Shown here one piece after another: positions 1 to 64,000 of a DNA stretch of 64,000 nucleotides (position 1 is the stretch's first letter; the number at the start of each line of letters is the position of its first letter). Made by a program: the position numbers and the translations under genes. Below the pieces are notes generated by a model. That model made no database searches. It saw only the letters and a program-made list of their open reading frames with translations, and had not been told where the DNA came from. Where the stretch lies: positions 51,958,001-52,022,000 of the forward strand of contig CM059432.1 of assembly GCA_030390025.1 (NCBI GenBank). The letters run 5' to 3'. This DNA comes from Squalus acanthias (Eukaryota).

Positions 1-648
1 ATGGCATGTTGCCTTTATTGCAAGGGGGTTGGAGTACAAGAGTAAGGAAGTCTTACTACAATTGTACAGGGCTTTGATGAGACCACACCTGGAGTACTGT
101 GCACAATTTTGGTCTCCTTATCTGAGAAAGGACATACATGCCTTAGAGACGGTGCAACAAAGATTCACTAGATTGATCTCTGGGAAGATGAGGGTTGTCC
201 TATGAGGAGAGATCAAGTAGACTGGGCCTATACTCTCTGGAGTTTAGAAGAATGAGAGGTGATCTCATTGAAACATACAAGATTCTGAGGAGGATTGACA
301 GGGTAGATGCTGAGAAGTTGTTTCCCCTGGCTGGAGTGTCTAAAACTAGGGGGCATAGTCTCAGGATAAGGGGTCAGCCATTTCCGACTGAGATGAGGAG
401 GAATTTCTTCACTCAGAGGGTTGTGAATCTTGGGAATTCTCTACCCCAAAGGGCTGTGAAGGCTGAGTTGTTGAGTATATTCAAGACTGAGAGATAGATT
501 TTTGGACTCTAGGGGAATCAAGGGATATGGGGATCGGGCGGGAAAGTGGAGTTGAGGTTGAAGATCATCCATGAGCTTATTGAATGGCGGAGCAGGCTCA
601 AAGGGCCAAATGGCCTACTCCTGCTCCTAATTCTTATGTTCTTATATT
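1..648 (+). mobile_element. CR1 LINE 3' part (family A), running off the window start
   Basis: ORF2 C-terminal motifs (RPHLEYCAQFWSPYL; LYSLEFRRMRGDLIETYKI), followed by a 3' UTR ending in a (ttcttatg)n-type tail at ~630-648. Confidence 0.93.
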
Positions 649-875
649 CCGTGTCACACACAATCCCAACTTGGACATACATCGCCGTTCCTTAATCCTT
701 GCTTAGTCAAAATCCTGGAACTCCCTACCCAACAGCCTTGTGGTAGTACCTTCACCACATGGACTGCAGCAGTTCAAAAAGAAAGCCCAACACAACCTTG
801 TCAAAAGAAAATAGGATTGGGCAATAGATGCCGGCCTTGCTAGCAATGTCCACATCCAGACAATAAATAAAAAAA
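649..875 (+). mobile_element. 3' end of a second CR1-clade LINE family
   Basis: Colinear with 56900-57122 (caaaatcctggaactccctacc...accttcaccacatggactgcagc...gggcaata) and ends in an A-rich tail. Confidence 0.8.
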
Positions 876-977
876 GAGAACAGTCCCATTCTTAAACAAT
901 GACAGCACTAACTTCAATGCCTTTTGAAGCTACAATTTGCTCTTTCAGCAATAAATGGTGCAAGTATTTTACACTAT

Positions 978-1100
978 GGGGTAGATTTTTATCTTCATCC
1001 CCTGGGTGGTAATCTGGTAGACCGGATCACCCACCCATTATAGAATCCGTCCAATCTTCATTTCATTGATTTCAATGGAATGAAAATAGGGCGGGTTTTA
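978..1100. mobile_element. Fragment of a palindromic Harbinger-type MITE
   Basis: Starts with a ggggtagattt TIR-like end and has a central hairpin ttcatttcattgatttcaatggaatgaa. No right end found. Confidence 0.45.
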
Positions 1101-1312
1101 CATTTTCGTTCCATTGTCTCTTCTTGAATTGCTGCAGTCCATGTGGTAAAAGTACTCAGTGGTTTTATATAACTGAATGGCTTGCTAGACCAAGTCAGAG
1201 GGCAGTTAAGAGTCAAATTTTGGTGGCATGCGTGAACTCACAAATATTGTTTTGTGGAACAACAAAAATTATCCTTAAAAATAGGCTACATGCACTATGG
1301 TGAAAATGCAAA

Positions 1313-1540
1313 TTCACCCAGAGGGTGGTGGGGGTCTGGAACTCACTGCCTGAAAGGGTGGTAGAGGCAGAAACCCTCACCACATTTAAAAAGTACTTGG
1401 ATGTGCACTTGAAGTGCTGTAACCTAGGGGCTACAGACCAAGAGCTAGAAAGTGGGATTAGGCTGGATAGCTTTGTCGGCCGGCGCGGACACGATGGGCC
1501 GAAATAGCCTCCTTCCGTGCTGTAACTTTCTATGATTCTA
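1313..1540 (+). mobile_element. CR1 LINE 3' terminal fragment (family C)
   Basis: VVGVWNSLPERVVEAETL motif and ttctatgattcta tail; nearly colinear with 58374-58607. Confidence 0.9.
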
Positions 1541-1812
1541 AGCTGCAAGACAGAGGCACCCAACTGATCTTGAATTTCAAGGTGTATATAAGCTGTGTGG
1601 ACATCAAAGTGCAAGATGAGTTATAAGAGATTGTGACAAAATATGTATAAATACATAGAAAATGCTCTTTTAACCAAGTGTTTTGATATTTGTGTGAATG
1701 GATATGATTTGAAAATGAATCAAGGCATTCGAGATGTCATGTCAGATAATCTTCTCTAGGCTTCAATGTAAAAATAACCATGAGTGCACACTCCATCATG
1801 GTAAAACAGTAA

Positions 1813-2541
1813 GGGGGCGAAATCTCCAGTGGGAGGCGCTAAAGGGGCGCAAATGGCTTTTCGCCTCCTGCGAGGCTCTCGCTAAATTCCACAGGAGGTT
1901 AGCGGCAGCGCCACCGGGTATCGGCCCGATTTTTTGTGCCCGGAGATCATGACGTCATCTCCAGGCGCAGCGCCCCGGTAGCGCCTCAGGAGAAAAATTC
2001 CACCTCACGCCCCACAGCAGCGCCGGGCAATGTTACCGACTGCTGCAGGGGTCGCGAACAGTGAGGCCGGCCGGCCGCTCGCGGGGAGCCATTTAAAGGC
2101 GCGGTGGCCGGCCGACATGAAAAAAAATCGGCGATTTAAAAAAAAATAAATTCTGAGCACTGGATGCGGCTGAATGCCACGATCGTTCAGTCCAGCACTC
2201 AGTGCGGCTCTCCCACACCCCGGTGCTCCAACAGATGCAAAAAAAAATGCAACGCTCGCAGCGGGGAGTCCCTCCCTTTAATTGAGGGAAGAGCCCCTGC
2301 AACGTGGCAGCGCCACACATGGCCACACGTGGCGCTGCTGAGCACATCGCCCCGGATCGGGACATTCCCCGCCTCTTGCGTTCCAAGAGGCAAGTGGAGT
2401 GCTTGATTTAGCGCTCCACTTCCCTCTTGGAGCAAAAAGAGGGAATTTAACAAATGTTTGAAAAGGTTAGCGCCTGGCGCTAACTTTCCAAACATTTTTG
2501 ACTTAGCGCCCCAAATGGCCCTCTAGGGGAATTTCTCCCCT
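1813..2541. mobile_element. Non-autonomous PIF/Harbinger element (MITE)
   Basis: Ends gggggcgaaat / atttctcccct, flanks taa/tac, and GC-rich subterminal tagcgcc/ggcgcta motifs shared with 9892, 12693 and 27188. Confidence 0.75.
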
Positions 2542-3410
2542 TACGAGTCCTTCACTTCAGCAGGATATTGTAAAATATGATCTATACGCTATAAACACCT
2601 ACTCCTATAATGGCTGGCTGATAACTGTCTGGAGAGTGACTTCAAACCCACCCATAAAAACAAACCTTTTTGACAGCCTTTGTGAACCTGAAAGCATATT
2701 CCTGAAGGGTCTGCAATCTGGCTGTGTTGAGGCCAGAAAGTGACACCAAATGTATTGTTTTCTATTTAATTTGCAGAGCCCATGTTTGCCCACTGGAAAT
2801 GCATGTCATTTGTAAAAGAGTTGGAGATTTGGCACTATGGGTTTCTGCAACTGCAGTCACAAAACTGGTGCACACAGGCTATAACAGCAGGAAAATCAGC
2901 CCCTTTCTGTTTAACAACTTGAGTATTAAATAAATTACCCAATTCCAATTTTAAAAACTAGCTTGGTTAACAACTGATTGAAGATGCATAATTTTGGCTT
3001 CCATTCTCAACCTATTGATGGTATGTATAATTTATTGCACAATACCACTGTACCCTCCCCATGTCCTCCAGGGCCATTCAATCTTAAATCTGTCACCAAA
3101 ATGAATTAAGGGACTTTTGCTGTAATCCGTAACATTCCACTTTCATTTCACAACTCTATAAACATCTCTGAATGATAAGTCTGATATATTACACTTTGAA
3201 ACCTCGGAGAAGATAAATTTATCTTTCTTGGTCTGATAATTCTGCATACAATGATGAGAGCAAATATACATAAAATAATGAAATTAATTATTTTGCAATT
3301 TAGCATTTCCTAGGGCTTTTGTTGACCTTCATCTACTTATTTTAATTCTCTATTTTGTAGAGATAAACAGACACAAAAACTGTTCGTGTGTGTTATTGTT
3401 ATGATACTAT

Positions 3411-4182
3411 GGCCTGGAATTTGTGACGGGTAATAACAGCGAACGAACAGTGTTCGCTGCTATTATCCCTTTGAAACTGACCGCAACTTCAGGATGTAGC
3501 TCATGCGCATCCTAACACAGAAATCCTGAAGTTGCGGTCAGTCATTCACTGCTCTGACACTGGCTGCGCTGTGGCCCCCCCAGTTGGCAATCAGTGCAAT
3601 CAGGGAAATCAGTGAAACTGAAGGAAAACCTGGGCTTTTCCGTGGTAATATTGCTGTTAAATACCCCTTTAAAAGTTAGACCTTGTTGGATTAGGTGTAA
3701 CTGGGGTTTTAATAGCGCACTGACTGCTAAACAAATGTTATGGCCCTGAAAAACTAATTTTAATTTTGTGGAATGTCAAATTTCTCCATTATGATAAAAA
3801 TTATAACTTTTAAGAAACTTTCAAAAAGAATTATGTTATTTAAAAGTTTGTTCGCATTTATTTCAGGTTGACCTTTGCCCCATGTGAAATCCCCAATTTT
3901 TGTTTTGCTCTCTATAACATTTTTGAAAAGTCAGAATAAAAGCACTTTTTCACTTCCTGGTTTCCTGTCTCTGAGAATTCTGCATTGTGATTGGCTGCTT
4001 GGACAGCTTGTCGCTGTCACAGCAGTTTGCGCTACAGAATTCCCACTACACTGCACTGATCGCAACTGAACGTCAGAAAAGCTGAATTTCTCACCACAGA
4101 GATCGCAAGATCTTTGTGGGACTCTTTCTTCAGGGCCAGCAGCGAACGCCTTTGCTTCGCCGCTGACAGCAAATTTCCGGCC
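3411..4182. mobile_element. Non-autonomous DNA transposon with Harbinger-type TIRs
   Basis: TIR ggcctggaatttg / caaatttccggcc, internal hairpins (gcgaac...gttcgc; accgcaacttcagga...tcctgaagttgcggt) and an AT-rich core. TSD imperfect. Confidence 0.7.
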
Positions 4183-4530
4183 ATTGTGCCCACACAACAG
4201 CGGGTATTCTAAAATTATGAGCAAAGATACTTTGCCCCTCCTAATCCCTAGCCCAATCCATTACAACTGCTCTGCCTTCCTACTCTCCTGCCACCATTCC
4301 AGACTTGAATCTTCCTTGGATAAGCCGACAGCTACTTTCTGTGCCTCTCTCAGCATTCTCTGAAAGGCCCTTCAAGGCACCTGTCACTGCCTTCTTATGA
4401 GCAGCAACCCCAATTGCTTCATCCTCCTCTCTTGCCAACCTTCCCACCCAGCGTGCCCACTGGGGGCTAATGTCTCCAATCGCATTCCCCATCCTGCTCA
4501 TCTGACCAACCCCTGCCCCATTGGACTTTG

Positions 4531-4846
4531 ATGCGGAGATGCCGGTGTTGGACTGCGGTGGACAAAATTGAGAGGTCGCACAACACCAGGTTATAGTCCA
4601 ACAGTTTTATTTGAAATCACAAGCTTTCGGAGCTATCAATTGCTCCTTCCTCAGGTGAAGTAAATTAGATACAGAATCGCCAAAGCATATATAGATAGAG
4701 AACAAAGCATGTGTACCTTACAATTGCAGACCACTAAATTAAATCATCCTGACTATCTGCCGAGGTGTGATAAAGTTAATCAAGTCAGCCAGGAAGGTAC
4801 CACATCAAAGACATAGCAAGATACAACTGAGACAATGAGGTGTAGG
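4531..4846 (-). mobile_element. Penelope-like element terminal-repeat (pLTR) insertion
   Basis: Bounded by 12-bp TSD cattggactttg (4519-4530, 4847-4858). Minus strand reads hammerhead core, then aataaa, then ctgttggactataacctggtgttg, typical of vertebrate PLE ends. Confidence 0.8.
4617..4658 (-). ncRNA. Minimal type I hammerhead ribozyme motif
   Basis: Minus strand: tcac CTGAGGA a ggagc aattgata gctcc GAAA gc TT gtga. Stem I tcac/gtga, stem II ggagc/gctcc, palindromic AAGCTT stem III. Confidence 0.78.
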
Positions 4847-6139
4847 CATTGGACTTTGCCAGTGGACCAACAAACATCGCTCCTCTCTGCATTTCCCTCC
4901 AGAATGTCCATTTACTTTCAAACAAGGTCTTTGGCATCCACTGCATTCTTGTGGATGATTGCATTGACATCGTGCCTTTACCGGAAACTTGGCTCACTTG
5001 TGATGACACCTTTCCCCTTACTGAAGCCTCTCCACCTGGCTATATTTTCCACCACCTGCCCCGCCCAAACCTGCGAAGTGGTGTTATCATCCTTATCACC
5101 AAATTGCACCTGCTTCCTCCCCGTACTCCTCTGGCATCTTCTCCTCCTTCGAGCACCTCACCTATTTCCACCCCTCTCACATCTCCTTTAAAATTCCACC
5201 AAGGCCAAACCAGAGGGTCCCCCACTGCTTTCCTCCCTCAGCCTCTGCACTGAGCGACTCGTCCTCCATTATTTCAATCTCCATCTCAACTCACCTCTCT
5301 GCTCTGATTTCAATGACCTCCTCCCCTCCAATAACCTCTCCCTCCATATAAACTTCCCTACCCAAATTTGCGGCCACCTCTTCAACCTTGCTATGTCATG
5401 TGATCTCATTATATCGATCACAGCCAAGGCCAACTCTGACCACATCCTTGGATCCCTCATCACCCACATTCTCCTACCCACTTCCAACCCCACTTTCTTT
5501 TGCATCTACCACTGGAATAAACTCTCCCCAAGTCACTTTCAAACTCCCAACTGTCGAACTTTTGGCCCGCCATTCGTGACAATACTCCTGTCAATTTCCT
5601 CAATCATTCCCTTACTTACATCTTTGATGCCCTTGTCCCCAATAAAGCTCTTACTCATTCCCACCCTGGTCATTCACCTGATATGGCCCCCATCTTCTTT
5701 CCCTCAAGTCCAAGGGGTGCGGACTTGAGCATATCTGGTGCACAACAGGTACAGCCATTCATTGTCAGATCTGGCTGGATCACATCAGGCACTATCGGGC
5801 TTTGCTCTTCTTTGCCAAAACTGCTCACTGCTACAGGATAACCCTGGAGAGCAAAAATGACCCCCAGCTTCATTCCTCCACTACCAACTGTCTCCTTAAA
5901 CCCCTCTCCTTTATTCCATCCTCACCTCCAACAACAAATGTAAGGAACTCACAGACTTCATCGTCACTAAGATTGAGACCATCCGTTTAGCTGCCTGTTG
6001 CACGCCCCATTCCCCACTAAGCCAAACCTCCTTCGAGATTCCCCTCTGTCCTAGTCCTGACCCCACAACTTTCTTTAGTTTTTCTCCTATCTCCCTTGAT
6101 GCCCTCTCCGAGCTTATCTTCTTCGAGACCCATTGCATG

Positions 6140-6840
6140 TGTAAGATTAGGATCACAGGTCACACACAGATTACCCAAAGGGTCTTAGGAGTTATAAGGC
6201 TTTTTATTCAAGAGCTACAGTTTAATCGTAATCAGATATTACATGTGGTTAAGCTAAGTAAATAGACATACAACCCGTGACTGTAGAGAGCGATCTACGA
6301 CTCCCGGAACGGAACGAAACAACCGGATGGACGGTTGTTGGAGGTGTTAGGCCGTCAGCCACCTCAGAGGCTAAACTTAGCCAAGGTGTTAGGCCTTAGC
6401 CACCTCGGGGAAGCCTTCACCCCTAACTGCCTGATTTCCTCTCTCGGTCGTCTATATTTATAGTTATTTTGCTGGGCTGGTGATTACCTGGTGTCAATCA
6501 TTTGTTCCCCATCCTATTGTCCAATTACAAGTGAGAGGCTACCTATTACAGCCCCTTCCCAGCCTCATGAGATCATTTACCTCCTTATCTCTGTTGTAAA
6601 TGTCTTGTTGTCCTCTCATAGACAGTTTGTTTATCCTATAGCTCCTTGCTGCATCCCTTATCAGCCCTAGTTATGCCCACTCGAAGGCCTGTTTTTGTGT
6701 TCTGACCTCGTAATTCAGCTCTCTGTACAGCTATTTTTCTGGCAGTGACTGGAATCTTTCTGTGTCATCAAATTAGGCAAACTACTGATCTAGGGAACCC
6801 GTAACAGATTATTATTTCTTTCAATCCACGATTTCTTACA
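6140..6840 (-). repeat. 3' LTR of the retrovirus-like element
   Basis: Direct repeat of 11172-11873, with roughly 35-40 differences counted by eye. Minus-strand TATA-like ctataaatatag near 6452-6463 and AATAAA at 6203-6208. Confidence 0.95.
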
Positions 6841-6852
6841 TCTCCCCACCTT
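6841..6852 (-). other. Polypurine tract
   Basis: Minus strand aaggtggggaga directly abuts the tgtaaga start of the 3' LTR. Confidence 0.85.
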
Positions 6853-7176
6853 GAGAAGGAAATATCCTTATTGACTTCTCACAATCGGCTCTTGACTAAT
6901 CTAGCTAGTTCTTATTGCTCTCTCAACTTGGGCGTTATTCAGTAGAGAGTCTCGAAAATGAAGATTTCCCCCTCTCTTACAGTCCATTCCTTTGAAGGGG
7001 AGGAGCAACCTCTGACCCCTTACTCAAATTCAATTCACTGTTCCAGCGTTCCAATTCTGCCCCGCCTGGGGTATCCTCTGTTTCTTCTATCTTTCCTGAT
7101 CTTACCCCGCCTGGGGTCTCCTCTGTGTTGCTTTGATCTTCTCTTTCAGTGTGCTCAATTAATTTGTTGGTGCTGG

Positions 7177-8380
7177 TTAGTCATAGGCATGAGTACACAA
7201 TTGGCTTGTGCATCGAAGTCTTACTACATGGGTTACATATATCAAATACACTATCATTACAAGTTGGAGAACTACCAGAGCGTGTGAAATAATACAAACC
7301 TAAGGGTGTGCTGATGTATTAAGCCCAATTTCCCACCAGTATGAGTTGTCCCCTATGCTGTCAATTTCAATATCTATTCTCGAGTTGTCTTGCTCCAAAA
7401 CATAAAAATGCTTTAGGGAGGAGTTCAGTCGCATCACGAGCTCACTGAAACCCTCAGACAACAGGGGAATGTCATACCCGAATTGTGCCACATAATTGTG
7501 CAGCTCATACTTAAGTATCTCATTTACTGTCAGTTTCACTTGAGCATAGGTTTTGATAGTGAGTAAAACGTGTTGATTGATGGGACAGGTCCTGTTAGAC
7601 CCGTAAAGCATGGTAGTTGCAGTAGTAGTGACACAGGAGGCACCACCAAAACCACCTCATACTGGATTCGTACTGGTTTTTCCCACGCTCTGTTACCTAC
7701 AAAACACAATTATTACAGTCACTGTTAAATTCAGTCTTACAATCATTTCAAGCGACATTACAGTTTAACATCTAATCAACAAATCATAGACTTAAAAGAT
7801 TCGCCAGATCTCTCTTACTCGTATCCATCTTGTGGATAATTCTTGCTAAGCATGATTTCTCCTTAGCTCTCAATTGTCCCAATCCAAATTCCGTGTAACT
7901 CTCCACTTCAACTTCAATTTCAATCCCTCTAACAGGTACCAGTGTGTTTAACTCTATTCTGATTGTTTCATTAATTAGATAGTTTCTCGATGGAGTATGT
8001 GTCAATGCTTTAAAAGTTATCTCACACTCCTGAGCCACATTAACCATTTCATGTCATGCTGTTGTCAAGTAACTGAGCATGTCTGAGACCCATTCTTCAG
8101 TGCAAATTCACCATGCATTTCCCGATGGTAATTGCTTCATACGTAACAAATCACATTTGCACACTCACATCTCAATATCATGCCGCACGTGCCATCCGAT
8201 AGAAGCCATTTTCAGGCTTTCAGGTATCCTATCAAAAGATTGTAGTCGTCTGGAGATCTTTGCTCATCTTCCTCTGCATGGTCCCGATGCCTCGGGTAGT
8301 GGCCAGGCTATCAAATTCAGTTTTCTTAAAAAGTTCATTATAGGCAGGGACACAAATGTCGCCAAGAGAAAGCTATCAAT
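7177..8380 (-). pseudogene. Decayed, internally deleted envelope-like glycoprotein gene
   Basis: One frame with several stops from ~8380 to ~7650: hydrophobic N-terminus FLLATFVSLPIMNF, furin-like TSKR/DLANLL, Cys-rich DCKTEFNSDCNNCVL. After a frameshift: GGASCVTTTATTMLYGSNRTCPI...SYWWEIGLNTSAHP*VCIISHALVVLQLVMIVYLIYV (Trp-rich membrane-proximal region plus TM helix). Lies just upstream of the PPT. Confidence 0.68.
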
Positions 8381-9891
8381 TTACTATTTGTAGCTACACG
8401 TTCCTGACTTTCACTAGAAAGTTTGGAAAATACCCATTTGGTGGTGTAATTTTCCTGTTTCTATCTTACACCCTCAATCACTTCAACTCTCCATTTTACG
8501 CACCCCATTAATTACTATTCATATCTCATTCATGAGCCCTGGAGGAACTTTACTGTCCAGTACAGTATTGATTATTAACACTTTTTATTTCTCATTATTT
8601 TAGAGGATCTTTTATTTTCTCAAAAGTAACCCAATATATAGTGCCTGAGTCCATTTTGTTATTTCAAAATTATCCCAAAATCCAAACAGCAGTATTGTTG
8701 GACTGACCGGTTTTGTCAATGTTCAATTTCATTTCTATCAATTTATCTTATCAATTCCAATTTCAGAAACAAGTGATTCCCAGGCTAGGAGGTTTACATG
8801 GTGTCTTAACATTAGAGAAAGAAGTGCTGCAATTAGTTTACAAGGTAACTTCCATATAACAAAAGAAAGCAGAGAATTAATTGTGGCTCTGCTTAAGAGC
8901 CCAAGGGGTTAATTTATCAAATCATAATTTTCCTTCTGTAACTGTGGGGAAATATTAACTTAAAATTAAGAAACTTAAATTTAATAATGTCCAATATCTT
9001 TAAATTTCATTCAGTAATACTAAAGGTGTTGCTTGGTGAACTTAAACAGCTGTCAGTGGAAAGGGTTAACTCCTTTGCAAGTTTTTAGAAGGTGGAGCGA
9101 AACATTGTCAGGTGCACGGAATTGCGTCACTTCACGTAAATTAAAAAAAACTTTCCTGATCGAAAAAGACAGTTGTGTTTTCACAATTTAATAGGTTAGT
9201 TACCTTTAACAATTCCAATCTAATTCAGACCAATACTGTATTAACGAAACACAGAACAGATAAAACAAAACAAAATAGCGCATGCTTGCAGAAAACAGTA
9301 AATTACATCATATTTCTTATTGTCCTTTCTTCAGATGTGTTTTCAAATGACTGTAAAAATATTGAATACAACTGGAGAAAAATTATTTTTCACATTTAAA
9401 CAAATCAAATCAAACTGCTTTGGAAAATTTCACCATAGCAACCATAACTCCAAGGTTAAATCTTAGACTGAAACTTAGTGTTTTGTTAAACAAACTTTTT
9501 GTTGTTCTTCTCAGTTTTTACACACCAGCTTAACTTAAATTGTAGTTCAAAGTTTTTTTTTCCAATTCTGGGTGCACAATCTTATTCGCACATTCTTAAA
9601 ACTTCCAAAATCCAAGACAAGTCAAAAGGGTTAAACGGCTTTTAACACAGAGAAGTGGGTGGAGCTAAAACACACATAACAGACATGTTTTGTTTTAAAG
9701 ACAGACTTTCAGAGAAAAGGAATACTGTAACTTCTTAAACATTCATAGTCAGGAAACCTTTCACACTTTAACACACACTTTCACACAAACTGAGATTTCA
9801 GCATTTTTTAAGGTTCCTTTCACTCAGCAAATCTTGTGTTTTATTTGTCTTGGCACAGACGTTAATAACTTCCATGTCGGTAAAACTTTAA

Positions 9892-10785
9892 GGGGGAGAA
9901 ATTTGGTATCGCCCCGTTTGGGGCGCAATTATCGGCCGGGCGCAAAGTTTAGCGCCTGGCGCTAATTATCGCCTCCGACTGCAAACTTGGCTTCTATCGC
10001 CCCTGGAGGTGATTGGAGCGCTAAATCAGGCACTGCACACCTCTCTTAAGGCGCTAACGCTGAGGAGCAAGGTGCTACCTCAGAACGCTGGCGAAGCTCA
10101 TGTGATGTCAGTCTGCAATGGAACACAGACACACTGACGCCAGCCAGTTCTTAAAGGGGAGGGTCGATCTTGCTCTCCATCCAAACCCTGCTCATTGCAG
10201 CCTTGAATCTCAGCCTGGAGAGACCTGTACATCAAAGCTGCTGGAAAGAACAATGGAGAGACCCAGGGAAAGAGCTCAGAGTGCAGCCCCCCTAGTCTCT
10301 TCTAAATCGATGCAAGGAAGATCAAATCAAAATGAACCTGCAAAGTGCTGCTCAGTACCCAAAACTCCTCAACACAGCATTGAATATCTCCAGAAGTCTC
10401 TCTCTCTCACTCAGAATGCATGGTGCAAAAATGTCGCCGACAATAAAAGGCAGGAAGCAGGTCGCCTTTAAATAGCGCTCCCCCAGTCCCTTCCCGACTG
10501 CAAAACGCTCCCCTCAACCTGTCGTTGCTAGCGGCAGGCGGTAAGGCAGGGGGCGCCACTCAATATCCGGTCCGGGGCGCTACCAGGGCGTTGCATGCTC
10601 GACTGACGTCACAATCTGCGGGCACAGGAGATCGTGGCGGTAGTGTTTAGCGCCTGCCGCAAAATGTCTGGTCAATTTCGCGAGCGGTGCAAACATCGCC
10701 GCGCCCGAGCGCTAGTTGCTTTGCGCCCCATTAGCGCCCTCTTAAGGCGCTAACGGGAGGTGTAAGCCAACCGAATTTTTCCCCC
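9892..10785. mobile_element. Harbinger MITE nested in the retrovirus-like element
   Basis: TIR gggggagaaatt / aatttttccccc and exact TSD taa (9889-9891, 10786-10788); colinear with 12693-13585. Confidence 0.92.
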
Positions 10786-10899
10786 TAAGTTTCTCTTTTT
10801 TTCCCCCTTTTTTAAATTGGTGTTTCAGCAGCTTTTCCTGGCTTACCAAATCCCTGTTTTTTCACTTTCTTTGCTGAGTTTTCAGATTGGTTAGCCTGC

Positions 10900-11060
10900 A
10901 ATTTAGATTTTTTCCTTTTCTATCTCCCCCCTCTCTCTCCTGCACTTTATGCTTCATCTCCTTCAGACTATCTATCAACTGTTCCCTGTGATATGCCAAC
11001 GCCATTGTATTTCTGGTTTTACCTTTACCACACTCTCTTTCCTGCTCCCTTCTTTCAGAG
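10900..11060 (-). pseudogene. Possible gag N-terminal coiled-coil remnant
   Basis: RREQERECGKGKTRNTMALAYHREQLIDSLKEMKHKVQEREGEIEKEKI* about 100 nt after the PBS. Supported by position and composition only. Confidence 0.3.
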
Positions 11061-11152
11061 GGAAAAAATACTCAGTCTAAGCAAGGATCACGTGCGTTTG
11101 TCCAAGTTCCTCCGGTCCCCACAACCGGAGGCATACAACTCCCAACTCTGTG

Positions 11153-11170
11153 ATCCCACTTCTGACACCA
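11153..11170 (-). other. Primer binding site, tRNA-Leu (CAA/CAG type)
   Basis: Minus strand TGGTGTCAGAAGTGGGAT, 1 nt from the 5' LTR; complementary to the vertebrate tRNA-Leu 3' end AUCCCACUUCUGACACCA. Confidence 0.9.
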
Positions 11171-11171
11171 C

Positions 11172-11873
11172 TGTAAGATTAGGATCACAGGTCACACACA
11201 GATTACCCAAAGGGTCTTAGGAGTTGTAAGGCTTTTTATTAAAGAGCTACAGTTTAAAGCATAATCAGATATTACATGTGGTTAAGCTAAGTATAATAGA
11301 CATACAACCCATGACTGTAGAGAGCGATCTACGACTCCCGGAACGGAACGAAACAACCGGATGGACGGTTGCTGGAGGTGTTAGGCCGTCAGCCACCTCA
11401 GAGGCTAAACTTGGCCAAGGAGTTAGGCCGTAGCCACCTCGGGGAAGCCTTCGCCCCTAACTGCCTGATTTCCTCTCTCGGTCATCTATATTTATAGTTA
11501 TTTCGGATGGGCTGGTGATTACCTGGTGTCAATCATTTGTTCCCCATCCTATTGTCCAATTGCAAGGGAGAGGCTACCTATGACAGCCCCCTCCCAGCCT
11601 CATGATGTCATTTTCCTCCTTATCTCTGTTCTAAATGTCTTGTTGCCCTCTCGTAGACAGCTTGTTTATCCTACAGCTCCTTGCTGCATCCCTTATCAGC
11701 CCTATTATGCCCACTCGAAGGCCTGTTTTTGTGTTCTGACCTCGTAATTCAGCTCTCTGTACAGCTATTTTTCTGACATGACTGGAATCTTTCTGTGTCA
11801 TCAACTTAGGCAAAATGCTGATCTAGGGAACCCGTAACAGACTATTATTTCTTTCAATCCACGATTTCTTACA
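11172..11873 (-). repeat. 5' LTR of the retrovirus-like element
   Basis: Direct repeat of 6140-6840 with TG...CA ends; adjacent to the PBS. Confidence 0.95.
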
Positions 11874-12403
11874 CATGCTCTCTTGACCCCATTCCCACTA
11901 AACTGGTGACCACACAACTTCCCTTCCTGGTCTCCATGCTAGCTGACTATGTCAATAATTCCCTCAGTACTTCCCCTCCCTTTCAAAACTGCCACCATCA
12001 ACCCTCTCCTCAAAAAGCCCACCCTTCATCCCGCTGACCTTGAAAACTATCGGCCTATCTTCAACCTCTGTTTCTTCTCCAAAGTTCTTGAACAAATTGT
12101 TGCCACCGAAATCAATGCCCATCTTTCCCACAACTCCATGTCTGAATCTCTCCAATCAGATTTCTGCTCCTGCCATCACACTGAAATGACCCTAATCAAA
12201 GTCACAAATGACATCCTCTGTGACTGTGACCATAGCGCACTATCCCTCTTTCTCGACCTCTCTGCAGCCTTTGACACGGTCAACCATACCATCCCCCTCT
12301 CGACTCTCAGCTCAGTAGGGCCGTCCTCTCTTGGTTCCAATCTTACCTATTCAATCATTCCCAGAGAATTTCCAGCAATGGCTTCTCTTCCCACCCCCGC
12401 ACC
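11874..12403 (+). mobile_element. L2 LINE RT part (continuation of 4260-6139)
   Basis: FKTATINPLLKKPTLHPADLENYRPIFNLCFFSKVLE...LIKVTNDIL...LDLSAAFDTVNH. Confidence 0.9.
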
Positions 12404-12692
12404 ATAAGGAACTGGGCTATTTTATCTTCCCAGCCGGCCAGCAATGTTCCCGTTTAGCTCCTGCACAGGCCGCTGGCCGGTTTCTCAATAGAAAAAGCGT
12501 GCATGCGCACAAGTTTGAATGGCCCACGGACCCAAAAATAAATTACAGGGAACATCGTCGCCCAGTTTCTGCCAGACAGGTAGGGATAAAATTGCACCAA
12601 GATAGGACGGTCCTGCACCCATGAACTAAAATGCCTTAAAATTAACAAAAGTAAATAAATGCTAACAGAGCAGTCAAATAACTAAACTATTG

Positions 12693-13585
12693 GGGGCAGA
12701 AATTAGGTCGCGCCCCATTTGGGGCGCAAATATCGTCTGGACGCAAATATTAGCGCCTGGCGCTAATTATCGGCACTGACGGGAAACTTCACTTTTACCG
12801 CCCCGGGAGGTGAGTGGAGCGCTAAAGCAGGCGCTGCACACCTCTCTTAAGGCGCAAAGGCCGAGCAGTGAGGCGCTAACTCGGAGCGCTGGCGAAGCTC
12901 ATGTAATGTCAGTCAGCAATGGAACACACACACAATGGCACGGGCCAGTTCTTAAAGGGGATGGTTAATCTTGCTTTCCATCCACATCCTGTTCATTGCT
13001 GCCTTGAATCTCGGCCTGGAGAGACTTGCACATCAAATGTGCTGGAAAGAACAATGGAGAGCACCAGGCAAAGAGCTCAGAGTGCAGCTCCCACGGTCTC
13101 TGCTAAATCGATACAAGGAATGGCAAATCAAAATGAACCTGCAAAGTGCTGCTCAGTACCCAAAACTCCTTCACACAACGTTGAATCTCTCCAGAAGTCT
13201 CTCCCTCTCTCTCTCAGAATGCGTAGTTCAAAAATGCCACCAACAATAAAAGACAGGAAGAGGCCCCCTTTAAATAGCGCCCCCCCCAGCCCCACAGCGA
13301 TTGATAGCGTTCCAGTCTTCTGGTCGTTGGAAGCGCCAGGCGGTAAGGCAGGGGGCGCCACTCAATTTCCGCTACGGGGCGCCCCAAGGGCGTTGCACCA
13401 TGGAATGACGTCACAATCTGCGCGCGCAGGTGGTCGCAGCGGTAAGTTTTAGCGCCGCCGCACAATCTCAAGTTAAGTTCTCGAGCGGCGCAAACATCGC
13501 TGCGCCCGGGCGTTAGCGGCTTTGCGCCCCATTAGCGCCCTCTTAAGGCGCTAACGGGTGGCGCAACCAAGTGAATTTTTACCCC
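12693..13585. mobile_element. Harbinger MITE (same family as 9892-10785)
   Basis: TIR ggggcagaaatt / aatttttacccc and exact TSD ttg (12690-12692, 13586-13588). Confidence 0.92.
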
Positions 13586-14153
13586 TTGATCTTTATGAGG
13601 AGGGTGTCACATGGGTCTTGTGGACTTTTAATTTTGAACTATTCAGTCAAGTTGGGCAAGTGAAGACTGCTTGGTGAAAAGTACATTAGTCAGATTCTGT
13701 AAACAGTGTGTTCTGAGCAGGGTTTATCTTGAAGTGTTGTAATCTAAAAGCAGTTTGAAATGCTGGGACTCTCAGTGCTTAGTTGCTTTTCATGTAATAT
13801 ATTCTAAATCTGAAGGTACAAGCCAGATCATCTCATATTTATATCCTAATAATGGTGAGAAATGAAGGTTGAATACAATAAATCTCTTTTACATATGTTG
13901 TCTCTCTGTGGTGTTTTCTAAAGAGAAAGATGTATGAACATATTGGAGATTATGTAAACCCAAACAAATCCGTTTTTTTTTAATTTAAAACTCTTTATAT
14001 TCTATCCATATTTGTGTGTCTTTGCTGAAAATTAATATTTCTTCAACTAGTTTTATTTAATCAAAAACAACATTGCATTGCTGATGACTGTCAGCTACAA
14101 TATCTTTTAATATTTAATCAGTATATATTTCCTCTGCATCCTCATATTCTCTA

Positions 14154-15413
14154 AGCCTGAATTTTAATCATGAGGCAGATTGGGAGCAGGGCGGGGGAGG
14201 GGGCGCTCGTAAGCGATCAGGAAACCTGGGATTCACGCAGGCCCTGCAGAATTGAATGGCAGAGCCTGATTTGCAAGGGAAACCTCTGTTTCCCACCTGC
14301 AGCCAGCCAGATCGAGAGGCTGGCTGCGGGTGCGTAGGCCTGCGACACTAGGCCGCAGAGAGGAGGGCGGGAGGGATCATGTGGGGGCCAAGGGGTGGCC
14401 AGAGGAGTGGGCAGGGGCTGGGGTCGGAAATGATCAGAGGGCTGGAGGAGTGGGGTTGGGGGGTCTGGAACGATCGGAGGGCCGGAAGAGCCGGTGGTGG
14501 GGGGAACAGTGGGGGTCAGGAACGATCAGAGGGCCGGGTACCATTCTGGTAAACCTATGCTGCACTCCCTTCAAGGCCTAAGGTGTGGTGCCCAGAACTG
14601 CTCACAGTACTCCAGCTGTGGTCTAACCAGGGTTTTGTATAGCTGCAGCATAACTTCTACCCCCTTGTATTCTAGTCCTCTAGATATAAAGGCCAGCATT
14701 CCATTAGCCTTTTTGATTATTTTCTGTTCCTGTTCATGACATTTTAATGATCTATGTACCTGGACCCCCAAGTCTCTTTGGACCTCCACTGTTTTTAGCT
14801 TTTCACCATTTAGAAAGTATCCTGTTCTATCCTTTTTAGGTCCAAAGTGGATGACCTCACATTTGCCTACATTGAAATCCATTTGCCACAGTTTTGCCCA
14901 TTCACTTAATCTATCAATATCTCTTTGTAATTTTATGCTTTCATCTACACTGCCTACAATACCACCTATCTTTGTATCATCGGCAAAGTTGCATATATGG
15001 CTTTCTATGCCATCATCTAAGTCATTAATAAATACTGTGAATAGTTAAGGCTCCAACACAGATCCCTGCAGGACACCACTAGTCACATCCTGCCAATTAG
15101 AGTACCTACCCATTATCCCAGCACTTACCTCCTGGGTCCAGCAGTCCTCGCCTTACTTTAGCTCGCGGATTTCATGAGGCCTGCAAAACCCGACCAGCCA
15201 CTGTAAAATTTAAAATGAAGGTTAAATCTGAGGCACGGCAGCCTCATTATAATATTTAAATGGACGGCCCACTTCCTGGGTGCGAGTTGGCTGCCTGTCT
15301 CGCCTCCGTTAAAAACGGAAGAGGGCAGTTTGAAGGCGGGATCTGGTCGGGATTCAGACTTTTAACACTTTAACCTGACCCCAACCCACCCATTTTTGGG
15401 GGTTAAAACTCGC
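14154..15413. mobile_element. Degenerate GC-rich MITE interrupted by a CR1 fragment
   Basis: Ends agcctgaattttaa / ttaaaactcgca; GC-rich arms lie on both sides of 14541-15120. Confidence 0.5.
14541..15120 (-). mobile_element. Internal CR1 RT fragment without a tail
   Basis: MDFNVGKCEVIHFG...YKTLVRPQLEYCEQFWAPHL and the FADDTK region. Confidence 0.9.
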
Positions 15414-16299
15414 ATTTATATGTTTACATGGAATACTCCAGCCATGTTTTATTAATGCATTTTCCCAAGAGTAGCCTAATGGAGAGGTGAAACTGCTTAC
15501 AAATCTCCCATGGTCAAAATGGCATTTTTTTAAGAACTGAAACATGTTCCTCTGTGCTGTGGATGTTATTTCCACGTGTTTTGTTTGAGTTTCCATATAG
15601 ATTTTTACTCATTTGATCCTAACATTGAATGGCATAAAATAGACTGCCACATAACATGTGAGGTAATGTTTGTGAGGCTTTGTTCCTGATTCTCCACAGG
15701 GGCAAAGATTGGAGCAAAGATGCCACCCCAAAAGTTAGATACTTTCGTTTCAAAACTACATCAAATCCAAAGCCTAATTTTGGCCACAAATTTGCGTAAT
15801 TGACACATTTTTACAACATTATTGATGTACATTGTCATAACAGTATCACCAATTTTAAATAAAATGTATTTTTTATTGTAGGTTGAAAATTTAATTTTTT
15901 ACTGCAAGTGCTTTCCTATGTGAAAATGATGATGCAAGGCCTTAGTAGTGAAACAGTTTAATGGGATTACATTTTTTTATTGTAGACACTAATTATTAAA
16001 TATTCCATGCGGTGCTATAGTTGAATCCTGCTGGGAGCAGGGAAATGTCATCTATGAAATGCAACCAGTCACAGTTGAATAAGATAGATTGTGATGTTAT
16101 ATTGATATCCTGGAAACTTCACTTGATTACCTTTGGGGTTTAGGGAGATATATCAGTTTTATCTTCATTTGGGAGTATTACCTGTGGTTAAACAAGTCCA
16201 CAGTCACGCAAATTGTACAAGGGTTATTGGAAGGAATGAGATTGAAATCAGCATGCTCTTTTTTAATTGTCTATTTGTCTCACTGATGCCACATCATTC

Positions 16300-16910
16300 C
16301 CTTGTTAAGGTTTTAGTTTTAATCCATCCCAGAGCTCAGATGGTCCATAGGGGGTTAATGATGTGGCATCATCCACTTCCATCCTGGACTTTGCTTGGCA
16401 TGATTACGATTCTTCTTCAATGTCTACCAGGGCATCTTGCACCTGGGGTTGGCAGTACATGGAAAATATCTATCATTGGTTCCGGCTACATTACTTAAAA
16501 TTGCCTTCAATAAAGTCTCATCTTTGCCATCACAGAAAGTTTTCACTCTTCTTTCTTCCTCTTAATTGTTCCTGCTGGAATTTCATAACTTTCCTCCTAT
16601 ATGTTCATTAAAATTTTGGAATTTCTTTCAGAACTTTCTAGCACTCTTAAACCATACAAAACACTCATTAAACTGCTGTTGAAGATTCCAATCTGTGTCC
16701 TCACAGTAAGTCCTTGGTGCCTTCCCAAGCATATCTCCATCCAGCAGTATTTAATTTCCTAGATATATCAAATTATCCACATCTTCTAATTGTAAGTTAT
16801 CAATTGTATCAGTGTCTTATCAGCAGGTTGTATCCTCATAACCTTAGTCTTCCGATTACAGACAGTTAATCCAATTCTTTTTGCCATTATATTTAATAAA
16901 TCAGCTCTTT
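16300..16910 (-). mobile_element. Ancient RTE-clade LINE remnant
   Basis: Minus-strand motifs in RTE order: AKRIGL..NRKTKVMRI, DNLQLEDVDNLIYLGN, VLYG..EC*K. Heavily disrupted. Confidence 0.55.
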
Positions 16911-17095
16911 CATGATTTTCTTCCAGTTTCATTCCAAGGCAGAGATCATTGTCATAATCTAGATAGTGTATAATTCATTATAATAATTCATTATAATAAT
17001 TTACATTTATGTCGGTATATTTTGCACAATCCAGTCAAAAGCAAGTGTGAATAAAATGAGGAAAAGTACATCTCATTGATTTACACAATTGTAAT

Positions 17096-17243
17096 TCATA
17101 GAATCATAGAAACTTACAGCACAGAAGGAGGCTATTTGGCCCATCGTGCCTGTGCCGGCTCTTTGAAAGAGCAGTCGTGCTCAGTCCCACAGCCTCACTT
17201 TTTGTCCGTAACCCAGTAATTTCCTCATCCTCAAGTACCTGTC
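17096..17243 (-). mobile_element. 3' tail of the host CR1 (continues 21729-22041 and 24511-26717)
   Basis: tcatagaatcataga tail; aagtacctgtc joins caactccctttt across the Gypsy TSD. Confidence 0.88.
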
Positions 17244-17437
17244 TGTGGTAACACAATACAGCTTCCTGTGACTTGAACTTTATTACATCACTTCCTGTGA
17301 TTAGTCCAGGATAAATACTGGGCTGATCAGTTGGATCCTGGAGAGGCATAGAGTAAGACCTCTTTTGTATGTAGCACCTTTTTAGTTGATTAAAGCTTAC
17401 TTTAAGTTCACCACGCATAAGGCTCATTCTTACGACA
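17244..17437 (+). repeat. 5' LTR of the Gypsy element
   Basis: Identical to 21530-21723 except A17417 vs G21703. ATTAAA at 17389-17394. Confidence 0.97.
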
Positions 17438-17438
17438 A

Positions 17439-17449
17439 TTTAATCAACT
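17439..17449 (+). other. Non-tRNA primer binding site complementary to its own LTR
   Basis: tttaatcaact is the exact reverse complement of agttgattaaa at 17384-17394. There is no TGG next to the LTR. Confidence 0.75.
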
Positions 17450-17515
17450 TTGAAAAACTTCGCACTCAAACTTTTTGGACGAACTCGGAACTAAGGATCC
17501 AGGGAATCACCCATC

Positions 17516-20500
17516 ATGGAAAACATCCTTAAACCATCGCGTCTTGACTTGGACCCAAACACCCCAGCAGCCGGTAAGGTGTGGAAACACTGGTATCGCA
17601 CGTTTGACAATTTTCTCGAATATTGCAAGGCTGATGATGACTCAAAATTGCGGATACTCATCAACTGTGTCACCCCGAATGTATTTCAGTATGTCGAGGA
17701 ATGGGGCAGTTACGAGGAGGCAATTCGGACGCTTAAAAGACTATATACTAAGACACCGAATGAGGTCTATGCCAGACATCTACTAGCTACAGCCCAACAA
17801 GGGCCGGAGGAATCCATTGATAAATTCCTCCAAGAGCTTCGCAGACTTAGTATGGACTGTAACTTTCAGGCGGCCTCAGCTGAGCTGTACCGTGAAGAAA
17901 TGATCCGTGATGCTTTCATCTGCGGGCTTGCCTCCCCATTTATACGCCAGCGTCTACTGGAAAGTAAGACACTTGAGCTTCAGAGAGCTTATGACATGGC
18001 TTGCTCTCTAGATCTGGCAAAAAGAAATGCAGACCTTTATACAGTGCCCGGACCTCGGTCTGCTGCCTTAACTACAGTCAGGCAATTTAAGAGGCCACAG
18101 GTGAACTCTATTAGGGAGGACTTTATCCCTGACGATCAATCTGATGACTTCACTGATGAAGAGGATGATGACCCCACTGTGGCAGCCTCTTGGCAATCTA
18201 AGAAATGCTTCTTTTGTGGTGATGAGTTTCACCCTCGGAAATTCTGCCCTGCTCGCAATGCGTTTTGCAGTCATTGCAACAAAAAGGGTCATTTTGCAAA
18301 GGTTTGCCTATCAAGAGCCTCTACGAGGGCTTATCAAGCTAAGTCCTACCGAACTGCCCCGGTAAGGGCCTATCAAGATGTTCCGGCTAAAATCTATCGT
18401 GCTTCCTCTCGGGTTTTCTCTCGAAGAAACACACCTAGAGTTTCAGCCACTCTTTGTGCAACGACACCAATTACAGCTGCTTGTCCTCAGAACCTATTCC
18501 ATGCAGCTACAAAAGCATCAATTAATGGACATACTTTAGATGCCTTAATTGACTCAGGTAGCACTGATAGTTTCATTAGGGAACAGATTGTTGCAGAGTT
18601 AAAGCTACATGTTTTCCCATCGGACCAGGCAATTGCGATGGCTCAGTCATCACTTAATACCAGAATTTCTGGCTTTTGTATGGTTGAAATAACACTTAAT
18701 GGTCACAGGTATCCCTCCACCCGGCCTTCGGTGCTCAAGGACTTATGTAGTGATCTTATCTTAGGGCTAGATTTTCAAAAGCAGCATAAGAAGCTCACCA
18801 TTGAGTTCGGCGGATCCAAACCTGAACTCACTATTTCTAATATACGACCTCGATTACCGTTCTGTGCATTGTCAGCAGCTTCACTGGATGAACCCTCACT
18901 GTTTACCAGTATCCCTCCTCGATGCAAACTGATTATAACAAAGTCACGACGTTTCAGTCAGGAAGACCAGTCTTTTATTGCGGCTGAGATTTCTCGGCTT
19001 TTAGCAGAGGATATCATCGAGCCTTGTTCGTCGCCATGGCGCGCCCAGGTCGTTATTGTTAAGAACCCTCTACAACCTCACAAGAAACGGCTGTGCATTG
19101 ACTATTCACAGACCATCAATCAATATACGGACTTGGACGCATACCCATTGCCGCGCATCGATGATATGGTTAATAAACTGGCTGAGTACACGGTGTTCTC
19201 AACATATGATCTGAAAAGTGCCTATCATCAGGTACCCTTGAAGGTCTCAGACAAGCAGTATACGGCCTTTGAAGCCAATGGACGGCTGTATCAATTTCGT
19301 CGCCTCCCCTTTGGGGTCACTAATGGAGTGGCTGTCTTCCAGCGAGCAATGGATGACCTGGTCAAACAGGAAGACTTAAAGGATACGTTTCCTTATCTGG
19401 ACAATATTACTGTCGCAGGTCGCAATCAGCGGGAACATGACGCCAATCTCCAACGATTTTGGGATGCACTCCAGCACCGTAATTTGACATTAAATGCGGC
19501 TAAATCCATTGAGTCACAACCAACCATCAACATCCTTGGCTATTGTGTGGGCAATGGCATCATTAAACCTGACCCTGAAAGGCTTCGCCCACTCCAAGAA
19601 CTCCCGCCACCTAAGAATCCGGCCTCCTTGCGCCGGGCCCTCGGCCTGTTTGCATACTATGCTAAATGGATTCCTAACTTCTCGGACCGAATCCAACCTC
19701 TACTGAAGGCCAGCACATTCCCACTAGACACAGCGGCTGTTGCAGCCTTTAACCTCCTGAAAAAACAGTTGGAGAAAGCGGCTCTTCACTCCATCGATGA
19801 GAGTCTTCCTTTTGTTGTTGAGTGTGATGCTTCGGAGGTGGCGATCTCGGCCACTCTGAATCAGGAAGGTCGTCCGGTGGCATTTTTGTCCAGGACTTTT
19901 CAAGCGGCTGAGCTACATTATCCTCCAGTCGAGAAAGAAGCTACAGCCATCATAGAGGCAGTACGGAAGTGGACTCATCTCCTAGCTCGCCAGCACTTTA
20001 CCTTAATCACGGACCAGCGATCGGTCGCCTTCATGCTCGATAATCGAAAACGGACCAAAATTAAAAATAATAAAATCCAGCTTTGGCGGCTGGAATTGGC
20101 CTCTTTTGGTTACACCATCCACTATCGACCTGGCAAGGAGAATGTGGCTCCGGATACCCTCACACGAGCATTCTGCTCCGCCATGGCACCCTCTACGCTC
20201 ATAGACATCCATGATGGGTTGTGTCATCCGGGCGTTACTCGCATGCTACACTTCGTGCGGTCCCGAAATCTCCCATTCTCTACCGGGGATGTAAAGAAGA
20301 TGTGCTCGGACTGCAGAGTCTGTGCGGAATTGAAACCTCGGTTTTTCCGCCCCTCGGGTGGTATACTCATACATGCGACCCAGCCAATGCAACGGCTTAG
20401 CATCGATTTTAAGGGGCCGTTGCCCTCTTCAACTCGCAACACTTATCTATTGACCATGGTCGATGAGTATTCCCGTTTTCCGTTTGCCTTTCCCTGCCCC

Positions 20501-21466
20501 AATATGCTGACGACCACGGTTATCAGCTGCCTTGAGCAGGTATTTGCTTTCTGTGGCATGGCATCCTATGTTTATTCAGATCGGGGCCCTTCTTTTATGT
20601 CAGGAGAACTCAAGGCCTATCTCTCGGAACGGGGTATTGCTGCCAGCAGAACGACGCCTTATCATCCGGTCGGGAATGGGCAAGTCGAGCGTTTTAACGC
20701 TATCATCTGGAATGCGGTACGTCTGGCTTTGAGATCTCGGGGCCTACCCAACCAGCAATGGGAAGCAGTACTTCCAGACGCATTACACTCCACACGGTCC
20801 CTCCTTTCGACCGCCACAAATACGACGCCTCATGAACGGTTCTTCCGATTTCAGCGTCGCTCATCCTATGGGATATCTCTCCCGTCGTGGCTGACTGCAC
20901 CGGGACCAGTGCTACTCCGAAGATATGTTCGGGGGTCTAAGAATGACCCCCTGGTAGATGAGGTTGAGCTCACTGACGTCAACCCTACCTACGCCTATAT
21001 TCGGTATCCTGACGGTCGGGAATCTACCGTGTCATTGCGGGATCTGGCTCCCTGCCCGCCGAAACATAGAGGGACACCAGGGGATGATATTGTACCAGGC
21101 ACATCTCTGGGCTCGCCAGGTGCCTCTCATCACGATCTGGATCTGACGCCGGCTGGTACCTCACTCCAGCGTGCCGACCTGGGGCAGACTGACTATGAGC
21201 CCGTCGGGGCTCGCACGCGCAGCCACGATCCACCCCGTACCATACGCTCGGAAACGGATCTGCCACAGCCCTGCCCGACACCCGTTCGGGCACCAGTACA
21301 CAGTCAGGATCGTCCTGACCCCTCACAGAGCGGGCTGGATCACTCGGACTCTGGTCCACGGCCCGCGGCGGGTAAACGGGCTAGGGGCCCTCTACCGCTA
21401 CGAGAACCCAAACGGGTGCGGCTCTCCCTCGTCCAGCGGCTACGAAATGGAGGGAGAATGTGGTAA
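17516..21466 (+). CDS. Gag-Pol polyprotein, 1316 aa (gag with two CCHC knuckles, protease, RT, RNase H, integrase)
   Basis: Zinc knuckles CFFCGDEFHPRKFC and CSHCNKKGHFAKVC; protease LIDSGST; RT YDLKSAYHQ, LPFG, YLDN; RNase H ECDASE; integrase HDGLCH..CRVC, IDFKGP, SDRG, NGQVERFN. Confidence 0.97.
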   Translation: MENILKPSRLDLDPNTPAAGKVWKHWYRTFDNFLEYCKADDDSKLRILINCVTPNVFQYVEEWGSYEEAIRTLKRLYTKTPNEVYARHLLATAQQGPEESIDKFLQELRRLSMDCNFQAASAELYREEMIRDAFICGLASPFIRQRLLESKTLELQRAYDMACSLDLAKRNADLYTVPGPRSAALTTVRQFKRPQVNSIREDFIPDDQSDDFTDEEDDDPTVAASWQSKKCFFCGDEFHPRKFCPARNAFCSHCNKKGHFAKVCLSRASTRAYQAKSYRTAPVRAYQDVPAKIYRASSRVFSRRNTPRVSATLCATTPITAACPQNLFHAATKASINGHTLDALIDSGSTDSFIREQIVAELKLHVFPSDQAIAMAQSSLNTRISGFCMVEITLNGHRYPSTRPSVLKDLCSDLILGLDFQKQHKKLTIEFGGSKPELTISNIRPRLPFCALSAASLDEPSLFTSIPPRCKLIITKSRRFSQEDQSFIAAEISRLLAEDIIEPCSSPWRAQVVIVKNPLQPHKKRLCIDYSQTINQYTDLDAYPLPRIDDMVNKLAEYTVFSTYDLKSAYHQVPLKVSDKQYTAFEANGRLYQFRRLPFGVTNGVAVFQRAMDDLVKQEDLKDTFPYLDNITVAGRNQREHDANLQRFWDALQHRNLTLNAAKSIESQPTINILGYCVGNGIIKPDPERLRPLQELPPPKNPASLRRALGLFAYYAKWIPNFSDRIQPLLKASTFPLDTAAVAAFNLLKKQLEKAALHSIDESLPFVVECDASEVAISATLNQEGRPVAFLSRTFQAAELHYPPVEKEATAIIEAVRKWTHLLARQHFTLITDQRSVAFMLDNRKRTKIKNNKIQLWRLELASFGYTIHYRPGKENVAPDTLTRAFCSAMAPSTLIDIHDGLCHPGVTRMLHFVRSRNLPFSTGDVKKMCSDCRVCAELKPRFFRPSGGILIHATQPMQRLSIDFKGPLPSSTRNTYLLTMVDEYSRFPFAFPCPNMLTTTVISCLEQVFAFCGMASYVYSDRGPSFMSGELKAYLSERGIAASRTTPYHPVGNGQVERFNAIIWNAVRLALRSRGLPNQQWEAVLPDALHSTRSLLSTATNTTPHERFFRFQRRSSYGISLPSWLTAPGPVLLRRYVRGSKNDPLVDEVELTDVNPTYAYIRYPDGRESTVSLRDLAPCPPKHRGTPGDDIVPGTSLGSPGASHHDLDLTPAGTSLQRADLGQTDYEPVGARTRSHDPPRTIRSETDLPQPCPTPVRAPVHSQDRPDPSQSGLDHSDSGPRPAAGKRARGPLPLREPKRVRLSLVQRLRNGGRMW

Positions 21467-21495
21467 CACAATACAGCTTCCTGTGACTCGAACTT
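21449..21495 (+). repeat. Extra PPT plus first 37 nt of the LTR
   Basis: ggagggagaa followed by tgtggtaacacaatacagcttcctgtgactcgaactt (1 mismatch to the LTR start); contains the ORF stop codon. Confidence 0.9.
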
Positions 21496-21517
21496 CATCC
21501 CAGCCTCCTAATCTTTT

Positions 21518-21529
21518 GGGGGGGGAGAA
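21518..21529 (+). other. Polypurine tract of the Gypsy element
   Basis: ggggggggagaa immediately before the 3' LTR. Confidence 0.9.
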
Positions 21530-21723
21530 TGTGGTAACACAATACAGCTTCCTGTGACTTGAACTTTATTACATCACTTCCTGTGATTAGTCCAGGATAA
21601 ATACTGGGCTGATCAGTTGGATCCTGGAGAGGCATAGAGTAAGACCTCTTTTGTATGTAGCACCTTTTTAGTTGATTAAAGCTTACTTTAAGTTCACCAC
21701 GCGTAAGGCTCATTCTTACGACA
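21530..21723 (+). repeat. 3' LTR of the Gypsy element
   Basis: Direct repeat of 17244-17437. Confidence 0.97.
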
Positions 21724-21728
21724 CTGTC

Positions 21729-22041
21729 CAACTCCCTTTTAAAATTATTTATGGAATCAGCTTCCACCACCTTTTCAGGTACAGCGTTCCAGATCCTGAC
21801 AACTCTAAGTGAAAAAAATTCTCCTTATCTCCCCTCTAGATCTTTTGCCAATGATTTTGAATCTATGACCTCTAGTTATTGACCCACTCGCCAGAAGGAA
21901 TAGTTTTTCTCTGTCTACTCTATCAAACCTTTCATCATCTTAAAAACCTCTGTTAGGTCACCTCTTAACCTTCTCTGTTCCAAGGAGAAGTCCTAACTTT
22001 TCCAACCTCTCCTCATAACTAAAGTCCCACATTCCTGGTAA
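21729..22041 (-). mobile_element. Host CR1, ORF2 C-terminal segment
   Basis: VVEADSINNFKRELD and RLRGDL-type region on the minus strand. Confidence 0.85.
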
Positions 22042-22344
22042 CAGAATCACAGAATCCTCACGATGCAGATAGAGGCCATTTCGGCCCATCGAGCCTGCAC
22101 CGACGCATATCCCACCCTATCCCCGTAACCCCACCTAACACTAAGGGTCAATTTATCATAGCCAAATCAACCTAACCTGCACATCTTTGGACTGTGGGAG
22201 GAAACCGGAGCACCCGGAGGAAACCCACGCAGACACGGGGAGAATGTGCAAACTCCACACAGACAGTCACCCGAGGCCGGATTCGAACCCAGGTCCCTGG
22301 TGCTGTGAGGTAACAGTGCTAACCACTATGCCACCGTGTTAACC
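22042..22344 (-). mobile_element. HE1-type tRNA-derived V-SINE
   Basis: Minus strand: A box tggcatagtgg, B box ggttcgaatcc, V-domain tgtgtggagtttgcacattctccccgtgtctgcgtgggtttcctccgggtgctccggtttcctcccac and CR1-like gattctgt tail. TSD tcctggtaa (22033-22041, 22345-22353). Confidence 0.92.
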
Positions 22345-22356
22345 TCCTGGTAAACC

Positions 22357-24512
22357 TCATAGAATCATTGAATGGATACAGCATGGAAGAAGGCCATTCG
22401 GCCCGTCAAGCCTGTGCCGACTCTCAGCTCGTCCCACTCCCCCGCCCTTTCCCTGTAGCCCTGCAATTTTTTTTCCTTTAGATACTTATCCAACTCCCTT
22501 TTGAAAGAAAAGATTGTGTCTGCCTCCACCACCCTTTCAGGCAGTGCATTCCAGATCTTTACCACTCGCTGTGTAAAACATTTTTTCTTATGTCGCCTTT
22601 GGTTCTTTTGCCAATCACCTTAAATCTGTGTCCTCTGGTTCTCGACCCTTCTGCCAATGGGAACAGTTTCTCTCTATCTACCCTGTCCAGACCCCTCATG
22701 ATTTTGAACACTTCTATCAAATCTCCTCTCAATCTTCTCTGCTCCAAGGAGAACAACCCCAGCTTCTCCAGTCTATCAACGTAACTGAAGTCCCTCATTC
22801 CTGGAATCATTCTCATAAATCTTTTCTGCACCCTCTCTAAGGCCTTCACATCCTTGCTAAAGTATGGTGCCCAGAATTGGATACAATACTCCAGTTGGGG
22901 CTGAACCAGTGTTTTATACAGGTTTATCATAATTTCCACACTTTTGTACTCTATACCTCTATTTATGAAGCCCAGGATCCCGTAAGCCTTTTTAACTGCT
23001 TTCTCAACCTGCCCTGCCACCTTCAATGGTTTGTGCACACATAGCCCCAGGTCTCTCTGTTTGTGCACCCCCTTTAGGATTGTACTATTTAGTTTATATT
23101 GCCTCTCCTCATTCTTCCTACCAAAATATATCACTTCACACTTTTCTGCATTAAATTCCATATGCCGCGTTTCCGCCCATTTCATCAGCCTGTCTATGTC
23201 TTCTTGAAGTCTATCACTATCCTCCTCACTGTTCACTATACTTCCAAGCTTTGTGTCATCTGCAAATTTTGAAATTGTGCCTTGTACACCCAAGTCCAAG
23301 TCATTAATATATATCAAGAAAAGCAGTGGTCCTAGAACACAGCCCTGGGGAACACCACTGTATACCTTCCTCCAGTCCTGAAAAACAACCGTTCACCACT
23401 ACTCTCTGTCACTTAGCCAATTTCGTATCCAGGCTGCCACTGTCCCTTTTAGTCCATGGGCTTCAACTTTGCTGGCGAACCTATTACGTGGCACTTTGTC
23501 GAACGCCTTTCGGAAATCCATGTACACTACGTCAACCACATTACCTTCATCAACCCTCTCTGTTACCTCATCAAAAAACTCAATCAAGTTGGTTAAACAC
23601 GATTTGCCTTTAACAAATCTGTGCTGGCTTTCCTTAATTAATCCACCCCTAGCCAAGTGACTGTTGATTTTGTCCCTGATTACTGTTTCTAAAAGCTTCC
23701 CCACTACTGAGGTTAAACTGACTGGCCTGTAGTTGCTGGGTTTATCTTTACACCTTTTATGTTGGCTGCCATTCTATTCTCATATCCTCTCTGCCCCTCT
23801 TATTTTCTTTTTCACTTCTCCTCTGACCTTTCTATATTCAGCCTGATTCTCAGATGTATTTGCAACCTGACATCTGTCATAGGCGCTCTTTTTCTGCTTC
23901 ATCATATTCTCTATCTGTTTCGTCATCCAAGGAGCCCTGACTTTAGTTGCCATTCCCCCTAGTGGGAATGTACCTCAACTGTACCTGAACTATTTCCTCT
24001 TTACAGCCCATTGTTCCACTACAGTTTTGCCTGCCAATCTTTGATTCCAGTTTACTCGGGCCAGATCCGTTCTCATCCCACTAAAATTGGCCTTCCCCCA
24101 GTTAAACATTTTTACTCTAGATTGCTTCCTGCCCCTTTCCATAGCTAATCTAAACCTATGATATTATGATCACTGTTCCCTAAATGTTCACCTACTGACA
24201 CTTGCTCCACTTGACCTACCTCATTCCCCAGAACCAGATCCAGCAATGCCTCCTCCCTCGTCGAGCCGGAAACATACTGATCAAGAAAGTTCTCCTGAAC
24301 ACACTTCAGAAATTCTTCCCCTTCTCTGCCCTTAACACTATTACAATCCCAGTCTATATTAGGATATTTGAAGTCCCCCATTATTACTACTCTATAGTTC
24401 TTGCACCTCTCTGTAATTTCTCTGCAGATTTGCTCCTCCATATCTTTACCACTATTTGGTGGCCTATAGAATACACCTATTAATGTAATGGCACCTCTAT
24501 TATTTCTTAACT
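22357..24512 (-). mobile_element. CR1 LINE (internally deleted) nested in the older CR1
   Basis: APE fragment (GVFYRPPNS, IMGDF, LLDLVLGN), RT ([18 protein letters not shown]), C-terminus and attctatga tail. Confidence 0.9.
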
Positions 24513-26717
24513 CCTCTACAACCTTTCTAAGTCCTTTACATCTTTCCTGAAGTGTGGTGCCCAGAATTGTCCACAATACTCCAGCTGAAGTCTAACCAGT
24601 GATTTATAAAGTTCTAGCATGATCTCTTTGCTTTTATATTCTATTCCTCTATTTATAAACACAAGTAATCCATATGCTTTTTTAACCACCTTGCCCTGCC
24701 ACCTTTAAGAATTTATGTATATGGACACCAAGGTCTCTCTGCCCATCTACACTTTTCAAAATTGTGTCATATAATGTTTATTGTCTTTCTATATTAGTCC
24801 TCCCAAAGTGCATCACTTCACACTCCTTCACATTGAACTCCATCTGCTATGCTTCTGCCCATTTCACCATCCTGTCTGTGTCATCCTGAAGCCTAGAACT
24901 ATCCTCATCACTATCTACGACTTTGCCAAGTTTCATATCATCGGCAAACTTTATAATGTTGCTCCCTACACCCGAGTCTAGGTCATTTATAAAAATTGCA
25001 AAGAGTAATGAACCCAAAACTGACCCTTGGGGAACCATTGCAAACCACCTCCCAGCCTGAAAAACATCCATCCACCACCACCCTTTGCTTCCTGTCATTG
25101 AGCCAATTTTGTATCCATACCGCCACTTTCCCCTTAATTCCATGAGCTTCCATCTTCTTAATAAGCCTCCTGTGTGGCATTTTGTCGAATGCCTTCTGAA
25201 AGTCCATATATACAACATCTACTGCACTACCTTGATCAACCTTCTCTGCTACCTCATCAATGAATTCGATCAAGTTAGTCAGACACAATTTGCCTTTAAC
25301 AAATCCATGCTGGTTCTCCTTGATTAACCCATGCCTTTCCAAATGAAAGTTTATTTTGTCCCTGATAATGGTTTCCAATAACTTCCCCACCACCGATGTT
25401 AGGCTGACTGGCCTGTAGTTTCCTGGTTTATCCCTCTCCCCTTTCTTGAATAGTGGTATAACATTAGCAACCCTTCAGTCCTCTGGCACTACTCCTGTAT
25501 CCAATGAGGATTGAAAGATTGTGACCAATGCCTCTGCTATTTCTACCTTTGCTTCTTTCAGCAACCTAGGATGCATTCCATCTGGACCAGGTAATTTACC
25601 AGCTTTCAGTGATGCTAATCTTTTTAGTATGTCTTCTCTATCTATTACTATCCTGTCCATAACTTCCTTCTCCTCTTTTAGTGTAACCTTCACATCATCC
25701 ATTTCCTTTGTGAAGATAGATGCAAAGTACTCATTTAATACTTTAGCCATGTCCTCTGCCTCGACTTGAAGATTTCCCTTTGGGTCCTTAATAGACCCAA
25801 CATTTTCCCCTAGCTAACCGCATAAAATGTTTTAGGGTTCACTTTAATGGTGCCTGCTAATCTTTTCTCGTAACCTCTCTTTGCCTCCCGTATTAACTTT
25901 TTCAATTCCCTCCTGTACTTTCCATAATCTTCCTGGTTATTTACTGAATCTTGCTCCTGACATTTGCCATAAGCCTCCTTTTACTGTTTTATTTTAACTT
26001 TTATTTTCTTTGTCCTCCAGGGCGCATATGCTTTGAATGTTCTACATTTTCCCTTCAAAGGAATATACCTAGTTTGCACCTGAACTATCTTTTCCCTGAA
26101 TGCCCTCCATTGCTCTGTTACTGCTTTACCCTGCAATCGCCTTTTCCAATCTACCTGTGCTAGGTCCCTTCTTAAATCACTGAAATTAGCTCTTCCCCAG
26201 TGGAGCATTTTTACCTTCGATATTTTCTGGACTCTTTCCATCATTTTTTAAACCAAATTATGGTGTGGTCACTGTTAGCTAGATGATCTACTGTAACACA
26301 CTCCACTTGCCCTACTTCATTTGCCAGAACCAGATCCAATACTGCTCCTTCCTTGTTGGACTGGAGACATATTGATCGAGATAGTTCTGTACACATATCA
26401 GAAATTCCTCTCCTTTCCTACCCTGAGCGCTATGTTTTTCAATCTATATTAGGGTAATTATAGTCTCCGAATATTACTACTCTATTTTTGTTACACGCCT
26501 TTGAAATTACCTCATCCAACTCCTTCTCACTGTTTGGCGCTCTATAAAAAACTCCCAACAATGTAACAGCTCCCCCTCTGTTCCTCAACTCAAGCCAAAT
26601 AGATTCAGTCCAAGAACCATCTAGTTTCTCCTTCCTATTTAGAACTGGAACATCATCCTTAATCAATACTGCCACACCCCTTCCTCTTTTTCCTTCTCTA
26701 TCATTCCTGAATACCAT
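24511..26717 (-). mobile_element. Host CR1, APE to RT part
   Basis: FRNDREGKRGRGVAVLIK, IFGDYNYP, MAKVLNEYFASIFT, DFQKAFDKMPH, KFADDMKL, with multiple frameshifts. Confidence 0.9.
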
Positions 26718-27187
26718 AAGAATGACCTTCTGTTGACCTTCACACAGCTCTCAATATTATTACAGAGCACTTTCACAACACTGATCATTTACACAGGTAT
26801 CCCATAACAATGTAAAATGTCTCAAAGTGCAGGCTGGTGTACTGAGTCACAAGTTTTTTCAACGTCAGCAAAGAGAAACAGGTTTCTGCAGTTCATTGCA
26901 TTGGTCAATGGCAGATCTGAGAATAAAGATCTGGGTCTGTGCCAAACCTTCCTTATCAAAAGTCTGCTTATTCCTACTTGTGCATAGCAGATTATCAAGT
27001 GTGCTTATAAAATGTGCCAAGTTAATCATTCATAACACTTTTCCCAGGGCATATGTTAACATTATGCTTCTTCAATACTTGCACCTGTTGAATCCATTAT
27101 TAAGTACTCCATCAAATTACTTAAATCAAAACAAAGATTCTAAAAGATAAACATTTTAAATAAAGGCCTTGAAATGTTAAAACTTAT

Positions 27188-29218
27188 GGGGGAGAAATTC
27201 GGTATAGCCCCGTTTAAGGTGCTAATTAGGGCTAGAAATTGGGCTCCTTTGCGCCTCCCATTAGCACCTCCGGGGGGCACTAATGGGGTGCAAATGGGTT
27301 TGCAACCAGGTACAGCGATATCAACGCCTCACGCTAAATTCGGTGGGAGTTTTGCGGCGGCGGTAAGACATTGCGGCCCGATCTCCTGCACCCGGAGATC
27401 GTGACATCATTGCCGTGCGTAGTGCCCCGGTTGCGCCCCGGATGAAAAATTTCCTCTCGCCCCCTGCTTGTGCGCCTGCCGTTAACGACAGGTAGAGGAG
27501 GCGGCTTTCAGTCAGATGTCCGCTGGAGGAGCGCTATTTAAAGGCGTCCACATCCGGTTTAGTTTTCGTCTGCCAACAATGCTGCTTTGTTAATTTCACA
27601 TAGGCAAAGTGGCCTTTTGACCGATTTGCACGTTTTGCATTTCAATGAGTGTTCTGGCACATAAAGATTATTGAGTTTCATTGAGGGGAGATTTGAAAGT
27701 GCAATATTTGTATCCTTTGTATCCTTTCATGGGGGCACTGGACCTCGCCCTCCAGTGTCAACATTGGAGGCAACTGAGGCACAGAGAAAGAGTGCAAAAT
27801 GTGGCCAGAGATAGGAGGGCCAACAGGGCTCTCAACAGGAGGATTAACCACCCAGAGTATTCCAGCAGCAGTTCTCCTACATGAATTTCACTGAGGACCA
27901 GTGTGTTAGAAGGCTCTGCTTCAGCAAGGATGTGGTCACAGAGCTCTGCCACCTCCTGCAGCCAGACCTCGAGCCTCAGATCAGGATCACCACGGCTCTC
28001 TCAGTGGCAGTCAAGGTCACCGTCGCCCTCAATTTTTACGCCAGCGGATCATTCCAGTGTGCGACAGGCGACATCTCCAACATCTCCCAGTTTGCCGTCC
28101 ATTGCTCCATCCACCAGGTCACAGATGCTCTGTACAGAAGGAGAAGGGACTACATTTCCTTCCCCATGACCAGAGAGAAACAGCGCGAGCGTGCATGTGG
28201 CTTTGCCAGGATAGCGGGCTCCCCCATGGTTCAGGGCACCATTGACTGCACCCACGTCACTTTGCGGGCACCTCATAACAATTCTGAGATATTCCATAAC
28301 CGCAAAGGCTACCTCTCAGTTAATGTACAATTGGTGTGCGACCACACACAGCGAATCCTCACCATCAAAGCCTGCTATCCTGGCAGCAGCCACGATGCCT
28401 TCAACCTGTGCCAAACTGGTGCACCAGATCTGTTCCAACCACCACATCAAGCTCGCGGCTGGCTGCTGGGAGACAAGGGCTATCCGCTCTCCACCTGGCT
28501 CATGACTCCCCTCCGCAACCTCAACACTTGTGCCCAGCACTCATATAATGACAGCCAGGGAACTTAGGACGCTAACCTCTGAGAGCGGGACGCTACCGGC
28601 AGAGTGATAAAGAAGGTCCTGCGCAGTCCAAACGGCACTCTTTAATCACACAGGCTGCATCCATCTCTTAAAGGGAAGGGCCAATCACGCTGTAGCACCT
28701 CATAGTCATCAGTGGTGTTTTTCAATGTGACCTGGTCGACTGCCATTGCAGCCCCCAGCACTTTCAGAAAGTGCAGCATTTGGAGATGTTTGAGGAAAAG
28801 GTGTAAAAAATTTGCGCAGGCAGCAGACTGGTGTAAGTAATAAATGGTGCAATCACTGAAAGCGCCTTTTTCGCGATGTTCAAGCGACATGGAAGCATTC
28901 CCTTTAATTACCGCTCCTGCAGTGCACTTCCGAGTGCACAACGCCTCCTCTCACTGGCGTTGTAGGCACGAGGCACTAAAGCAGGGGCGAAAGGCAATTT
29001 TGCATCGGGTCCGTTAACGGGGCGTTGCACACGCATTGACGTCACCATGTGAGAGGCGCTAGCGGCCTAGGCGCTAACAGTTAGCGCCAGCGCTAATTCA
29101 CCATTGAAGGTCACGTGCAGCATTGGATTTGCCGCGGCCGGGCGCTAACCCCTTAGCACCCCGTTAGTGCCCCCGCCAGGCACTAACGGGAGTCACTAAC
29201 CTACCAAATTTCGCGGCC
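27188..29218 (+). mobile_element. Internally deleted PIF/Harbinger transposon
   Basis: Ends gggggagaaatt / aatttcgcggcc and exact TSD tat (27185-27187, 29219-29221). Carries a truncated transposase; the Myb-like gene is deleted. Confidence 0.9.
27729..28567 (+). pseudogene. Harbinger (HARBI1-like DDE) transposase, frameshifted and 3'-truncated
   Basis: VKVTVALNFYASGSFQ, GTIDCTHV, NRKGYLSVNVQLVCD, YPGSSHDAF, LLGDKGYPL. Frameshift near 27845; the catalytic Glu region is missing. Confidence 0.92.
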
Positions 29219-29714
29219 TATGCCTCTTTTCCTCCAGTTTTCTCCCATTATGCATTGTCTCCTGGATGCAGTGATTGCTATTGTACACTTCCACAATAAC
29301 TAATATTTAGACCTAAATTAAATAATGTATCAATGTTATTTTCAAGAAATTATTGTTTTTAGAAAAGTTAAGTCTCACTTGATTCGACAGTTATTTTCAT
29401 GTGAAAAAAGTCATTGCATTTGAATTCTATATGTCTATTTATTTGAGCACTGACATGCTAGTAGTTTAATACAAGCATTAGTTTTAACAGTAAAACCTTT
29501 ATTTCCTGCCTCTTCTAATCAGATTTTCCGGCTCAGTAAGCTATGTAAAGCAGCTTGATGATTTTTCCCAACATTGTGTTCATTGAATGATAAAAAAAAA
29601 AATTTTACTCAAAAGGATGATTTGGTCAGAGATATTACAGAACAGATTATTAGATTTAAACCATTTTACAAATGAACAAATGGAAATTCTAAAAGCATTA
29701 AAAGAATATCCTTA

Positions 29715-30470
29715 AATCAAAACAGGAAATGCTTGAAATACTCAACAGGTCAAACAGCATCTGTGGAGAGAGAAACAGAGTTAATGTTTCAGGTCAATGA
29801 CCTTTCAGCAGAACTGGAAAAAATTAGAGATGTAACAGGTTTTAACCAAGTGCAGAGGCAGGGTATGGTTGGGGGGTGGGGGGGGGGGGGCAGGAAAGAA
29901 CAAAGGTAGGTGATAGGATGATGGTGCAAGGCAAAAGGGGGTGGTAATGGGACAAGTAAAGAATCAAAAGATTGGTCCAGAGGAGGTGTAAATGGTTCCA
30001 GCAAAATAGCAGAGGGGGATGGAAATATGAAAAATATGGCAAGGAGGAGAAGGCTCCAGTGGCCCGAGAATTTGGCAGAGAAAGGTGGGTAGACACCAGG
30101 GGTGTGGACAACCCCACTGGCCATGTACTGATTGAACCAGCCCATACCTCCCACTCCCAGTGGCTCTGGTACAACCATCCTCCAATACCAGCACATGCTG
30201 TCTGAGAAAATGGGAGCGTTAGTTACGATCTAAAGTTGTTAAACTCGATGTTAAGGCTGGAAGGCTGTAAAGTGCCTGATAGAAAGATGAGGTGCTGTTG
30301 TTGTTGTTGTAGGAAGCCAAGGTCATAGTGGGAGGGGGATGGACAATTAAAGTGGCAAGCACCTGGAATCTCAGGGTCATGCTCGAGGACTGAACCGAGA
30401 TGCTCAGCAAAGCAATCCCCCAATCTACGGTTGATCTTCCCAATGTAGAGGAGGCCAAAAATAACATCCT
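29715..30470 (-). mobile_element. Penelope-like element 3' remnant (GIY-YIG fragment, pLTR, degenerate hammerhead)
   Basis: LLYIGKINRRLGDCFAEHLGSV...ACHFN...LIFLSGTLQPSSLNIEFNNFR. Hammerhead-like gtt CTGCTGA aaggtcattgacct GAAA ca TT aac at 29780-29814. Confidence 0.85.
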
Positions 30471-30479
30471 CATTGCCTC

Positions 30480-30760
30480 TTTTGGCCTCCTTCCTCACTT
30501 CCATTCTTGAAGATTTATGCTGGGCTACAATTCCACAGGGAACAGTAACCCTTTGGTACCTCACTGAAACAGCCAGCCATCATGCTTGAACTTGGACAAT
30601 ATGGAAGAAAGCACCACAACTGAGCCAACTCCTAGCCTAACCCAATATCCACATATGCACATTTTTAATAAAAGGTCACTGGATAGTGGTTAGGAGTAGG
30701 ATGCTGTTTCCCCCAACCTGGGGACACCAAGATTACCTAACTTGACCAAGAGTCCAACGT
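30480..30760 (-). mobile_element. Old tRNA-SINE family copy (degraded)
   Basis: Shares ggtcactggata...aggag and the flanking blocks with 61045-61428 and the reverse complement of 49450-49790. Confidence 0.45.
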
Positions 30761-31552
30761 ACCATTGTATTTTGGAGGCAAAAGTGATGTTGATTCGACT
30801 TGGTAGACTGGAGGCGAGGAGCGATGTGAGGCCCAGGCCATTTTAACACCCGGGTCTCATTTCAATAAGTTACGGCTGACTCCCGCCTGAACCCAGCATC
30901 AATGATGTGGCACCAGCGGGTGAGTACGGCATGAGGTCACCGCCGGGGACCAAGAGAAACCTGGGCCTCATAGACCAGCTTCCAGTTTGCTTTTGTAATT
31001 TGCCCTCATTGTGGTATATTTTCTGCTTTTAGAAAGAAAGATTTTAATCTCCTCAATTTTTTGTAGAATTAAACCATAGCAAATTGAAATAACGAGGTCA
31101 ATTTTCTCAGATTGCCCTCCCAATGTAAAATCTCATTCAAAGGGGGAGAAATTCAATTTTGTTTCGCCCATTTTTGGGGGCAAGACATTAAGGTTGGAGG
31201 GATAAACTTCGGGTCATGATCTTTGCAATGGGACTCAAGCTAAGGTCTTTGGATGCTCGTTCGCATCACGCCATCTATTTCTCCCTCAATGAAAACACAG
31301 ATTGGAGAACTGGTCAGAAAGGTCAGCATCTTCAATTCACTGTGTTCTTAATTTATTTGGAAGAAGCTTCGAAAAATGTTTCACAATCTCGAGCAGAGCA
31401 CCAATGTAAGAGGATGACCATGTGCGGAAAGTAAATTATAAAATAATTTCTACGGAGAAAGGTGGGAAATTATGAATGAATAAGTAATTGTTGCAGCAGC
31501 TTTTCTAAAATTGTTGGTGAAAGGTACATGTAGAGAGCAAATTGAGATAAAT

Positions 31553-31642
31553 CTCTTTGCACAGACGCTGCCTGACCTGCTGCGCGTTTGCCAGCATTTT
31601 CTGTTTTTATTTCAGATTTCCAGCATCTGCAGTATTTTGCTT
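31553..31642 (+). mobile_element. Short Penelope-derived tail insertion
   Basis: cacagacgctgcctgacctgctg...ttttatttcagatttccagcatctgcagtattttgc, flanked by 11-bp TSD ttgagataaat (31542-31552, 31643-31653). Confidence 0.85.
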
Positions 31643-32027
31643 TTGAGATAAATGATCCTTTGCATAACTGAAACTGATTTTTTTTAATACAGGAAAGCTT
31701 GTATTTGTGGAGGAAATTTAAATGGCTTTGTTTTTCACACAAATGAAAGAGGAAAAGTATGAATGATTATCCGATACTAAAAGGCCACTTTCTTCAATTA
31801 TGTTAAAGGAGACAGAGCTAAAACAGTCACATGTTACTTTGTTCTACAAATGAAATATTTATGATGAATTTATGAATCCTTGACGTTCTTATGTCCTAGA
31901 CAAAATTAGCATAACAATGTCAGAGCAAGCGCTACAACAGCTGGCAAACCTAACTAAAAAAAATGTTGCTTCCACGGGAAATCTGGTTCATGCAATTTAT
32001 TGGCAGGGAGACATTCCTAGGCACTGA
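31553..32027 (+). repeat. Local duplication, copy 1 (matches 53258-53752)
   Basis: About 480 bp of colinear match, including ~385 bp of otherwise unique AT-rich DNA, with independent short indels in each copy. Confidence 0.95.
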
Positions 32028-32077
32028 GCTGCTTGAGATTGGAGGGCTGTGCTTTTTGAGATTGGAGGGCTGTGTAT

Positions 32078-33104
32078 ACATAAGAACATAAGAAATAGGA
32101 GCTGGAGTAGGCCATTTGGCCCTTTGAGCCTGCTCCGCTATTCAACAAGATCATGGCTGATCTTCCACTTCAACTCCACTATCCCCATATCCCTTAATTC
32201 CCTTAGTTCCCAAAAATTTATCGACCTCTGTCTTGATTATACTCAACGACTGAGCATCCACAGCTCTCTGGGGTAGAGAATTCCAAAGATTCACCAGCCT
32301 CTGAGTAAAGAAAAATCTCCGCATCTCAGTCCTAAATGGCCAACCCCTTATTCTGTGACTGTGACCCCGTGTTCTAGATTCCCCAGCCAGGGAAACATTT
32401 TCCCAGCATTAACCCTGTCAAGCCCCTTAAGAATTTTATACATTTCAATTAGATCACCTCTCATTCTTCTAAATTCTAGGGAATATAGGCCTAGTCTACT
32501 CAATCTCTCCTCATAGGGCAATCCCCTCATCCCAGGAACCAGTCTAGTGAAACTTTGTTGCACTCCCTCTATGGCAAGTATATCTTTCCTTAGGTAAGGA
32601 GACCAGAACTGTACACAGTACTCCAGGTGTGGCCTCACCAATGCCCTGTATAATTGTAGTAAGACTTCTTTACTCTTACACTCTAATCCCTTTGTAACAA
32701 AAGCTAACCTACCATTTGCTTTCTTAATTGCTTGCTGTACCTGTATGTTAACATTCTGTGAGTCATGTACAAGGACACCCAGGTCCCTCTGAGTGCAAAC
32801 ATTTCCCAGTCTCTCACCATTCAAAAAATATTCTGCTTTTTTTTCCCCTACCAAAGTGGATAACTTCACACTTCCCCGCATTGTATTCCATTTGCCATGT
32901 TCTTGCCCACTCAGTCAACCTGTCTATATCTCTCTGTGTCCTCTTCACAGCTTACTTTCCCACCTAACTTTGTATCATCAGCAAACTTGGATACGTTACA
33001 CTCAGTCCCTTCATCTAAGTCATTAATATAGATTGTAAATAGCTGAGGCCCAAGCACTGATCCTTGCGGTACCCCGCTAGTTACAGCCTGCCAAGCTGAA
33101 AAAG
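32078..33104 (-). mobile_element. CR1 family A, 3' part of an element split over 32078-42480
   Basis: [37 protein letters not shown], and the acataagaacataaga tail. Confidence 0.92.
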
Positions 33105-33854
33105 GGAAGATTGGAAAATTATGGCAAGCCTTTCCGCTATCTCCTCCCCCAATTCCCTTAGCAACCTGGGATGCAAGCCAGCTGGACCAGGCGACTTGTC
33201 CACTCTAAGCATACCCAGCCTTTCTAGTACATCCTGTCTATCAATTTTCACCCCTTCCATTGCTTCTAACTTTTCCACTTCTACCGATATTTTGTCAGCA
33301 TCCACCTCCTTAGTAAACACCGATACAAAGTACTCATTGAGTATTCTAGCCTTGCCCTGCGCCTCTAAGCATATATCACCTTCTTTGTTTCTAATAGGCC
33401 CCACCCCGCCTCTTACTACCCGCTTACTGTTTACATGCCGGTAGAAGATTTTTGGGTTCCCTTTTATGTTAACCGCCATTCTACTCTCATATTCTCTCTT
33501 TGCCAATCTTATTTTCATCTTCACATGCCCTCTCAACTTATTGTATTTGGTCTGGTTCTCCCTTGAAGAATTCACCTGACATGTATCATACACCCTCTTT
33601 TTTTGTTTCATCATCTTCTCTATCTCCCTTGTCATCCAAGGAGCCCTTGCTTTGGTTCCCATACTCTTCCCTCTTGTTGGAATGTACCTAGCGTGTACTT
33701 GGAACATCTCCTCCTTAAAGATCACCCATTGTTCCGTTACAGTTTTTCCTGTCAGTCTTTGGTTCCATTTTACCCTGGCTAGATCCTTTCGCATCCCATT
33801 GAAGTTAGCCCTATTCCAGTTTAGAAGTTCCACTCTAGATTGTTCCTTGCTCCT
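33105..33854 (-). mobile_element. Internal fragment of another CR1 subfamily, without a tail
   Basis: KEQSRVELLNWNRANF...NPKIFYRHV...[14 protein letters not shown]...IIFQSS. Confidence 0.85.
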
Positions 33855-34436
33855 CGTCAGGTCCAGGGGATTTGTCGCCACTTAGTCCCATTAACTTCTC
33901 CAGTACTATCGGGAAAAAATAAGTCCCCTGAGCACCTCCCGTTAGTGCCACCAGATGGTGCTGGCACTAACCGTCAGCGGGGCGCTAGAGCAGTATCACC
34001 GGGATGAGACAAATCCAGCGGTGCACGCCAAATCCCACCCCCAGCCTCACCCCCCATAGCGACGGCACTAAGAGTTATTGCCGGGAACGTCAACGCCAGG
34101 TGGATTGTGATGTCAGTGAGTGTGCAATGCTCACTGACTGCCCGATCTGCTAAATTGATTATCGCCACCTACCTTAGCGCCTGGAGTAAACACCGACAGG
34201 GAGAGCTGGCGTGAAGCACCAGGAAGCCGGCTCCAGGGACATTATTTAAAGGGATCATCAGTAATGACTTGCAGCTGTCAGATTAGTGCAGTTTCAGTGG
34301 TTTCTTGTCAGTTTCACATACTCCAACAGTTTCATTCAGTAATTTCAAGGTTCTTTTTTATCGGGAGTCTTGTGGCAACTAAAAAGTAGCTACATTTATT
34401 CCTCAAAGAACCAAACTGCTACACTTGTTAACATTA

Positions 34437-35536
34437 ATGGGGCTGTACTAGCAGTCGGCCTCGCCCTCCACGATCTACGGCTGAGGGAGCAGAGGCAGCG
34501 AGAAAGATTGGATCATGTGCCCAGAGGGAGGAGGATTGCCAGCAGGGCTCTCAGCAGGTGACCTTACCCTCCGAGGGTATTCTGAGAGCACTTTTCCTAC
34601 CTCCAATTAAGTGAGGAGCAGTGTATTAGGAGGCTCCACTTCACCAAGGAGGTGGTCACAGAACTCTGCCACCTCCTGCAACCAGACCTCCAGCCTCAGA
34701 CCAGGGCGACCACGGCACTCCCAGTGGCAGTCAAGGTCACCGTCGCCCTCAATTTCTTCACCAATGCATCCTTCCAGTCTGCAACAGAAGACATAGCCAA
34801 CATCACTGCATCCGGGAGGTCACAGAGGCTCTCTACAGTAGGAGAAGGGATTACATTTCCTTCCCCATCACAAGAGAGAAGCAGATCGAGTGTGCATGTG
34901 GCTTTGCCGGGATAGCAGGATTCCCCATGGTGCAGGGCGCTACTGACTGCACCCACGTGGCACCCACATAGCAATCCTGAGATCTTCCGTAACCGCAAAG
35001 GCTACCACTCACTTAATATGCAGTTGGTGTGCGACCACAGCAAGCGAGTCCTCAATGTCAATGCCCGCTATCCTGGCAGCAGCCATGATGCCATCATCCT
35101 GCGCCAGATTGGTGTGCCCGCACTCTTCCAGCCATCACGTCAAGCTCGCGGCTGGCTGCTCGAAGACAAGGGCTATCCGCTCTCCAGATGGCTCATGACT
35201 CCCCTCCGCAACCCCACCAGGAATATCATCGAGCTGAAGCAACGGTTCCACTGCCTTGACCGCTCGGGAGGAGCCCTCCAGTACTCGGCTGAGTGGGTGT
35301 CCCATTTCATCGTGGTCTGCTGCATGCTCCACAACTTGGCCAGCATGAGGGCCCAGCCCTTGCCACCAGGGATTGCGGGACCACCTCAGGAGGAGGAGGA
35401 GGAGGAGCATGAGGAGGAAGAGGAAGACAAGGAAGACGAGGAGGAGAAGGAACAGGAGCGAGGGAGTAGACAGCTACTCAGTCGGCCTTCCGGAAGGGCG
35501 ATCCATGATCGTCTCATCAGACTGCTGTTCGAATGA
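34437..35536 (+). pseudogene. Harbinger transposase pseudogene
   Basis: VKVTVALNFF, TDCTHV, NARYPGSSHDA, LLEDKGYPL, TRNIIE, LKQRFHCLDRSGG, CCMLHNLA and an acidic tail. Several deletions and stops. Confidence 0.9.
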
Positions 35537-35701
35537 ATTAAATCCCAGATCCCCGTTGCTCACCACATCCCCATCATTCCATCCCTGTCGCAGGCCATGT
35601 CACAGCACAAAGCTGAAATGAGACACACCACAAAAGAATCCAAATTGAATTAATAAATTTATCAAAAATCAGTGAACACATATTTACACCAAAAATATTA
35701 A

Positions 35702-37536
35702 CTATTCACCCTTGTGCAATGCCTTAGCACCACTCGTTACTGTGCCTTTGCCTACTCTAGTGCTCCTACAAAGTGTTGGCCCAGTGGCTGCAGCAGGTCT
35801 TGTGGAAGGCTGCTGAGTGTCCGTGCGGGAGACTTCAGATGGTCTTGCAGGACGTCCTCAACTAGTTCTGGGCATGGGCGGCAGCAGTCTGGGCTGGCTG
35901 GATGACAGGCAGCGACAAGGGCAATGACGGAGTGGCAGTGGTGGGAGCAGGAATGCTGTCATCCTGAGAGAGGACACTCCACTGACACACTGCCACTCCC
36001 CCGGGGCAGCATATCAGCATCCCTAGCAATCTGCTGGAGCACAGATTGCTGGCCTGCTGCGACACCGTGAAAGCCCCGGTCGACGGTGGTAGACCCAGCC
36101 ATGATGGCAGCAGTCAGAGCTTACGTGGCATCAAGCTGAGACTGCATGAGAGCAGTCTGAGATTGACTGGCACCAAGCATAGACTGCATTACAGCACTAA
36201 GACGTTGCGTCGCTTCTCTCTGTACTGCAATGGAAGCTGCGACATCGCCCATCACACGCGGCATGAGGTCTGGGTCGCCACGGTCTCTCAGGGAGTCTAC
36301 CATCCTTTGCAGACTGGAAATGATGTGCTCCATGGTGTGCACAGAGCTCTGTGCAATGTTGGAAGCGGACTCCTCCACACTCCTTATCAATGCCGAGAGG
36401 CTCTCGGGCACCCTTGTCAATGCACCTATCATCTCCATGTGCATGCCCATCACCCTTCTTCTTAAGGCCTCCCCATCGAGGTCCTCATCTGAGCCCTGTG
36501 CAGCAGAACTCCCCCTCCGGGGAGCTGGCCCCCGAGCTACCCTTTCCCCCTGCCCTTGCTGCAGCCCACTCCTCCCCGGTGCCTCACCCTGTGCAGATCC
36601 TGCTACTATACTAGCCTCTAAAGAACGTGGAGTGCCAGTATCTGAGCTGGTGTCTGTGGGTGAGAGAACAGTGACACGGTGTGTTCTTCCTCCTTGTCTT
36701 CTCCCACCTCAATCTTTACGGTACCCTCAGGGACAGGCTGCTCAGGTGCTTGCTGAATATCTGAAAGCATTAAGACACAAGAGTCGGTTTAAGGTAAGGG
36801 GAGGGGGGCAGAAAGGGAGAAATGCATGCATACAGCATGGTTAGCTCGAAAGTGCGAAACGCTTGTGGGGTGAGGGGGAAGTGGGATGTGAGAAGAAGGA
36901 GTAGGGATGAACATACCGTTGTTGTCCCCAAGGGGGTCAATGTCGCTGATGGCCATGGCGCTCAACACCTGGCACCCAATATTCTGCAGCACTTGATTCT
37001 CCAGCGCAGACAGTGGTTGGGTGTCGGCTTGTCCCCCACCTGTGCACACCTGCTCCCTCCTGTTATGAGCCACCTTGATCTGCAAGAGAAACAAAAGTGT
37101 GTGAGTGAGTGTGGAGCAATGTGTTTGGGTGATGTGCCTTCCATAGTTGAATAGCTGTCATTGTGCGCAAGGTGTGAGGGTTGGTAGGTAGAGATTGTTG
37201 CTGGGTCAGTGCTGGGGGCGTGATGCTTTGGGCAGTGTGTGAAGACTGTGGTTCAGATAATGGTATGTAGCATTTGTTGAAGCATTCACTCACCCTGACT
37301 ACCCGAGTGAGGTTGTTAAAGTTCTTCCTGCACTGTGTGTGGGTCCTGGGAATCACAGTGCTGCCCGAGACGTGCTGCACTACCTCCCTCCACATGCTGT
37401 GGAAAACTTGTGGCGAGGGCCTCCTGCCAATTGTTGCGTAGAGCACCGCCCTCCGTCTCTCCACAGCGAAAACCAATGACTCCAATGCTTCATTGCAAAA
37501 TCTGCGGGCTCTCTCCCTGGGGTGTGGATCTGCCAT
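35702..37536 (-). pseudogene. Harbinger Myb/SANT-like accessory gene, 3 exons, frameshifted in exon 3
   Basis: Exon 1 37536-37294 (MADPHPRERARRFCNEALESLV...QCRKNFNNL, 81 codons, donor gtgagt). Exon 2 37079-36917 (IKVAHNRREQVCTGGG, donor gtatgt). Exon 3 36760-35702 (acceptor tgctttcag). Confidence 0.8.
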
Positions 37537-37846
37537 GAGTACACCTGGTTCAGTCCTCCGGCACCTTCTCCTTGTCCTGCTTCTGCTTCTGCTGGCTGAG
37601 GCAGCTGCACAGCCAGCAATGCTGAGAATGAAGTACTGCAGCATCAATGAACCGCCCCTTTAAGTACTGAGAAAAGCCTGTGGCAATCGACTTTCGATTA
37701 GACTGCACCTGATATTGGTCCACCCTTTGAATGTAACGCCAATGAGCTTGGGCTAAGACTTGAATTAGGACTCCAAACATGTTTTTGAGCCGTGAGCACG
37801 AATTTTGCGTGCACTCTAAAGCATTAGCACCTGACGCTAATTCTCC

Positions 37847-39618
37847 GGGCTGAACTTTGCCGATGCTCAGAGTGCGGGTTTGGAGGCGGGTCTGCTGTCA
37901 AAATTGAAATGATTGACAGTGGGTTGGAAACCCACTCCGAACCCACCTCCATGTAAGTTTCCAGAGTGTCGGGTCTGCGATTTCAGAACAGACCCGACAC
38001 CAAGCGGCGAGGGAGGCATTTAAGATACTTAACTGCTTGTTTACTACTATTTTGCCAACCTTTTTCTATTTTGCCACATTTTTAACGGGGTTCACGTCGT
38101 TCAGAGATCACGTCAGGTAAGTAGGTCGGGTTCTCTATGTCTCCCCATTGCTGTGAATAGGTGACAGCTGCAAAAGTGGTATAAAAGCTACCATTTCACA
38201 GCTGGTCACTTTCCAATGTCAGAAGCTTGAGCCTTCGAGACTTGAAAGACACTTTTGAGCTGCATGCAGTTTGAAAGTGTTTGGAGTAAACTCTCTATCC
38301 ACTGTCACCTCCTTGGAGCAAGCTCTCTCACCATTGACAGATCGCTTCTGTCATCTCAAATTCAGCTGCCATCTATTCCAGCAACATCAGTGTCCATGAA
38401 AAAATCTCACCTTGTTCCTCTGAATCCCTCCACGATCAGCCCCAACTCCAACATCACCAGGCACACCAACATCACCAACAACACCAACCTTCTCCGCAAT
38501 CACCTGATGCTGCACAGGACACAGGCCATCAGCACCTGACAACAATGCTGCCCGGGGGGCCAGCGATGGCATCATCATGGCCAGATTTACTTCACTTGAT
38601 GTGTACACCCTGGTTGCCACATGATGCGCCAGGTTAACACCACCCCACACCAGCACCACAAAGCATTCCTACAATAACCAAGCCATTCCTTTCACACTCA
38701 TCAGGATTGCGGGGGATACCGTAATGTCTCACCATTCACTGCAACTCACTAAGACACTTCCAAAGGTGAGTTTAGATCTGTCCAATAAAGGGCACTTTTA
38801 GAAAAATAGATTTCACTGTATGACAACACATTACCAGAAACTTCACATGGACATTGGCTAAACCTTTCAAGTGCCTACCCTTGTGTGTTGTTAGTTGGTA
38901 TGATTGCACTAGGATGAGGGTGAGTGTGAGGGGTGGCTAGTGAGATGGGAAGTGATAAAGTAGAGAGAGAGGGTTGGGTGGAGTTGCAAGGTAAGTTGGT
39001 GTGAGTAAGGATGTGCAGGAGAAGGGTATGGAAGGCAGAGTGATGGCAATGTGTTGAGTGGCACAGCAGGGTGAGTTTGAGTGTGACTTTGCAGTAACGT
39101 TTCATGATCCGCTGAGATCATTGAAAGGTTGGCGCCACTGCAGCCAGGCACCCCTGACGACATCCCTGCTTTTGCCCTCCTGTGCAATGTGCAACCAGGT
39201 TGCACTGGTGTCCTGGGGAGGTCTCTTCCACCCTTGGAAGGGAAGAGAACCTCCATGCGCGCTGTGACTCCCTCCATAAGCATATGGAGGGAGTCATGTG
39301 AGAGCCTGGGTGCAAGCGTTCACCTTCGTGCAGTGCTTGTCAGTGTTTGCAGCACCTCAATGCTGTCAAACACTGACAGAACAATTATCAAACTCCATGT
39401 GGACGTGGTCACTTTAAGGAAACCAGCTGATGACGCATCATCAAATGACTTCATCAGACCCAGTTCATGTTAATTGGCCGGGAAGCCCGTGGGGTGAGCT
39501 TAACAAGGCCAATCAAGGGAAAATTACGTCTACAGAGCGGCTGCAGCTGGGAGCGGGACCGGATCCAGGAAATCAGTTCTCCCGCCACCATCCCGTCTCC
39601 TCCATTAAATTTGCGGCC
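37847..39618 (+). mobile_element. Non-autonomous Harbinger derivative with Myb-like remnant
   Basis: Ends gggctgaacttt / aaatttgcggcc and minus-strand MLMEGVTARMEVLFPS. Colinear with 58707-60370 and inverted relative to 39679-41451. Confidence 0.8.
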
Positions 39619-39678
39619 TTAGTTCCCCATTATTTCCAAAATGTTTTTTGTGCCTTCTACCATGAAGACAGTTACAAA
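39619..39678 (-). mobile_element. 60-bp island of the host CR1 family A
   Basis: Reads FVTVFMVEGTKNILEIMGN, the in-frame continuation of KEMAETLNKY at 41452-41484. Confidence 0.85.
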
Positions 39679-41451
39679 GAGCTGAATTTTACGAACCTTA
39701 GCAGGTCTGTGGTGGGTGACGTCGGTGGCGGATCCCGGCTCCGCTGCTGGCTTCAGCCCGCTGTGCAGAATGAATTTACCTTGATTGGGCTTGTCAAACC
39801 CGCCCAATGCATTTCCCGGCCAATTAGAGGAAGCGGGTCTGATGATGTCATTTGATGACACATCATCAGCCTGTTTCCTTAAAGGGACCATGGCCAACTT
39901 TAACTTGATATTTGTGCTGTCAGTGTTCTACAGCATTGAGGTGCTGCAAACACTGACAAGCACAGCACAGAGGTACACAGCTGCACCCAGACTTTCACAT
40001 GACTCCCTCTATTTGCTTATGGAGGGAGTCACAGCACACAGGGAGGTCCTCTTCCCTTCCCATGGGCGGAGAAGACCTCCCTAGGAGATTAACGCAGCCT
40101 GGTTGCACATTGCACATGAGGACACAAGCAGGGATGTGGTCAGGAGGCCCAGGCTGCAGTGGCTCCAACCTTTCAATGATCTCAGTAGATCACAAAATGT
40201 TACTGCCAAGCCACACTCAACCTCATCCTGCTGTGCCATTCATCACATCCCCATCACTCTGCCTTCCCTACCCTACTCCTGCACATCCTTACTCACACCA
40301 ACTTACCTTACACCTCCACCCATCCCTCTCTATCTACATTATCACATCCCCATCTCACTAGCCACCCCTCACACTCACCCTCATCCTAGTCCAATCATAA
40401 CAACTAACAACACACAAGGTTAGGCACTTGAGTGTTTTATCCAATGTTCATGTAAAGTTTCTGTTAATGTGCTGTCAAACATTGAAACCTTTATTTTCAA
40501 CACTTTGCGTTCTTTGACAGATTTGTGTGCACCTTTGGAAGTGGCTTAGTGAGTTGTAGTGAATGGTGAGACATAACGGTATACCCCGCAATGGTGATGA
40601 GTGTGAAAGGAATGGCTTGGGCATTGTAGGGATGTTTTATGGTGTTGGTGTGCGGTGGTGCCAATGTGGCGCATTATGTGGCAGCCAGGGTGTACAGCGT
40701 GAAGTGAAGTAAATATGGCAATGGTGATGCCATCCCTGGCGTCCCAGACAGCAATGTGGTCAGATGCTGATGCCCTGTGCAGCATTAGTTGATTGCAGAG
40801 AAGGTTGGTGTTTTTGTTGGTGCTGCTAATGTGCCTGGTGATGCTGGTGTGCCTAGTGATGCTGGTGTTGGGGCTGATCGTGGTGGGATTCTGAGGACCA
40901 AGGTGAGAGAGTTTCAATGGCACCCATGCAGATGGAATAGATTGCAAGTGAAGTAGAGATGACAGAAGCGATCTGTCAATGATGGGAGAGGTAATGAGGT
41001 GAGACTGGATGGAGACTTGTGTAAAGACTTGCAGCATTCTGAATCTGTAGTGGAAATGCAGTTTAGAGAAGCTAGTGGTTAAGGGAACATTTCTCAATCA
41101 GCTGGGAGCTTTGATTTGACATTTGAAGCTGTCAACTCATCAGCTGATTCAATGGCCAAGCTTCACAGACAAGGTCTAGGCACAGCGGGAAACCGGTGGG
41201 TGGCCTGTCAAATTCAAAAAGCTGGGGAAAAAACCATTGTTAAGTGGCTGTAAACAAGCCACTAATGATTTTAATTGCCTCCCCCGCCGCTGCGTGTCGG
41301 GTCTGCTCAGCGCTGACAGACCCGACATTTGGTAAAGGCGTGTGGTGCCGGGTTCACAGCGGGGTCCCGACCCGCTGGAGAAAAGAACCACTTTCCCACC
41401 TGACCCGCCACCGATCGCACCCGCTGACCCCCCCCCCACAAAATCCAGCCC
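39679..41451 (-). mobile_element. Non-autonomous Harbinger derivative (opposite orientation)
   Basis: TIR gagctgaatttt / aaaatccagccc, exact TSD aaa (39676-39678, 41452-41454), and AAPRLSHDSLYLLMEGVTAHREVLFPSHGRRRP remnant. Confidence 0.9.
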
Positions 41452-42480
41452 AAAGTATTTGTTTAATGTCTCTGCCATTTCCTTATTGCCCATTATAATT
41501 TCTCCTGTCTCTGCCTCTAATGGGCCCATGTTTACTTTCATTAATCTCTTCCTATTTACATACCTATAGAAATGTTTATAATCTGTTTTTATGTTTCTTG
41601 CTAATTTACTCTTTTTTTCTCTTTCCTTTTCAATTTCTTGGTCCTCCTTTGCTGAATTCTAAAATCCTCCCAATCCTCAGGCTTACTATTCTTTTTGGCA
41701 ACATTATAGGCCTCTTCCTTTGATCTAATACTATCTTTAGCTTCTCTTGTTAGCCATGGTTGGACCACTTTTCCTGTGGGTTTTTTGTGCCTTAAAAGAA
41801 TGTATATTTGTTGTAAATTATATATTAATTCTTTAAATGCTAGCCATTGCTTGTCTACCGTCATATCTTTTAATGTAGTTTCCCAATCTACCTTGGCCAA
41901 CTCACCACTCATACCTACATAGATTGCTTTGTTTAGATTTAAGACCCTAGTTTTGGACTTAACTAAATCACTTTCAAACTCAATATAAAATTCTATCATA
42001 TTATGGTCACTCTTCCCTAAAGGCCCCTTTACTACAAGGTTATTAATTAACCCTTTCTCATTGCACAATACTAGATCTAAAATAACCTGTTCCCTAGTTG
42101 GTTCCTCAACATACTGATCAAGAAAACTATCTTGTATGCATTCCATGAACTCGTCCCCCAAACTATTACTGCAAATGTGGTTTGCCCAAATGTAGATTAA
42201 AGTTCCCCATGATTATTACCCTTGTTACATACAGCTCTAATTTCCTGATTTATACTCTGCCCTACATTACAACTACTGTTAGGGGGCCTATAAACAACTC
42301 CCACCAATGTTTTCTGCCCCTTGCTGTTTCTTAGCTCCACCCAAACTGATTCTACTTCTTGATTTTTTGAGCTAAGATCCTTTCTCTTTACTGTCTTTAT
42401 CCCATCCTTTATTATCAGGGCTACCCCATCTCTTTTTCCATTTTGCCTATCTCTTCTAAAAGTTAAGTACCCTGGAATAC
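41452..42480 (-). mobile_element. CR1 family A, APE/linker part
   Basis: IPGYLTFRRDR, GVVYRPPNS, ILDLVLCN, LGKSDHN, IIMGNKEMAETLNKYF. Confidence 0.92.
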
Positions 42481-44269
42481 AAAGCGATGTGTCCATTAAT
42501 AAACCTATGTTCTGTGATGGGTACGTTAATTCTCAGCAAGCTTTTCAGGCATACAGGTAGAACCTAACCACATAGTAGTGTAATACAGTACACAAAACAG
42601 CAACACAAACAATACAGTATATAAATGGATATGTACATTTATAAACTGATTATGTCTCATCTACTCTTTATACAGATGAAGGGGAGTTAAGTATATTGCA
42701 GGACATATCAAAGAGCACCAAACAGCCCAGCAGCACCCATTATCACATCCACTAGCATGAGCACCAAGCAATGGCACTGCAGCAATAGAACAACAATGCA
42801 GAGCATTTCAGTAATGATGTATAAGAGGAATCAGCAGGTCAAGGGCCAAACACTTACAAGAAAGGATCAAGCACTTGCAATAGGGAGGGTTTGGAAGGAA
42901 CTGGGGATTCTGGGTGGACCAGCCTGCTCAGTGCCTCTCCTCAGTTGCCCAAGGATGCAAACCTCAATGAGCCAGCTTTCAGTCAGAGGATAGTGCATGT
43001 GGTTGCTGTTGATGAGTCACTAGATTCCATAAACAGGATTTTAGAAGATGATCTAGGCAGTTGATGGAGCCCTGTAGTCATCTTCCCCATAAATCAACAA
43101 CGCAGCACCACCCACTAGCACCAAGCAATGGCACTGCAGCAAATGACTAGCACTACAGGACACTTGGGTAGTGATGATGTAGTTACTCTGAGCTCTCCTT
43201 CTGTAGGTGCTGTGGTGATACTTTCAAATTTTGCTTTCCATCATTACAATTAAGTCCAGCTCAACATGTGACCATTTATATGTTTTGCCAGTGGGAAGTT
43301 GCAGCATCTCCTTGTGATAAGTTGTTAATGGTCCCTTAATAAGTTTTAACAAGTAAGTGTTTCTCTCTTCATTAATGACACCACACATTTTTTTAGAATG
43401 GATGGAAAACTCTGAACATCAGTCATAATGGCAGGAGTGACCATTACCATTTATCACACAGTTTTTTTGAAGTTGTTAAATTTAACCAGCAGAAAATACA
43501 TCCCATTATCTCTTATCATGGAGAACATCCATAGCACTTAAATCTACTGCCAGTTATGTAGTCTTAAGGATTAAATGCATAAGATCAGTCTTCTGCATCA
43601 AGCTTTTTAATGTGATCAGTGATTAATGGTTTGGCAGCTTTACCATAACATTACAAGCAGCCTGACCTGCTGAGTATTTCCAGCACGTTTTCATTTTATT
43701 TACAATTTCTGTACTGTGTTTGAATAAAAATAGAAATGCTCTTGTTCTTTTTAGCTCAAAATATCTTGGAAAGAACATTTCCATTTTCTGAAACAGTCAA
43801 CCACCAACTCAAAATTAATTAATAAAAAGGAAACTGTTCACCAATAATTTAATCTGCATTTGCTGTTGCGACAAGAGATTACTCTGAAGGAAGGAATTAG
43901 AGTGAATAAATACTAGCCATAGAAATTGCCAGTCATCAACTATAAATTATTTCTTAACAAACTTGCAGTAATGACTCAGCAGTGCTATGGTACAAACATT
44001 ATCATCACACATCGGCGACAAAATGTATATTGGCAGTCAGCTTCAGCACAGTCAGTGCTGTTACAGAAATGGTCACAAATGTGAATACAACCATCTCTTA
44101 AATGAATTATGAAGAGATAATAGATATTCTGGAGTAAATTCAAAGTGCTAATCAAATCTTGGGTTCACAAGCTAGTTATAAACCACTCAAGCTTCACTCT
44201 CACAGTCTATGATTTCATCTGAACCCTTGATTAGATTATTGTTTCAGAGGATCACATAACACATTTCAC

Positions 44270-44546
44270 TAAAACAAAACCAGAAAATGCTGGAAATACT
44301 CAGCAGATCAGGCAGCATCTGTGGGAGAGAGGTGACCTTTCATCAGAATTGGAAGACGTCACAGATGAACAGCTTTTAAGCAAATAGAGCATGGGGAAAC
44401 GGGGCAGGAAAAGAACAAAAGGGAATGGTCTGTGATAGGGTGAGTGATTAAATGACAAAAAGGGATGATGGTGCAAGGCAAAATGAGGTAATAATAGGAT
44501 AAGTATAGAAACAAAAGATGGGTCCAGAGAAGGTATAAATGGCAGT
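44270..44546 (-). mobile_element. Penelope pLTR remnant, hammerhead partly deleted
   Basis: Colinear with 29715-29995; retains CTGATGAaaggtc but has lost the GAAA half. Confidence 0.8.
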
Positions 44547-44807
44547 GTGTATTTGCAACACCAAAGTTGTGATTGGTCCCCTTGGATGACAAGACCAGAT
44601 TTCTGATTGGTCACGTTGGAGGACAAGACACCCCCAGCAGTTTGTCTAGAAAGTGTAATTAGATCCTGCCTGCCTGAGTGATCAAGTACTTTGCAATGTG
44701 TAATTTGATCCATTCATTCTGACTACCAGGGCCAAACAGAGCTCACAGTACTGCTTTCAGAGAACAGACAGGGCTCACCCTCACGGGTTAGGACCTTCTC
44801 TGCCCAC

Positions 44808-45040
44808 TCCCCACCCCCCCCCCAACAAGTTCCTGAGCTTCTCCCCACCCTCCAAGTTCCTGACCTTCTCTCCACCCCCTCACCCCCCCCCCCCCTCCCC
44901 GCAACAAGTTCCTGGCCTTTTACCTCCCACCAGTTCCTGACCCCCCTCCCAACAACTTCCTGACCTTCTCTCCCCCCCCCCAGTTCCTGACCTTTTCCCC
45001 ACACCCCAGAGTTCCTGACCTTCTCCCCCCCCTCTCCCCC
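44808..45040. repeat. Degenerate C-rich tandem repeat (agttcctgaccttctcccc units)
   Basis: About 7 copies of agttcctgacc separated by C-runs; the same motif recurs at 45420-45460. Confidence 0.75.
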
Positions 45041-45469
45041 ATAGATGGGGCATTGTGTGTGGGTCACAGCTTGTTAACAGGTTTATTGAGTATGGTGAAT
45101 AGTGACAGTATCATGACTTCCGGATTTTGTCCAGTCCAATGATGTCACTTGCTTCACATGTGTCGGGCTTTCCGAGAAATCGACCAGGTCTGGGGGGAGG
45201 AGAGGGAGAATATGGTGTGGGTGTAAAGGGGGAGGGGTGGGGTTGGAAGAACGTGATCCATGTCTAACAGAGGGAGAGAACATGATCTGTTTTCCCATCT
45301 GGATCACGTTCTCGCTCTCAACCTCCCTCTTTAGACCTGGATCACGTTCGACCCCCCCCCTCCCCACTGTTCTCTCTGTTCTCTCCACCACCTCCATCCC
45401 CCCTCCCCCCCCCCGGCCGAGTTCCTGACCTTCTCTCTCCCTGAGCTCCTGACCTCCTCCCCCTCTTCT

Positions 45470-45700
45470 GAGCTCCTCTCCTCTCCCCCTTCATTCCCCT
45501 CTCCTCTCTTCCCTACCATCCGATCCGCTCTACTCTCCCCACCCTTCGATCCCCTCTCCTCTCTCATCCACTCTCCTCTCCCCTCATCAATCCCCTCACC
45601 TCTCTCCCCCCTTTGATCCCCTCTCCTCTCTCATCAACTCTCCTCTCCCCCCTTCGATCTCCTCTCCTCTCTCCCCCCCTTCGATCCCCTTTTCTCCCCC
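45470..45700. repeat. CT-rich low-complexity repeat
   Basis: Repeated ccttcgatcccctctcctctct-like units. Confidence 0.75.
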
Positions 45701-45783
45701 ACCCATCTGATTCCCTGACCTTCTCCGCACAGGGCTGAGGAAAGCGTGGTGGTGCAGGTGGCAGCCACCACACCATTGGGTAC

Positions 45784-46163
45784 TGCGCATGCGTGACCGG
45801 ATCGAGTGCACATGCACGACCGGATCGAGTGCGCATGCGTGACCGGATCGAGTGCACATGCGTGACTGGATCGAGTGCGCATGCGTGATTGGATCGAGTG
45901 CGCATGCGTGACCGGATCGAGTGCACATGCACGACCGGATCGAGTGCGCATGCGTGACTGGATCGAGTGCACATGCATGACCGGATCGAATGCGCATGCG
46001 TGACTGGATCGAGTGCACATGCATGACCGGATCGAATGCGCATGCGTGACTGGATCGAGTGCACATGCATGACCGGATCGAATGCGCATGCGTGACTGGA
46101 TCGAGTGCACATGCACGACCGGATCGAATGCACATGCACGACTGGATCGGGTGCACATGCGTG
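45784..46163. repeat. 23-bp minisatellite, 16.5 copies
   Basis: Unit tgcRcatgcRYgacYggatcgaR. Unit 17 starts at 46152 (16 x 23 from 45784). Confidence 0.97.
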
Positions 46164-46793
46164 GTACCAAACAAGCACGTGTGCGCAGAGAGAGTCAAAA
46201 AAGCGGTGCAAATAATCACTCCAGGTTTAAATGGTTTTCTGCTGTCTCAGATTTCCACAGAATTTTGCTTTTTTTTCACATTTAACTGTTGTTTTTCAGG
46301 ATAACTCATTTATCAGGTTTGAATGAAGTACAAGGTTCAGCAGTAGAAATCAAACCAGTTTATTAGCACAATCCCTATCAGGCAATTTGCAGTTTGCACA
46401 ATGCTGTGCATGCTAATTTCAAGCAATTTTCTTTTTACACAATTTGACTTCCACATGACCGAGCCAGTAAATCTTCTCAAACCCTGTCTGTCCTGCATCA
46501 GGTCTAACCTTCACCAGGGGTTTATCTATGGGTTATCTAGGGTTTATCTACATTAATTTTGAATTTGTATTTTATCCAGGCATAAAGAGGGAGAGAGAGA
46601 AAGAAACTTACCTTTATCTTCCCACCTATTCCTCTTCCCCAAATCATGCAGGCTTTGCAGGAAGGAAAATTTGCAAATCAACATTGCCAGCGTGGCAATT
46701 CACATTCCTGCATTAGCTGTTAGCACAGCTTCCACATAGGGGTGCCAATCCTCCCAGATTGTCTTGGGGTCTCCCAGAACTAAAAAAAAAATA

Positions 46794-47511
46794 GGGGTAG
46801 AGTTTCCGTTCATCTACACCAGTAGTATTATACAATTTTGAGGGAATTGGCCAAACCAGCGCAAAAGATCAGGGAATTTTAAACATGAGTTACACCCAAA
46901 ACCATTTATGTTCGTGTTCTCCGCGATCTTTAACACTGGTTTAAGGTTAAATTTGCGAGACCAGGCCCTGTCCACAAAACTGGCCATGCCCCCAGGTCAA
47001 CATTGTGAGTTTCCGTCGATTGCGCTGGTTAGGGAAGACACTTCAATTTGTGCTATTTTTCTTGGGCCCACAGGCACTAGTAGGCACGTTTTAAAAGTTT
47101 TTTCATATCAAAAAATATTTAATTTACTAAAACACTGACTAGTGTACACCAATGAAAGTAGTAAATGGTTCAGTATAGTGTTTTTAAGTAATTTTCAGTG
47201 ATTTTAAATCAGATTACTCACAGGTGGAAGAGTGGACACTATTAAAAATGCTTATTTTTTGATAAACCCATTTTCAGCAGTATTAATAAAACTGCACCAG
47301 GTTACCACATTTAAATAAATTAATTAATATTGGAAAGAAAAAAATAAATGATTACGTTCTATTACGCTACCCGATTGCGCAGGTTCATGGAAGATTTTAC
47401 GTTTGTGATTACACAAATGTTTTTTATCGGAAACATGAACCTAACCAGCGCAATTTCGAGCGCATTTTAGGTGCAATTTCCGAATTGCACCTAAATCAGA
47501 ACCTCTACCCC
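46794..47511. mobile_element. Harbinger-type MITE
   Basis: TIR ggggtagag / ctctacccc, flanks ata/tta, and subterminal hairpin ttaggtgcaatt-tccg-aattgcacctaa. Confidence 0.8.
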
Positions 47512-47800
47512 TTAATCCCCCGATGCTGCTGAGAGCAACCCGGGAGAAAAATCATAGGGCATTTTTTACTCCCGCTTTGCTCTGGCCAGACTCACAAATA
47601 GCAGGGCAGCAACACGCTTTGGGTGTAATACAGCCCTGGCGTGTGCACGTTCTAACTATCAAAACCACACAATGGATACATCAGTTTCCACAACACAGAG
47701 CTTTGTGGGTATTGAAGCCGCCATTATTGGCTGATTGCTGTGAGGTGACCAATGGCGGGAGCATGTGGTGGGGCAGTTGAAGGCAGGAGGTCATGTGATG

Positions 47801-48910
47801 TCCTTCCATGGCCTCGCCCCTCCCTATCTCTGTAATCTCCTTCAGCCCCACAACCCCCCGAGATAACTGCGCTCCTCTAATTCTGCCCTCTTGAGCACCG
47901 CTGATTATAATCGCTCAACCATTGGTGGCCGTGCCTTCTGTTGCCTAGGCCCTAAGCTCTAGAATTCCCTGCCTAAACCTCTCCGCCTCCCTACTTTCCT
48001 CCTTTAAGACACTCCTTAAAACCAAGCTTTTGGTCACTTGCCCTAATTTCTCCTTATGTGGCTCAGTGCCAAATTTTTTGTCTTATAATACTCCTGTGAA
48101 GCGCCTTGGGACATTTTATTGGCCCAAAAATTTGTGTTGATACGCGAGACTACGCACTGTGTACTCTCGCGTATTCTGTCTCCAATTGCCGGTTTTCTGC
48201 ATGCACTGCGCATGCGCTGAAAACCGGCACTTGGTGAATGGAAAAGGGGGCGGTTCCTAGGTGAACCACGTGCGCGCTACAGGCTGCGCGCATGCAGTGC
48301 ACTTAGTGGTTTCAACGCGCAGGTAAGTATGGAAGATTTTACACATAAAAAAAGGAGGAGTAAGACCCACTTTTAACAAGGTAAGTAGTGAATTAAGTAT
48401 TATTTTGAATTTTTTTTAACAGGTATATCTTTTTTAGAGACTTTAAAGACAGGTAAGTTTATTTTTATAACTTTTTAAAAGATTTTAAATTTTTTCAAAA
48501 ATTTAATTTTTTATTTAAAATGGTTAATTTATTTAACTATACTTATTTTATTAATGTGATGGTTTTTTTTAAATTTAATTGAGGTTTAGCTGTTCTTTTG
48601 GGGGGCTATAGTATTCATAGCTTTCACAGCACTTATGTGAAAGTTATGAATGGAAGATGGTGTGCTGCCATTGGCTCTATCTGAGTCACGTGATCCCACA
48701 GCTCGCACGAATTAACTGCGCCTGTGGGATACGCAAGCCCAGCACAGCAGCTGTCCAGAACATCAAGTTCGTGCGAGCTGGAACTGAAAAAGCCAACGCG
48801 CAGTGAGAGATCGCGGGGAAGCCTTACCCTCGCACGAAGGCTTCCTCACGAATTTTTGGGCCATTATGTTAAAGGCACTTTATAAATACAAGTTGTTGTT
48901 GTTGTTGTTG
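47801..48910 (+). mobile_element. L2 LINE 3' end with (GTT)n tail, interrupted by a MITE
   Basis: catggcctcgcccctccctatctc...gtgaagcgccttgggacatttt|atgttaaaggcact...aagttgttgttgttg. Confidence 0.85.
48121..48862. mobile_element. Harbinger-type MITE
   Basis: Perfect 12-bp TIR ggcccaaaaatt and exact TSD att (48118-48120, 48863-48865). Confidence 0.92.
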
Positions 48911-49449
48911 AAACCTCCTAGAATATGGCCCTCCCAAATAAATCAATCCTACTACCAGGAGAATAGCTAAAGGAATTTCCCTTTCCTCATAGGAGAATAA
49001 AAGGAGCTGCTACTAACCTACAATTTGCAGTATCATCATATCTGCAGCAACACTATCCATTTGAACACTACGATAGATGGATTAAGACTGAGAGACAACA
49101 AGGGATACCATTATAATTGTACTTTTTTTGGATGAGAAAAGGAGAGAAGACAGGAGGAAGGGAACACCACAGGTATTACTTGTGTCTTTTTACATGAGAA
49201 ATGCATGTTGCATGTGGTTAAAACCAAACACCCTGTGACATGGGGTAAACAAAATCATGGAATGATACAGCACAGGAAGCCATTCGGCCCATTGTGGCCA
49301 TGCATTTTTATAGTGCCTTTCTTGATCTTAGGACATCCCAAAGTGCTTCACAGTCAATGAAGTAATTTTTGAAGTGTAGTCACAGGAAAAGAACTTTATA
49401 TTGCTTATTTGTAAATGTACTATCCAGCGTATTACTAAACCAACAGCAT

Positions 49450-49790
49450 TGAGGTGCAACCTTCAGCCTGGAATCAGTTACCTGATCTCAGCTGTGGCAA
49501 TGGTAAGAGGTCTACAATTGACTTCAGTGCCCTGGGTTAGTAAGGGGAAAAGAATCGGCCAGACTTCCTGCTCCTGATTACCATCAACTCCTGCCTGAAA
49601 GTGCATGTGTGGACATCCGGCAAGAAGAAGACTGGGTTCGGTTGATAAATCAAAAAATCCACACGCTCACTATCTATGCTCACATTTTAGGAATGCTAAC
49701 TGCGTTGAGGTATTGGAATGCTGTCAGTACTTCAGTTCTGTACCTTAGTATGAGTCACTACCTTCAAGAGCAGAGAAGACTCGGGAAAAG
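49450..49790 (+). mobile_element. Old tRNA-SINE family copy
   Basis: agttacctgatctcag...cctgctcctgat...tgagtca blocks match the reverse complement of 61045-61428. Confidence 0.55.
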
Positions 49791-50754
49791 ATTCTACTGA
49801 AAACCAGGTTTTTCCTATTAAATATTATTTTCAGCATCTTCAGCAGTGATTCATCCTTACAATGATTGCATTTTTCAACCTCTGATTTACAAAATCTTCA
49901 TGAATCATTTGTTTTGTTTTTGGACACAAAAAAATGTAACTATTTCAAATGTCAGTGTTATTTCTATAGTTCCACGTTGCACATCGTCAAGTTAATCATA
50001 TGGTTCTAGCAAGTCCTCCGAGACACCATTTCTTAATCTGTTCAAAACATTAATGAGAGGAGTATATGCATTACTAATCAACCAGAGCTTTTATTTTGCT
50101 CTAGTACAACAGGATTCTTTTCTGTATCTGCCATGAATAGTCTATTTATTTTCTTTTAAATAATAATTCACCCTGTTGTATTTCCTTCCACCAATGTCTT
50201 TTCCATTCTTTCTGTCTACCTTAAGTCTGGAGGCGGATGGTCTAATTTGTAAGTTTTTCCATGTTTTTTTTCCAAGATTTTGGCCTCGCAGCCAACAGGA
50301 GCTGCAACTTGACAAAAAGTCTTCCTGCTGATTTTCCCACTCCACTAACATCATGAACTCTATCTAGCAGCGACCAAGTTGAGAACCAACCAACCCTGCC
50401 CCCAGAGTTCAACTGACAATTGATACTGGGATTCAAGCTCAAGCATTCTGAATGGATGCTCAAGATATTGTTGCTGATCTGCTCTGAAAGTACAGTTAAA
50501 GAGGAAATGATTCTGTCCATGGCTTAAATCTCTAGGAAAGGCCAGTGGAGATATGTGTATCGAGCATCTGATGCCTTTCAGAACCTCCAAGGATGTAAAG
50601 GTGAAATTTGGGCCAGTGAAACTCGTGTGACTAGTTTCGCTATGGTGCTTCCATGTGAGACAGTGTCATTGTCTACTGTTTGTGCCAATTAAATATTAGT
50701 ACAAGTAGATCCAATTTGTGATCTTTTTAATCTGAGTAAAATGAGAATATTTTT

Positions 50755-51060
50755 CTTTTGTTTTTCCCCTTTTTTCCCTTTCCCACCTGAAGTTAGTGAT
50801 TACTTGGTGTGCAGTTTCATGGATGCTGGCAGCCAAAGTGGCCATTTACCATTCATTATGTATGAGCCCAGACAGTGTGCATTGTCAGGCTATTTGACGA
50901 TGGAGGTATTACTGATCAACCCAATCCTGTAATTACCCAATATACGTAAATGTGCATTTTCTAGAAAAGGGCAATGAGTAGCAACAAGGAGCAGAAAACC
51001 TGGAAGGTTCCTTTACTGCTCCACAGTCAAGGGACAAACAAGGGTACTTTAACCTACAGC
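50755..51060 (-). mobile_element. Old tRNA-SINE family copy (degraded)
   Basis: cctgaag...gtggccatt...tgagcccagacagtg blocks shared with 61045-61300. Confidence 0.45.
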
Positions 51061-51431
51061 TTCCCAGTAATCTATCAGGCTATGTCATAAGTAGCCAAAC
51101 TGAAAACCCAAGTTAAATGCCTCATTAGTTATGTGTGGTTCGTCAATGTTTGTATGTACTTCAGTAGTTGGAACAGAAAATGTTATGTATCATAAACAAA
51201 AGCTTCCTAAAAGCTACATTTTTGACTGTTTCTTGTAATTTTTTTTATACAGTCAATCTCCTGTGCCGTTGCACTTGGGGAGTTCAGACCACGTAGAAGT
51301 TAGAGGGTGGGGAATAATTCAGGAGAAGTTAGAGGGTGGGGAATAATTGGGTTAGAGTGTGCAGACATAATTCAGTCTCCATTTTAAAGTTATACATTCT
51401 GTCCTTATTTTAACATAATATTTTGGTTTAG

Positions 51432-51771
51432 TAACATAGGAACAGGAATAGGCCATTCAGCCCCTCGAGCCTGTTCCACCATTCAGTGAGATCATGGTTG
51501 ATCTGTATCTTAACTCCATCCACCTGTCTTGGTTCCATATCTTTTATACCCTTGTGGGAACATAGGAACAGGAGACGCCCCCACCAGCAGAAAAAGGTTC
51601 TCTCTATTTACCCTATCAATTCCTTTCAAAATCAAATAAACCTCAATCAAATCATCCCTTAACCTTCTATATTCTAGGGAATACAAGCATTGTCTATGTA
51701 ATCCATCCTCATAATCTAGCCCTTGGGTTTCTGGTAATATTCTGGTGAATCTGCGCCGCACTCCTTCCAAC
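51432..51771 (-). mobile_element. CR1 3' fragments
   Basis: aacataggaacagga tail and LYSLEYRRLRDDLIEVY. Confidence 0.8.
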
Positions 51772-52033
51772 ATTTGTTGTTATTAACAGATAATTAGGAA
51801 AACTTAATGACAATTTGGGAAGCAGAGAAGTAGAGTTGGTTGTATCATCGGAGTTTCTCTGAAGTACAGGCTGAGGAGCTGAGCAATGCAAAACTGAGGC
51901 TCTACAGCAACACTACTGGTGGGAAGATTTAATTACAGCACAAGTTTAGATCAGTAGCTTACATTAGAAAACAAAAGTAAAATACTGCGGATGCTGGAAA
52001 GCTTCCATTATAAATGTTGTCATAGGAAATTAT

Positions 52034-52130
52034 AACAACAACAACTTATATTTCTTTTGGCCTTTAATGTAATAAAACATCCCAAAGCGCTTCACAAAAG
52101 CATTATCAAAAAAAAATGGAAAACATTGAC
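52034..52130 (-). mobile_element. L2 3' tail fragment
   Basis: (aac)n tail and catcccaaagcgcttcaca, the reverse complement of the 47801-48910 end. Confidence 0.7.
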
Positions 52131-52153
52131 AAAAAAAGTATGGCAAAAACATT

Positions 52154-52745
52154 AGGGTAGATTTTCGTGTGGCCGCTTCCATCGGGCAGTAGGTGGTCAG
52201 GGTGAGCCCACCACTTGCCCACTGGAAGTGGTACGAGACCCAAACGATTTTCATGGTCTGGCCTCATTACCATTCTATTAGCGAGCTGATTGCACATTTG
52301 GAGCAGCTCGCTGATTAGAGGGGGATGAAAATCTGACAGCTCTACCACGCAGCCCAGCTGGTCGCGGTAAGGTAAGGGGAGGGGAGGTGATCCGAGGGAG
52401 GACTTTGGTGGGTCAGGCATCAAAGGGGAAGATTTTTATGGGGCTTGAAGGAAAATTAATGCTGCTCATGACCTCACGAAATTCATTTGCAAACCTTTTT
52501 TTTCACCTTTTCTGAGTGGCTTACAGCAGTCTCTTTAAGCACCACTGGTTAGGCTGCTCAACGCCAAGTACTAGTGGGCCAATGAGACTCCCAATTATTT
52601 CCAGTAGGCACCTGGGTACCCATTTCAAGACCCCAACCAAAATGGCGGCGAAGCGGACGTTGGTGGGAATGGAGCAGTAACTGCTCCACTGCAATTTTAA
52701 TGGTGTTACCGCCCTGATCCCACCCAGCAGAGGACTATCAACCCT
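52154..52745. mobile_element. Degenerate Harbinger-type MITE
   Basis: Ends agggtagatt / tatcaaccct and a GC-rich body. Confidence 0.5.
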
Positions 52746-53206
52746 GTGAAAACAGGAAATAAGGATTTGTAGACAGAAAGTGCATGTAGAATTTAAGAGT
52801 TCTAATATATCATAAATTGGCCAAGAGGACAATCAGGCAACTATTCTCAATGCCATTCCCTCACTGGCTACTAGAAGGTACAAAAGAGCAGGCCAAGGTA
52901 ACTGTCCCTAAAATTTCTCCTCTCTCCTTCTACGGAAGCATCTGCAGAGTGAATTTTTGTGGGAGTTCTGTCCATTGTCTGCTGTAACTTCAGCAGAAAA
53001 GCCACAAAACCCCGGGGAAACCATTTACGCAGTTTTTCCAGGATTTCCATGGCTCTTCTGCTAGAAGTATGGTGGATGAGTGAGAGAATCCCCCACCCCA
53101 CCCCAAGGAAATTCAACCCCGACCCCCATCTCCATTCACTACCTCCCTGATAGCAGGGCTGAGATTAGGAACTTAAATAAAATATAATTACCCAACCATA
53201 CAGAAG

Positions 53207-53878
53207 TAAATATAGATCTGATGAAATGTCATCAACCTGAAACATTAAAATCCCGTTTCTCTCTGCACAGATGCTGCCTGACGTGCCAGCATTTTCTGTT
53301 TTTATTTCAGATTTCCAGCATCTGCAGTATTTTGCTTTTGAGATAAATGATCCTTTGCATAATTGAAATGGATTTTTTTTTAATGCAGGAAAGGTATTTG
53401 TGGAGCAAATTTAAATGGCTTTGTTTTTTCACACAAATGAAAGAGGAAAAGTATGAATAATTATCCGATACCAAAAGGCCACTTTCTTCAATTATGTTAA
53501 AGGTCTTGTATGGAGACAGAGCTAAAACAGTCACATGTTACTTTGTTCTACAAATGAAATATTTATGAATGAATTTATAGAGCACTGGCACTCAGTCAAA
53601 ATCCTTGACGTTCTTATGTCCTAGACAAAATTGGCATAACAATGTCAGAGCAAGCGCTACAACAGCTGGCAAACCTAACTAAAAAAAATGTTGCTTCCAT
53701 GGGAAATCTGGCTCATGCAATTTATCGGCAGGGAGACATTCCTAGGCATTGAAGTAGTTATAGATCTGATGAAAGGTCATCAACCTGAAACGTTAATCCT
53801 ATATTTCTCTCTCCACAGATGCTGCCTGACCTGCTGAGTGTTTCCAGCATTTTCTATTTTTATTATTAAATATAGATC
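53207..53878 (+). other. Composite: hammerhead-bearing Penelope repeat + duplicated DNA + second hammerhead-bearing repeat
   Basis: 12-bp flanking direct repeat taaatatagatc (53207-53218, 53867-53878), CTGATGA cores at 53218 and 53766, and 53258-53752 duplicates 31553-32027. Confidence 0.88.
53763..53798 (+). ncRNA. Minimal type I hammerhead ribozyme motif
   Basis: gat CTGATGA a aggt catca acct GAAA cgtta atc. Core intact, 4-bp stem II, AACGTT palindrome, short stem I. Confidence 0.62.
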
Positions 53879-56080
53879 ATTGTTCTTTACACAATATCGT
53901 ACATGCAGACCATATTTTAATTTTTTAAACAAAGAAAGGCAGTATTATCTGCAACCACCAAAGCAATCATAACAGTTTTAATCTCGCATCTCTTATTTGC
54001 AAGTGTAGCAATAGAAATTCCGGGAATAAAATTGCTAATCACTTCATTTGTTAACCTGGGATGAGCAAAAATGTGCCACACCAAGTATTAGCACACTTTT
54101 ACCTAAACAGAGAACTGGAACAAATATCTAATCACAGCCTTTTTTGCTGTTGGTGCTGTAATAAAAAAGATTTTGAACAGATCGGTTAACCACACCTCAC
54201 TACGATTTTACAATAATTGCTAAGCCACTGTGCTTTCAAAAACAGAATTCTGATTGATCGTTGTACCTTCTAACTCTGTTAAGTACCGTCAGGCCTTGGA
54301 CACTTATGTGAGATTAAAGCACATGACATTACCAAATCAGACCTATTGATGTCTCATCAGTGCCAATGGACCATTTTGAGCTACTGGATACACTGAAAAT
54401 TTAAAGAAACTCATGTAACTCAAAGAGCCTCCAAGATATACACTATAAAAAGGTTTAATATTTTTAATGTGTTTGAATAGCAGCAGAAAAAGACTTTTTC
54501 TATGCAAACGTACTGGAGAATCAACAATAGGTTATTGAACTAAAGGCAGAATATGGTATTCTGTTCCTTCAGCTGAATATGTTGTACTCAGCTTCCTGGG
54601 GCAGTGTACTGGTTGGTCATCCATTATTGCTTTAATTTTTAATGGAATCAATAGTGTGAATTTTTTTAAAATATATTTAAGTGAGAATTACGTTCATTAT
54701 AAAATTACGGAAGATTCAATCCATTCTCCCCATATACTATTCTACATGAAATACCACTTGTACAGCAAGTATTTTAACTATAAGGGTAGATTTTACAAAT
54801 ATATTTGTTGCAGGCAAAAACATGGACAAGTGACCTTTCAATTCATATTGTGATAAATATATTTGTAATTATCACAGCAGAGAGTGAGGTGGCTATAGAA
54901 ATAGTGGATGCATTAGTTGTCATTTTCCAAAATTCCATAGATTCTGGAACAGTTCCTGCAGATTGGAAGGTAGCAAATACAACCCCACTATTTAAGAAAG
55001 GAGGGAAAGAGAAAATGGGGAAATACAGACCAGTTAGACTGACATCAGTAGTAGGGAAAATGCCAGAATCTATTATTAAGGACGTGATAACAGGGCACTT
55101 AGAAAATAATAATAGGATTGGGTAGAGTCAACACGGATTTATGAAAGGGAAATCGTGTTTGACAAATCTGTTAGAGTTTTTTGAGGTTGTAACTAGCAGA
55201 ATAAATAAGGGGAACCAATGGATGTGGTGTATTTGGATTTTCAGAAGGCATTCGATAAGGTGCCACACAAGAGGTTATTAAACAAAATTAGGGCTCATGG
55301 GATTGGGGGTAATATACTAGCGTGGATTGAGGATTGGTTAACGGACTGAAAACAGACAGTAGGAATAAACAGGTCATTTTCGGGCTGGCAGGCTGTAACT
55401 AGTGAGGTACTGCAAGGATCAGTGCTTGGGCCTCAGCTATTCACAATCTACATCAAAGATTTGGATGAGGGGACCAAATGTAATATATCCAAGTTTGCTG
55501 ATGATACAAAGCTGGGTGGGAATGTAAGTTGTGAGGAGGATGCAAGGAGGCTTCAAGGGGATATAGACAGGCTAAATGAGTGGGCAAGAACATGGCAAAT
55601 GGAATATAATGTGGAGAAATGTGAAGTTATCCAGTTTGGTAGGAAAAATAGAAAAGCAGAGTATTTTTTAAATGGTGAGAGATTGGGAAATGTTGGTGTT
55701 CAGAGGGACCTGAGTGTCCTTGTAGACGAATCACTGAAAGTTAACATGCAGGTACAGCAAGCAATTAGGAAAGCAAATGGTATGTTGGCCTTTATTACAA
55801 GAAGATTTGAGTATAAGAGTAAAGGGGTCTTACTGCAATTATATAGGGCCCTGGTGAGACCACACCTGGAGTATTGTGTCCAGTTCTGGTCTCCTTACCT
55901 AAGGAAGGATATACTTGCCATAGGGGGAGTGCAACGAAGGTTCACCAGACTGGTTCCTGAGATGGGGGGGATTGTCCTATGAGGAGAGATTGAGTAGACT
56001 AGGCCTATATTCTCTAGAGTTTAGAAGAATGAGAGGTGATCTCATTGAAACATACAAAATTCTTACAGGGCTTGACAGGG

Positions 56081-57122
56081 TTGTGGTGGTTGAAGGTCAA
56101 TCATCACAGCCCCCGGACATCATTGCAAGAGTTCCTCAGGGCAGTGTCCTAGGCCCATCCATCTTCAGCTGCTTCATCAATGACCTTCGTGCCAACATAA
56201 GGTCAGAAATGGGGATGTTCGCTGATGACTGCACAGTGTTCAGCGCCATTCACAACTCCTCAGATAATGAAGCAGTCCATGCCCACATGCAACAAGACCT
56301 GGATGACGTTCAGGCCTGGGCTGATAAGTGGCAGGTAACATTCACGCCACAGAAGTGTCAGGCAATGACTATCTCCAACAAGCGAGAGTCTAACCACCGC
56401 CCATTGACATTCAACGGCATTACCATCGCCGAATCCGCCACCATCAACATCCTGGGGGTCACCATTGACCAGAAACTTTACTGGACCAGCCACATAAATG
56501 CTGTGGCAACAAGAGCAGGTCAGAGGCTAAGTATTCTGTGGTGAGTATCTCACCTCCTGACTCCCCAAAGCCTTTCCACCATCTACAAGGCACAAGTAAG
56601 GAGTGTGATGGAATACTCTCCACTTGCCTGGATGAGTGCAGCTCCAACAACACTCAAGAAGCTCGACACCATACAGGACAAAGCAGCCCACTTGATTGGC
56701 ACCCCATCCACCACCTTAAACATTCACTCCCTCCACCACCAGCATACCATGGCTGCAGTGTGTACCATCTACAAGATGCACTGCAGCAACTCGCCAAGGC
56801 TTCTTCAGCAGCACCTCCCAAACCCGTGACCTCTTCCACCTAGAAGGACAAGGGCAGCAGGCGCAAGGGAACACCACCACCTCCAAGTTCCCCTCCAAGT
56901 CACACACCATCCTGACTTGGAAATATATCGCCGATCCTTCATCGTCACTGGGTCAAAATTCTGGAACTCCCTACCTAACAGCATTGTGGGAGTACCTTCA
57001 CCACACGGATTGCAGCGTTTCAAGAAGGCGGCTCACCACCACCTTCGCAAGGGCAATTAGGAATGGGCAATAAATGCTGACCTTGCCAGCGATGCCCACA
57101 TCCCATAAAGAAATGTTTAAAA
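56081..57122 (+). mobile_element. 5'-truncated LINE of a second CR1-clade family
   Basis: [38 protein letters not shown] and an A-rich tail. Confidence 0.88.
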
Positions 57123-57383
57123 AGATGCAGGGAGGATGTTTCCCCTGGCTGGGGAGTCTAGAACCAGGGGACACAGTCTCAGAATAAGGGGTCGGCCATT
57201 TAGGACTGAGATGAGGTGCAATTTCTTCACTCAGACGGTGGTAAATCGTTGGAATTCTCTACCCCAGAGGGCTGTGGAGGCTCAGTCGTTGAGTATATTC
57301 AAGACAGAGAACGATAGATTTTTGAATATTAAGAGAATCATGGGATATGGGGATAGTGCAGGAAAGTGGAGTTGAGGTAGAAG

Positions 57384-58607
57384 GGTAGATGAGGGTAGTG
57401 CATTTGATGTAGTGTATATGGACTTTAGCAAGGCTTTTGATAAGGTTCCACATGGCAGACTGGTCACGAAGTTAAAAGCCCATTGGATCCAGGGCAAAGT
57501 GTCAAGTTGGATTCAAAACTGGCTCGGAGACAGGAAGCAGAGGGTAATGGTTGATGGGTGTTTTTGTGACTGGAAGGCTGTTTCCAGTGGGGTTCCGCAG
57601 GGCTCAGTACTAGGTCCCTTGCTTTTTGTGCTATAAATCAACGATCTAGACTTGAATCTAGGGGGTATGATTAAGAAGTTTACAGATGATACTAAAATTG
57701 GCTGTGTGGTTGATACTGAAGAAGGAAGCTGTAGACTGCAGGAAGATATCAATAAATTGGTCATGTGGGCAGAACAGTGGCAAATGGAATTCAATCCGGA
57801 GAAGTGTGAGGTAATGCATTTGGGGAGGGCTAACAAGGAAAGGGAATACACATTAAATGGTAGGACACTGAGTAGTGTAGAGGAACAAAGGGACCTTGGA
57901 GTGCATGTCCACAGATCCCTGAAGGTAGCAGGCCAAGTAGATAAGGTGGTTAAGAAGGCATACGGAACGCTTGCCTTTATTAGCTGTGGCATAGAATACA
58001 AGAGCAGGGGGGTTATGCTTCAACTGTATAAAACACTAGTTAGGCCTCAGCTAGAGTACTGCGTGCAGTTCTGGACACCACATTACAGGAAAGATGTGAT
58101 TGCACTAGAGAGGGTACAGAGGAGATTTACAAGGATGTTGCCGGGAGTAGAGAATCTTAGCTATGAGGAAAGACTGGATAGGCTGGGTCTGTTTTCCTTG
58201 GAACAGAGGAGGCTGAGGGGAGACCTTATTGAGGTGTATAAAATTATGAGGAGCATAGATAAAGTGGATAGAAAGGACCTATTTCCCTTAGCAGAGGGGT
58301 CAAAAACCAGGGGGCACAGATTTAAAGTACAGTAACTAGAGGAAGGTTTATAGGGGATTTGAGGGGAAATTTCTTCACCCAGAGGGTTGTGGGGGTCTGG
58401 AACTCACTGCCTGAAAGGGTGGTAGAGGCAGGAACCGTAACCACATTTAAAAAGTACTTGGATGTGCACTTGGGATGCTCTAACCTGCAGGGCTACAGAC
58501 CAAGAGCTTGGAAGTGGGATTAGGCTGGTTAGCTCTTTGTTGGCCAGCGCGGACACGATGGGCCGAAATGGCCTCCTTCTGTGCTGTAACTTTCTATGAT
58601 TCTATGA
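57384..58607 (+). mobile_element. 5'-truncated CR1 (family C)
   Basis: [41 protein letters not shown] and a tctatgattctatga tail. Confidence 0.92.
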
Positions 58608-58706
58608 TCAGCCATGATCTTATTGAATGGCGGAGCAGGCTCGAAGGGCCAAATGGCCTACTCCTGCTCCTATTTCTTATGTTCTTATTTTCTTATATTT
58701 GACCTT

Positions 58707-60370
58707 GGGGGAATTTTTCGGGGGCTCAGCGGGCACGTTTGGTGGCGGGGCGGGTGGGAAAATGATTTTTTCTGACACCAGGTCGGGAACCCACTGTCAT
58801 CCCACCGCCACGCTACTTTCCTAGATATCGGGTCTGTCAGGGCTGAACAGACCCAACACGCAGCAGCAGGGGAGGAAATTTAGGTCATTATGACCTTGTT
58901 AACAGCCCATTAAACAGTATTTTGGGCTCACCGTACCATTTTACGAGGTTGCCCATGGGATCCACGTCAGGTAAGGAGGTCGGGAGTTGTGTCACCATGG
59001 GATCATCTCATTACTTGACAGCTGCAAATGTGCTATAAAAGCTCCCATCTCACAGCTGTTTACTTTCCAAGCTCAGAAGCTGTTGCTTACTGCATTTGGA
59101 AGACAAATTGAGCTTTATGCAGGTTGCAAGTGTTTGGAGCAAACTCGCTATCCAGTGTCATCACGTTGGAACAACCTCTCTCACCATTGACAGATCGCTT
59201 CTGTCATCTCAAGTTCACCTGCCATCTATCACATCAGCATCAGTGCCCTTTATACTGTCTCACCTTGGTCCTCAGAATCCCACCACGATCAGCCCCAACT
59301 CCAGCAGCACCAGGCACACCAGCAGCACCAACAACAACCCCAACCTTCTCTGCAATCAACTGATGCTGCACAGGACAGAGGCATCAGCACCCGACCACAT
59401 TGCTGCCCAGGAGGCCAGGGATGGCCTCGTTATGGCCAGATTTACTTCACTTGAAGCTGTACACCCTGGCTGACACATGATGCGCCAGGTTGGCACCACC
59501 CCACACCAACACCATAAAGCATCCCTACAATGACCAAGCCATTCCTTTCACACTCATCACCATTGCGGGTATCGATATGTCTCACCATTCACTGCAACTC
59601 ACAAAGCCACTTCCAAAGGTTCACACAAATCTGTCCAAGAATGCAAAGTGTTGAAATTAAAGGCTTCAATGTTTGACAGCACATTAAGAGAAACTTCATA
59701 TGAACATTGGATAAAACATCCAAGTGCCTACCCTTGTGTGTTGTTAATTGGTATGATTGCACTAGGATGAGGGTGAGTGTGAGGGGTGGCTAGTGAGATG
59801 GGGAAGTGATAATGTAGATAGAGAGGAATGGTTGGAGGTGGAAGGTAAGTTGGTGTGAGTAAGGATGTGCAGGAGTAGGGTAGGGAAGGCAGAGTGATGG
59901 GGATGTGATGAGTGGCACAGCAGGATGAGGTTGAGTGTGGCTTGGCAGTAACATTTCATGATCTGCTGAGATCATTGAAAGGTTGGAGCCACTGCAGCCT
60001 GGTCCTCCTGATGACATCCCTGCTTGTGCCCTCCTGTGCAATGTGCAACCAGGCTTTGTTGATATCCTGGGAGGTCTCTTCCGCCCATGGGAAGGGAAGA
60101 GAACCTCCCTGCGTGCTGTGACACCCTCCATAAGCATATGGTGGGAGTCATCTGAGAACCTGGGTGCAGCCGTGCACCTCTGTGCAGTGCTTGTCAGTGT
60201 TTGCAGCACCTCAAATTTGCGCATGGTCCCTTTAAGGAAACCGGCTGATGATAAACAAGCCCAATCAATGTAAAATCATTCTATAGAGTGGGCTGGAGCC
60301 AGCAGCGGAGTTGGGACACGCCACCGACGTCTCCCGCACCAGACCCGCCGAGGTTGGGGAAATCGCGGCC
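58707..60370 (+). mobile_element. Non-autonomous Harbinger derivative with Myb-like remnant (third copy)
   Basis: Exact TSD ctt (58704-58706, 60371-60373) and minus-strand AAPRFSDDSHHMLMEGVTARREVLFPSHGRKRP. Confidence 0.85.
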
Positions 60371-60476
60371 CTTGTGTTTAGATATTTTTAGTTGTGACAG
60401 GAATGGATACTGTTTCATTCTCAGTGTTGGTGCTGAGTTCAGAAGCACTTTTCCAAATTACTTCTACACCTATTAT

Positions 60477-60600
60477 TGAATGTCATCGACCTGAAACATT
60501 AACTGTTTCTCTCTCCACAGATGCAGCCTGACCTGCTGAGTATTTCCAGCATTTTCTGTTTTTATTTCAGATTTCCAGCATCCGCAGTTTTTTGCTTTTG
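60477..60600 (+). mobile_element. Penelope-derived short repeat, hammerhead 5'-truncated
   Basis: gtcatcgacctgaaacattaac...acagatgcagcctgacctgctgagtatttccagc...ttttgcttttg. Confidence 0.82.
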
Positions 60601-61044
60601 CATAAAGCTGTGCATTTGTGTTGGTGGGCTATCTGCCAGGATTTTTGTCTGTTCTTTGGTGTGCCTTACTGAAGCGAACAGCCTAGGTTCAGAAAAGATA
60701 AAAATGAATGTGGCTTATTCATAGCAGTAGAATGCCTGGTAATGGGCTGATAATGGAACAGCTCCAACAGTGGGCAAAGAGACATTTTTAGCCTCAAGAC
60801 ATGAATTGCTGCAATCAGTGAGGAATATAAATGATGACAAAAAGTCTACAGATAAAAATACAATAAAAAGTAATTATCAAATTGTAATATCTTTGCAAAT
60901 GTGATCCATTATACCCTCATTTACGTTTGTTCGGGCCACATGCTATGCTGCACTAGTCTAAACATCTGATGATATTTTAATCAAAATTATTTGCTTAAAT
61001 TAACTGTTTAGTACAATTTTGTTCAGTTCAGTATAGCCCATACC

Positions 61045-61428
61045 TGCCTCTCTTTCCTTCTTCTGAAGCTGCTGACTCACCCTGGATTACAGTTTAATGT
61101 GACAACATCCCTCGAAGTAGTCATTTTTTTATATGGATGCCTAGACACTGGATGCCATTAGATTGCGCAATCATGGAGGACATTACAGACAAATCTACTC
61201 CTGTCCCCATATGATACCCGCACACATACTTTCCAGCAGGAGTCACTGGATAACAATCAGGCGTGGGATCCCTGGTTGATTTTTCCTTCCTTAATCCAAG
61301 GCTGTTATAGCACCACTATTGCTAATCAGAGATCAGCTAACTCAAAACAGACCAGGAATGAAACTTTTCCGGTCCATATGGATCAATGCCACCCTCGATT
61401 GTATATTTACCAGGTGAGTTATAGAGAG
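61045..61428 (-). mobile_element. Old tRNA-derived SINE (best-preserved copy of four)
   Basis: Minus-strand head with A-box-like taactcacctgg and B-box-like gtttcattcc, followed by gagttagctgatctc. Confidence 0.55.
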
Positions 61429-62896
61429 TGTCCTATACCCATTTTAATAGTGTAGTTCTTTGTAATAATTATTTAATTAGTAAATGTTTTAGTTGACAGT
61501 GCACGGTTTTAATTAAAAATAGTTTGGCAAACCTTTGTTTCTTTGGCTGGGAGAAAAGCTTTATATCACTTTTGCCAAACTGTCATTTAAAAGTGATTCA
61601 ATAATTATTTCAGTTACATTTATGTGATTCTGTCATAAGAAAAAAAAACATTTGTTCATGAAGTTAATGCTCCTTTAATGTTTGTTAATCAGATTGAGAT
61701 AATGAAACATCACTAACAACAGCATCCAGCATTCACAGCTCTGATATCACTTGGAAGTAATAGCTGAACTCCCATTGGTTACCATGACAAGAAAACACAT
61801 AAAACCAACATTGGAAGACTATCCCCTGTTGTGCCATTTGCTCGTTTCATTTTGCATACAGTGTCTTTGATGGACGTTCCAAGCAAGAATGCCAAATTCT
61901 TAGTACAATGTTTTCAGGGATTTTTATGTTGTCTACTAGAACATATGTCTGTAGTCTAGTTCTTTCTGGACTGAACCCTTTGAGGGAAATTCATTTATGC
62001 CTAAAACGAGCACAAAATGGTCAGAGCGTCTGCTCTATGCGCTGGTCTGTGCTGGCCTGAGGTTCAAGCCAAACTTGGCTTTGGGCCTCATTTAAATGCC
62101 ACTGGCAAGCAGCCGACAAGGTTGGTTCTGGGATGAGCGGGCAAATTATCCCGGGATGGGTGGAGGGAGGATCAAACGTGCTGGCAGTGTGCCAGAGTAT
62201 TTTGTGGCGGATTCCTATTTTTCCAGGGTCCACAAAAATAAAAAATGAATATTTATGGGCCTTTTTTTGAACGGTTTCCAGCCGTCCCTTTAAGACCTGG
62301 TACAACTAGATGGAGCGTGGACAGCACAAGTTCCACCCATTTGTATCTGAATTTCGCATTTGGGGTCCTACAACTGGCTTAGCACCTTGATTTGCATATT
62401 TAAAGAGTCTAATGCCTGTTTCAGGTGGGCACCCTAGACAACGAAAAGTCACCCGAGCCAATATGGCATCTGGCACACATCCAGTGCAGATCGGGCACAA
62501 CAGATAGCAAAGTAAAATTCAAAGGCCTAAAGCCCATTTTACAGCTGCAAAACTCTCTACATTTGAATTTCTCTCCATTTGTTCCTAGGATTAACGAATG
62601 GCCTATACCATGTTACCAGAAAGCTAACCACCAAGGCCAATGGATTTCAGTGTTTGTGGAAAAACAGATGGATTCATGAAATGCAATTTTTAAAAACACT
62701 GGTTAAAAATACCTCTCGTAATAAAAACAGGATCTGGAATATGCAGTCACTATAAGCCAATGACCTTGTTGATAGGGAAGATAAGTCCCTTTGTGTATTA
62801 TAGGCAAGGCTAGTTTTTCCATCTTCAAAATGGAATTCCATATAAAATCTCCAAAACAAGGATGAAAATCTCAGAATCCCATGAATTTGACTTATT

Positions 62897-63504
62897 GGGG
62901 GTGAAATTTAACTTCAGTGGGGGCACAAAACAGGTGGTAGCGGATTGGCTGCCCATGATATACCCTGGCTGATTTTTCTTTCTATTACAGAGAATAACAG
63001 AGAACACATAGCACAGAAACAGGCCATTCAGCCCAACTGGTGTATGCCAACTGTTTTATGCTCCGCACGAGCCTCCTCCCAGCCCTGTTCATCTAACCGT
63101 ATCAGCATAATCTTTCCTCCTCATGTGTTTATCTATTTATTTATTCTTTCTCCTTTCTATGTGTTTATCTAGCTACCACTTAAATGCATCTATGCTATTC
63201 ACCTCAACTATTCTTTGTGGTAGCAAATTCCACATTCTTGCCACTCTCTGGGTAAAGAAGTTTCTCCTGAATTCCCTATTGGATTTATTAGACTCTCTTA
63301 TATTTATGCCCCTAGTTTTGGTCTTCCCCACAAATGGAATCATCTTCTTTACATCTACCTTATCAAACCCTTTCATAATTCTAAAGACCTCAATCAGGTC
63401 ACCCATAATGAAGTCGATGGATTAAAAAATTGGGCGGAATATATAACGAACGATCAATCCATTACTGCCCGATTTGCACCACCACCAAAATTGAATTTCA
63501 GCCC
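62897..63504. mobile_element. Short Harbinger-type MITE interrupted by a CR1 3' fragment
   Basis: Ends ggggtgaaatt / aatttcagccc. Confidence 0.55.
62987..63405 (-). mobile_element. CR1 3' fragment
   Basis: GDLIEVFRIMKG...FFTQRVARMWNLLP. Confidence 0.85.
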
Positions 63505-63599
63505 ACTGTAACCCAGTGGCTCTGCTCTCAACACTAACTAAATTTGCTTGTCCTATGGCTTTAAGAAACAGCAATGATAAAAACTTGAAGACCTTTATT

Positions 63600-64000
63600 A
63601 ACTGGTAATATCCATCTATGCATCCAATATTACATCAAAAAATCAACTAATCATCCTTGTGTATTCCCTTAGTGACTGTCTTGTGTGTGCCTTTGTCTAT
63701 CCTAGTGATGTCACGCAGTGCTACCCCAGTGGCTGCAGCATGGCTGGTGGAAGGCTGCTGACTTTCAGTGGGGGTCACTGCAAATGGTCTTGCAGGACGA
63801 CCTGGAGGAGCTGGTGGCTGGGAGTGTGAAATCGAGTGACAGTGTTTCTTCTTTTTCTTCACTCTCCTTTCCCTCTTCTTGGTCAACCATTGGCTGGGCA
63901 GGCTGGATTTCTTGAGTGTCTGAAATGAGGAAGGCACAAGGGTAGGGTTGTGGTGAGGGGAGGGTGGGGTAAAGCAAGAGGTGCATGCTTACACCATGTG
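63600..64000 (-). mobile_element. Harbinger Myb-like gene 3' remnant, running off the window end
   Basis: C-terminus QQPSTSHAAATGVALRDITR...KGIHKDD* aligns with QQPSTRPAAATGPTLCRSTR...KALHKGE* at 35702-35860. Confidence 0.7.

What the first reader, a model, noticed from the sequence alone, without database searches (positions are those of the whole stretch)
6140..11873. tRNA-Leu-primed retrovirus-like element that lost pol but kept an unusual env-like gene
Seen: complete cis machinery (two 0.7-kb LTRs, 18-nt Leu PBS, PPT, CATG TSD) around only ~3.4 kb of internal DNA once the MITE is removed, with no RT or integrase motif that I can find. The 3' internal part reconstructs to signal-like peptide, SKR/DL cleavage-like site, Cys-rich block (C..CVL..GG..CVTT..C), WW membrane-proximal region and TM helix. 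I see no gamma/epsilon-type immunosuppressive-domain plus CX6CC motif. The internal region is much more decayed than the ~5% LTR divergence would predict. Inference: it was already non-autonomous and was mobilised in trans. The Cys-rich layout is reminiscent of the paramyxovirus-F-like env of lokiretroviruses or fish foamy-like ERVs; as I recall, cartilaginous fishes were not among the originally reported lokiretrovirus hosts.
Basis: partly seen in the sequence, partly recalled or inferred. Interest (0 to 1): 0.7.

Follow-up and report, generated by a model that had tools for sequence, protein, structure and literature searches.

The report
Coding-dead shark retroelement with envelope relic
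This is one old copy of a repeated, protein-less retrovirus-like element in a cartilaginous-fish genome that must have borrowed its copying enzymes, and it keeps only the broken tail end of an envelope gene probably related to the fusion proteins of measles-type viruses.

Summary
The cis anatomy is real: two LTRs 4.3% apart, CATG target duplication, an 18/18 tRNA-Leu(CAA) primer site, a polypurine tract, and 3.4 kb of internal DNA once a MITE is removed. No gag or pol was detected. The element did not keep an env gene. Only about 530 nt (7711-7180) match shark and skate Env proteins (E down to 5e-15): the end of the Cys-rich region, the stalk, the Trp-Trp motif and the membrane anchor, all broken. 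The proposed signal peptide and SKR/DL cleavage site score no better than shuffles. The relatives look F-type by layout, a weak Baculo_F hit and language-model neighbours; my two folds failed. Contigs from four runs of three organism labels cover the whole internal region, and a 10%-divergent copy is collinear across the env breaks. So the family probably spread in trans already coding-dead, like mouse ETn or VL30. The helper is unidentified. Lokiretrovirus membership could not be tested and looks unlikely. This scan has already noted F-type Env proviruses, including pol-less ones, on other DNA of this genome; those younger copies are more informative.

The parts
6136..6139 (.). target-site duplication CATG, left
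6140..6840 (-). 3' LTR, 701 nt, TG...CA
6841..6852 (-). polypurine tract
7180..7711 (-). broken env relic: end of Cys-rich region, stalk helix, Trp-Trp motif, membrane anchor. Stops near 7699 and 7302, inferred frame changes near 7680 and 7657, about 15 residues missing near 7575 relative to the relatives
7240..7296 (-). predicted transmembrane helix (Kyte-Doolittle 19-residue mean 2.49)
7712..9888 (-). AT-rich (35% GC) internal DNA with no detected coding homology, repeated in other copies; contains the unsupported SKR/DL reading near 7810
9892..10785 (.). inserted MITE with short terminal inverted repeats and TAA duplication (PIF/Harbinger-like, recalled)
10789..11152 (-). 5' leader; a short Met-initiated frame at 11005-10862 has no Pfam or PDB match
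11153..11170 (-). primer-binding site, 18/18 tRNA-Leu(CAA), one base after the LTR
11172..11873 (-). 5' LTR, 702 nt; TATAAA at sense position 378 and AATAAA at 634
11874..11877 (.). target-site duplication CATG, right; the element interrupts a decayed LINE reading frame

Best explanation
One copy of a non-autonomous LTR family descended from an env-bearing retrovirus-like element of cartilaginous fishes. Shown: complete cis signals, no detectable gag or pol, an env C-terminal relic homologous to chondrichthyan Env, and a repeated internal region. Inferred: the founding copy had already lost its coding capacity. Its RNA was packaged by a related autonomous element, primed with tRNA-Leu(CAA), reverse-transcribed and integrated with a 4-bp duplication (complementation in trans). 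The env tail most likely persists as a passenger next to the 3' cis region, not as a working gene. The MITE and about 2% private changes came after insertion, roughly 10-100 Myr ago depending on the rate. The parent Env was probably an F-type class I fusogen.
For: LTR, PBS, PPT and TSD. Env homology: 6 hits, E 4.7e-15 to 3.4e-7, 5 of 6 named from sharks or a skate; hhalign 99.4%; frameshift-aware profile score 241 against a shuffle maximum of 47. 7712-9882 is as closed as random DNA: longest sense frame 89 codons, reached by 12% of 500 shuffles, while 0 of 500 coding templates decayed at the LTR rate fell that low. All 30 bins are covered in 4 of 4 runs. X1 record 3 spans 7478-7711 with 24 differences and 0 gaps; X6 record 18 spans 7278-7615 at equal length with 53 differences; one X3 joint skips the MITE. 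A best word share of 0.46 fits about 2.5% private change. F-type evidence: Baculo_F E=0.0011 on the matching part of P0007; atlas neighbours Baculo_F 0.94 and Fusion_gly 0.93; furin site followed by about 460 residues in P0009 and no CX6CC in 4 of 4 relatives checked.
Against: No genome is held, so no full-length sibling or helper was seen. Loose ends at 8572-8573 (X3, X9) and 9443 (X6, X9) show that other copies carry sequence this copy lacks, so longer members may exist. X3 record 11 (7646-7872) has 2 gaps, so not every copy is collinear. Only 40 of 507 substitution rows, 12 of 18 indel rows and 32 contig pieces of over 256,000 were shown. The two frame changes rest on ~30%-identical proteins (0 of 40 shuffles reached the score at one penalty, 3 of 40 at another). 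Both AlphaFold models failed (pLDDT 35 and 36). The Baculo_F hit is below the curated cut-off (18.1 against 24.1 bits) and appeared in 1 of 12 relatives scanned.
Confidence: 0.72

Rival explanations
1. A once-complete provirus that lost gag, pol and most of env only after insertion at this locus.
For: Other copies carry extra sequence at 8572 and 9443. The breaks in the env relic alone are not far above what the LTR indel rate predicts (about 2 expected in 530 nt, arithmetic).
Against: The 2.2 kb upstream of the relic shows no coding trace yet is repeated in 4 of 4 runs. A 10%-divergent copy is collinear across the env breaks.
Confidence: 0.1
2. A satellite of an env-less Gypsy element that picked up an env fragment by recombination or nested insertion; the env tail says nothing about the helper.
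For: A Leu PBS and TG...CA ends are not diagnostic: an environmental Gypsy with no env frame listed has the same PBS and the same last five LTR bases. The element has no enzyme gene by which to place it.
Against: The relic sits where env belongs, on the sense strand about 330 nt before the PPT, and no insertion borders were noticed.
Confidence: 0.1
3. A defective lokiretrovirus, extending that lineage to cartilaginous fishes.
For: Lokiretrovirus Env is F-like, with an RXKR site, fusion peptide, coiled coil and membrane anchor (PMC7947760); the relatives share that layout.
Against: That paper lists no cartilaginous host. Its genome table includes Chiloscyllium punctatum and Scyliorhinus torazame, the two species that hold full-length relatives of this Env.
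Confidence: 0.08

Closest known systems
Mouse ETn (helper MusD), VL30 (helper MLV) and MaLR non-autonomous LTR elements (PMC6466679, passages)
   Same: LTRs and cis signals without coding capacity, only traces of retroviral homology, moved in trans. This is what the element works like.
   Different: Cartilaginous-fish host, tRNA-Leu(CAA) primer, relic of a probably F-type env, helper unknown.
Chondrichthyan Env-like proteins P0004/P0010, P0005, P0008, P0009, P0016 (unnamed or 'uncharacterized' in the databases)
   Same: Homologous C-terminal ~150-180 residues at 28-41% identity.
   Different: Full-length relatives are about 740-750 aa with surface part, furin site and long helix; none of that is detectable here.
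Lokiretrovirus Env (Wang and Han, PMC7947760; parts 1-3 of 4 and supplement passages)
   Same: F-like envelope on a vertebrate LTR retroelement.
F-type Env of Ty3/gypsy errantiviruses, and baculovirus and paramyxovirus F (PMC13524379, passages)
   Same: Nearest named families for the relatives (PF12259, PF00523); some errantiviruses use Leu primers.
   Different: That study found no intact vertebrate elements homologous to invertebrate errantiviruses.

Membership tests
Non-autonomous LTR retroelement (ETn/VL30/MaLR kind) | Paired LTRs, PBS, PPT, target duplication | tested here: met
Non-autonomous LTR retroelement (ETn/VL30/MaLR kind) | No enzyme genes | tested here: met
Non-autonomous LTR retroelement (ETn/VL30/MaLR kind) | Defective structure amplified in many copies | tested here: inconclusive
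   all bins covered and two divergent contigs collinear across env breaks, but the contigs are short and no second whole locus was seen
Non-autonomous LTR retroelement (ETn/VL30/MaLR kind) | Identified autonomous helper | not testable with these tools
   no genome held; LTR motif absent from viral and metagenome contigs
F-type class I fusogen (PF00523/PF12259) | Furin site, fusion peptide and long first helix in this element | tested here: not met
   present only in the relatives
F-type class I fusogen (PF00523/PF12259) | Profile similarity of the relatives to F families | tested here: inconclusive
   Baculo_F E=0.0011, below cut-off, in 1 of 12 relatives; atlas 0.94 and 0.93
F-type class I fusogen (PF00523/PF12259) | F fold | tested here: inconclusive
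   models at pLDDT 35-36; 11 of 50 Foldseek rows are F0 but none reach E 0.001
Gamma-type retroviral Env | CX6CC motif in the TM subunit | tested here: not met
   none on the sense strand or in 4 of 4 relatives; definition from bioRxiv 2021.11.23.469661 passages
Lokiretrovirus | RT clade, tether plus RNase H, CGIN1-like integrase | not testable with these tools
   the element has no pol
Foamy-like ERV (FLERV) | Lys or Asn primer site as reported for full-length FLERVs | tested here: not met
   Leu(CAA) here; PMC5512871 passages. The primer is a weak criterion
Metaviridae (Gypsy) | Gypsy RT and integrase in the element or helper | not testable with these tools
   no pol; the PBS is shared with a Gypsy

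The most novel reading that the evidence does not exclude
The parent was an env-bearing Gypsy (errantivirus-like) element, so cartilaginous fishes carried a vertebrate lineage of enveloped Metaviridae with an F-type fusogen, and this Leu-primed family is its coding-dead satellite. The primer, LTR end and nearest Env family (Baculo_F) allow this; a recent survey found no such intact elements in vertebrates.
Probability: 0.12. Interest if true: 0.75.

Novelty: new member of a known kind. Interest (0 to 1): 0.33.

Why it matters
It adds a Leu-primed, divergent branch (28-41% identity) to a group of probably F-type envelopes found across sharks and a skate, which I did not find described in print. 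If those envelopes sit on non-lokiretrovirus backbones, F-type Env was widespread among early vertebrate retroelements, which bears on where retroviral Env came from. It is also an ETn/VL30-like parasite in a cartilaginous fish. This copy is a poor witness, though: it has no pol and only a third of the fusion subunit. Intact relatives answer the question better.

Tried and rejected
Own-genome search: no genome held. Word-indexed protein search with the 118-aa frame among longer proteins: 0 of 244 candidates. Viral-contig scans with the relic, P0010, A4 and P0009: none confirmed. Metagenome scan with A4: none. LTR motif in metagenome and viral contigs: 0. PDB by sequence: nothing credible. PHROGs: nothing. 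Rfam: 0 matches. ARAGORN: 0 tRNAs. AlphaFold2 of two natural relatives with 8-row alignments failed; the VIA-align search returned only generic helical hairpins, and Foldseek gave no E below 0.001. The atlas search with P0009 gave only a 0.82 unnamed cluster. Several by-eye matches upstream of 7712, in different frames, were rejected because none beat shuffles. None of the 7 listed variant sites checked in 7215-7893 falls in the two stops, but only 40 of 507 rows were shown, so this is uninformative. Summed contig depth was not used as a copy number. No RNA holder was listed. Three sequence look-ups with the element's DNA or P0010, and one with P0009, found no earlier notes. The intact Gypsy at 17244-21723 was rejected as helper: different LTR, no Leu primer.
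Full report
Anatomy. The element runs on the minus strand from 11873 to 6140. Its LTRs are 702 and 701 nt, begin TG and end CA, and differ at 30 of 699 aligned positions with five one-base gaps (K2P 0.044). CATG flanks both ends, and the element interrupts a decayed LINE frame. One base after the 5' LTR is an 18-nt primer site identical to the first 18 letters of a published tRNA-Leu(CAA) probe (PMC7997516, one passage). A purine tract abuts the 3' LTR. An 894-nt MITE with a TAA duplication sits at 9892-10785, leaving about 3.4 kb of internal DNA. The LTR age is 10, 44 or 100 Myr for rates of 2.2e-9, 0.5e-9 or 2.2e-10 (rates from PMC7947760, PMC10699275 passages and PMC4422223 part 1 of 2).

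No gag or pol. Thirteen frame pieces, read with X at stops, gave no credible Pfam family. Six-frame motif scans found no RT or protease motif, and the only two integrase-like spacings are on the antisense strand. A Gypsy polyprotein hit the window only at 17702-20719. The 5' leader frame has no PDB match.

The env relic is real but short. phmmer of 7656-7174 against 1.84 billion representatives returned 6 proteins, E 4.7e-15 to 3.4e-7. Five are named from Heptranchias, Pristiophorus, Heterodontus, Rhinoraja and Chiloscyllium, and one is unnamed; the host is therefore inferred to be a cartilaginous fish. Identity is 28-41% and hhalign gives 99.4% over 137 columns. A frameshift-aware profile alignment covers 7711-7210 with score 241 against a shuffle maximum of 47, and single-protein matches reach about 7180. 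The relic lacks about 15 residues near 7575, including a cysteine kept in the relatives, has stops near 7699 and 7302, and has two inferred frame changes near 7680 and 7657. The frame changes are only modestly supported (0 of 40 and 3 of 40 shuffles reached the score at two penalties).

The N-terminal reconstruction fails. Upstream of 7712, nothing beats shuffles by sliding HMM (426 pieces), local alignment, anchored extension or hhalign. In 4 of 4 relatives the furin site lies 252-260 residues before the NC motif, whereas SKR/DL lies 33 codons before it, and no R-x-K/R-R motif occurs on the sense strand between 7180 and the MITE. SKR/DL could mark a cleavage site only if about 220 residues had been deleted, which I could neither show nor exclude. 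The profile is shallow, so a very diverged upstream part could be missed.

What kind of Env. The fuller relatives show a surface part, a furin site, a Gly-rich peptide, a long helical region, a Cys-rich region, a stalk and an anchor; this layout is read from the alignment. None of the four checked has CX6CC, the gamma-type mark (bioRxiv 2021.11.23.469661, passages). The part of P0007 that matches the window hits Baculo_F at E=0.0011, below cut-off, the only such hit among 12 relatives scanned. The atlas places P0010 next to Baculo_F (0.94) and paramyxovirus Fusion_gly (0.93) clusters, with a low recognition value. Both folds failed. On the poor model, 11 of the top 50 Foldseek rows were F0 proteins, none significant. 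F-type is thus likely, about 80% in my judgement, but not shown here.

Family behaviour. Twenty of 23 listed runs hold part of 6140-9880, at up to 0.46 of words, across eight organism labels. I laid 4 of them on 5700-11200. All 30 bins were covered in all four, including the non-coding 7712-9880. X1 record 3 spans the missing-residue site and both frame changes with 24 differences in 234 letters and no gap. X6 record 18 spans the missing-residue site at equal length with 53 differences. One X3 joint skips the MITE. At 6 of 7 listed LTR sites the other LTR agrees with the other copies, so those changes are private, and a 0.46 word share fits about 2.5% private change. Such decay leaves long frames: 0 of 500 simulated coding regions fell to the observed 89 codons, while 12% of shuffles reach it. 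So the internal region was already non-coding when this copy inserted. Against full uniformity: X3 record 11 has two gaps over 7646-7872, loose ends at 8572 and 9443 show sequence that this copy lacks, and the tool showed only a small part of its rows.

Mechanism. Most likely a coding-dead LTR family copied by a helper's Gag and Pol, as ETn is by MusD and VL30 by MLV (PMC6466679, passages; complementation in trans, PMC10435555, passages). The cis signals, gene loss and repetition are shown. Packaging by a helper and passive retention of the env tail are inferred.

Comparison. Lokiretroviruses have F-like Env but are defined by RT. The paper lists no cartilaginous host, and its supplement shows a Chondrichthyes row '3, 0' parsed from a figure (PMC7947760, parts 1-3 of 4 and supplement passages). 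Its genome table includes the two species with full-length relatives of this Env, which suggests a non-loki carrier. Full-length fish and amphibian foamy-like ERVs use Lys or Asn primers, and no env was found for the ghostshark ones (PMC5512871, passages). Errantiviruses carry F-type Env and sometimes Leu primers, but no intact vertebrate homologues were found (PMC13524379, passages). A Gypsy with no env frame listed shares this primer site, so the primer does not name the helper. Passages of PMC11089739, PMC4977317 and bioRxiv 2024.03.17.585361 did not describe F-type Env in shark ERVs; bioRxiv supplements were closed and most subscription papers are not held. Earlier unchecked notes of this scan report young F-type-Env and pol-less proviruses elsewhere in this genome, one placing the carriers with the snakehead-retrovirus clade.

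Verdict. A real, old, non-autonomous LTR element with a short relic of a probably F-type envelope: a new member of a known kind, of modest interest, with a small chance of pointing to an enveloped vertebrate Gypsy lineage.

Noticed in passing
window 17244-21723 (+): Young, apparently intact Gypsy: LTRs 99% alike and one 1317-codon gag-pol frame with protease, RT, RNase H and integrase. The bases after the 5' LTR look complementary to its own LTR rather than to a tRNA (by eye), like the self-priming family in earlier notes.
   Followed up: partly
window 21460-21530: A partial duplicate of the Gypsy LTR start, with its own purine run, lies just before the 3' LTR.
   Followed up: no
window 9892-10785 and about 12693-13586; weaker at 27178-27549 and 28891-29192: A very abundant MITE family with 3-bp target duplications; far deeper in all four runs than its neighbours.
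   Followed up: partly
window 5900-6139 and 11874-12407 (+): The element interrupts a decayed LINE whose RT frame continues across the site (RVT_1 E=9e-9).
   Followed up: partly
P0006, P0007, P0015: Database gene models of shark cadherin-like, fbxo15 and Niban-like genes include pieces of this Env family. These may be prediction artefacts or exonised env.
   Followed up: no
P0009 and P0016: Full-length Env frames from two shark orders align at 85-86% identity, high for a viral gene; a co-opted orthologous gene is possible.
   Followed up: no
window 45715-46220: Tandem array with a 23-nt period.
   Followed up: no
window 38255-41433 and 58606-60363: Further large direct and inverted repeats, 76-93% alike, not identified.
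   Followed up: no

Follow-up and report, generated by a model that had tools for sequence, protein, structure and literature searches.

To our knowledge, self-priming of reverse transcription has been demonstrated only for the fission-yeast element Tf1, and it is predicted for the chromovirus kin of Tf1 and for one plant copia lineage. In Tf1 the first 11 bases anneal to the PBS (primer binding site), with the RNase H cut falling between bases 11 and 12 (PMC7175516, in the part cited), and for Tj1 of S. japonicus self-priming has been proposed from complementarity (PMC4600332, in the section concerned). The criterion for self-priming given in the relevant section of PMC6317226 is an LTR-PBS complementarity of at least 10 bp starting 0-5 bp after the LTR, and the same source predicts self-priming for vertebrate sushi elements, Tcn1 and the plant copia TAR lineage; because of the TAR prediction, independent occurrences of self-priming are already in print.

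The element described here has 11 complementary base pairs starting at +1. It resembles Tf1 and Tf2 of Schizosaccharomyces pombe, and Tj1, in possessing an 11-nt LTR stretch complementary to the PBS and no tRNA site, but it differs from them in living in animal hosts, in its two-knuckle Mag-like gag and in the RT of its lineage, which mostly reads YLDN; moreover, in this lineage the helix measures 11-19 bp and ends in a poly(A)-signal-like hexamer, and the RNA start and the cut are predictions here. With the Tf1/sushi chromoviruses of fungi and vertebrates and with plant Tcn1 it shares the Ty3/gypsy domain order and the LTR-PBS complementarity, but unlike the Tf1/sushi chromoviruses it has no chromodomain. 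The plant copia TAR lineage (Houba, Osr-1) is similar in being a case of self-priming predicted outside Tf1/sushi, although TAR belongs to the copia superfamily and to plants.

The element and its LTR-PBS duplex

The element lies in a window of 64,000 nucleotides, by which we mean the whole stretch of Squalus acanthias DNA that was analysed. It is a Gypsy LTR retrotransposon occupying 17244-21723, its two 194-bp LTRs differ at 1 of 194 bases, and the features of Ty3/gypsy membership are all present (LTRs, target duplication, polypurine tract and the order protease, RT, RNase H, integrase). Its parts are the following:

17239..17243, + strand: target site duplication, left copy CTGTC
17244..17437, + strand: 5' LTR, 194 bp, TG...CA
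17310..17317, + strand: TATA-like GATAAATA, 74 nt upstream of the 11-mer, a candidate
17384..17394, + strand: predicted self-primer, 11 nt complementary to the PBS, with a cut predicted after 17394 by analogy with Tf1
17389..17394, + strand: ATTAAA, a poly(A)-signal-like hexamer within the paired stretch
17395..17407, + strand: short hairpin directly 3' of the predicted cut (centroid fold; weak in its own family, clearer in relatives)
17438..17438, + strand: single spacer base between the LTR end and the PBS (1-nt gap in 24 of 25 families)
17439..17449, + strand: self-complementary PBS, no TGG
17516..21466, + strand: single gag-pol open reading frame of 1316 aa, with two-knuckle gag, protease, RT (YLDN), RNase H and integrase, and neither chromodomain nor env
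21449..21495, + strand: extra purine tract and 37-nt copy of the LTR start, containing the stop codon of the reading frame
21518..21529, + strand: polypurine tract
21530..21723, + strand: 3' LTR, which has the 11-mer but no PBS behind it
21724..21728, + strand: target site duplication, right copy CTGTC

The first-pass annotation of this DNA had reported an exact 11-nt complement of the LTR directly behind it in place of a TGG site, with an ATTAAA inside, and both statements are correct: agttgattaaa (17384-17394) is the exact reverse complement of tttaatcaact (17439-17449), the hexamer falls where it had been placed, and the adjoining pairs fail on both sides of the helix (T17383/T17450 and G17395/A17438). 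Past a 3-nt bulge, T17379-17383 would be able to pair with A17453-17457, as read from the sequence. Since the LTR ends with CA at 17437 and the PBS begins at 17439, the site starts 1 nt after the LTR. Of 20,000 shuffles of the LTR by dinucleotide, 4 had an 11-nt complement to a site beginning 0-5 nt behind the LTR. Folding of 17384-17470 gives the helix as the minimum-energy structure, and its mean pair probability is 0.92-0.93 across five assumed 5' ends; taken over its whole length, this fold is of no exceptional stability (z -0.9). The LTR 11-mer is unchanged in 60 of 60 copies of the element's own family, these copies having been chosen by their PBS.

The description of the protein as a two-knuckle Mag-like gag without chromodomain is also borne out. 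The gag possesses two CCHC knuckles and is 25% identical to host Mag-type gag (E 2e-18), and ESM Atlas returned generic gag clusters only. No Pfam chromodomain match was found after the integrase at E values up to 1 in this protein and the five relatives scanned, and the precomputed domains of the 120 homologues listed include no chromodomain.

In the host this is a young family of high copy number: an LTR query gave 898 candidates in the 3.7-Gb genome, and exact matches to the LTR end plus PBS numbered 3247, with three sister families pooled. Some copies stand head to tail at a spacing of about 4.25-4.3 kb (G000:C1:566513-575026 and G000:C4:938041-942653), which suggests tandem elements with common LTRs. 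The second purine tract with its 37-nt copy of the LTR start (21449-21495) lies 71 nt before the real 3' LTR. This feature is inherited, being shared by 6 of 7 further full-length copies (it is missing from L198), and it could supply a second plus-strand start. Concerning the rest of the window, 14571-15044, 22559-25474, 27848-28567, 32348-35536 and 55350-58335 contain what we take, from their motifs, to be fragments of LINE-type RT and Harbinger-like transposase, and the Gypsy element sits inserted within one such presumed LINE-type fragment.

Covariation and placement of the lineage

Homologues of about 1200 aa, with 46-66% identity, were found in shrimp, isopod, crab, nematodes, flukes, tapeworm, sea slug, spider and cnidarians. 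Among 89 non-host loci, 30 had a readable 5' region, 5 were read later, in 2 a gag start was present without a readable PBS, and the remaining 52 were without a gag start. The LTR-PBS duplex was present in 30 of the 30 readable loci and then in 5 of the 5 others, that is in 35/35; the most distant relative (L144, 47% RT identity) has a duplex of 15 bp.

Covariation was evaluated in 25 families, 3 from the host and 22 others, which together possess 18 different PBS 11-mers. The mean number of Watson-Crick pairs was 10.76 of 11 with the family's own LTR versus 8.17 across families, and pairing was perfect in 20/25 own-LTR pairs versus 36/600 cross pairs; the partner stretch was picked by best match, and the cross-family contrast serves as the control for this choice. 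The observed pairing sum was reached by 0 of 100,000 permutations, a count that is not a true probability because the families are related. Several columns of the helix show three or four pair types. Compensatory change between PBS and LTR across related families, which had been proposed as a check, is therefore what these families display. At the level of sequence this demonstrates that the LTR and the PBS pair; covariation proves pairing, not priming.

The register of the helix is fixed, the PBS starting 1 nt after the CA in 24/25 families; a second LTR copy was available for 20/33 loci and fixed the LTR end in 19 of them. A normal tRNA site in a relative would count against self-priming, and no tRNA-type PBS was seen in any relative with a readable site. 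One locus (L076) had been considered a TGG counter-example and was rejected, its helix partner lying at the opposite end of that contig. In several families an ATG follows 14-18 nt after the PBS start, which leaves no room there for a second site of the tRNA type. As a control, 3/3 host Mag-type elements carry TGGCG sites, with a self-complement of 4-7 nt only. Across the lineage the helix is 11-19 bp long, spans a short range (22-69 nt) and extends 1-7 nt beyond a conserved AG in 19/25 families, so that "11 nt from +1" is not a general rule. The feature belongs to a whole animal Gypsy lineage, with one reading frame of about 1200 aa and 5-bp target duplications, and not to a single copy.

In a tree of RT-RNase H sequences with 28 rows, the element and 22 relatives are separated from five host Mag-type rows by a branch of 100/100. 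The tree was midpoint-rooted with no third lineage, which leaves room for a sister relation to Mag, and 7 of the 35 loci were left out of it (6 with fewer than 250 RT residues, 1 with no match). RT-RNase H is 28-32% identical to that of the host elements, which we take to be of Mag type from their motifs. The phylogenetic comparison with Mag suggested by the first-pass annotation thus gave a separate branch, and its proposal of self-priming in a Gypsy lineage apart from Mag is supported by this branch together with the covariation. The Mag lineage (A, B and C clades) is similar in its gag, its two CCHC knuckles and its short LTRs; however, the host Mag-type elements are on the separate RT branch and have TGG sites. 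RT motif C reads YLDN rather than YXDD in most relatives and YLDD in a minority (L067, L076, L091, L108, L129, L136, L144); no paper with the YLDN motif was found in our literature search.

Some chromoviruses are without a chromodomain, and its absence consequently lowers the probability of chromovirus membership without excluding it. The statement that the element is not a chromovirus is based on the missing chromodomain and on the gag type, that is on domain content and not on a tree: a search for chromodomains in the host gave 16 loci, none of them near a retroelement pol, and three scans of viral contigs for a Tf1/sushi reference gave no matches. Cigr-1 of Ciona has 245-bp LTRs, one reading frame of about 1210 aa and a SURL/Tgr1-like gag, features which presumably fit the lineage of the element, so that we take Cigr-1 as a candidate relative by description only. 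Cigr-1 and MolGy clades have been found in molluscs and annelids (PMC6238403 and PMC8556966, in the parts cited).

Two other clades were considered and rejected. The CsRn1 clade is described, in the part of PMC2582038 concerned, with a CHCC gag motif, a tRNA-Trp PBS and a 4-bp duplication, while the present lineage has CCHC twice, no TGG and a 5-bp duplication. Saci-2/lennie elements have a 4-bp duplication, a reading frame of about 1400 aa and a tRNA PBS (PMC12471100, Tables S1-S2, and PMC4558846, in the parts cited) and were rejected by the 5-bp duplications, the size of the reading frame and accession, none of the three Spirometra homologues found here being among the Saci2 accessions in the cited part of Table S1 of PMC12471100. 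Some contigs deposited under bacterial or archaeal metagenome-assembled genomes (L141-L149; P0046, P0230) also contain animal-type Gypsy elements, and these contigs are most likely eukaryotic contamination.

The source of the primer

The reading that we prefer, to which we give a probability of roughly 0.8, is that a chromodomain-less lineage distinct from host Mag would prime its reverse transcription in the manner of Tf1. The 5' part of the genomic RNA would fold back so that 17384-17394 pairs with the PBS; a cut, probably the work of the element's own RNase H as in Tf1, would fall immediately 3' of the helix and next to a small conserved hairpin; and the freed 3'-OH would be extended through the spacer base, U5 and the remainder of R. 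Later the plus strand would copy the primer, and the PBS would be rewritten from the LTR in every cycle. Such rewriting would keep LTR and PBS in step, and it fits the paired changes seen within families.

These paired changes take several forms. Two related loci (L073 and L080) differ by one change on each arm of the helix, one host copy (L267) has both arms changed, and in two others (L266 and L053) the PBS is altered to give a G-U pair. In the element's own family, 10/60 copies carry an additional base in front of the 11-mer, matched by an additional complementary base behind the PBS. In L121 the PBS matches the 3' LTR over 16 nt and the 5' LTR is decayed. Changes of both arms in lock-step are expected if the primer is copied into the PBS every cycle.

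Two further observations concern the paired stretch. A sister-family copy (L036 / L206; G000:C1956, 5' LTR end) has a deletion that runs from immediately ahead of the 11-mer to where the PBS starts and coincides nearly exactly with the fold-back loop. A-to-G changes recur inside the paired stretch (L045, L203, L281 in the 5' LTR, and L220), in three cases in the 5' LTR only, and, speculatively, they might come from editing of double-stranded RNA.

Behind the predicted cut comes a conserved R-C-C-T, whose four bases close a short hairpin in 14/25 families; the shuffled mean was 3.5, and 0 of 5000 shuffles gave as many. The base just past the helix is variable in two host families. In one host family (n=32) position +14 is the most variable of the first 45, with a heterozygosity of 0.43 versus a mean of 0.034, and in a second (n=24, one a false match) the most variable of the first 45 are indels at +12/13. 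A variable base past the helix is what one would expect if plus-strand synthesis ran off the end of a short primer. The sign is not uniform: in the element's own family the variable site, +14/+15, lies past the helix by 2-3 nt, and the L062 family, which was left out of this argument, has its variable +14 within a 19-bp helix.

As for the 5' end of the RNA, it probably lies at the helix or a few bases upstream, the indirect signs being mixed. Identity among three host families begins abruptly at the conserved AG, which points to a start at or just before the helix, and in one contig from a related subfamily the divergence sets in exactly ahead of 17384. The variable base past the helix in two host families points the same way, whereas its place 2-3 nt further on in the element's own family counts against this start. 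The AG itself, at -11/-10, has A in 20/25 and G in 24/25 families and is preceded by a T-rich tract. The "taaga" to which the first-pass annotation attached promoter value is located about 30 nt upstream as described (17354), but the promoter argument is weak: it is not a TATA box, and the TATA-like GATAAATA is 74 nt upstream. No TATA box at -30 was seen in the 25 families. The host sister families carry TATAAATA about 85 nt upstream, which points to a start further upstream. In host family B (copies L031-L060, L216-L245 and L341-L359), counting from the LTR end, position -64 has three common bases and is discordant between the LTRs in 8/14 elements compared, and -116/-117, about 27 nt after TATAAATA, is variable; these variable, LTR-discordant sites could be footprints of RNA 5' ends further upstream. 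The -64 site was also considered as a marker of trans-priming and rejected, being discordant in 4/10 normal copies as well. It should be kept in mind that self-priming needs a cut and not a particular cap site, and the position of the start therefore bears on the likeness to Tf1 more than on the mechanism. Four relatives (L067, L076, L144, L146) have strong acceptor-like sites, a pyrimidine tract followed by CAG, 3-35 nt upstream of the helix, and in these cis- or trans-splicing could shape the RNA 5' end.

Not every copy has a perfect helix. Five host copies have two PBS mismatches in common, with a duplex of -6.0 versus -12.4 kcal/mol; two of the five are duplicates, leaving four insertions, three of which have their own verified target duplications. 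Since such copies exist, perfect pairing in cis is not required for insertion. A U5 marker is present in the 5' LTR and missing from the 3' LTR in 4/4 of these insertions versus 0/9 readable normal copies (for 9/19 copies no usable 3' LTR was obtained), a sign that comes from four insertions, one of them possibly chimeric, and from controls having the majority allele. Both U5 copies normally come from one template, and the mismatched copies consequently look like passengers completed from the strong-stop DNA of a partner; on this small sample they look as if primed in trans on partner RNA. Alternatively they could be recombinants, or a sign that perfect pairing is dispensable. An earlier idea that only 5' LTRs have the U5 marker proved wrong: it is present at 287 LTR ends, and 29 of 30 sampled are without a PBS behind them.

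These copies bear on a first alternative, namely that a primer of the same sequence comes from elsewhere (the 3' copy of R, a co-packaged RNA or solo-LTR transcripts) and that priming is mostly in trans, with no need for the opening bases of the RNA being copied. The 3' LTR does have the identical 11-mer, solo LTRs are common, as the marker-bearing LTR ends indicate, and the mismatched copies seem to have used partner RNA; however, the partner's contribution that they suggest is strong-stop DNA and not a free primer. Moreover, the cis helix is short-range and of high pair probability, and the conserved hairpin beside the cut fits a fold in cis. We consider mostly trans priming unlikely.

A second alternative, which we judge rather improbable, is that the helix only hides the poly(A) signal of the 5' LTR against premature termination and that some other primer is used. 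The HIV-1 poly(A) hairpin is a precedent for hiding a 5' poly(A) signal. The PBS arm is found only at the 5' end of the RNA, and a TATA-like box 74-85 nt upstream would put such a distance between cap and signal that masking would be needed. In this copy ATTAAA lies in the helix, and AATAAA or ATTAAA forms the last six bases of the paired stretch in 15/25 families; but the other 10/25 have a non-canonical hexamer and still keep the helix, which is why masking cannot be its sole purpose. Masking, furthermore, needs no register fixed 1 nt after the LTR, and it leaves no primer site, there being no TGG and, in several families, an ATG so close behind. Concealment of the 5' signal by the duplex, as had been suggested from this locus, is thus plausible here and weak as a general role, and we regard it as a side benefit at most.

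Third, a fragment of a host tRNA or another small RNA could be the primer, the match to the LTR being incidental. Half-tRNA priming is described for copia lineages (PMC6317226, in the section concerned), and one 11-mer recurs in 6/25 families from different hosts. Against this, there are 18 different 11-mers and each tracks its own LTR, and the end of the primer would be TAAA, not CCA. A genome-wide search for the 11-mer with a T-arm pattern gave 4 matches, two of them LTRs, versus 11 for the control, and ARAGORN called none of them a tRNA. The comparison with host tRNAs that had been recommended at the outset covered 33 distinct sequences of 4 isotypes, and the longest match to the 11-mer was 7 nt. 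This origin of the primer appears highly improbable. Finally, the primer could be a product of splicing, with the conserved pyrimidine-AG that stands just within the helix as acceptor; the T-rich tract and a donor-like GTAAGA at 17353-17358 might recall this. The idea is hardly credible and was rejected because in 19/25 families the helix does not stop at the AG but extends into what would be the intron; the intron would here be about 33 nt, splicing would shorten the match, and no joints were seen in four contig sets, a weak test.

Earlier reports and meaning of the finding

Self-priming of the Tf1 kind thus remains our preferred reading, and the element behaves like Tf1 in every sequence test that was run; membership of the Tf1/sushi group is not thereby established. 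We found no report of self-priming in a non-chromovirus animal Gypsy lineage in the literature searched, most subscription journals and Repbase Reports lying outside that search. Kapitonov and Jurka are said to have described, in Repbase Reports of about 2006-2007, self-primed Gypsy elements present in the genomes of the frog and the starlet sea anemone, and a prior report is therefore quite possible. Relatives of our element are present in cnidarians; the Repbase entries may concern sushi-type elements instead of this lineage.

A wider interpretation can be offered tentatively, and we are inclined to doubt that it holds in full. An animal-wide, non-chromovirus Gypsy lineage, present in cnidarians, flatworms, nematodes, molluscs, arthropods and the host vertebrate, may have evolved self-priming independently and without being reported. 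The cut that frees the primer would fall where helix and hairpin meet, a conserved junction right behind the poly(A) hexamer, one fold both silencing the 5' signal and yielding the primer, and the variation among copies would record run-off, rewriting of the PBS and trans-priming of PBS-defective passengers.

If a large and currently young animal lineage does prime itself, reviews understate how widely independence from tRNA has arisen or been retained. An annotation tool that insists on a tRNA PBS would overlook such elements or score them wrongly, and self-primed elements would presumably evade silencing by 3' tRNA fragments directed at the PBS. Natural variants among the more than 3,000 copies of one genome would allow the steps of priming to be read from sequence alone.
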